This document shows, piece after piece, positions 1-32,000 of a stretch of DNA of 32,000 bases. Within the stretch, counting starts at the first letter, position 1. Each line of letters begins with the position of its first letter. The notes below the pieces were generated by a model, which saw only the letters and a list, made by a program, of their open reading frames with translations, made no database searches and was not told the origin of the DNA. Source of the DNA: Alphaproteobacteria bacterium (GTDB lineage Bacteria; Pseudomonadota; Alphaproteobacteria; Micropepsales; Micropepsaceae). Location: assembly GCA_028292825.1 (NCBI GenBank), contig JAQGLO010000087.1, forward strand, positions 16,136 through 48,135. The letters run 5' to 3'. Position numbers and translations under genes: made by a program.

Positions 1-15
1 GTAGGGGAAAGCCCC

Positions 16-612
16 GTGCCTAATCCAGAAAAGGTCGTCACAAAGCTCGCGACGGTTCACGGTGACTTCGATTTTATCGGCTACATTTGGGATGAGCACG
101 ATGATGAGAATATTTTGGCCGTTGTTAAGAGGCCATTTGTAGGTGTTCCTCTCGTGAGAGTGCAAAGCGCGTGCTATTCAGGTGAAATATTTGAAAGCCT
201 AGACTGCGATTGCCATGAACAGCTTGTCCAAAGCTTAGCGCGCATTGAATCGGAAAGCGGTACCATGATTTATTTGCTAAGGGACGGAAGGGGGGCTGGG
301 CTCAGGACGAAATTGAAAGCCCTGGAAATGTGGAGGGTAGCAGGTATCGACACCGCCGATGCTTATGAAAAAATGGGCGTAGAATTGGACCCGAGAACCT
401 ATGAGAAGGCTGCATATGTTCTAAAGGATCTTGGATTGTCGTCGATACGCCTTATGACAAACAATCCTCGGAAAATCAGCGGTATCGAGTCTGGAGGTTT
501 GGACGTTCGGCGCGAACCACTCGAAATTATTGTTGGTGCAGGCAGCGAAGCGGCGAAGTACCTGCGAGTTAAGGCCGAAAAGTTGGGCCACCTGTTGGTC
601 CAGTTTCGTTAG
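16..612 (+). CDS. GTP cyclohydrolase II (RibA)-like protein, a divergent stand-alone copy.
   Basis: 198-aa ORF from GTG 16, with AGGGGA at 3-8 as a Shine-Dalgarno-like element. It aligns end to end with E. coli RibA as I recall it. LVRVQSACYSGEIFESLDCDC matches [20 protein letters not shown], with the three Zn cysteines at the identical +11/+13 spacing. DGRGAGL matches EGRNIGL, LMTNNPRK matches LLTNNPKK, and C-terminal KAEKLGHLL matches KAEKMGHLL. The frame is open to the window edge, but the length matches RibA (196 aa). Confidence 0.8.
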   Translation: MPNPEKVVTKLATVHGDFDFIGYIWDEHDDENILAVVKRPFVGVPLVRVQSACYSGEIFESLDCDCHEQLVQSLARIESESGTMIYLLRDGRGAGLRTKLKALEMWRVAGIDTADAYEKMGVELDPRTYEKAAYVLKDLGLSSIRLMTNNPRKISGIESGGLDVRREPLEIIVGAGSEAAKYLRVKAEKLGHLLVQFR

Positions 613-1102
613 CGAATATAAGGCCGAGCAGTTTAATGGCGTGTCGCGGTTTCGCGGCGGAAACTCGAGTTGTATATTGGCGTCAGGGGATCATGTGGTT
701 ACCAAAGGATCTGCGATAAAGTCGTTCTAAGCCGCTCAGCGCGGCGCTGGTCAGATTTGGTGCAATCGCTTGGTCGGTTGGCCTTCGCTTGGTGATCAGG
801 CCAGGTAGGCCCTGGATTGACTGGGTGCGGGTGCGCCAATTTATCCAAAGGGTTTTGGCGCTTTCAGGCTGCTTTTGGTGCCCTTACGATTCCATTTCTT
901 GCCGTTCTGTGTAGAATCACCCTCGGCGAGTGTGGAGAAATAAGGTGGCAAAGACGAAGCTTTCGGGTGCAAGTATTTTCTCTAATTTGAAATTTGATAC
1001 CTCGGCTTACATCTCGTTGAAGCCAATTTCATCGTTGAAAAAAGACGTCTCCGAAGCGGTTGAAATCCGTACAAAGCCCAAGGTGAAAGCCAAGGGTTAA
1101 TT

Positions 1103-2002
1103 GTGCCGAACATAGCAATCGTTTGGGACTTTGACGGCACGCTGACGCCAATAGATTCAACGACTATAGTCGCTGAAATCTTGAGCGAAGGGTCAGGCAA
1201 CGAGTTTTGGGATACGATCCACAAACTCAAAGGCGATAAGCCTAAATCTGGAAAAAACAGCAAAGAAGAAACATGGCAACACATTTTGGCGATGGATGCG
1301 CCGGTGTGGATGTACGCGCTTTCGCGCTTGGCCTTTGCCCAGCAAATCCCGCTGAATGCCGAGACATTCAAAATCATAGCACCGGAAATAAAACTTTTTC
1401 CAAACGTCGCGCCGTTTCTTCGGAAACTGAAAGATATCGAAAAAACTGCTGTCTTCAGAAAGGTCGGCGTTGAGATCCATCACTTTATTGTTTCGGCAGG
1501 GCTCAAGGATCTTGTTGGTCAAATTCTCCCCGATGGCCTGATTAGATGGACGTTTGGCTGTTGCTATCAGATCAACTCTTTTGAAGGCGATCCGCACATG
1601 CCGGAGAGCATCCCGGTCTTTTGCATGGACGAGACAATGAAGACGCGCTCGCTATATGAAATCTCGAAGGGCTCGTTTCAAGATAAGACAAAAACTGTGA
1701 ACAGCCTAGTCCCACCGGAGAAGCGCTGGGCTCCGTTCGAGAATATGATTTATGTCGGAGACGGCTTTACTGACGTTCCCGCCTTTTCGCTTGTTCGTAG
1801 CTTAGGCGGTCTTGGCATTGCTGTTTACAATCCGAAAAAAACGAAAGCTGATACCAACAAAAGGTTAGAACGGCTGCGCCTAGATAAAAGGACTGATCTT
1901 ATCACGCCTGCTAATTTTGATACGTCTGGCGAACTGTATAGCTATCTCAAATCCCGATGTATGCAGATAGCGCAACGTTATAGGGCGGCACATCCGATCT
2001 GA
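1103..2002 (+). CDS. HAD-superfamily hydrolase, probably a capped HAD-IB-like phosphatase. Substrate unknown.
   Basis: 299-aa ORF from GTG 1103, with AAGGG 6 nt upstream. HAD motif I is VWDFDGTLTP (DxDxT), motif II is IVSAG and motif IV is YVGDGFTDVPAF. A long insertion between motifs I and II is consistent with a cap domain. Confidence 0.7.
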   Translation: MPNIAIVWDFDGTLTPIDSTTIVAEILSEGSGNEFWDTIHKLKGDKPKSGKNSKEETWQHILAMDAPVWMYALSRLAFAQQIPLNAETFKIIAPEIKLFPNVAPFLRKLKDIEKTAVFRKVGVEIHHFIVSAGLKDLVGQILPDGLIRWTFGCCYQINSFEGDPHMPESIPVFCMDETMKTRSLYEISKGSFQDKTKTVNSLVPPEKRWAPFENMIYVGDGFTDVPAFSLVRSLGGLGIAVYNPKKTKADTNKRLERLRLDKRTDLITPANFDTSGELYSYLKSRCMQIAQRYRAAHPI

Positions 2003-2161
2003 TGTTTTGCCCTCTAAAACTATAGGTGGAGTAAGGTGCTTACCGCCCGTTTTTTCCAATCTCTTGCGCCAATTTCTAAAATTCGAGAATTTCGGCGTTT
2101 GATTCCAGTTTGAGGCGAATGCGGCGCCATGCTAGGAACAGCCCGCCGCAGGCTGGCGCGC

Positions 2162-2235
2162 GCGGGTGTAGTTCAATGGTAGAACGGCAGCTTCCCAAGC
2201 TGCATACGTGGGTTCGATTCCCATCACCCGCTCCA
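2162..2235 (+). tRNA. tRNA-Gly, anticodon CCC, with encoded CCA end.
   Basis: It folds by hand into a cloverleaf. The acceptor stem is GCGGGTG/CACCCGC and the D arm is GTTC..GAAC. The anticodon stem GCAGC/GCTGC carries the loop TTCCCAA. The T arm is GTGGG-TTCGATT-CCCAT, followed by discriminator T and CCA. Total length is 74 nt. Confidence 0.95.
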
Positions 2236-2250
2236 GCCGGCGATGACGTT

Positions 2251-2269
2251 ATCGGGGCTGCTCCCCGAT
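2251..2269 (+). terminator. Hairpin immediately downstream of the tRNA. It may be a terminator or processing structure.
   Basis: ATCGGGG-ctgct-CCCCGAT forms a perfect 7-bp stem. It has no clear T-tract, so this is a weak call. Confidence 0.35.
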
Positions 2270-2490
2270 CTCCGCTATTGACCCAAAGGGAAAGGCCGCC
2301 GCCGCCGGGGCGCGGCCGTTCAGCGTCTCGGTATCGTGTCCGGTGGGAGACTGCTGCGACAATTGCGCCATTCCGGATAAGCAGGTGCAGCGGCAGTTGA
2401 CGCGCTTGTTTGTTTTCGCACCATAGCCTGAGCATGACGCCTTGCTGCCGGGTCTTTTGTGACACCGGGCCGGCTTATCTGGGAACCGGT

Positions 2491-4074
2491 ATGAGTGGTT
2501 CGGGCAGTTACCAGTTTGCGCCGGAGGAGCGCCCGGCCTTTCCCGGCTCGCCCTTTGCCCCTTCGCATCCGATCAAGCGCCGTCTGGCCTATGCCGCGAT
2601 CGGCATTGTGACGGGCATCGGCTCGACCTTCGGCAATGCGCTGATAAATGTGAATGTCCCCAGCCTGTCAGGCCCGCTGGGGCTCTATGTGGCTGAGGCG
2701 AGCTGGCTTCCGGCCATCTATGTCGCGATGAATGCGACCGCCAACCTTACCCTGGTCAAGGCGCGCACCCAGTTCGGCATTCCCGCCGTGACCCATACCT
2801 TGCTGATCGTCTATGCGCTGGTGGGATTGCTGCAGTTTCCATTTCCCGGCTTTGCCACGGCAGTTGCCGTGCGGGCGGTGTGCGGTATCACGGCGGCGGG
2901 CCTGACCACCCTGACCATCTATTACATGATGCAGGCTTTCCCCGCGAAGCTGCGGCCGCTGGCGCTGGTGGCGGGTATCGGCCTGCCGCAACTGGGCACA
3001 CCGCTGGCGCGGCTGGTGCCGGTTGACGTGCTGGCGATGAATGGCTGGCACGGGCTGCACCTGATCGAGCCGGCGCTCGCCATTGTCATCCTGGTCCTGA
3101 TCACTCTGTTGCCGCTGCCCCCCAGCGAGCGCAGCAAGGTGTTCGAGCCGCTGGATTTCGTCACCATCGCACTCGCCATCCCGGCGATGCTGCTGCTCTG
3201 CGGCGTGCTGGGCCTTGGCCGGATCCTGTGGTGGGCCGATACCCCGTGGCTGGGCTGGATGCTGGCGGCCGCGATTCCATTTTTCGCCGCCGCCATCCTG
3301 ATCGAGGTCAACCGGCGCCGGCCCTTGCTGCAGATCGGCTGGATGGGCAGCGGCGATATCCTGCGTTTCGCCGCGGTGGCGCTGCTGGTGCGGCTGGCGC
3401 TGGCCGAGCAGACCTATGGTTCGGTGGGCCTTCTGACCTCCGGCGGTCTCAACAATGACCAGCTGCATGTCCTGTTCGGCTTTGTTGCGCTGGCAATGGT
3501 GCTGGGGATTGTCGCCGCGGCTGTCAGCATGCGCGAGCCCCGGTTGCGCTGGCAGGTGCTGGTCGCCGCGCTCATCATCGCCGCCGGGGCCTTTCTCGAC
3601 AGCGGCGCGACCAATGTCACCCGCCCGCCCCAGCTCTATCTCAGCCAGGCGCTGATCGGCTTCGGCACCACGCTCTTTATAGGACCGGCGCTGGTGTTCG
3701 GTTTCCTGCGCATGTTCGTCAAGGGTTCGGGTCATCTGGTCAGCTTCGTGGTGCTGTTCAGCACGACCCAGAATGTCGGCGGCCTGGCGGGCTCCGCGCT
3801 GCTGGGCACATACCAGGTGATTCAGACCCGCGCGCATGCCGCGGCCCTGTCCGAACATCTCGCCGCCGCCGATCCACAGGTCGCCCAGCGCCTGCAGTCC
3901 GGCGCGGCACTTTTGCAGCAGCGCCTGATGGTGGAAGCCAATATCCTCGCCTATAACGATGTCTTCCGGCTGGTGGCGATGCTGGCGCTAATGACCGCGG
4001 CCTATGTCTTCTATCTCATCATCCGCGCCGCCAGACGGGCGCGGCGCGAAGCCCTGGCAGGAGCGTTGGCATGA
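2491..4074 (+). CDS. MFS-type efflux permease, the inner-membrane component of a tripartite pump (EmrB/DHA2-like, divergent).
   Basis: Highly hydrophobic multi-span protein (527 aa from ATG 2491, with GGGAA 5 nt upstream). The track ORF begins at TTG 2410, but its first 27 residues are Cys/Ser-rich and not membrane-like. Its stop overlaps the start of the next gene (ATGA at 4071-4074). The context with an HlyD adaptor and an outer-membrane factor supports the call. Confidence 0.7.
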   Translation: MSGSGSYQFAPEERPAFPGSPFAPSHPIKRRLAYAAIGIVTGIGSTFGNALINVNVPSLSGPLGLYVAEASWLPAIYVAMNATANLTLVKARTQFGIPAVTHTLLIVYALVGLLQFPFPGFATAVAVRAVCGITAAGLTTLTIYYMMQAFPAKLRPLALVAGIGLPQLGTPLARLVPVDVLAMNGWHGLHLIEPALAIVILVLITLLPLPPSERSKVFEPLDFVTIALAIPAMLLLCGVLGLGRILWWADTPWLGWMLAAAIPFFAAAILIEVNRRRPLLQIGWMGSGDILRFAAVALLVRLALAEQTYGSVGLLTSGGLNNDQLHVLFGFVALAMVLGIVAAAVSMREPRLRWQVLVAALIIAAGAFLDSGATNVTRPPQLYLSQALIGFGTTLFIGPALVFGFLRMFVKGSGHLVSFVVLFSTTQNVGGLAGSALLGTYQVIQTRAHAAALSEHLAAADPQVAQRLQSGAALLQQRLMVEANILAYNDVFRLVAMLALMTAAYVFYLIIRAARRARREALAGALA

Positions 4075-5114
4075 CCGCCGCAGACCCATCCCAAGAACAC
4101 GCCTCCGCCTGGAGTCCGCCGGTGCACAGGCTGCGGATCCTGGTGATCATCGCGCTGCTGGCGCTGGCGGCCATGCTGGCCGTGCTTTACGCCTGGAGCC
4201 TGTGGCCCTTCGGCGGCGGCGCCCAGGTCACCGACAATGCCTATGTCCATGGCCGCACCACCGTGATCGCACCCCAGGTCAGCGGCTATGTCGTGGCGGT
4301 GCCGGTGAGCGACTATGCCCAGGTCCAGGCCGGCCAGGTGCTGGCGCGCATCGACGACAGCACCTATCGCGCCCGGGTCTCGCAGGCGCGCGCCAGCCTG
4401 GCGGCGTCGCAAGCCACCCTGGCCAACAACCGGCAGTCCCGCGCCTCCGGCGATGCCTCGCTGTCCGGCCAGCAGGCGGGCCTGATCCGGGCCCGCGCCG
4501 ACATGGCGCGCGTCACCGAACTGGTCAAGGACGGCTCGGTCTCCAAGCGCGAAGAGGACCAGACAAGGGCGTCGCTGATCCAGGCCCAGGCGGCGGCCGA
4601 AGTGGCGCGGCAGAATATCCGCACCGTCGATGTCGGGCGCGGCGGGCTGGAGGCGCAGGTGGCCGCAGCACAGGCGCAACTGGAAGCGGCGCAGATCGAT
4701 CTTTCCCATACCATAATCCGCGCCCCCGAAGCCGGGCAGCTGGGCGAGATCGGGGTGCGGCTGGGCCAGTATGTCACCAACGGCACCCAACTGATGTCAC
4801 TGGTGCCGCCCGAACGCTGGATCATTGCCAATTACAAAGAGGCGCAGACCGCCCATGTCGCGGTGGGCCAGTCCGTAACCTTCCGGGTGGATGCCCTGGA
4901 TGGCGCGCGCTTTACCGGCCATGTCCAGCAATTGTCGCCGGCGGCGGGGTCGGAGTTCGCGCTGCTCAAGCCCGACAATGCCACGGGAAATTTCGTCAAG
5001 GTGCCGCAGCGCATCGGCGTGCGCATCAGCGTCGATCCGGACCAGCCGATGGCGGCGCGCCTGCGGCCCGGCATGTCGGTCGTCACCCAGGTCGATACCA
5101 GCGGCGGGCCATGA
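4071..5114 (+). CDS. HlyD/EmrA-family periplasmic adaptor (membrane fusion protein).
   Basis: 347 aa. It has an N-terminal TM anchor (LRILVIIALLALAAMLAVLYAW) followed by TDNAYVHGRTTVIAPQVSGYVVAVPVSDYAQVQAGQVLARID, a typical lipoyl/barrel-sandwich hybrid start. A coiled-coil A/Q-rich middle and C-terminal NFVKVPQRIGVRI follow. Both ends overlap their neighbours by ATGA. Confidence 0.85.
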   Translation: MTAADPSQEHASAWSPPVHRLRILVIIALLALAAMLAVLYAWSLWPFGGGAQVTDNAYVHGRTTVIAPQVSGYVVAVPVSDYAQVQAGQVLARIDDSTYRARVSQARASLAASQATLANNRQSRASGDASLSGQQAGLIRARADMARVTELVKDGSVSKREEDQTRASLIQAQAAAEVARQNIRTVDVGRGGLEAQVAAAQAQLEAAQIDLSHTIIRAPEAGQLGEIGVRLGQYVTNGTQLMSLVPPERWIIANYKEAQTAHVAVGQSVTFRVDALDGARFTGHVQQLSPAAGSEFALLKPDNATGNFVKVPQRIGVRISVDPDQPMAARLRPGMSVVTQVDTSGGP

Positions 5115-6514
5115 AACGGTTTGGTGTCATGGCGGGTCTGCTTTTGCTCGCGGCCTGCGCGGGTCCGAAGGCCGATGTGCCGCCGCAGGCCGCCGTCACG
5201 CCGCCGCCGGCATGGCGCGGCACTGCCGCATCGGATGGCGTCGTTGCGGCGGGCTGGTGGCAGGCCTTCGGCGATCCCGTGCTGACGCGGATGGTCGAGA
5301 CGGCGCTGGCCGACAATGACGATATCGCCATCGCCGCCGGCCGCGTCGCCGAGGCGCGGGCGCAGTTCCGCCTTGCCCATGCCCAGAGCCTGCCCAGCAT
5401 CGGGGCTGTGGCCGAAGGCGGGCGCGACCGCGAGATCAATCCCGGCTTCGGTGTTCCTGAAACACAGAATGCGGGCGAAGGTGAAATCCAGATTTCCTAT
5501 GACCTGGATCTGTTCGGGCGCCTGGCCGACAGCGACAAGGCCGCCCGCGCCGTATTGCTGGCAAGCGAGGCGGCGCGGGACAATGTCCGGCTCGCCGTGG
5601 CGGCCTCCGCCGCCGGCGGATACATCACCCTGCGCGGGCTGGACGCGCGCCTGCTCGTGCTGCGCGATACCTTGGCGGCGCGCGGCGAGGAACTGCGGGT
5701 GGCGCGGCGCCGTGCCCAGGTGGGCTATTCCAGCCAGCTTGATCTGGCCCAGGCCGAGGCCGCCTATCATGCCACCGCCCAATTGATCCCGGCCACAGAG
5801 CTGGCGATCGCCAGGCAGGAAGATGGCCTGAGCCTGCTGCTGGGTGAAAGCCCCCGCGCCATCGCGCGTGGCATGGACTTCGATGTCCTTGCGGCGCCGG
5901 CCGTGCCGGTGGCATTGCCTTCGTCGCTGCTGCGGCGTCGTCCCGACATTGCGGCGGCCGAGCAGCAACTTGCCGTCGCCGATCATACGCTGGATGCGGC
6001 GCGTGATGCCTTCATGCCCGATGTGCGGCTGGCTGCCGCCGGCGGCCTGGTCGGCTCAACACTGGTGTCCGGCAGTCCCTTGGCGATCTGGTCGCTGGGC
6101 GGCAGCATCCTGGCGCCGCTGTTCACTGCCGGGCGGCTGGAAGCGCAGCAGGATGCCGCGACGGCGCGGCGCGACCAGGCGGCATTCGCCTATCGCAAGA
6201 CGGTTCTCTCCGCTTTCCGCGAGGTGGAGGATACGCTGGTGGCCGTGCAACGTGATGGCGAGCAGGAACAGGCGCTCGCCGCGCAACGGGACGCGCTGGC
6301 GCATGCGTTGCGCCTCGCCGCCAATCGCTACCGTGCCGGCTATTCCCCCTATCTCGACCAGCTCGATGCCCAGCGCGGCCTGTTGTCGGCACGACTGTCC
6401 CTCGTGCAGGCCCGCACCGACCGTCTCAATGCGCTTGTTCTACTCTATCAAAGCCTGGGGGGCGGCTGGACGCCCGAACAGGAGACGCAGGATACAAGGC
6501 AATCCGCCAGATAG
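5111..6514 (+). CDS. Efflux outer-membrane factor lipoprotein, NodT/OprM family.
   Basis: ATG 5111 gives MKRFGVMAGLLLLAACAGPK, with lipobox LAAC. WWQAFGDPVLTRMVETALADNDDIAIA is the typical OMF N-terminal motif. The C-terminal LVLLYQSLGGGW is a hallmark of this family. The track ORF 4004-6514 is this frame extended upstream over the adaptor gene. Confidence 0.85.
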   Translation: MKRFGVMAGLLLLAACAGPKADVPPQAAVTPPPAWRGTAASDGVVAAGWWQAFGDPVLTRMVETALADNDDIAIAAGRVAEARAQFRLAHAQSLPSIGAVAEGGRDREINPGFGVPETQNAGEGEIQISYDLDLFGRLADSDKAARAVLLASEAARDNVRLAVAASAAGGYITLRGLDARLLVLRDTLAARGEELRVARRRAQVGYSSQLDLAQAEAAYHATAQLIPATELAIARQEDGLSLLLGESPRAIARGMDFDVLAAPAVPVALPSSLLRRRPDIAAAEQQLAVADHTLDAARDAFMPDVRLAAAGGLVGSTLVSGSPLAIWSLGGSILAPLFTAGRLEAQQDAATARRDQAAFAYRKTVLSAFREVEDTLVAVQRDGEQEQALAAQRDALAHALRLAANRYRAGYSPYLDQLDAQRGLLSARLSLVQARTDRLNALVLLYQSLGGGWTPEQETQDTRQSAR

Positions 6515-6518
6515 GCTT

Positions 6519-6554
6519 GCCCGGGCTGTAGCACAGAAAGCCCGCCGGCATTTT
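6519..6554 (+). terminator. Probable intrinsic terminator of the efflux operon.
   Basis: GCCCGGGCT (6519-6527) pairs with AGCCCG(CC)GGC (6539-6549) with a 2-nt bulge, and is followed by ATTTT. Confidence 0.4.
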
Positions 6555-6605
6555 CGCATTGTATCGCGCGTGGCCGGAACCTAGGGTTCACTGCAAACAG
6601 GGCAG

Positions 6606-7370
6606 ATGGGTTCCAGCATGACCGCATCCGATGGCATCGATAGCGCGAATTCTTTCGTCCGCTCGATCTTGCGGCGGGCGCTTGCGCTGGTCTGTCTTGC
6701 CGGTGCTTTCGCGCTGCTGTTCTGCGCCCCGGTCCAGGCGCGGCCGCGCGATGAGGCGATGGCCGGCGCCTATCATTGTGCGGCGATCTCCGATTCCCGG
6801 CGCTGGCTCGATTGCTATTACGGGGCAGCGCAGCCTGTGCGCGGCGCCCTGGGCCTGAAGCCCGCACCGGCAGCGCAGACCGGCCTAGTTTCGGCGCCCG
6901 CGACGGGCGCGCCCGCATCGCCGGGCGATATCGGGGTGCGGAACGCCGTCATGAGCGCGGCCGCGGGCTGCGGCGCCCAGCCGGACGAACGCGGATGGCT
7001 GAACTGTTATTATGCGGCCGCCCAGCCGATGCGGGCGACGCTGCATCTGTCACCCGCGCCGCAGGCGGCAGCGATGCCGCAACCGATGCCACCGGGGCCG
7101 ATCAGTGCCGGCAAGCCTGTGCCGGGGCCTGGGGATGGGGTGCCTTTCCTGTCGCGGATGGTGGCCTACAGTTTCGACAAATACGGGTTCTTTACCGTGA
7201 CGCTGGCCAATGGACAGGTGTGGCGCCAGGTGGACGGCGACACCGGCTATGCCCATTGGCGCAAGCCGGCGGCGACCTACATGGCGCACGTCACCTCAGG
7301 TTTCCTGACAAGCATCAATTTCGCGGTCAAGGGATTGCCTGGACTCTACAAGGTCCGGCGCATCTCCTAG
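6606..7370 (+). CDS. Secreted hypothetical protein with an internally duplicated Cys motif.
   Basis: 254-aa ORF with GC3-rich codon usage like its neighbours. The signal-like segment is RRALALVCLAGAFALLFCAPVQA|RP. Two copies of C-x11-C-Y-Y-x-A-A-Q-P-x-R-x-x-L-x-L-x-P-A-P are present. I recognise no family. The start could instead be ATG 6618. Confidence 0.6.
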   Translation: MGSSMTASDGIDSANSFVRSILRRALALVCLAGAFALLFCAPVQARPRDEAMAGAYHCAAISDSRRWLDCYYGAAQPVRGALGLKPAPAAQTGLVSAPATGAPASPGDIGVRNAVMSAAAGCGAQPDERGWLNCYYAAAQPMRATLHLSPAPQAAAMPQPMPPGPISAGKPVPGPGDGVPFLSRMVAYSFDKYGFFTVTLANGQVWRQVDGDTGYAHWRKPAATYMAHVTSGFLTSINFAVKGLPGLYKVRRIS

Positions 7371-7782
7371 GTCGGTTTCGCGCTGGGCGCGCGGCGTTGT
7401 GCACTGCGATGATGTGCGTCCAGCCGGTAAATTCCGCGAAATTGGTTTGTAAAGGTTATGGAAAGGGCGCTGCGCGCCCAGCGCGTCGTCCGGCGCGAGG
7501 CGGAACGCACACCGCGCATATAACGCTGAATTTGCAGGCCTAAAACGCGATAATCCGGGCCCGGACAAATCTTCCGCTCTGCAACAACCGCTTCCTTCGC
7601 GCGGCTTCACCGCAGCGGGGCATGTTGACAACAGTGTTGCTTCCAAGAAATCCTTTTCGCGGAGCCAGCCCGCTTTGAAGGTTGGACCGCAAGACTGAGG
7701 GAAGCCAAAAAACGGAACGCGGTGTGTGCGCAGCTTTGCGCGCGTGCCTTGCGTGATCCAATAAAATCAAAAGGGGGAAGTC

Positions 7783-10700
7783 ATGAAATTCTCACGCACC
7801 GCGTTGTTCCATGGCGTTTCACGCGCCGCACTCGTCACATCGCTGCTTTTGATCGCGCAGGCCGCCAATGCGCAACCGACGGAGCAAAGCGTGGAATCGG
7901 TGACCGTTACCGGCACCAATATCCGCGGCGCCGCGCCGGTCGGCAGCCATGTCGCCACGGTCGGGCAGCAGGAAATCGAGGCGCTGGCGCCCGTCAGCGT
8001 GTCAGGCGTGCTGGCATCCTTCCCCCAGCTCAGCAACTCCGGCACCGCGCCGCAGGGCGAAAACTCCTACACCTTCTACTCGCCCAACATTCACAATCTG
8101 GCGGCCTCGGCGTCCAACTCGACCCTGGTCGTGGTGGATGGCATGCGCATCCCCGGCGGCGGCTCGCAATGGGCGGAATCCGATCCCAACATCATTCCCG
8201 TCGTCGCCCTGCAGCGCGTCGAAGTGCTGGCGGACGGTGCGTCCTCGGTCTACGGCTCCGACGCCGTGGCCGGCGTGGTGAACTTCATAACCCGCAAGAG
8301 CTTTGACGGCATCCAGTTCGACGCCCAGGCCGGTTTCTCCAAGGGCATGCAGACCGACAATCTGGACGCCCTGTGGGGCACCCATTGGGACAGCGGCAAT
8401 GTCTATGTCGCGGCATCCTGGACCTATGGTTCGGAACTGGCGGCGGCTGATCGTCCCCAGTACAGCCGCGGTGACTATACCTCGCTCGGCGGCAACAACC
8501 AGAATTCGGCAAGCTGCTCGCCGGCTTCGATCCATCCCACCTTGCCCACCGCCGGCGCCGGCGGCGCCTACTGGTATGCGGGTCCCACCGGTGCAGGCTT
8601 TGCCAACACCCAGGCGGCGCGCCCCTGCAACCTGTCGATCTATGGCGACCTGATTCCCCAGGTCCAGCGCACCAACATCATGATGAAGGTGACGCAGGAC
8701 TTCTTCAGCGGCCGCCTGACCGTGTCGGATACCATGGTCTATAACGACCTGCATACCTTCCAGACAACCGGGCCCGGCACGATCAGCAACGTGAGTGTCT
8801 ATGGCCCGACGTCGGGCAAGGCCGGTCAGGTCAATCCCTTCTATCAGGCCCCGACCGGCGCACCGCTCACCAACACCGAGCAGGTATCGTGGGTGAATCT
8901 GCTGACGCCGCTGCCGTCGACGCGCACCACCGAAGACGTGTTCTACAACCGCTTCAATGCGAGCTACAACATCAACGACAACTGGCATGTCGACCTGGAT
9001 TGGGTGCTGGGCCAGAACAATTATGTCAGCGGCACCTATGACGGGTTCTGCGCGTCCTGCGCCTATCTGGCGCTGAACGGCACGGGGCTGGCCGGCGGCT
9101 CGCTGACCGGCACCGACGTTTCAGGGCGCAACGTCATCGCGCTGAATACGCCGCTCACCGCCGCCAATGCGCTGGATGTCTGGAATGCGCCGGGCACAGC
9201 CAACCAGACCTCGGTCCAGGTCCTGCATTCGCTGAGCTCGATCCAGACCCTGACCCCGATCTACAACTCAACCAACCAGGCGCGCGCCTCGATCAACGGT
9301 ACGCTGTTCTCGATGCCGGCCGGCGATGTGAAGGTGGCGCTGGGCGGCGAAATCTATGTCCAGCACATCCAGAAGGACCAGGTCGGCACCATCGCGACCG
9401 GCCCGTCCTCTTCGGGCGGCAGCGTGCAGCGCTACCGGTATGAGCGCACCACCAAGTCGGGCTTCGTCGAAGTGCAGATGCCGCTGGTCTCGCCGGAAAT
9501 GAACATCCCGCTGGTCCACAAGCTGGCGATCGACGTCTCCGGCCGCATGGACCAGTTCAGCGATGTCGGCTCGGTGGCGGTTCCCAAATACGCGATCGAC
9601 TGGGATGTGACCGATGATTTCAAGATTCGCGGCAACTATTCCCAGTCCTTCGTGGCCCCGCCGCTGCTGTCGCTGGGTGATCCCAACTATGGCTACACCT
9701 ATCAGGGTGGCGCTTCGACCGGCGGCCAGATCGACAATATCCCCGCCGCGAACTTCCCGGGCATTCAGAACATCCCGGGCGCGGTCTGCACCGTCAACGG
9801 CGCGGCTTCGACCACGCCGGCCTCAACCGGATGCCCCTTCATCACGCTGGGCAACAATGCCGGCACCGGCGGCACGGGCGGCAACCAGGGCCTGGAGCGC
9901 CAATATGGCGGCCTGTTCGTCAACGTGAAGCCGGAAACCGGCTTCTCGTGGTCGACGGGTTTTGACTACAATCCCAGCTGGCTGGAAGGCTTCCACACCT
10001 CCGTCACCCTGTTCAACAACACCTTCAAGGGTGCGGTGAATGCGGCGCATATCCAGCAGACGGCGAACGTGCCCTCGCTGTTCAAGTTCTTCCAGGTCTG
10101 CAACAATGGCGGGGGCTGCAGCGCGGCCCAGGTCAATACCTTCACCAACACCGCCAATGGCGCCATCACCGGCGCGCTGCCGTCAGGGAGCATCTACTAT
10201 CTGTGGGCGCATGACGAAACCAACTTCCTCTATCTGCGCATCCAGGGCATCGACTTCGACGCCAGCTATGACTTCGATCTGGGCGATTACGGCACCGTCC
10301 ATGTCGGTGACTATCTGACCCTCTTCACCCAGTTCAAGGAGGGTTATGACGGCGCCAATTATTTCAGCATCAAGGGCACGTCGGGCTTCAACGGCACCTT
10401 CTCGTCGCTGGAATACAATACCCGCTTCAACCTGGGCTGGACGGTCGGTCCGTTCTCGGTCGACACCTTCGTCAACTACATGCCCGGTTATCACAACTGG
10501 AACTCGACCTCGGTAACCCCGCTGAACGCCAACGCGCTTGGCGTGCCGACGGCGGGCGACAAGGTCGGCTCCTGGACCACGCTGGACCTCAACGTCGCCT
10601 ACAATTTCACGGATGGCTGGTTCGGCGGCGACCAGGTCTATGTCCATGTCAACAACCTGTTCGACAAGGATCCGCCCTTCATCAACACCACGGCGAATGG

Positions 10701-10797
10701 TGCGGGCGCCAGCTCGGGCGCGGCCTTCGGCTTCAACGCCTTCAACGCCAGCCCGATCGGCCGCACGGTCGGCATCGGCATGCGGGCCAAGTTCTGA
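7783..10797 (+). CDS. TonB-dependent outer-membrane receptor.
   Basis: 1004 aa, with RBS AGGGGGA upstream. The signal peptide ends AANA|QP and is followed by a TonB-box-like ESVTVTG. Plug motifs are present (VEVLADGASSVYGSDAVAGVVNFITRK). The body is a long, G/N/T/Y-rich, beta-strand-like region, and the C-terminal residue is aromatic (GIGMRAKF). Confidence 0.9.
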   Translation: MKFSRTALFHGVSRAALVTSLLLIAQAANAQPTEQSVESVTVTGTNIRGAAPVGSHVATVGQQEIEALAPVSVSGVLASFPQLSNSGTAPQGENSYTFYSPNIHNLAASASNSTLVVVDGMRIPGGGSQWAESDPNIIPVVALQRVEVLADGASSVYGSDAVAGVVNFITRKSFDGIQFDAQAGFSKGMQTDNLDALWGTHWDSGNVYVAASWTYGSELAAADRPQYSRGDYTSLGGNNQNSASCSPASIHPTLPTAGAGGAYWYAGPTGAGFANTQAARPCNLSIYGDLIPQVQRTNIMMKVTQDFFSGRLTVSDTMVYNDLHTFQTTGPGTISNVSVYGPTSGKAGQVNPFYQAPTGAPLTNTEQVSWVNLLTPLPSTRTTEDVFYNRFNASYNINDNWHVDLDWVLGQNNYVSGTYDGFCASCAYLALNGTGLAGGSLTGTDVSGRNVIALNTPLTAANALDVWNAPGTANQTSVQVLHSLSSIQTLTPIYNSTNQARASINGTLFSMPAGDVKVALGGEIYVQHIQKDQVGTIATGPSSSGGSVQRYRYERTTKSGFVEVQMPLVSPEMNIPLVHKLAIDVSGRMDQFSDVGSVAVPKYAIDWDVTDDFKIRGNYSQSFVAPPLLSLGDPNYGYTYQGGASTGGQIDNIPAANFPGIQNIPGAVCTVNGAASTTPASTGCPFITLGNNAGTGGTGGNQGLERQYGGLFVNVKPETGFSWSTGFDYNPSWLEGFHTSVTLFNNTFKGAVNAAHIQQTANVPSLFKFFQVCNNGGGCSAAQVNTFTNTANGAITGALPSGSIYYLWAHDETNFLYLRIQGIDFDASYDFDLGDYGTVHVGDYLTLFTQFKEGYDGANYFSIKGTSGFNGTFSSLEYNTRFNLGWTVGPFSVDTFVNYMPGYHNWNSTSVTPLNANALGVPTAGDKVGSWTTLDLNVAYNFTDGWFGGDQVYVHVNNLFDKDPPFINTTANGAGASSGAAFGFNAFNASPIGRTVGIGMRAKF

Positions 10798-10809
10798 TCC
10801 AGCTTTCAA

Positions 10810-10838
10810 GCCCGTCCGGATTTCCGGGCGGGCTTTTT
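10810..10838 (+). terminator. Intrinsic terminator after the TonB-dependent receptor gene.
   Basis: GCCCGTCCGG-attt-CCGGGCGGGC forms a 10-bp stem with one G-T pair, followed by TTTTT. Confidence 0.75.
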
Positions 10839-10862
10839 CCTTTCAGCAAATTCGGGGTTTCC

Positions 10863-11954
10863 ATGGATATCAAGAAGCGCGATTTTCTCTTGGCCGGCGC
10901 GGCGATCGGCGCCGGCCTGGCCGCCACCCAGGCGCTGGCCCAGCCTGCCAAGCGCAAGCAGGCCTCGTCGGTGGACGTGAACTACAAGCCGCGCCGGCTG
11001 AACAAATGCATCGAGCTGTGGGAAGATGGCCAGCCCATCTATTACACCGGCTGGGGCGTGGCCACGGGCGTTGACGCCTACCAGCAGGGCATCAAGATGT
11101 CCAAGACCTGGGCCGACGCCATCAATGTCGAGATGGAGCACGGCCTGTACGACCTGAAAGACCTGCGCGAATTCATGCGCGGCCTGCGCGATGGCGGCCC
11201 CACGCCGTCAGGCCACCGTCTCCCCACCGTGTTCGTGACCCCGCCCGTGATCGGTCTGGACGAAGCCTATGCCCGCGCCAACACCTGGATGCTGGAACAG
11301 ATCCTGTGCACGGGTGTCCAGGGCATTCACATCTGTCACGCGCGCGACGCCAAGGCGATCGAGACCTATGCCCATATGGGCTGCCGCTACCCGTTCCGGG
11401 ATTTCCCCAACACGCCACCGGTCAAGATGCAGGGCCTGCGCGGCAACAGCGCCAGTTATGCCGCCGATATCTGGGGTGTCTCGGGCGGCACCTATCAGCA
11501 CATCGCCGACCTGTGGCCGCTCAATCCGCGCGGCGAGGTCATCTTCGGCGTCAAGATCGAGGACACCTATGCCGACCAGCAAGTGGAGAAGACGCTGGCC
11601 ATTCCGGGCATCGCCTTTGCCGAATGGGGGCCGGGCGACCACAATCTGTGGCTCAACGGCTATCACGGCGTTGAGGATGGCGGGGAATCCGGCCATCCGG
11701 TGCTGCGCGATGCCGCCGGCAAGGTGACCAGCGACGTCTCCGCCCTGCCCAACATGGAGGCGGTGCGCCAGCGGACGCTGGCGGCCTGCAAGAAGAACAA
11801 GGTGATGTTCCTCAATGCCGCGGAGACGGAAGAGGGCCACAACCATGTCGTCCAGCAGATCAAGGACGGCACCATGGTGGTCGCCACCGGGCGCGGCGGT
11901 GAAAAGGTGGCGCAGATCGGCCGCGAATACACCAAGCGGAAAATGCCGGTGTGA
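10863..11954 (+). CDS. Exported HpcH/HpaI-aldolase/citrate-lyase-like TIM-barrel protein, paralog 1.
   Basis: 363 aa. The leader MDIKKRDFLLAGAAIGAGLAATQALA|QP has a Tat-like K-R-x-F-L n-region, a weakly hydrophobic G/A-rich h-region and an AxA site. The body resembles the HpcH/HpaI family by eye: WADAINVEMEH (cf. ..DxEH), CRYPF...GLRG (cf. RYPPxGxRG), and FGVKIED..AIPGIAFAEWGPGD (cf. vqIEt..vpGvDgvfiGPaD). The family assignment comes from memory of motifs only. Confidence 0.55.
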   Translation: MDIKKRDFLLAGAAIGAGLAATQALAQPAKRKQASSVDVNYKPRRLNKCIELWEDGQPIYYTGWGVATGVDAYQQGIKMSKTWADAINVEMEHGLYDLKDLREFMRGLRDGGPTPSGHRLPTVFVTPPVIGLDEAYARANTWMLEQILCTGVQGIHICHARDAKAIETYAHMGCRYPFRDFPNTPPVKMQGLRGNSASYAADIWGVSGGTYQHIADLWPLNPRGEVIFGVKIEDTYADQQVEKTLAIPGIAFAEWGPGDHNLWLNGYHGVEDGGESGHPVLRDAAGKVTSDVSALPNMEAVRQRTLAACKKNKVMFLNAAETEEGHNHVVQQIKDGTMVVATGRGGEKVAQIGREYTKRKMPV

Positions 11955-11965
11955 CAAAAAATAAG

Positions 11966-11993
11966 GGCGGTGCCGGGCGGCGCCGCCTTTTTT
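11966..11993 (+). terminator. Intrinsic terminator between the two aldolase-like paralogs.
   Basis: GGCGGTGCC-gggc-GGCGCCGCC forms a 9-bp stem with one G-T pair, followed by TTTTTT. Confidence 0.7.
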
Positions 11994-12052
11994 GTTGCAG
12001 CGCGATGGGCCTAGAGTTCGCGCCTCGAATTACAAAAACAGGGAAGACAGCA

Positions 12053-13159
12053 ATGGACATCAAGAAACGCGATTTTCTCAGCCTTGCCGCCGGGATCGGC
12101 GCCGCGGCGGGTCTTGCCGGTCCGGCCGGCGCCCAGCCGCGCGGTCGTCGACTGGATGGCCCGGTCGAGGTCAACCAGCGCGAGTTTGTCAGCAAGAATG
12201 TCCAGCCCTCGACGGTGGACTGGAACTACAAGCCGCGCCGCATCAACAAGGCGATCGAGCTGTGGGAAGACGGCCAGCCGATCTATTATAATGGCTGGGG
12301 CGTCGGCCCGGGTGTCGATCCCTATACCCAGGGCGTGAAGATGGCCCGCACCTGGTACGACGCCATCAATGTGGAGATGGAACATTTCCCGGTGGACTGC
12401 ACCGCGCTGCGCGAGTTCATGCGCGGTCTGGTTGACGGCGGCCCGACGCGTTCGGGCCATCGCACGCCGGCGGTATTCGTCGAGACCGGCATCATCGGCC
12501 TGGATGAGCCCTATGCCCGCGCCAACACCTGGTTGATCGAACAGCTTCTGGATTGCGGCATTCACGGCATCCACCAGTGCCATGCCCGCGACGCCAAGGC
12601 GGTGCAGGTCACCATGCAGATGGGCTGCCGCTATCCCTTCCTGGATCGCCCAGGCGTGCCCAACCTGCCGATGCGCGGCCTGCGCGGCTCCGGTCCCAGC
12701 TGGGCGTCACAGGTCTGGGGCGTCAACCTCAACAAGTATCTTCATGTCGCCGACCTGTGGCCGCTCAATCCCAAGGGCGAGCTGATCTTCGGCGTGAAGA
12801 TCGAGGACACCTATTGCGACCAGCAGGCGGACAAGATCATCGCGCTGCCGGGCATGTCGATGGCCGAATGGGGCCCCGGCGACCACTCCTATTGGGTGTA
12901 CGGTCTGGAAGTCTTCCCGGAGGATGGCTCGCGTCCCAAGGATGTGGTCATCGACCGGCCGGAGATGCGCAAGATTCGCCAGAACGTCCTGGACCTGTGC
13001 AAGAAGAACAAGGTCATGTTCCTCAACGCGGCCAATACCGAAAAAACCTCGTCGGACTACATCATCACCCAGATCAAGGACGGCGCCATGGTGCTGGAAT
13101 GCGGCGAAGACGCCGCCATCGAGGGCCGCGAATACACCAAGCGCAAAATGCCGGTCTGA
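12053..13159 (+). CDS. Exported HpcH/HpaI-aldolase-like TIM-barrel protein, paralog 2.
   Basis: 368 aa from ATG 12053. The track ORF starts at 11951, but its extra residues run across the terminator. The leader is MDIKKRDFLSLAAGIGAAAGLAGPAGA|QP. By eye it is roughly 55-65% identical to paralog 1. It has the same MDIKKRDFL start and GREYTKRKMPV end, and the same EMEH / CRYPF..GLRG / VKIED / WGPGD motifs. Confidence 0.55.
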   Translation: MDIKKRDFLSLAAGIGAAAGLAGPAGAQPRGRRLDGPVEVNQREFVSKNVQPSTVDWNYKPRRINKAIELWEDGQPIYYNGWGVGPGVDPYTQGVKMARTWYDAINVEMEHFPVDCTALREFMRGLVDGGPTRSGHRTPAVFVETGIIGLDEPYARANTWLIEQLLDCGIHGIHQCHARDAKAVQVTMQMGCRYPFLDRPGVPNLPMRGLRGSGPSWASQVWGVNLNKYLHVADLWPLNPKGELIFGVKIEDTYCDQQADKIIALPGMSMAEWGPGDHSYWVYGLEVFPEDGSRPKDVVIDRPEMRKIRQNVLDLCKKNKVMFLNAANTEKTSSDYIITQIKDGAMVLECGEDAAIEGREYTKRKMPV

Positions 13160-13235
13160 TACGGACCGTGACATGCCATGGGGCGGCGACCGGAACCGGG
13201 CGCCGCCCACATCACAAAATAAGGGGAGATACCAG

Positions 13236-14198
13236 GTGAAGAAAATTCTTGTGACCATGCTGCTGGGCTGCACGGCCTTGGCCGCCGTGCCCGCAACCGC
13301 ACAGGTGAAGCAGACCCGCGAGCAGATCATATTCTATACCAGCGACTGGAAGGGCGATCGTTTCCCCGATGGGCGTCCCAAGGTCTCCGCCGATCTTTTG
13401 AAGCGCGCCGCCGATTGCACCATCGAGGATGTCTGGGGCTTCCTGCGGCAGAAGGGTTATCGCAACCAGTATGAAGGCGGCTGGATGATGCTGCACAATG
13501 ACCGGCCTTTCGCCGGCCGCGCGCTCACCGTGCAGTACATGCCCGAACGCCCGGACATGAACGCCGCCATCACCGCCGAGGGCAAGGCCGAGGGGCGCGT
13601 CAGCGGCCACAATAGCTGGCCGATCGCCGAGCTGCAGGAAGGCGATGTGTACATCGCCGACGGCTATGGCAAGCAGGTCGAAGGTACCCTGATCGGCTCC
13701 AACCTGGGCAACGGCATCTACGGCAAGTCGCATACCGGCTTTGTCTTTGACGCCGCCATTCGCGACCAGGAGGAAAACAAGGAGATCAAGGGCTTCAACG
13801 GCTTCTATCGCAGCATCGATCCGTCCGCGATCCGCGACATGGAAATGACAGCGATCAACGCCCCGATCCGCATCGGCCGCGCCACCGTGCTGCCGGGCGA
13901 TGTCGTGCTGGCCAAGGAAGACGGTGTGTTGATCATTCCCGCGGTGTTGGCGGAAGACGCCATTTCCACTGCCGAGTTCATCGGCCTGACCGACGACTAT
14001 AATTTCCAGCTCAACCTGGCCAACAAGAATGGCGGCGCGGTGGAAGGTGGCTGGGACGAAAAGAAGTTCGCCGGCTTCAAGGAATACATCGCAAAGAATC
14101 CCAAGAAGGTCCGGATGTCGAAGGAAGAGTTCGACAAGATGTACAGCCAGTTCTACGACCGCACGATGCATCCCCGTTCGGGCCAAGGCGGGCTTTGA
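13236..14198 (+). CDS. Exported RraA-family (class II pyruvate aldolase / oxaloacetate decarboxylase-like) protein with N- and C-terminal extensions.
   Basis: 320 aa from GTG 13236, with AAGGGGA at 13221-13227. The leader is VKKILVTMLLGCTALAAVPATA|QV, a Sec signal. An LLGC lipobox-like alternative also exists. The core matches the RraA pattern: GDVYIADGYG..GTLIGSNLGNGIYGKSHTGFVFDAAIRD...APIRIGRATVLPGDVVLAKEDGVLIIP (cf. vlVvDggG..A.lG..la..A...G..G.viDG.vRD ... v.PGD.v.aD.dGvvviP). Confidence 0.6.
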   Translation: MKKILVTMLLGCTALAAVPATAQVKQTREQIIFYTSDWKGDRFPDGRPKVSADLLKRAADCTIEDVWGFLRQKGYRNQYEGGWMMLHNDRPFAGRALTVQYMPERPDMNAAITAEGKAEGRVSGHNSWPIAELQEGDVYIADGYGKQVEGTLIGSNLGNGIYGKSHTGFVFDAAIRDQEENKEIKGFNGFYRSIDPSAIRDMEMTAINAPIRIGRATVLPGDVVLAKEDGVLIIPAVLAEDAISTAEFIGLTDDYNFQLNLANKNGGAVEGGWDEKKFAGFKEYIAKNPKKVRMSKEEFDKMYSQFYDRTMHPRSGQGGL

Positions 14199-14221
14199 AG
14201 AGCAGGCGCTGACAGACTGAC

Positions 14222-14252
14222 AAAAGGCCGCGCGATCCGCGCGGCCTTTTTT
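14222..14252. terminator. Bidirectional intrinsic terminator between convergent genes.
   Basis: AAAA-GGCCGCGCG-atc-CGCGCGGCC-TTTTTT forms a perfect 9-bp GC stem. An A-tract on one side and a T-tract on the other flank it. It lies between the RraA-like gene (+) and the histidine kinase gene (-). Confidence 0.85.
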
Positions 14253-14262
14253 GTGTCCTCAG

Positions 14263-15570
14263 TCAGGCGTCGCGCGCATCCATGGACACAGATGCGGCGG
14301 GCAGGGTGATGGTAATCATCAGTCCGCCTGTCGGCCGGTTCTGTGCGGAAATCGTGCCGCGGGTTGCAATGATGGCGCGCTTGGCGATGGACAGGCCAAG
14401 GCCGACGCCATGTTCGTCGGTGACGGAGCGCTTGGCAAAAGGGTCGAAGAAGGACGGCAGGAACTGCTCCGGCACGCCCGGTCCGCTGTCGGTCACCGTC
14501 ACGGCGAATTCCTGGTCACCATGCTCGGTCAGGGACAATTCGACCTGCTGGCCGCGGCGTGAAAAGCGTATGGCGTTGCGCAGGACATTCTCGATCGCCC
14601 GGTGCACCAGCTTGCCGCTGCCCGCCACGATCCATTCGCGCTTGTCATGCGCCGGATCGATCTGCCAGACGACGGCCACATCCCTGGGACCGGCTTCGAA
14701 GGTGGCATCCTCCAGCATGCCGCGCAGGATGGCGCCCAGGTCGAAATATTCGCTGTTGGCATGGGTTCCGCTTTCCAGCCTTGTCAGCATGAGCAGTTCC
14801 CCCACCAGATCGTCGAGATAGCTTGCCTCCCGGCTGATGCGGCACAGCGAGGCTTCCAGCTTGTCGGGCGCTTGCCGGGCCAGGCCTATGGCCAGCTGAA
14901 GGCGCGTCAGGGGCGTGCGCAGTTCGTGCGAGACATCCGATATCAGCTTGTCGCGCGAAGCGACCAGTTCCTGTAGCCGTTCGGCCAGCTTGTCGAAGCC
15001 GCGCGACAATTCTCCCAGCTCATCCTTGCGGTGCCGCATGGCCGGCCCCAGGCGCGCCGAGAAATCCGCATTCGCCAGCCGGGTAAACCCCTTGGAGATA
15101 TGCTGGATGGGATTGGTCAGGTTCCAGGCCAGGAGCCCACTGAAGATGAGCCCGCCCAGCATGGCGAGCATCATGATCTCCGGTGGAATGTCGAACGGGC
15201 CGCGCCCATAGCCCAGGTGGCGCCGCACTTCATAGGTGACGAGATATTGCCGGCCCTGGGGATCATGCGCCCGCACGGAAACCGCGCCGCTGTTGATGTC
15301 GCTGCGGACCTTGCTGTCCTTGCCCCAGGGCTGGACCACCAGGCGGCCCCGGTCATCCAGCGGCCAGTCGGCGAGCATGGTGTTGATGCCCTGCGCGCCG
15401 CTCTGCTGGATGATCTCGCTTGCCGCCGCCAGCGATATCTTTGCCAGCGCTCTTGTGGTCTCGCTGGGCAGGGGGTGCAGGACATTGAACAGCAGCCACA
15501 GGCCATCGACGATCAGGATGAAGGTAACGCCGAAGCCCAGATAGATCTTCCAGAACAGGACCCGCTTCAT
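14263..15570 (-). CDS. Sensor histidine kinase with a periplasmic sensor, HAMP, HisKA and HATPase domains.
   Basis: 435 aa. Two TM segments flank a periplasmic region of about 110 aa. The H-box is SHELRTPLT, the N-box LRNAIRFS, G1 DSGPGVP and G2 GVGLGLSIA. Its start overlaps the stop of the response regulator by ATGA. Confidence 0.9.
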   Translation of the reverse strand: MKRVLFWKIYLGFGVTFILIVDGLWLLFNVLHPLPSETTRALAKISLAAASEIIQQSGAQGINTMLADWPLDDRGRLVVQPWGKDSKVRSDINSGAVSVRAHDPQGRQYLVTYEVRRHLGYGRGPFDIPPEIMMLAMLGGLIFSGLLAWNLTNPIQHISKGFTRLANADFSARLGPAMRHRKDELGELSRGFDKLAERLQELVASRDKLISDVSHELRTPLTRLQLAIGLARQAPDKLEASLCRISREASYLDDLVGELLMLTRLESGTHANSEYFDLGAILRGMLEDATFEAGPRDVAVVWQIDPAHDKREWIVAGSGKLVHRAIENVLRNAIRFSRRGQQVELSLTEHGDQEFAVTVTDSGPGVPEQFLPSFFDPFAKRSVTDEHGVGLGLSIAKRAIIATRGTISAQNRPTGGLMITITLPAASVSMDARDA

Positions 15571-16253
15571 GGGCGCAGCTTCAGCCGATACCCGATCCCG
15601 CGGACCGTCTCGATTTCCATATGGTCCGACGTGGCGGCCGCCAGCTTGCGGCGCAGGTGCCCGGCATGGACGTCGATGCTGCGGTCATACTGCTCGCGCC
15701 GCCGCCCCAGCACGATCATGGAGAGGTCATCCTTGTTCACCACCACCTTTTCCGCCCGCATCAGGGTGGCCAGCATGTTGAATTCGGTGGCGGTCAGTTC
15801 GAACGGCACGCCGCTCCAGCTGACTTCCCGGTGCAGGATGCTGAGCGTCAGCTCGCCGGTGGCCAGGTGGTCCGCCTTGGCCTGGTCGTTCCTGGGCTCG
15901 CGCCGCAGCCGCGCCCGCAGCCGCGCCAGGAGCTCGCGCGGATAATAGGGCTTTGCCAGGTAATCGTCGGCGCCCATTTCCAGCCCGATGACCCGGTCCA
16001 CATCGTCGCCGCGCGCCGTCAGCATGATCACCGGAACGCTGCTGGTATTGCGGATGCGCCGCAGGACTTCCAGCCCGTTCATGTCCGGAAGCATCACGTC
16101 GAGAATGACGGCGTCGAAGCTGCCGTTGGAAATGGCGACCTCTCCCTCATGGGCGTTCAGGGCGGAGGTGATGCGGAAGCCTTCGCTGGTCAGATACTCG
16201 GTGAGCATTTCGCTCACCTTGTCATCGTCATCGATCAGCAGGATATGATTCAT
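15567..16253 (-). CDS. OmpR/PhoB-family DNA-binding response regulator.
   Basis: 228 aa. The receiver domain has ILLIDDD and DAVILDVMLPDMNG (phospho-acceptor Asp context). The C-terminal winged helix contains LTATEFNMLATLM and VRGIGYRL. Confidence 0.9.
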   Translation of the reverse strand: MNHILLIDDDDKVSEMLTEYLTSEGFRITSALNAHEGEVAISNGSFDAVILDVMLPDMNGLEVLRRIRNTSSVPVIMLTARGDDVDRVIGLEMGADDYLAKPYYPRELLARLRARLRREPRNDQAKADHLATGELTLSILHREVSWSGVPFELTATEFNMLATLMRAEKVVVNKDDLSMIVLGRRREQYDRSIDVHAGHLRRKLAAATSDHMEIETVRGIGYRLKLRP

Positions 16254-16284
16254 TCTGGCCGCCCCTTGCCGATTATTGTTTTCG

Positions 16285-16316
16285 TCAGCTTATCCGCTTT
16301 TCTTCAGCTTAGTCGC
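16285..16316. repeat. Imperfect 13-bp direct repeat in the divergent promoter region.
   Basis: TCAGCTTATCCGC (16285-16297) and TCAGCTTAGTCGC (16304-16316) match at 11/13 positions, with starts 19 bp apart. They lie 32-63 bp upstream of the response-regulator start codon. Confidence 0.5.
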
Positions 16317-16716
16317 TGCGGCCGCCTTGTCATAATATTTACAATAGCTTTGCGCTTGCTTCCCCGGACGTTTCGAGAGGAGCGGTTTTTTGTATCGCCG
16401 CTTGTCTGAAGCGATTGCGGCGTTGCGCGGGGCCCGCCGCCGTATTTCGCTGTGCCAATGGCAACCTGCGCAGGCGGCCCGTGCCGCATGCCGCAGTTGC
16501 TAAGTGATCCGACGGTTTGTTCGCAACAGCGAAGGCCGGAAAAAGCGATCACAGGGGGGCGCAAAACAACGATTGCCGGAACTTGGAAAAATGGAGGGCG
16601 CATACCGCCATCCATCTGCGGATCTGGTGGCGGCCTCCCCCGTCGTCACCAGGTCCGCTACCCCGGCGAGCCATGCCGACATCCACTCAGAAAATAAAAA
16701 CAACAGCGAGGGAACA

Positions 16717-17877
16717 ATGAAGGCCAACTGGATAATTCCGCTTCTGGTACTTTGCGTCGGCGCGGCGCGGGCGGAGATCGCGGTGTCGGCGAATGACGGC
16801 AAGCAGCTGCGGCCGGGCGACAGCGTCACCGGCACCACGCCCGACAGTGTTTCGGTGCTGGACTTCGGCGGCGGCCGCGCGAAGGTCATCGGCGATATTG
16901 CCATGCCCGCGGCCATGATCGGGCCGCCCACCTCCGTCGCCCTCTCCAGAAGCGGTGCCTTCGCACTCGTCACATCCTGCCAGGTCATGGCGGGCGACAC
17001 GCTGGTTCCCGCCGACACTTTGTCGGTGATCGATCTGTCGAGGCCGTCCCACCCCCGGGTGATCCAGACGCTTCACGCCGGCATGGGGGCCAGCGGCGTC
17101 TCGATCAGCCCGGACGGCAAGCTCGCGCTGGTGGCCAATACCAGGGGCGACTCGATCAGTGCATTTTCCATTTCCGGAAAGACCCTGACCGCCCTCGGAG
17201 ACGTCAAGCTGGAAGCGGGCGCCAATCCCACCGATGTCACCTTCAGTCCCGATGGCAAGACCGCCATCGCGGTGGCGCAACGCATCTCCAGCCTGGTCGT
17301 GCTGTCGGTGAACGGCACGCAGGTTGCGGCCACTGGCAAGGCATTCTCGCCGGGCCGCACCCCCTATGGGGCTGTCGTCACCCATGACAGCAAGTACGTC
17401 ATCAACACCAATCTGGGCGGGGCCACGCCGCCCGCGGGTGTCACGCCCGAGCGCGGCATGGTGCGCGAAGGCACCATCTCCATGTCTGAAATCGCATCGG
17501 GAACGGTGACGGCCTCGGTGGTGGTCGGTCCCACGCCCGAGCATGTCGCCTTGTCCGCCGACGGCAAGTATGTGGCGGTGGTGGTGGCCAATCGCAGTGC
17601 CGCCGTGCGCTCCGACCCCAAGTTCGCCAGCGTCCTGGGCCTGCTGGAAATCTATGCCGTGGGCGAGGGGACGCTGACCCCGGTGGCGCGGGCCGATACC
17701 GGACACTGGTGCCAGGGCGCGGTCTTCAGCAAGGATGGTGGCACCATCCTTCTGCAATGCGCGGCGGAGCGCGAGATCGAAGTCTATCGCTTCGACGGCA
17801 AAAGCCTGACGCGGGATGGCGCCACCATCGCACTGGTTTCCCGCCCCGGCGCGATTGCGACGGCGTCCAGCCGCTAG
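16717..17877 (+). CDS. Secreted beta-propeller protein (YncE/lactonase-like, YVTN-type repeats).
   Basis: 386 aa from ATG 16717, with a strong GAGGGA RBS. The track ORF starts at 16504, but MKANWIIPLLVLCVGAARA|EI is a clean signal peptide. Blade-like units recur: SPDGKLALVAN, SPDGKTAIAVA, SADGKYVAVVV and SKDGGTILLQ. Confidence 0.7.
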   Translation: MKANWIIPLLVLCVGAARAEIAVSANDGKQLRPGDSVTGTTPDSVSVLDFGGGRAKVIGDIAMPAAMIGPPTSVALSRSGAFALVTSCQVMAGDTLVPADTLSVIDLSRPSHPRVIQTLHAGMGASGVSISPDGKLALVANTRGDSISAFSISGKTLTALGDVKLEAGANPTDVTFSPDGKTAIAVAQRISSLVVLSVNGTQVAATGKAFSPGRTPYGAVVTHDSKYVINTNLGGATPPAGVTPERGMVREGTISMSEIASGTVTASVVVGPTPEHVALSADGKYVAVVVANRSAAVRSDPKFASVLGLLEIYAVGEGTLTPVARADTGHWCQGAVFSKDGGTILLQCAAEREIEVYRFDGKSLTRDGATIALVSRPGAIATASSR

Positions 17878-18037
17878 GAACGCTGACGCACTGCAACATG
17901 ATACGCGTCTGTCGCAAATCTGCTCAAAACTTTTGCAGCGGAACCGCGCGCTTTCGATAACTTGTCAACCCAATCCGTCCTGACTACAACTTCGCCCGGA
18001 TCGCCATTGATACGCGATCGAAACAAGGGAAAACGCC

Positions 18038-18994
18038 ATGAAGGCCAAATATTATCTCGCCACTGTCGCCGTCCTGGCGCTTGTCGGGCCTGCCTCCGCC
18101 CAGTTCCTGGGCAAGGAAGAAAATGCCGTCACGATGCCGAAGATGCCGGGCGTCTATCTCGCACCCAAGCCCATCGCGCTGACGCCCTATACCGCGCCGA
18201 ACCGTCCGCACTGGAAGATTTCCGACGTGCTGGCGATGCACAAGGGCGAGGCCGATTTCGTGCAGCCCATCGTGCGCAACAAGGATCAGGAAGCCGACTA
18301 CATCTCGATGGCGCCCGGCGCCAAGACCAAGATGAAGATGTGGCCCGATGACCGCATCATCTTCATCGTCCGCGATGGCGCCCTCAAGGTGTCGATCGAC
18401 GGCTATGAGCCCTTCACCGCCACCAAGGGCTTCATGGTGAACGTACCCTTCCGCCACATGTACACGCTGGAAAGCACCGGAACGGTTCCGGCGCTGCGCT
18501 TTGAAGTGCGCCAGGTCGGCTCGGTTCCGGTCTATCCGGCCACCGAGACCCCCGATCCGGTCAAGGGCATGAGCTATGTCAAGGTGATCGAGCAGCCCGG
18601 TCCGTCCAAGGAGAAGGACAGCAACCCGATCTATGTGGACTACAACAAGGAATTCCTGGGCACTGACAAGGCCTATGGCGGCAAGTTCGTGTGGGACGAC
18701 CATTTCACCTCGAACATCCTGCGCGGCAAGGCCCAGAAGGTCGTGCCGCCGGATACCGACAAGGGCCATTTCCACATCGGCTGGACGGAATTCTGGATGG
18801 TGATGGAAGGCTCGATCGGCATCAAGATCGAGGGCGTTCCGTATTTCAACACCGAGCCGGGCGACATCATCACCGCCGCCCAGGGCCGCTGGCATCGTGC
18901 CGGCAACGATCCGAGCGCGCCGTGGTCGACGCGCGTCCCGATCAACCCGCGCCCGCCGATTCTGCACAACTTCGAAGCGCCGGCCGGCGACTGA
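18038..18994 (+). CDS. Secreted bicupin protein.
   Basis: 318 aa. The signal peptide is MKAKYYLATVAVLALVGPASA|QF. The C-terminal half has canonical cupin motifs: GHFHIGWTEFWMVMEG (HxH...E) and PGDIITAAQGRWHRAGN (PxG..H...N). The N-terminal half has cupin-like strand spacing (IIFIVRDGALKVSIDG...GFMVNVPFRHMY) but lacks the His cluster. Confidence 0.7.
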   Translation: MKAKYYLATVAVLALVGPASAQFLGKEENAVTMPKMPGVYLAPKPIALTPYTAPNRPHWKISDVLAMHKGEADFVQPIVRNKDQEADYISMAPGAKTKMKMWPDDRIIFIVRDGALKVSIDGYEPFTATKGFMVNVPFRHMYTLESTGTVPALRFEVRQVGSVPVYPATETPDPVKGMSYVKVIEQPGPSKEKDSNPIYVDYNKEFLGTDKAYGGKFVWDDHFTSNILRGKAQKVVPPDTDKGHFHIGWTEFWMVMEGSIGIKIEGVPYFNTEPGDIITAAQGRWHRAGNDPSAPWSTRVPINPRPPILHNFEAPAGD

Positions 18995-19024
18995 CCGGTC
19001 TTTGAAGATAGTGTCAGCCTGAAC

Positions 19025-19063
19025 ACCGCCCCGCGCTTTTCGAGCGCGGGGCGGTTCTTTTTT
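19025..19063 (+). terminator. Intrinsic terminator after the bicupin gene.
   Basis: ACCGCCCCGCGC (19025-19036) pairs with GCGCGGGGCGGT (19044-19055) in a 12-bp stem, followed by TTCTTTTTT. Confidence 0.85.
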
Positions 19064-19204
19064 GGGTCGGAACTTCGCCGCATAAATGCTGCGGCGCAGC
19101 AAAATTGTCAGGGCGCTGAAAGTCTGATTATTTGTCCGCTGCGCGCTGTATACCGGCGCCGGGGAGTTCGCCGCGCTGGGCGGCCAAAAACAAAAGAGTT
19201 GTCG

Positions 19205-22200
19205 ATGAAAGCCGTGCGCTTTGCCGTTCTTGCCAGTGCCTTTGTCAGTGCCATCGCGATGCCCGCCTTTGCCGCGGATGCTCCGACTTTGGACAAGACG
19301 TTCCATGACACAGTGATGCCGTTCGCCGGCAAATACTGCGCCGGCTGCCACAGCGGCGCCATGCCCACGGCGCAGTTCGACATCAAGTCCTATGACACCC
19401 TCGACAAGGTGAAGACCGATTTCCCGCGCTGGTCGCTGGTGGGCGAACGCCTGCTGGCAAAGGAGATGCCGCCCAAGCAGATGCCGCAGCCGCCGCAGGA
19501 ACTGAAGGACCAGGTCATTGCCTGGATCCAGGGCGTGCGCGACAGCGAGATCAAGCGCTATGCCGGCGATCCGGGCATCGTGCTGGCGCGGCGCCTCAGC
19601 AACGCGGAATACAATTATACCGTGCGCGACCTGACCGGCCAGGACATGCAGGTCACCCGGCAATTCCCGGTCGATCCCGCCAACCAGTCCGGCTTCGACA
19701 ATTCCGGCGAGTCCCTCACCATGTCGCCGGCGCTGCTGAACAAGTATCTGCAGACCGCGCGCGTCATCGCCGACCACATGGTGCTGAAGCCCGACGGCAT
19801 CGACTTCGCGCCGCACCTGATGCAGGTGGAAAGCGACCGCGACCGCTACACCATCGGCCGCATCATGGCCTTCTATGCCGCGGCGCCCACCGACACGGCC
19901 CAGTATTTCGAGGCCGCCTGGCGCTATCGCTATCGCGCCGAACTGAAGACGCCGAAGGCGACGCTGAATTCCGTGGCCGCCGACATGAAGATCAGCGCCA
20001 AATACCTGCCCATGATCTGGGGCCTCCTGCATGACAAGGGCGCCATCGGCCCGGTCGCCAGGTTGCAGGCGATGTGGAACGACCTGCCCACGCCAGACAA
20101 TGCCAGGCCGATCGGCCTGTTGCAGGCCAGGACGCTGCAGATGCGCGAATTCACCACCCGCATCCGCGCCCACACCGCCATGCAGTTCTATTCGCCCAAG
20201 GTCACCGGCCTGCCGGGTCAGTCCCAGCCGCTGCATCGCTGGCGGCTTGCCCAGTATGCCTCTCATCACCGCGACAGCGATCCCGCCGACCTGCGCGCCG
20301 ACAATGAACCCGCGCCCAAGCTGAACGACATCCCGAAATTCCCCAGCCTGCACCAGGACGCCTCGCCGCGCTGGGCGCTGCTGGCGGCCAATGCGCGCGC
20401 CGACGATGCCGATCTGGTCTATCCCGCCGGCCAGAAGGCGAAGTACCAGAAGTCGTTTGCCCGCTTCGCCTCGGTCTTTCCCGACACCTTTGCGGTGACG
20501 GAGCGTGGCCGCTACTGGCCCGACAATTCCGTGGACAAGGGCCGCTTCCTCAGCGCCGGCTATCACAATTCCATGGGCTATTACCGCGACGACACCGCGC
20601 TGATGCAGCTGGTCCTGGACAAGCCGCAGCAGCAGCAGCTGAACCGGCTGTGGGACGAGTTCGACTTCATTTCCGACCACACCCAGCGCACCTATACCCA
20701 GTGGTACTTCAACAATTCGGGCGTGGTGGACAATCCGAAGGATCCGGAATCCGGCAGCCCGCGCCCGGTCGGCCATGAAGTCACCGACACCGCCGTGATC
20801 ATGGCGATGCGCGACAAGTACCTGGCCAAGGCCGCTGCCGATCCCGCCAACGACAAGACCGGCGCCATCGCCATCCGCACCCATTTCGCCTATGTGGACA
20901 CCACGCTGCGCAGCCTGGAAAAGGAGCGCAAGGCGTCCGAACCCAGGCAGCTCGCCGCGCTGGTGCGCTTTGCCGAGCATGCCTATCGCCGCCCGCTGAC
21001 GGCAGCCGAACGCGCGGACCTGCTTGCCTATTACCAGGCCCTGCGCACCAAGAACCGGCTGAGCCACGCCGACGCCATCCACGACTCGCTGGTCAGCGTG
21101 CTGATGGCGCCGGACTATCTCTATCGCTTCGACCTGTCGAAGACGGCCGTCGCGCCCGAGAAATCCCTGGCGGTCAAGGCGAGCCTCAATGCGCCCGCCA
21201 AGCCCTTCGCCGCCGAGCCGCTATCAAACTACGCCTTGGCCAGCCGTCTCAGCTATTTCCTGTGGTCCAGCATGCCCGATGCCGAGCTGCTGAAGCATGC
21301 CGCATCCGGCGACTTGAACAAGCCCGCCGTGCTGCTGGCCCAGACGCGGCGCATGCTGAAGGATCCCAAGGTGTCCGGGATGGCGACCGAGTTCACCGGC
21401 AACTGGCTGGTGTTCCGCCAGTTCGAGACCAACAACTCCATCGACCGGGCGCGCTTTCCGACCTTCAATGACGACCTGCGCGAGGCGATGTTCCAGGAGC
21501 CCATCCATTTCCTGGAAGACACCATTTCCCGCGACGGCTCGGTGCTGGACATTCTTTACGGCAACTACACTTTCGTGAACCCGCCGCTGGCCAAACATTA
21601 CGGCATGCCGGATGTGCCGGGCGATACCGACCATTGGGTGCGCGTCGACCATGCCGACAAGTATGGCCGCGGCGGCATCCTGCCCATGGCCGTTTTCATG
21701 ACCCAGAACTCGCCCGGCCTGCGCACCTCGCCCGTGAAGCGCGGCAACTGGGTGGTGCAGAAGGTGCTGGGCATCCGCGTGCCGCCGCCGCCGCCGGTGG
21801 TGCCCGAGCTGCCCAACGACGAAGCCAAGACCGAAAAGCCCATCCGCGAAATGCTGGCCGAGCATCACAAGAATCCGTTCTGCGCGTCGTGTCATTTGCG
21901 CTTTGACGGCTTCGGCCTGGCGTTCGAAGGCTATGGCCCAGTGGGCGATGCCCGCACCAGGGACATGGCGGGCCGGCCGGTCGATGCCAGCGCCGACTAT
22001 CCCGGCGGCTTCAAGGCCGACGGCGTGCCCGGCCTGCAGGCCTTCATCAAGGAGCATCGCCAGACCCAGTTCGTGGAGAATATCAGCCGCAAGCTGCTGT
22101 CCTATGCCCTGAACCGCTCGCTGCAGATGTCGGACGAGGGACTGGTGGACCAGATGAAGACCAACCTGGCCGCCAGCGGCTATCGCTTCAGCGCCCTGGT

Positions 22201-22321
22201 GGAAACCATCGTGCAGAGCCCGCAATTCAGGAACCGCCGCCTGCCGGAAAAGCCGCTGATGCAGCGTGCAGACCTGCAACCCGGTGATATAAAGACCGTC
22301 GTCTCCAAGAAGGGGAACTAG
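19205..22321 (+). CDS. Large exported multidomain protein of the DUF1587/DUF1592/DUF1595/DUF1588/DUF1585 ('planctomycete PSD/PSCyt') type, with two CxxCH heme-c motifs.
   Basis: 1038 aa from ATG 19205, with AAGAG 8 nt upstream. TTG 19199 is an alternative start. The signal peptide ends AFA|AD. CAGCH lies at nt 19337-19351 and CASCH at 21881-21895. Family hallmarks as I recall them are present: RRLSNAEYNYTVRDLTG, FAEHAYRRPLTAAERADLLAYY, LRTSPVKRGNWVVQKVLGIRVPPPPP...CASCHLRFDGFG and KLLSYALNR. Confidence 0.8.
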   Translation: MKAVRFAVLASAFVSAIAMPAFAADAPTLDKTFHDTVMPFAGKYCAGCHSGAMPTAQFDIKSYDTLDKVKTDFPRWSLVGERLLAKEMPPKQMPQPPQELKDQVIAWIQGVRDSEIKRYAGDPGIVLARRLSNAEYNYTVRDLTGQDMQVTRQFPVDPANQSGFDNSGESLTMSPALLNKYLQTARVIADHMVLKPDGIDFAPHLMQVESDRDRYTIGRIMAFYAAAPTDTAQYFEAAWRYRYRAELKTPKATLNSVAADMKISAKYLPMIWGLLHDKGAIGPVARLQAMWNDLPTPDNARPIGLLQARTLQMREFTTRIRAHTAMQFYSPKVTGLPGQSQPLHRWRLAQYASHHRDSDPADLRADNEPAPKLNDIPKFPSLHQDASPRWALLAANARADDADLVYPAGQKAKYQKSFARFASVFPDTFAVTERGRYWPDNSVDKGRFLSAGYHNSMGYYRDDTALMQLVLDKPQQQQLNRLWDEFDFISDHTQRTYTQWYFNNSGVVDNPKDPESGSPRPVGHEVTDTAVIMAMRDKYLAKAAADPANDKTGAIAIRTHFAYVDTTLRSLEKERKASEPRQLAALVRFAEHAYRRPLTAAERADLLAYYQALRTKNRLSHADAIHDSLVSVLMAPDYLYRFDLSKTAVAPEKSLAVKASLNAPAKPFAAEPLSNYALASRLSYFLWSSMPDAELLKHAASGDLNKPAVLLAQTRRMLKDPKVSGMATEFTGNWLVFRQFETNNSIDRARFPTFNDDLREAMFQEPIHFLEDTISRDGSVLDILYGNYTFVNPPLAKHYGMPDVPGDTDHWVRVDHADKYGRGGILPMAVFMTQNSPGLRTSPVKRGNWVVQKVLGIRVPPPPPVVPELPNDEAKTEKPIREMLAEHHKNPFCASCHLRFDGFGLAFEGYGPVGDARTRDMAGRPVDASADYPGGFKADGVPGLQAFIKEHRQTQFVENISRKLLSYALNRSLQMSDEGLVDQMKTNLAASGYRFSALVETIVQSPQFRNRRLPEKPLMQRADLQPGDIKTVVSKKGN

Positions 22322-22322
22322 C

Positions 22323-23645
22323 ATGACCGATTTCCGCTCCCGCGCCTTCTCCCGCCGCGCCCTCCTGCGCGGCACCGGCTGCGCCATGGCGCTGCCCTGG
22401 CTGGAATCGGTTTCTGCCCTGGCCGACGAAGCCAAGCCGGGCGACTTCCCCAAGCGGTTCGGCGTGGTCTTCCTGGGCTGCGGCGTCAACGAGGATCACT
22501 GGAGCGCCACCGGCAACGGCGCCGACATGAAGCTGGGCAAGACGCTGTCCTCGCTGGAACCCATCAAGCAGAAGATCAATGTCATTGACGGCCTGCAGGT
22601 GAAGTCGCTGATGGGGCAGGGCATCCATCCCGCCCAGACCGGCAGCCTGCTGTCGGGCGAAAAGATCACCAAGGGCGCGCTGATCCATTCCGGCGTCAGC
22701 GTCGACCAGATGATCGCCGCCCAGATCGGCCAGGAGACGCCGCAATCCAGCATCGTGCTGTCCTGCGAGCAGCCTTTGACCGGCTATCACGAGACAAATT
22801 TCAGCCTGGCCTATTCGTCCTATCTGTCGTGGCAGACGCCGGATTCGCCGGTGCCGGTGGAGATCTATCCCTCGCTGGCCTGGGACAGCCTGTTCGACAA
22901 TCGCGGCGCCGCGCTCAACGTCTCCATCCTCGACCGCGTCAATGACCGGGCCAAGGACTTGTCGAGCAAGATCAGCGCCACCGACCGCGGCAAGCTGGAC
23001 GAGTTCATGACCAGCGTGCGCGAGATCGAGCGCCGGGTGGAAGTGGCGCGCAAGTCCAAGGACAATGCCGAGGACGGCGCCAAGGGCCGCAACATGGTGG
23101 CTGCCAAGATGGATCGCCCGGCCAGCGGCCTGCCGCAGGACCTGCGCGAGCATTCGCGCCTGATGTGCGACATCATCGCCATCGCCTTCCAGACCAACAA
23201 GACCAAGGTCGCCTCGCTGATGATCAGCCACGATCTGTCGGCGATGTATTATCCCTTCCTCAACGTGAAGGACGGGCATCATTCGGCGTCGCACAACAAC
23301 AATTCCGACGATTACGAGCGCATCGCCAACTTCCATGTCAGCCAGTATGCCTATCTGGCGCAGAAGCTGGACGGCATGAAGGAAGGCAACGGCACCGTGC
23401 TGGACAATAGCTGCCTGATGTTCATGTCCAACATGTGGATCGGCCGCAAGCATGACAACTCACGTTTGCCGGTGGTTTTGGCGGGCGGGTTGGGCGGCAC
23501 GCTGCAGACCGGCCGCAGCCTCAGTTATCTCGACCAGCCCGACGAGAAGCGCCGCATCTGCGGTCTCTATCTGTCGCTGATGGACCGCTATGGCGTGAAG
23601 CAGGACAAGTTCGGCGACGCCACGGCACGGCTGGAGCGCATCTGA
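22323..23645 (+). CDS. DUF1552-family protein with a twin-arginine signal, the usual partner of DUF1592-type proteins.
   Basis: 440 aa. The ATG lies 1 nt after the upstream stop. The leader is FSRRALLRGTGCAMALPWLES (a Tat RR motif). A His-rich HHSASH motif lies at nt 23278-23295. The overall N-terminus matches my recollection of this family. Confidence 0.75.
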   Translation: MTDFRSRAFSRRALLRGTGCAMALPWLESVSALADEAKPGDFPKRFGVVFLGCGVNEDHWSATGNGADMKLGKTLSSLEPIKQKINVIDGLQVKSLMGQGIHPAQTGSLLSGEKITKGALIHSGVSVDQMIAAQIGQETPQSSIVLSCEQPLTGYHETNFSLAYSSYLSWQTPDSPVPVEIYPSLAWDSLFDNRGAALNVSILDRVNDRAKDLSSKISATDRGKLDEFMTSVREIERRVEVARKSKDNAEDGAKGRNMVAAKMDRPASGLPQDLREHSRLMCDIIAIAFQTNKTKVASLMISHDLSAMYYPFLNVKDGHHSASHNNNSDDYERIANFHVSQYAYLAQKLDGMKEGNGTVLDNSCLMFMSNMWIGRKHDNSRLPVVLAGGLGGTLQTGRSLSYLDQPDEKRRICGLYLSLMDRYGVKQDKFGDATARLERI

Positions 23646-23662
23646 GCGCGACCTATACCGGC

Positions 23663-24400
23663 GTGATCCCGGCGGCCGGCATGGCCAGCCGGCTGGGCTC
23701 CCTGGGTTACGCCAAGGAACTGCTGCCCATCACCTATGTCGCCGACACGCCGGGCGGGCCGCTGCGCCCGATGGCGGTGATCGAGGCGTCGCTGCGCCAG
23801 CTGCAGAAAGCCGGCGTCAGCCGCACACTGGTCATCATCTCAGACCGCAAGCCCGAACTGGTGCGCTATCTGGGCAGCGGCAACGATCTGGGCCTGGACA
23901 TCGCCTTTGTGCACCAGAGCCGCGCCGATGGCCTGGCTGCGGCGTGCGCGCTGGCGACGCCCTGGCTGGCGGACGGCAATGCCTGCCTGCTGCTGCCCGA
24001 CACCGTAGTGCGTCCCGCCGATGCGCTGAAGACCGTGCGCACCATGTTTGAATCGCAAGCCGCCGACCTGGTGCTGGGCGTCTTCCCCACCAGCCGGCCG
24101 CTGGAGTTGGGGCCGGTGCGCTTTGATGACGCCGGGCGCGTGACCAAAGTGCTGGACAAGCCCGCGGCCACCGACCTCGCCAACAGCTGGGCCATGGCGA
24201 TCTGGGGTCCGCGCTTTTCCGACCTGCTGGCGAAAGCGGTGGTTGAGAATCCGTCTCAGACACTGGGCGGGCTGTTCCATCGCGCCGTGGGCGACGGTTT
24301 GAAGGTACTGGCGGCCTGGTTCCCCGAAGGCCAGTTCCATGATGTCGGCACGCCCCAGGGCCTGGCCGAAGCGCTACCGCTGTTGCGGGACGGGATCTAA
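23663..24400 (+). CDS. Sugar-phosphate nucleotidyltransferase (NTP_transferase family, RmlA/GalU-like short form).
   Basis: 245 aa from GTG 23663. The N-terminal VIPAAGMASRLGSLGYAKELLPI matches the G-x-G-t-R-L...K-p-l-l-p-i nucleotide-binding signature. LLLPDT is the conserved acidic loop. It starts 17 nt after the DUF1552 stop. The exact start is uncertain. Confidence 0.7.
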   Translation: MIPAAGMASRLGSLGYAKELLPITYVADTPGGPLRPMAVIEASLRQLQKAGVSRTLVIISDRKPELVRYLGSGNDLGLDIAFVHQSRADGLAAACALATPWLADGNACLLLPDTVVRPADALKTVRTMFESQAADLVLGVFPTSRPLELGPVRFDDAGRVTKVLDKPAATDLANSWAMAIWGPRFSDLLAKAVVENPSQTLGGLFHRAVGDGLKVLAAWFPEGQFHDVGTPQGLAEALPLLRDGI

Positions 24401-26541
24401 AGTTTTTCCAGCATGGTGATGTAGGCCGCCTCGACATGCCGCCGCAGCCGGTCGGTGTCGAAAAGCGCCGTGGTGTCGCGGCTCTTCGCCATCCTGTCCC
24501 GCAGCGATTGCAGCAGCGCCGGATCGCGCGCCAGCTTCAGCGCCAACGCCTCGTAAGCTTGCATACTGTCCGTCACCAGCTCCGGCATCTCCATCGCCGT
24601 CAACAAGGTGGCGGCAACGCGACTGGCGAAGCTGCGGCCGGGCATGGTCACCAGCGGCACGCCGCGCCACAGCGCGTCGCTGCTGGTCATGTGGCCGTTG
24701 AAGGGCGCGGTATCCAGCATCAGGTCGGCGAGGCCCAGCCGCGCCATATGCCGGCCCGGATCGGCGCGCCCGGCAAACACCAACCGCGCCGGATCGATGC
24801 CCCGCGCGCGTGCCTCGCGGCGCAGATTGTCCTGGAAGTCGGCATTGGCGGCCAGCAGCCACAAGATGCTGCCGGGCACCTGGTCCAGCAGCCGCATCCA
24901 CACGTCGAAAAGGACTGCGGTGATCTTGAAGCTGTTGTTGAAGGCGCAGAAGACAAAGCCTTGCGCCGGCAGCCCGGCTTCGTCGCGCGTGGGCGCCGCA
25001 CCGGCTTCGTCATAGCTGGTGGGGAAATAGGCATCGGGCAATGCCACGATTTTTTCGCTGAAGAAAGGCTGGTCCGCCGGCGGCGCTACCACGCCATCGG
25101 TCAGCACATAATCAATGAAATCCGCGCCGGTGGTGGCGGGATAGCCCAGATACGACACCTGCACCGGACAGGCGTGAGGGCCGAGGATCTCGAAATTGTT
25201 GCCTTCGGTGTGGCCATTCAGGTCCACCAGGATGTCCACCTCCAGCCGCTGCAGCAGTGCCGCCACGGCTTGCGGTGTCTGCGCCTGCACATCGTGGAAC
25301 TGGTCGAACGCCGCGACGATGCGTGCCCGCATGGCGCTGCCGTCATCCAGCCCGGTGGAGATGCCCAGTATCTCAAAGCGGCTGCGGTCATGACGTTCGA
25401 TCAGCCGCGCCAGCAGCAATGGCACCGGATGCTGGCAGAAATCCGACGAGATGTAGCCGACGCGGATTTTGTCATGGGCATAAGCCTTGCGCGCCGTCGG
25501 CGCCGGCGACGCGCCCAGCTGGTCCGCCACCGCATTGCGCCCGCAGGCCAGCTGCAGCGCCGGATCGTTGCTCAGCGCCAGGAACATGTAAGGCGGAATC
25601 ACAGCGCTGCCCTGTGCAAGCGCGGCTTCCACCGATGGCCGGATCTGCGCAAGCGTCTTCCAGTCGCACAGATTCATCGCCGCCGTCAGCATGCCGCCCA
25701 GCGCATAGCGGTGTTTCGGGTCGGCGGCCCTTATCGCCTCATACCCCGCCAGCGCCTCGCGGTACCGTTTGAGCCGCAGCAGCAGCCCGGCGCGGCTTTC
25801 CAGCGCCGCGGGCTGGCCCGGCTGAACCGCGAGCGAACGGTCATAGCCGGCCAGCGCCTCTTCGAAACGCCGCAGGCGCATCAATGCATTGGCGCGGTTG
25901 TTCAGCGCCGAGACGAAATCGGGCATCACCGCGAGCGCCGCATCATGGCGCGCCAGCGCCTCGGGGACGCGGCCCAGCGACCACAGCGCCACACCCAGAT
26001 TGTTCAGGGCGCCGGCATGGCGCGGCTCCAGGGTCAGCAGCTGTTCATAAACAGCCACGGCTTCGCCATGCCGCCCCAGAACGCACAGCGTGTTGCCCTG
26101 GTTGTACAGCGCATCGCCATAGCGGGGCCGTGCGGCGGCGGCGGCCGCGAAACTTTCCAGCGCATCCCGGTGACGCCCCAGATTCGACAGCGCGCTGCCG
26201 CGATTGTTCAGCACCTGGGCATCGCCCGGCTGGAGCGTCAGAGCGCGATCATAGCTGGCCAGCGCCTCGTCGAAGCGTCCTGAAAGATTCAGGATATTGC
26301 CGTAATTCATCAATGCCCCGACATCGCGTGGCTGAATCTTCAGCGCCGTGCCGATCAGATCCAGGGCCTCGGCATTGCGGCCCTGCTGGGCGCGCAGCAC
26401 GCCCAGCATGTGGCGCGGCGCGAAACTGCCGGGCGCTGCGGCGAGGATTTGCGCATACAGGCGTTCGGCTTCCACCAGCGCCCCGCGCTGATGGCAGGCG
26501 GTGGCCTGCTGCATCGCCAGCCTTTGTTCGGTCTCGTTCAT
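24397..26541 (-). CDS. TPR-repeat protein fused to a GT41 (SPINDLY/OGT-like) glycosyltransferase domain, paralog A.
   Basis: 714 aa from ATG 26541 (MNETEQRLAMQQA...). The track ORF extends to 26691, but the extra 50 residues look non-native. The N-terminal half has about 9 TPR units (repeating A..Y..AL...P....AL.N.G). The C-terminal half has OGT-like motifs: FCAFNNSFKI, VPGSILWLL, LADLMLDTAPFNGHMTSSDALWRGVPLVTMPGRSFASRVAATLL. Confidence 0.85.
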   Translation of the reverse strand: MNETEQRLAMQQATACHQRGALVEAERLYAQILAAAPGSFAPRHMLGVLRAQQGRNAEALDLIGTALKIQPRDVGALMNYGNILNLSGRFDEALASYDRALTLQPGDAQVLNNRGSALSNLGRHRDALESFAAAAAARPRYGDALYNQGNTLCVLGRHGEAVAVYEQLLTLEPRHAGALNNLGVALWSLGRVPEALARHDAALAVMPDFVSALNNRANALMRLRRFEEALAGYDRSLAVQPGQPAALESRAGLLLRLKRYREALAGYEAIRAADPKHRYALGGMLTAAMNLCDWKTLAQIRPSVEAALAQGSAVIPPYMFLALSNDPALQLACGRNAVADQLGASPAPTARKAYAHDKIRVGYISSDFCQHPVPLLLARLIERHDRSRFEILGISTGLDDGSAMRARIVAAFDQFHDVQAQTPQAVAALLQRLEVDILVDLNGHTEGNNFEILGPHACPVQVSYLGYPATTGADFIDYVLTDGVVAPPADQPFFSEKIVALPDAYFPTSYDEAGAAPTRDEAGLPAQGFVFCAFNNSFKITAVLFDVWMRLLDQVPGSILWLLAANADFQDNLRREARARGIDPARLVFAGRADPGRHMARLGLADLMLDTAPFNGHMTSSDALWRGVPLVTMPGRSFASRVAATLLTAMEMPELVTDSMQAYEALALKLARDPALLQSLRDRMAKSRDTTALFDTDRLRRHVEAAYITMLEKL

Positions 26542-26726
26542 GACGGGAATCCAGGCATGGGCGCGATTATAAGGGATCGCGGAATTTCGCAAAATTAACT
26601 GTTTCAAATTGGGCGTCCGGGCATGGGCTGACGCGCCGGATGATCCGTTTTCGCACCGCTGGGCCGCGTTCGCGGGCCTTTGGCATGGCACAAATCATGA
26701 AGGGGTATTGGCCAAAAGGATGTCCC

Positions 26727-27752
26727 ATGACCATTGCCCTGGATCGTGACCCCGTTCGGTTTGTCCTGCCCACCCGCGCCCTTCTTGGCGCGGGCTTCGC
26801 TGTTTATGCCGCCCTGCTGGCGACCGGATGGTGGGCGCTGTCGCATCTGATGCCCGATCACCTGACGGTCCGGCTCCCGGGCCATGCCTTCAACCTGAAA
26901 AACATCCATGACAAGATCCTGGGCAATGCCGCCCTGGTGCTGCTGATCCTGCCGTCCGCCCTGTGGCTGGAAGGCCTGGTGGTGGGCTGGGAGAAAAGCT
27001 CTGCCCGCGCCCTTTTGGCGCCGTCGAAATCCGCGCGCACGGATCTTGCCATCTTCATTCTCGACCAGCTGCATGTGATGGGGCTGATGGGCCGCGTCAT
27101 GATGCTGGGCGCATCGGTGATTTCCGGCGTGTTCCTGCGCGATTGGCTGGCGGCGAAGGCCGGCTTTGCCATCCATTCTGGCGCGCTGCCGCTGCCGGTC
27201 CAGGTGGTGGTCTATTTCTATGTCTATTCCTTTTTCGATTATTGGGCGCACCGGCTGGGCCATACCCAATTCTTCTGGCCGCTGCACCGCTATCATCATA
27301 GCGCCGAGGAATTCTGCGTCGTCAATGCCGCGCGCATCCACCCGGCCGGTTTCGCGGGAATCTTCTTCATCAACATTCCCATGCCGCTGCTGGGCGCCAC
27401 GCCCGAAGCGATGATCTGGGTCAATGTCCTGACCGTGGCGCTGGGGTTCCTGATCCATTCGCGCATCGAATCCGGTTTCGGCTTCATCGGCCGCCACATC
27501 ATCCAGTCGCCGCTGCATCACCGCCTGCACCACAAGCTGGACATGACCGAGGCCACTGGCTTTTTCGGCATGACCCCGATCTGGGATCATCTGTTCGGCG
27601 GCTGGAGCGAACGCGACGACAAGAACATCGCCATCGGCGTGGACACACATTACCGCCAGGGCTTCTGGCTGTTGCCCGACCTGCTGCGCGACTATCGCGA
27701 TTTCTGGCTGGGCCTGATCGGCCGACGCAGCTATTCGCCCAGCGAGCGCTGA
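26727..27752 (+). CDS. Membrane fatty-acid-hydroxylase / sterol-desaturase-family di-iron oxygenase.
   Basis: It has several TM segments and the three His boxes HRLGH, HRYHH and HHRLHH. I prefer ATG 26727 as the start (AAAGGA 8 nt upstream). ATG 26640, 26685 and 26697 are alternatives in the same frame. Confidence 0.8.
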   Translation: MTIALDRDPVRFVLPTRALLGAGFAVYAALLATGWWALSHLMPDHLTVRLPGHAFNLKNIHDKILGNAALVLLILPSALWLEGLVVGWEKSSARALLAPSKSARTDLAIFILDQLHVMGLMGRVMMLGASVISGVFLRDWLAAKAGFAIHSGALPLPVQVVVYFYVYSFFDYWAHRLGHTQFFWPLHRYHHSAEEFCVVNAARIHPAGFAGIFFINIPMPLLGATPEAMIWVNVLTVALGFLIHSRIESGFGFIGRHIIQSPLHHRLHHKLDMTEATGFFGMTPIWDHLFGGWSERDDKNIAIGVDTHYRQGFWLLPDLLRDYRDFWLGLIGRRSYSPSER

Positions 27753-29575
27753 AGCATCGCGATATAGGCCGCTTCGATCGCGACGCGGAAGCCGTCGGCA
27801 TCGAACAGCGGCGTGGTCAGCCGGTTTGCCGCCAGCTTGTCCTTCAATGCCTTCAGGGCCTGCGGTTCGCGCGCCAGCCGCAGCGCCAGCGTTTCGTAGT
27901 CCGACAGATTTTCCGTCACCAGTTCCGGCAGGCCGATGGCCTTCAGCAGGCTGGCCGCCACCCGCCCGGCAAACGCTTCGCCGCGACAGGTCAGAACCGG
28001 CAGTCCCGCCCACAGCGCATCGCTCGCGGTGGCATGGGCGTTGTAGGGCAGGGTGTCGAGGAAAAGATCCGCCAGCGCATGCCGCGCCAGATGCTCCGCA
28101 TCGGACGCCAGCTGCGGCGCGAACACCAGCCGCGCCGGATCGACATCGCGCGCCTTGGCTTCGCGTCGCAGGTTGCGGGTGGCGGCCGGATTGGTTTCCT
28201 TCAGCCACAGCACGCTGCCGGGTGCCTGCTGCAACAGCCGCATCCAGACGTCCCACAGTTCGGGCGTGAATTTCCAGTTGTTGTTGAAGCTGCAGAAGAC
28301 AGACCCCTGCGGCGGCAATCCGGCCTCGGCGCGCGACGGCCCCGGCGCGATGGGGCGCGCGGGGTCGGTGGGGAAATAGCTGTGCGGCAGATGCACCAGC
28401 GTTTCGCTGTAAAAGGGTTGGTCCTGCATCGGCGCCACCGCTTCGTCGGCGATCAGAGCATCGATGAAATCCGCGCCCATGGTGCCGGGATAGCCCAGCC
28501 AGGCCGCCTGCACCGGCGCCGGGCGCCAGGCGAAGATGCCGGTGCGCGCCCCGCCGGTATGGCCGTTCAGGTCGATGGCGATGTCGATCTCCATGTCCCG
28601 CATCAACCGGGCGGCCTGTTCGTCTGTCAGTGCGGCGCAATCCTCAAACCGGTCGAACGCGGCGACCAGCCGTTCGCGCGCGGCGCTGTTGTCGTTCCCG
28701 CCGATCGAGATGGCGCTTACCTCGAACCGGCTGCGGTCGTGGCACTCGATCAGCGGCGCCAGTTGCAGCCCCACGGCATGGGTGCGGAAGTCCGACGAGA
28801 CATAGGCCAGCCGGATCCGGTCATGCCCGTAGTGTTCGCCCCGCCACAGCGGGGCGGGCCTTTGCGGCATCAACGCCGCCACCGCATTGCGCCCCGCCTG
28901 AAGTTGCAAGGCCTTGTCGCTGCTATAGGCCAGAAGGCTCATCGGCGCGACGGGAAGGCCGGCGCGCACCATGGCTTCCAGTTCCGGCCCGATTTCGGCG
29001 GTGCGATCCCAGGCGCAGATGTTGCGCGCCGCCATGGCGCGATTGCCGCGCGCCGGCATCAGGTTCGGATCCAGCGCCAGCGCCCGGTCATAGTTGGCGA
29101 GCGCTTCCTCGTGCCGGCCCAGCTGGCTCATCATCACGCCGCGGCTATAGATGACCATCGCGCTGCCAGGTTGCAGCGCCAGCGCCCGGTCCAGCGCCGC
29201 CAGCGCCTCGGATGTGCGCCCTCGTTCCGACAGGATGATCGAACGGTTGTAAAGCACCTCCACCGCATCGGGATGGATCGCCAGCAGCCGGTCATACACC
29301 GCCAGTGCGGCGTCGCCCTGTCCCGCCAGCATCAGGGCGTGGCCGTAGTCCTTCAGCGCGGCGTGGTCCTGCGGCGTGTGCTTCAGCGCCGCGCCCAGCA
29401 GCGTGACCGCCTCATCGTACCGGCCGCGCTGGCCCTGCAGGAAGCCCAGGGCGCGCAGGGTAGAGATGTTGCCGGGATCGGCGCGCAGGATCGCCCGGTA
29501 CGAAGTCTCGGCGTCCGTCAGTTGGCCGGCGCGATGCGCGGCCACCGCCTGTTCAAATTGCGCGCGCAGATCCAT
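27731..29575 (-). CDS. TPR-repeat + GT41 (SPINDLY/OGT-like) glycosyltransferase, paralog B.
   Basis: 614 aa. The N-terminal region has about 6 TPR units. The C-terminal half has FCSFNNNWKF, APGSVLWLK, LADLFLDTLPYNAHATASDALWAGLPVLTCRGEAFAGRVAASLL. It is collinear with paralog A. Confidence 0.85.
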   Translation of the reverse strand: MDLRAQFEQAVAAHRAGQLTDAETSYRAILRADPGNISTLRALGFLQGQRGRYDEAVTLLGAALKHTPQDHAALKDYGHALMLAGQGDAALAVYDRLLAIHPDAVEVLYNRSIILSERGRTSEALAALDRALALQPGSAMVIYSRGVMMSQLGRHEEALANYDRALALDPNLMPARGNRAMAARNICAWDRTAEIGPELEAMVRAGLPVAPMSLLAYSSDKALQLQAGRNAVAALMPQRPAPLWRGEHYGHDRIRLAYVSSDFRTHAVGLQLAPLIECHDRSRFEVSAISIGGNDNSAARERLVAAFDRFEDCAALTDEQAARLMRDMEIDIAIDLNGHTGGARTGIFAWRPAPVQAAWLGYPGTMGADFIDALIADEAVAPMQDQPFYSETLVHLPHSYFPTDPARPIAPGPSRAEAGLPPQGSVFCSFNNNWKFTPELWDVWMRLLQQAPGSVLWLKETNPAATRNLRREAKARDVDPARLVFAPQLASDAEHLARHALADLFLDTLPYNAHATASDALWAGLPVLTCRGEAFAGRVAASLLKAIGLPELVTENLSDYETLALRLAREPQALKALKDKLAANRLTTPLFDADGFRVAIEAAYIAMLQRSLGE

Positions 29576-29735
29576 GGGCAGATTACAGGTCTTTCACCGG
29601 GCGCCCGCAAAAAGGCGGCCCTTCTTTATGATGGGCTATGGACGAACCCGGCAGCAGCCGCCAGTATCTGTATATAAAATACAGGGCAGGGGGGCCAGCA
29701 AGGCCGCGACCGGCTCATGGGCAGGATAGTTCAGA

Positions 29736-31643
29736 ATGACGAAAACCCGAAATGGGCTGTTGGCAGTCCTGGCCTTCATGGCGCTGGCCGGTTGCGACGA
29801 TCACAAGCATTACGACACCAGCGGCGGCGCGGTGGATGGCTGGCCGGTATGGGGCCACACCGCCGGCGGCCAGCGCTACAGCGCCAACACCCAGATCACG
29901 CCCGACAATGTGAAAGACCTCAAGGTCGCCTGGACCTATCGCACCGGCGACCTGTCCAAGCCGGGCGAGAATGCCCATCTGGCGTTCGAGGCCACGCCCA
30001 TCCTGGCCGAGAACACGCTCTATGTCTGTTCGCCGCGCAACCGCATCGCCGCCCTTGATCCCGTCACGGGCAAGGAGAAATGGATGCGCGACCTCAAGCC
30101 CAACACCGACGGTTCGACCGTGATCGTGTGCCGCGGCGTGTCCTATTGGAAGGATGCGACTGCGCAGGGCCTGTGTTCCAGCCGCATCTTTGCAGCGACC
30201 ATCGACGGCAAGATGTGGGCGCTGGATGCCAAGACCGGTACGCCGTGCGCCGGCTTCGGCAAGGGCGGCATGGTCAATCTGCAGGACAATCTGGGCTTTG
30301 TCGAAAAGCCCGGTTTGTATGGTGTCTCATCCGCGCCCACCATTGTCGGCGATATGGTGATCACCGGCTCCAAGATCATCGACTTCCACAATGTCGACAT
30401 GCCCGGCGGCGTGGTGCGGGCGCTGGATGCGCGCACCGGCGAAGTCAAATGGGCCTTCACCGCCGCGCCGCCATCCCTGCCGCCCGGTGATGGCAAGACC
30501 TATCCGCGCAGTGCGCCCAATGTTTGGGCGCCCATGTCGGTGGACGTGCAGCGCAAGCTGATCTTCCTGCCCACTGGCACGCCGCAGGTCGATGCGGTGG
30601 TCGGCAAGGATGACTGGGATTATTACGGCTCTTCCGTGGTGGCGCTGAACACCGACACCGGCAAGGTGGTGTGGCACTACCAGTTCGTGCGCAAGGACAT
30701 CTGGGATTACGACACCCCGGCCCAGCCGCTGCTGTTCGACTACAAGTCGCCGGACGGCAAACTGGTCCCGGCCTTGGCCCAGGCGACCAAGATGGGCTAC
30801 ATCTTTGTCCTCAACCGCGAAACCGGCGCGCCGATCTTTCCGATCAAGGAAGTGCCCGTATCGACAGGGGGGCTGCAAAAGGGATTATCGCCGACACAGC
30901 CGGTCCCCACGCTGCCCGAACATCAGGTCACCATCACCAAGATGACCCGTGACGATCTGTTCGGCTTCGGCCTGATCGACAAGTGGGATTGCCAGCGCCG
31001 CTTCGACAAGCTGAAGAATGACGGCATCTTCACGCCCTTCTATGCGCAGTCCTCGGTCGATTACCCCGTCAGCGTGGGCGGCATGGACTGGGGCGGGCTG
31101 GCATTTGACCCGGGCCGCAATATCCTGATCGTCAATTCCAACAGCGTGCTGGGCGCGCATCATCTCGCCCCGCACAAGGGCACCGACGGCTATTCGCCCC
31201 TGATCGGCACGCCGTTCCGCCAGGTGTACGACAACATGATGTCGATGTTCGGCGCGCCCTGTAACGCGCCGCCCTGGGGCAAGCTGGCCGGCATCAACAT
31301 CACCACCGGCAAGAAAATCTGGGAAGTGCCGCTGGGCACCACCCGCGACGAGGCACCCTGGCCGCTATGGTTCCACCTGGGCGTGCCCAACCAGGGCGGC
31401 GCCATCACCACCGCCTCGGGCCTCACCTTCATTGCCGCCACCACCGACCGCTATTTCCGCGCCTTTGAAACGGCGACCGGCAAGGAATTGTGGCGCGTCA
31501 GCCTGCCGGCGGCGGGCCAGTCGCTGCCCATGACCTATCGCCTCGACGCGGGCGGCAAACAGTATGTCGTGCTGTCGGCCGGCGGCCATTCCGCGCTTCA
31601 GAACAAGCAGGGCGACTATGTCATCGCCTATGCGCTGCCGTAG
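29736..31643 (+). CDS. PQQ-dependent dehydrogenase of the glucose/quinate-dehydrogenase type, lipoprotein-anchored.
   Basis: 635 aa. The leader is MTKTRNGLLAVLAFMALAGC (lipobox LAGC). WTYRTGD, ATPILAENTLYVCSPRNRIAALDPVTGKEKW and repeated W/G propeller motifs are typical of quinoprotein dehydrogenases. The five N-terminal TM helices of membrane Gcd are absent. Confidence 0.8.
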   Translation: MTKTRNGLLAVLAFMALAGCDDHKHYDTSGGAVDGWPVWGHTAGGQRYSANTQITPDNVKDLKVAWTYRTGDLSKPGENAHLAFEATPILAENTLYVCSPRNRIAALDPVTGKEKWMRDLKPNTDGSTVIVCRGVSYWKDATAQGLCSSRIFAATIDGKMWALDAKTGTPCAGFGKGGMVNLQDNLGFVEKPGLYGVSSAPTIVGDMVITGSKIIDFHNVDMPGGVVRALDARTGEVKWAFTAAPPSLPPGDGKTYPRSAPNVWAPMSVDVQRKLIFLPTGTPQVDAVVGKDDWDYYGSSVVALNTDTGKVVWHYQFVRKDIWDYDTPAQPLLFDYKSPDGKLVPALAQATKMGYIFVLNRETGAPIFPIKEVPVSTGGLQKGLSPTQPVPTLPEHQVTITKMTRDDLFGFGLIDKWDCQRRFDKLKNDGIFTPFYAQSSVDYPVSVGGMDWGGLAFDPGRNILIVNSNSVLGAHHLAPHKGTDGYSPLIGTPFRQVYDNMMSMFGAPCNAPPWGKLAGINITTGKKIWEVPLGTTRDEAPWPLWFHLGVPNQGGAITTASGLTFIAATTDRYFRAFETATGKELWRVSLPAAGQSLPMTYRLDAGGKQYVVLSAGGHSALQNKQGDYVIAYALP

Positions 31644-31664
31644 AAAACCATTGGGGGGTCCATC

Positions 31665-32000
31665 ATGGAACAGCTTCACACCGAAGTCGCCGAAGCCGCG
31701 CGCACCGGCAACGCGCCGCCCACCTTGCGCGCCCATGTGGTCCGCATGTTGTCGGCCGACATCCTGGCCGGCAAGTACAAGCCGGGCGACCGGTTGAACG
31801 AAAGCCAGATCGCGCGCGAGCTGAACATCAGCCGCATCCCGGTGCGCGAGGCCCTGTCCCAGCTGCAGGAGCAGGGGCTGGTGCAGAACCGCGAGCGCCG
31901 CGGCATGTTCGTCACCAATATCGGCCCGGAGGAAGTGGCCCAGATCAGTTCGCTGCGCATCATCCTGGAAACCGAGGCGCTGCACTTGGCGCGCGCCCGC
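31665..32000 (+). CDS. GntR-family transcriptional regulator, with its 3' end truncated by the window edge.
   Basis: My own translation from ATG 31665 gives MEQLHTEVAEAARTGNAPPTLRAHVVRMLSADILAGKYKPGDRLNESQIARELNISRIPVREALSQLQEQGLVQNRERRGMFV... This is the classic GntR winged-HTH pattern (L.E..lA..l.vSR.PVReAL..L...GLv....rrG.fV). The ORF is absent from the track because it has no stop within the window. Confidence 0.8.
   Translation, partial: MEQLHTEVAEAARTGNAPPTLRAHVVRMLSADILAGKYKPGDRLNESQIARELNISRIPVREALSQLQEQGLVQNRERRGMFVTNIGPEEVAQISSLRIILETEALHLARAR

Follow-up and report, generated by a model that had tools for sequence, protein, structure and literature searches.

Export leaders on HpcH/HpaI-like and RraA-like proteins beside a TonB-dependent receptor suggest putative periplasmic sugar-acid lyases

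The HpcH/HpaI and RraA 'pyruvate aldolase' folds are normally cytoplasmic. What, then, would three proteins of these folds do behind export leaders and next to an outer-membrane receptor? This question is raised by a locus of a Rhizomicrobium/Micropepsales-like soil alphaproteobacterium, which we analyzed within a window of 32,000 nucleotides (contig JAQGLO010000087.1). A sequence-only reading had described a TonB-dependent receptor (TBDR) gene followed by three same-strand genes with leaders, and this was borne out, with all four genes found in place on the + strand. The TBDR (7783..10797; 1004 aa; signal peptide ending ANA|QP) is followed by gene A (10863..11954; 363 aa), its paralogue gene B (12053..13159; 368 aa), and gene C (13236..14198; 320 aa), and the lengths of A, B, and C equal the deposited GenBank gene calls. 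The true start of gene B is the ATG at 12053, the first ORF start at 11951 being discarded. Gene C starts with the GTG at 13236, preceded by the RBS AAGGGGAGA; start codon and RBS are identical in the related loci L001 and L006.

Our best explanation, to which we give a probability of roughly 0.45, is that A, B, and C are putative lyases of the periplasm with 2-keto-3-deoxy sugar acids as substrates, within a TonB-dependent nutrient-uptake locus. They are predicted to be forms of two divalent-metal 2-keto-acid lyase folds that are directed to the periplasm. Behind this reading stand the observed receptor, both folds with their metal-binding residues kept, the leaders conserved among homologues, the loss of the canonical HpaI Arg in A/B, and the recurrent exported neighbors of sugar-acid type. 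The locus resembles a partial CUT locus (for the concept, see PMC1790865). Its receptor matches the Pfam models Plug (1e-13) and TonB_dep_Rec_b-barrel (1.9e-19) and scores far under the cut-offs of all NCBIfam siderophore, B12, and haem equivalogs. Orthologues with 69-80% identity lie upstream of gene A in five related loci (L001, L002, L004, L006, L010). In all five they are directly preceded by the counterpart of unk6606 (6606..7370, + strand), an exported 254-aa protein of unknown family that has an internal duplicated Cys motif and no Pfam or NCBIfam match; the same syntenic partner was seen in L088 and L092.

The leader of gene A (residues 1-26; MDIKKRDFLLAGAAIGAGLAATQALA|QP) is of a K-R Tat type, gene B carries the same MDIKKRDFL leader (MDIKKRDFLSLAAGIGAAAGLAGPAGA|QP), and gene C has a Sec/SPase-I leader (residues 1-22; MKKILVTMLLGCTALAAVPATA|QVK, that is, AxA|QVK). 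In Acidobacteriota, the K-R of the Tat-like A/B leaders is R-R: the RRDLL of these orthologues aligns with KKRDFL, with R6 and L9 invariant. A heuristic leader survey of ~170 related loci found a Tat- or Sec-like leader on 122 of 125 HpcH-like genes (68 K-R, 32 R-R, 22 Sec-like; the other three N-termini were not aligned) and a Sec-type leader on nearly all of 132 RraA-like genes. Leaderless relatives (~291 aa) start exactly at the conserved core, at residue 44 of A. The leader of C is variable in sequence, but A(-3) and Q(+1) are invariant in 22/22 homologues. The survey, the core-starting relatives, and the conserved C pattern indicate that the leaders are neither chance nor mis-called starts, and their conservation across homologues supports the predicted export of all three proteins. 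A and B would enter the periplasm folded, by Tat (K-R variant), and C by Sec. The window leader stays below the Pfam TAT_signal cut-off (14.3 vs 22.7 bits), which counts against our explanation, as does K-R instead of R-R in the window. Two earlier suggestions lost ground: Tat use had been ascribed to metal loading in the cytoplasm, which is weakened as related family members have Sec leaders, and a lipoprotein-like leader of C is unlikely, since its Cys is residue 12 and lacks conservation.

A and B (57% identity; 2e-149 in BLASTP) match no Pfam or NCBIfam model, the HpcH_HpaI profile included. The top PDB matches of the AF2 model of A (pLDDT 85) are all HpcH/HpaI class II aldolases (Foldseek E 1e-13, TMt 0.73-0.79), and the HpcH-family 'hydroxy ketone aldolases' 7o5i and 6r62 are among its structural matches. 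The PF03328 cut-off is passed by relatives with 40-48% identity; among them P0132, P0142, P0154, and a Phenylobacterium Sec-leader paralogue, which share 43-48% identity with A, score 31-47 bits where 25 are required. The HpcH/HpaI assignment thus stands by structure, by these relatives as a bridge, and by motif alignment to GarL, but not by a direct profile match. GarL, a member of the HpcH family, is recorded in E. coli K-12 as alpha-dehydro-beta-deoxy-D-glucarate aldolase. Residues H93, E233, and D259 of A, which are invariant among homologues together with E92, align to GarL H50, E153, and D179. At the strand ends of the A barrel, the invariant polar and metal-ligand residues are E92, H93, H159, K231, E233, D259, and H260. 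The motifs VKIED and WGPGD in A/B and AIRD in C are present as quoted before, and the acidic metal ligands are kept (E233 and D259 in A, R176-D177 in C). Earlier doubt about the catalytic Arg of HpaI was justified: GarL R75 aligns to F124 or V125 of A, and the A/B subfamily differs from HpaI/GarL by a hydrophobic residue there throughout. A/B retain the His and the Glu/Asp metal ligands. Because this beta3 Arg is absent, A/B must hold the enolate by other invariant residues; candidates would be K231, H159/R161, and an Arg of the invariant C-terminal tail GREYTKRKMPV. The chemistry of A/B may differ from textbook HpaI, and the missing Arg, which defines HpaI/GarL chemistry, weighs against our explanation.

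The RraA-like fold proposed for gene C was confirmed by Pfam (RraA-like, 4.7e-19) and by PDB matches to 5x15 RraAS2 (2e-14) and 3noj HMG/CHA aldolase (1e-7). Its invariant R176-D177 aligns to R123-D124 of 3noj, the Arg-Asp dyad of HMG/CHA aldolase. Large N- and C-terminal extensions flank the RraA core.

If these proteins are sugar-acid lyases, the substrate (a sugar, oligosaccharide, or sugar acid) would cross the outer membrane by the TBDR and undergo periplasmic oxidation and delactonization by PQQ dehydrogenases and a lactonase-like propeller. In many relatives, Tat-exported enolase-superfamily or UxuA-like dehydratases would then yield the 2-keto-3-deoxy sugar acid. C and A/B would perform the last step, either retro-aldol C-C cleavage, modeled on GarL, which cleaves 2-keto-3-deoxyglucarate, or dehydration/decarboxylation, modeled on the RraA-family FlDet, which acts on the same substrate class by converting 2-keto-3-deoxyglucarate to alpha-ketoglutarate semialdehyde (PMC8563752). 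Small products would enter the cell by an MFS permease, found in relatives and not in this window. Neither a dehydratase nor an uptake permease adjoins the TBDR-A-B-C locus in the window; the earlier statement that a permease is lacking holds here, but not for the relatives L084 and L092, which carry MFS permeases. Extracytoplasmic pyruvate production is without obvious bioenergetic rationale and also counts against such a route. The relatives found in other soil bacteria point to a periplasmic way of breaking down sugar acids that is so far undescribed.

Linkage was compared in 80 genome loci centered on A and 37 metagenome loci centered on C, each of the latter at least 10 kb long. Micropepsales-like Alphaproteobacteria, Phenylobacterium, and Acidobacteriaceae all show linkage of exported HpcH-like with exported RraA-like genes, in many cases together with an outer-membrane receptor; the association with a receptor thus recurs in these three lineages without being universal. 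The TBDR linkage is partial (16/80 A-centered and 11/37 long C-centered loci, ~20-30%), and this argues against our explanation, as does the rarity of HpcH-like genes beside C (2/37). Within the locus, terminator-like hairpins followed by T-runs lie on the + strand in the TBDR/gene A gap (10808..10835; GC-rich, 12-bp stem with 9 GC pairs) and in the gene A/gene B gap (11963..11990; 12-bp stem), and one resembling the latter is also found 3' of A in L001 and L006. Such strong hairpins count against a simple operon. Gene B is a lineage-specific 1.2-kb insertion in the TBDR-A-C locus. It is missing from the closest relative and from the A-C interval in L001, L002, L004, L010, and L092, and its CDS shares 91.6% DNA identity with a gene of L057 that sits 3' of ribH-nusB. 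The trio A-B-C is no fixed unit.

The receptor could be an incidental neighbor, and the HpcH-like proteins could serve the periplasm or envelope in a general housekeeping capacity, e.g., removal of a reactive keto acid, whatever the receptor imports. About 30 of the 80 HpcH-like loci stand alone in a housekeeping block (glyA-nrdR-ribH-nusB-X-thiL-hppA), which fits a receptor-independent role, and many Alphaproteobacteria have 1-3 tandem copies between nusB and thiL without a receptor, RraA-like gene, or permease inside 10 kb. The movement of B as a bare CDS and the isolation of each gene by hairpins point the same way. We nevertheless consider this role unlikely, as clustering of these genes with a receptor and with RraA-like genes arose in three distant lineages with differing gene orders, and the order unk6606-TBDR-A-C, along with a two-component system and the propeller, is maintained in synteny. 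Furthermore, TBDR-C (L088) and the HpcH-like genes (L016) occupy separate sites in one genome, whereas they are adjacent in the window clade; this relocation of A into the TBDR-C cluster suggests functional coupling.

The neighbors bear on the substrate. The C-centered loci contain enolase-superfamily genes in 28, UxuA-like genes in 18, and MFS genes in 8 of 37 cases, and 85/110 enolase-superfamily neighbors have R-R leaders. An RraA-like gene lies <10 kb from the HpcH-like gene in 27/80 genome loci, ~20 of them from Acidobacteriaceae. These also encode Tat-leader MR_MLE and Tat-leader UxuA/xylose-isomerase-like proteins, 3-keto-disaccharide-hydrolase-like proteins, PQQ-cytochrome c dehydrogenases, and TBDR-like barrels. 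In Phenylobacterium hankyongense the order is GntR/FCD, RraA-like, HpcH-like, MFS, HpcH-like, TBDR, and a faint choice_anch_I match, with PQQ-DH/cytochrome c, FAH, and aldehyde dehydrogenase genes nearby. In acidobacterial loci, RraA-like genes are interleaved with genes for a PF06439 protein (3-keto-disaccharide hydrolase family, 2.7e-41), for a xylose-isomerase-like TIM barrel with a Tat leader, and for a PQQ dehydrogenase. This would suit non-carboxylate di- or hydroxy-ketone intermediates (keto-sugars, 3-keto-glycosides) from periplasmic glycoside or sugar oxidation, which A/B and C would cleave or rearrange in place of 2-keto-3-deoxy acids. The same is true of the Arg loss, which could mean a different donor, of the matches to 7o5i and 6r62, and of P0137, a fusion of a right-handed beta-helix domain with an A/B-type aldolase-like domain; such helix domains are typical of carbohydrate-active enzymes. 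Keto-sugar substrates appear slightly less likely still than a housekeeping role: the strongest partner of C is of the acid-sugar dehydratase type, the GntR/FCD, FAH, and aldehyde dehydrogenase genes of Phenylobacterium fit sugar-acid routes, and genes of the PF06439 or xylose-isomerase-like type are missing from the window.

Catabolism of aromatic or lignin ring-fission products, moved into the periplasm, is very improbable. Automated JGI and GenBank names (HpaI aldolase, HMG/CHA aldolase, 'CHM isomerase') and the 3noj dyad kept in C speak for it, and the characterized founders of both folds act in the homoprotocatechuate and protocatechuate 4,5-cleavage pathways. However, C scores far under the LigK/PcmE equivalog cut-off (46 vs 304.5 bits), and A/B match no model. 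A ring-cleavage dioxygenase, hydratase, isomerase, or dehydrogenase of those pathways was found neither in the window nor among the recurrent annotated neighbor families of the ~170 related loci. The aromatic or lignin substrate suggested before was therefore not borne out, the recurrent neighbors being sugar-acid-type enzymes. Equally improbable is that A, B, and C are exported binding or regulatory proteins on old enzyme folds, e.g., substrate-capture partners of the TBDR: the missing Arg, the extra segments of C, and E. coli RraA, a non-enzymatic regulator that acts as a protein inhibitor, would allow this, but the invariant residues at the barrel strand ends of A, the invariant dyad of C, and the tight pairing with dehydratases suggest a metabolic step.

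Contrary to the earlier statement that the locus lacks a regulator, a convergent two-component system (14263..16253, - strand) lies immediately downstream of C, with a HAMP/HisKA/HATPase kinase (14263-15570) and an OmpR-type response regulator (15567-16253) identified by Pfam. It is also syntenic with A/C in L001, L006, L008, and L009, and it is a candidate regulator of the locus. The propeller gene (16504..17877, + strand) encodes an exported 7-bladed lactonase/YVTN-type beta-propeller (Pfam Lactonase, 7e-12); translation probably begins inside this ORF. The propeller has weak PDB matches to 6-phosphogluconolactonases and the periplasmic gluconolactonase PpgL, and it recurs in 12/80 A-centered loci (Sphingomonas and Acidobacteriaceae among them) as well as in L084 and L088. 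Another recurrent neighbor is an exported cupin-domain protein (18038..18994, + strand; Pfam Cupin_2, 2e-9), homologues of which, with Sec-like leaders, adjoin HpcH-like genes in 12/80 loci.

The locus at 7783-14198 comprises four genes, all on the + strand. The first is a TonB-dependent receptor gene (TBDR; 7783-10797, +) encoding 1004 aa, in which Pfam recognizes both the plug (PF07715, 52 bits, 1e-13) and the 22-strand barrel (PF00593, 71 bits, 2e-19) of such receptors; compared with the NCBIfam siderophore, B12 and haem equivalogs it scored far under every cut-off. It is followed by gene A (10863-11954, +; 363 aa), gene B (12053-13159, +; 368 aa) and gene C (13236-14198, +; 320 aa). A and B are paralogues with 57% identity. 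Both begin with MDIKKRDFL and continue through a Gly/Ala-rich stretch to a putative cleavage site, ALA before QP in A and AGA before QP in B. The ORF list opens gene B at a GTG further upstream, but the leader, an AGGGAAG ribosome-binding site and the deposited 368-aa gene call place its start at ATG 12053. Gene C starts with GTG 13236 behind the ribosome-binding site AAGGGGAGA and encodes the leader MKKILVTMLLGCTALAAVPATA ahead of QVK; this GTG and its ribosome-binding site are kept in two relatives, and 320 aa is also the length of the GenBank call. The motifs picked out by eye in the sequence-only reading, VKIED and WGPGD in A/B and AIRD in C, were all found in the window proteins.

The GenBank proteins MDB5734619-21 are identical to A, B and C of the window. 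They were deposited as '2,4-dihydroxyhept-2-ene-1,7-dioic acid aldolase', 'hypothetical protein' and '5-carboxymethyl-2-hydroxymuconate delta-isomerase', respectively. None of these public names reflects export, and that of C does not fit its RraA-like Pfam family.

A strong 12-bp GC-rich hairpin followed by a T-run, resembling an intrinsic terminator, lies on the + strand 3' of the receptor gene (10808-10835) and again 3' of gene A (11963-11990). Similar terminator-like hairpins occur in two related loci (L001, about 11095-11130; L006, about 6880-6905 and 8030-8060), where the element also follows A. Their position suggests that the genes may be transcribed separately or at graded, attenuated levels rather than as a plain operon. 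Rfam and tRNA scans gave a tRNA-Gly outside the locus as their sole match.

All three products carry N-terminal leaders. Those of A (LLAGAAIGAGLAATQALA, putative cleavage before QP) and B (SLAAGIGAAAGLAGPAGA, putative cleavage before QP) combine a weakly hydrophobic Gly/Ala-rich h-region with an AxA site, and an alignment shows this region to be absent from leaderless relatives. Both contain K-R (KKRDFL) and reach only 14.3 and 14.2 bits with the Pfam TAT_signal model (cut-off 22.7). In seven of 32 aligned A orthologues these columns are occupied by R-R-D/N-L/V-L, and both L9 and the second Arg are invariant; Acidobacteriaceae orthologues read R-R-D-L-L where the alphaproteobacterial ones read K-R-D-F-L. 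More distant family members have classical Sec leaders, and members of about 291 aa are leaderless and begin exactly at the conserved core. In a heuristic survey of about 170 loci, in which leaders were scored relative to mature starts and some MKR/MRR Sec-type leaders of C relatives were flagged Tat-like, 125 HpcH-like genes comprised 68 with K-R Tat-like, 32 with R-R Tat-like and 22 with Sec-like leaders and none without a leader, while nearly all of 132 RraA-like genes had Sec-type leaders (107 scored Sec-like).

The leader of C follows the pattern MKK-ILVTMLLGCTALAAV-PATA before QVK, which is kept in 22/22 homologues although the h-region sequence itself varies. A20 (-3) and Q23 (+1) are invariant and lead directly into a highly conserved mature N-terminus, which, as a sequence pattern, is the signature of a cleaved Sec/SPase I signal peptide. 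A lipoprotein (SPase II) reading was rejected: the Cys stands at position 12, after eight h-region residues, and is not conserved, being missing from six homologues (P0277, P0293, P0298, P0309, P0315 and P0317). The sequence-only reading had called two leaders Tat-like and the third Sec or lipoprotein-like. The Tat-like pattern of A and B is kept, with K-R and a sub-threshold TAT_signal score, and so is Sec for C; the lipoprotein option is unlikely. Wrong start codons had been named as a possible refutation, yet the starts agree with the GenBank calls and the leader patterns are conserved in homologues. The further idea that Tat export serves a protein loaded with metal before transport is weakened, because the same A/B family also uses Sec leaders, which argues against cytoplasmic metal loading as a general requirement.

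Neither A nor B matched PF03328 or any other Pfam or NCBIfam family model, even at E 0.1, the sub-threshold TAT_signal being the only match. A single-sequence search of the PDB with A/B returned noise only, and a profile built from 32 A homologues reached the HpcH/HpaI chains of the PDB below threshold (E 0.4-0.9). Since direct profile searches came back empty, a fold search and a bridge via relatives were required to place the two proteins. An AlphaFold2 monomer model of A (pLDDT 85.3, pTM 0.85) was compared with the PDB by Foldseek, and the top 36 matches were all of the HpcH/HpaI type (E 1e-13 to 5e-8, TMt 0.72-0.79), including HpcH, HpaI, GarL, YfaU, SwHKA, macrophomate synthase and SbnG. 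Relatives that are 43-48% identical to A (the homologous proteins P0154, P0142 and P0132 and a paralogue in locus L084) do pass PF03328, with 31-47 bits against a cut-off of 25; P0142 and P0154 are leaderless, on contigs too short to show their gene neighbours. In the alignment of A/B with E. coli GarL, DAINVEMEH corresponds to DWLVLDGEH, KIED to QIES and GPGD to GPSD, and RYP and G-x-RG are matched. By these three independent lines, A and B belong to the HpcH/HpaI superfamily. They have in common with its class II divalent-metal pyruvate aldolases (HpaI/HpcH, the 2-dehydro-3-deoxyglucarate aldolase GarL, YfaU/RhmA, SwHKA; PF03328) the (beta/alpha)8 fold and the motifs D-x-x-x-x-E-x-EH, RYP, G-x-RG, x-IE and GP-x-D. 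They differ in size, since the mature proteins are about 320 aa long, against about 255 aa, and residues 176-190 and 262-295 are inserts; they also differ in location: nearly all close relatives of A/B carry Tat or Sec leaders, whereas the characterised HpcH/HpaI enzymes are cytoplasmic.

The acidic metal ligands had been thought to be retained in A/B, and they are: E233 (VKIED) and D259 (WGPGD) are invariant in 32 homologues and align with E153/D179 of GarL (E149/D175 of HpaI). H93 (VEMEH) is likewise invariant and aligns with GarL H50 (HpaI H45). The doubt about the catalytic Arg of HpaI was also justified. This beta3 residue (HpaI R70, GarL R75) is missing from A/B, GarL R75 being aligned with F124 by hhalign and with V125 by MAFFT, and none of 12 family members, exported and leaderless, has an Arg or Lys on that beta3 strand; Val or Phe is found instead. 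Because the canonical Arg is absent, the chemistry may not be aldol cleavage. Family invariants at the strand ends are H159-A160-R161, E254, H260 and K231, the last standing where the aldolases have the Gln that precedes the metal Glu, and members of the A family end in an invariant C-terminal tail, GREYTKRKMPV (general form G-R-E-Y-x-K-R-K-M-P-V/W). Judged by conservation, K231, H159/R161, E254, H260 or the C-terminal tail are candidate substitutes for the Arg.

C was assigned directly to the RraA-like family: PF03737 matches it at 69.5 bits (4.7e-19, cut-off 24.5) from position 3 to the end of the 152-position profile. Among solved structures, C is closest to RraAS2 of S. coelicolor (5x15, 2e-14) and next to the HMG/CHA aldolase of P. 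putida (3noj, 1e-7). The AIRD motif noted from the sequence contains the retained R176-D177 dyad, which aligns with R123-D124 of 3noj and is invariant in 22 homologues. In the P. putida enzyme these two residues bind pyruvate and Mg (bioRxiv 10.1101/516542). C scored far below the cut-offs of the NCBIfam equivalogs TIGR02798 (LigK/PcmE CHA aldolase; 46.4 vs 304.5 bits), NF006731 (47.6 vs 179) and NF006875 (RraA; 34.2 vs 136), and is therefore not an orthologue of LigK or RraA. The AlphaFold2 model of C, made from a 22-sequence alignment, had a pLDDT of 52 and was left out of the fold search. C has the full PF03737 domain of the family of LigK/ProA (3noj), RraAS2 and FlDet, and it has the Arg-Asp dyad of 3noj; unlike these enzymes, it has a cleavable Sec-type leader and is extended by about 40 residues at the N-terminus and about 80 at the C-terminus. 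FlDet, another member of the RraA family, dehydrates and decarboxylates 2-keto-3-deoxyglucarate to alpha-ketoglutarate semialdehyde; its higher identity among characterised relatives is 26%, to RraAS2 (PMC8563752). Compared by description, FlDet (237 aa) is a cytoplasmic protein that retains the initiator Met (PMC8563752), whereas C bears a leader. FlDet offers an analogy in being an enzyme of the RraA fold whose substrate is a 2-keto-3-deoxy sugar acid.

Both fold assignments of the sequence-only reading hold, HpcH/HpaI-like for A/B (AlphaFold/Foldseek, relatives, GarL alignment) and RraA-like for C (Pfam). The profile searches suggested there succeeded in part: C passes PF03737, whereas A and B match no HpcH_HpaI profile. 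On the sequence patterns described, A, B and C are very probably exported proteins of these two folds.

Species-representative genomes encode relatives of A at 544 sites, and a homology search gave 871 clusters (50% identity) with E up to 0.001. Gene order was examined in 80 of the 544 sites, with 10-kb flanks. The closest clade, Rhizomicrobium/Micropepsales-like MAGs, has the order unk6606 (the gene of an exported protein upstream of the receptor), TBDR, A, C, a convergent response regulator and kinase, and a propeller. Gene B is absent there (L001, L002, L004 and L010) and also from a metagenome locus that adds MFS genes (L092); relative to L001, the window holds B as a 1.2-kb insertion. The B coding sequence alone is 91.6% DNA-identical to the gene after ribH-nusB (the ribH-nusB-X-thiL site; L057) in the genome of L001, and the flanking genes reach 82-85%. 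This pattern of identity points to a recent relocation or gene conversion of a paralogue. The order A-B-C is common to L006 and a 35.8-kb JGI contig.

In 27 of the 80 loci the A relative has an RraA-like gene within 10 kb, and in 16 it has a TBDR or a TBDR-like barrel. Phenylobacterium hankyongense has the order GntR/FCD, RraA-like (Sec), HpcH-like (Tat), MFS, HpcH-like (Sec), TBDR and a gene with a faint choice_anch_I hit, with PQQ-DH/cytochrome c, an FAH-family protein and an aldehyde dehydrogenase beside the cluster. About 20 Acidobacteriaceae loci contain DHDPS-like, two HpcH-like, two RraA-like, UxuA-like and PQQ-cytochrome c dehydrogenase genes, with enolase-superfamily genes nearby and a CarboxypepD_reg/OMP barrel in 10 cases. 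The proposed receptor linkage is thus real and arose repeatedly, recurring in several lineages; it is neither universal (16/80 loci) nor a fixed trio, B being inserted.

In about 30/80 loci the HpcH-like genes are found alone, inside the housekeeping block glyA-nrdR-ribH-nusB-[1-3 copies]-thiL-hppA. One genome separates the two settings: propeller, unk6606, TBDR and C are together at L088, while the HpcH-like genes occupy the housekeeping site (L016). In many Alphaproteobacteria (L003, L012, L013, L016, L019, L022, L049, L055, L058, L061, L062, L066 and L077) the full order of the block is hemA, mucR, glyA, nrdR, ribH, nusB, one to three tandem exported HpcH-like genes, thiL and hppA, an odd home for a catabolic enzyme.

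The genomic partners of C were surveyed in 80 metagenome loci among the matches listed, neighbours being counted in the 37 loci of at least 10 kb. Enolase-superfamily (MR_MLE) genes were found in 28 of these 37 loci among the matches listed, UxuA/xylose-isomerase-like TIM-barrel genes in 18, TBDR genes in 11, MFS genes in 8 and HpcH-like genes in 2. R-R Tat-type leaders were present in 85/110 enolase-superfamily and 62/68 UxuA-like neighbours, and the DHDPS-like neighbour had no leader. As read from sequence, these Tat leaders imply that the MR_MLE and UxuA-like proteins would be periplasmic acid-sugar dehydratases. Such neighbours of exported RraA-like genes occur in loci L028-L052 (Acidobacteriaceae) and in L086 and L095-L169 (soil and peat metagenomes). 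The propeller of the window is of the 7-bladed lactonase/YVTN type; 6-phosphogluconolactonases match it weakly, as does PpgL, a periplasmic gluconolactonase (E 1.4e-3).

Several explanations of the exported enzymes were weighed against this gene context. The first is keto-sugar or 3-keto-glycoside chemistry; in its favour, a 3-keto-disaccharide-hydrolase-like gene often stands between the two RraA-like genes of the Acidobacteriaceae loci, and against it, enolase-superfamily genes are the most frequent neighbours of C. A periplasmic role independent of the receptor is favoured by the many family members that sit in a housekeeping context, and is to be set against the recurrent receptor linkage. 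Non-catalytic binding proteins are another reading, with the canonical Arg missing from A/B on one side and the metal ligands of A/B and the dyad of C invariant on the other. Aromatic-acid catabolism, which the deposited names of A and C might suggest, was rejected, since gene context and equivalog scores speak against it and neither the window nor the annotated families of recurrent neighbours contained a ring-cleavage or aromatic-pathway enzyme. GarL, a member of the HpcH family, is annotated as 2-dehydro-3-deoxyglucarate aldolase in its E. coli record, so that with FlDet both folds have a precedent on a single class of substrate. Given the sugar-acid partners, the GarL and FlDet precedents and the lack of aromatic enzymes, the most economical reading of A/B and C is that of periplasmic lyases of 2-keto-3-deoxy sugar acids.

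A/B and C would accordingly act in the periplasm on 2-keto-3-deoxy sugar acids or closely related keto acids, within a route of sugar or sugar-acid oxidation that would run outside the cytoplasm and be fed by the receptor, and the window would contain a partial CUT-type locus. We give this full functional model a probability of roughly 0.45. A broader version appears doubtful: soil Alphaproteobacteria and Acidobacteriota would run a largely periplasmic, non-phosphorylative sugar-acid pathway, from a PQQ dehydrogenase via a lactonase and a Tat-exported enolase-superfamily or UxuA-like dehydratase to exported RraA-like and Arg-less HpcH-like lyases. Fed by a TBDR, these would cleave or decarboxylate 2-keto-3-deoxy acids outside the cytoplasm, with the Arg replaced by Lys231, His159/Arg161 or the C-terminal tail.

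In the CUT loci of Xanthomonas and Caulobacter, a TBDR is accompanied by one or more degradative enzymes, a regulator and a transporter of the inner membrane (PMC1790865). The window resembles them in having a large TBDR beside degradative-type enzyme genes and an adjacent regulator, and relatives add further CUT-like parts, namely GntR regulators (L084, L092) and an MFS inner-membrane transporter, encoded after C in L092 and flanked by the two HpcH-like genes in L084. Unlike in CUT loci, the enzymes of the window are C-C lyase folds instead of glycoside hydrolases or lyases, no inner-membrane uptake transporter stands beside the locus, and the two-component regulator is on the opposite strand. 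The sequence-only reading had seen neither permease nor regulator. Indeed, neither an uptake permease nor a dehydratase adjoins the locus in the window, but a two-component system does (14263-16253, -), consisting of a HAMP/HisKA histidine kinase and an OmpR-type response regulator. It is convergent with gene C and syntenic in L001, L006, L008 and L009, and is a candidate regulator that had been overlooked.

Periplasmic direct oxidation by PQQ glucose dehydrogenase and PpgL follows the same logic of oxidising a sugar outside the cytoplasm, and the repeated neighbours of the exported lyases include PQQ dehydrogenases and a 7-bladed propeller of the lactonase type. That route ends at gluconate or ketogluconate, which is then imported. 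The export signals of the dehydratase- and aldolase-type enzymes imply that further steps would be periplasmic here. The PQQ-dependent dehydrogenase gene of the window (29736-31643, +) lies 15 kb from the locus and is of the kind that recurs beside exported lyases in other genomes.

Both 2-keto-acid aldolases and acid-sugar dehydratases are generally regarded as enzymes of the cytoplasm. The folds themselves, the receptor and Tat/Sec export are already known. Full-text literature searches turned up no paper on HpcH-like, RraA-like or enolase-superfamily enzymes that are exported. By these searches, three things appear undescribed: a large exported Arg-less HpcH/HpaI-like branch that has no Pfam or NCBIfam model, an exported RraA-like branch, and the recurrent clustering of both with Tat-exported acid-sugar dehydratases. 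The exported forms are abundant and concentrated in Acidobacteriota and oligotrophic Alphaproteobacteria of peat and soil. If they are active in the periplasm, part of the sugar and uronic-acid turnover in soil would be extracytoplasmic and coupled to TonB-dependent uptake, and the current automatic names (HpaI aldolase, RraA, 'CHM isomerase') would lead to errors when the metabolism of these abundant and poorly cultured groups is reconstructed. Class II aldolases serve as biocatalysts, and the Arg-less HpcH-like branch represents a natural experiment in the rewiring of their active site.

The window has some further features. The upstream gene unk6606 (6606-7370, +) encodes an exported protein of 254 aa that matches neither Pfam nor NCBIfam models. 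In seven related loci (L001, L002, L004, L006, L010, L088 and L092) this gene is immediately followed by the orthologous TBDR gene, and it is therefore probably part of the uptake system. The protein contains an internal duplication of a Cys motif, C...R-W-L-D/N-C-Y-Y-G/A-A-A-Q-P-V/M-R...L-x-L-x-P-A-P. Further upstream are tripartite efflux genes (2410-6514, +) for an EmrB-like MFS protein, an HlyD-family adaptor and an outer-membrane efflux protein; this efflux MFS is not an uptake permease for the locus. The stretch 1-2235 has a low GC content of 0.47-0.50, compared with 0.61-0.70 elsewhere, includes a HAD-hydrolase ORF (1103-2002) and ends at tRNA-Gly(CCC) (2162-2235); it is possibly the edge of an acquired element.

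Downstream of the two-component system, an exported cupin gene (18038-18994, +) precedes a pair of genes (19199-23645, +) for a 1040-aa DUF1592/DUF1588/DUF1587/DUF1585/DUF1595 protein and a DUF1552 (HXXSHH) protein. Two TPR-GT41 (O-GlcNAc-transferase-like) genes follow on the opposite strand (24397-29575, -). Among the homologous proteins, P0137 (868 aa, from a metagenome) is a secreted right-handed beta-helix (Beta_helix/DUF1565) fused to a C-terminal HpcH-like domain, which suggests a link to polysaccharide or carbohydrate processing.
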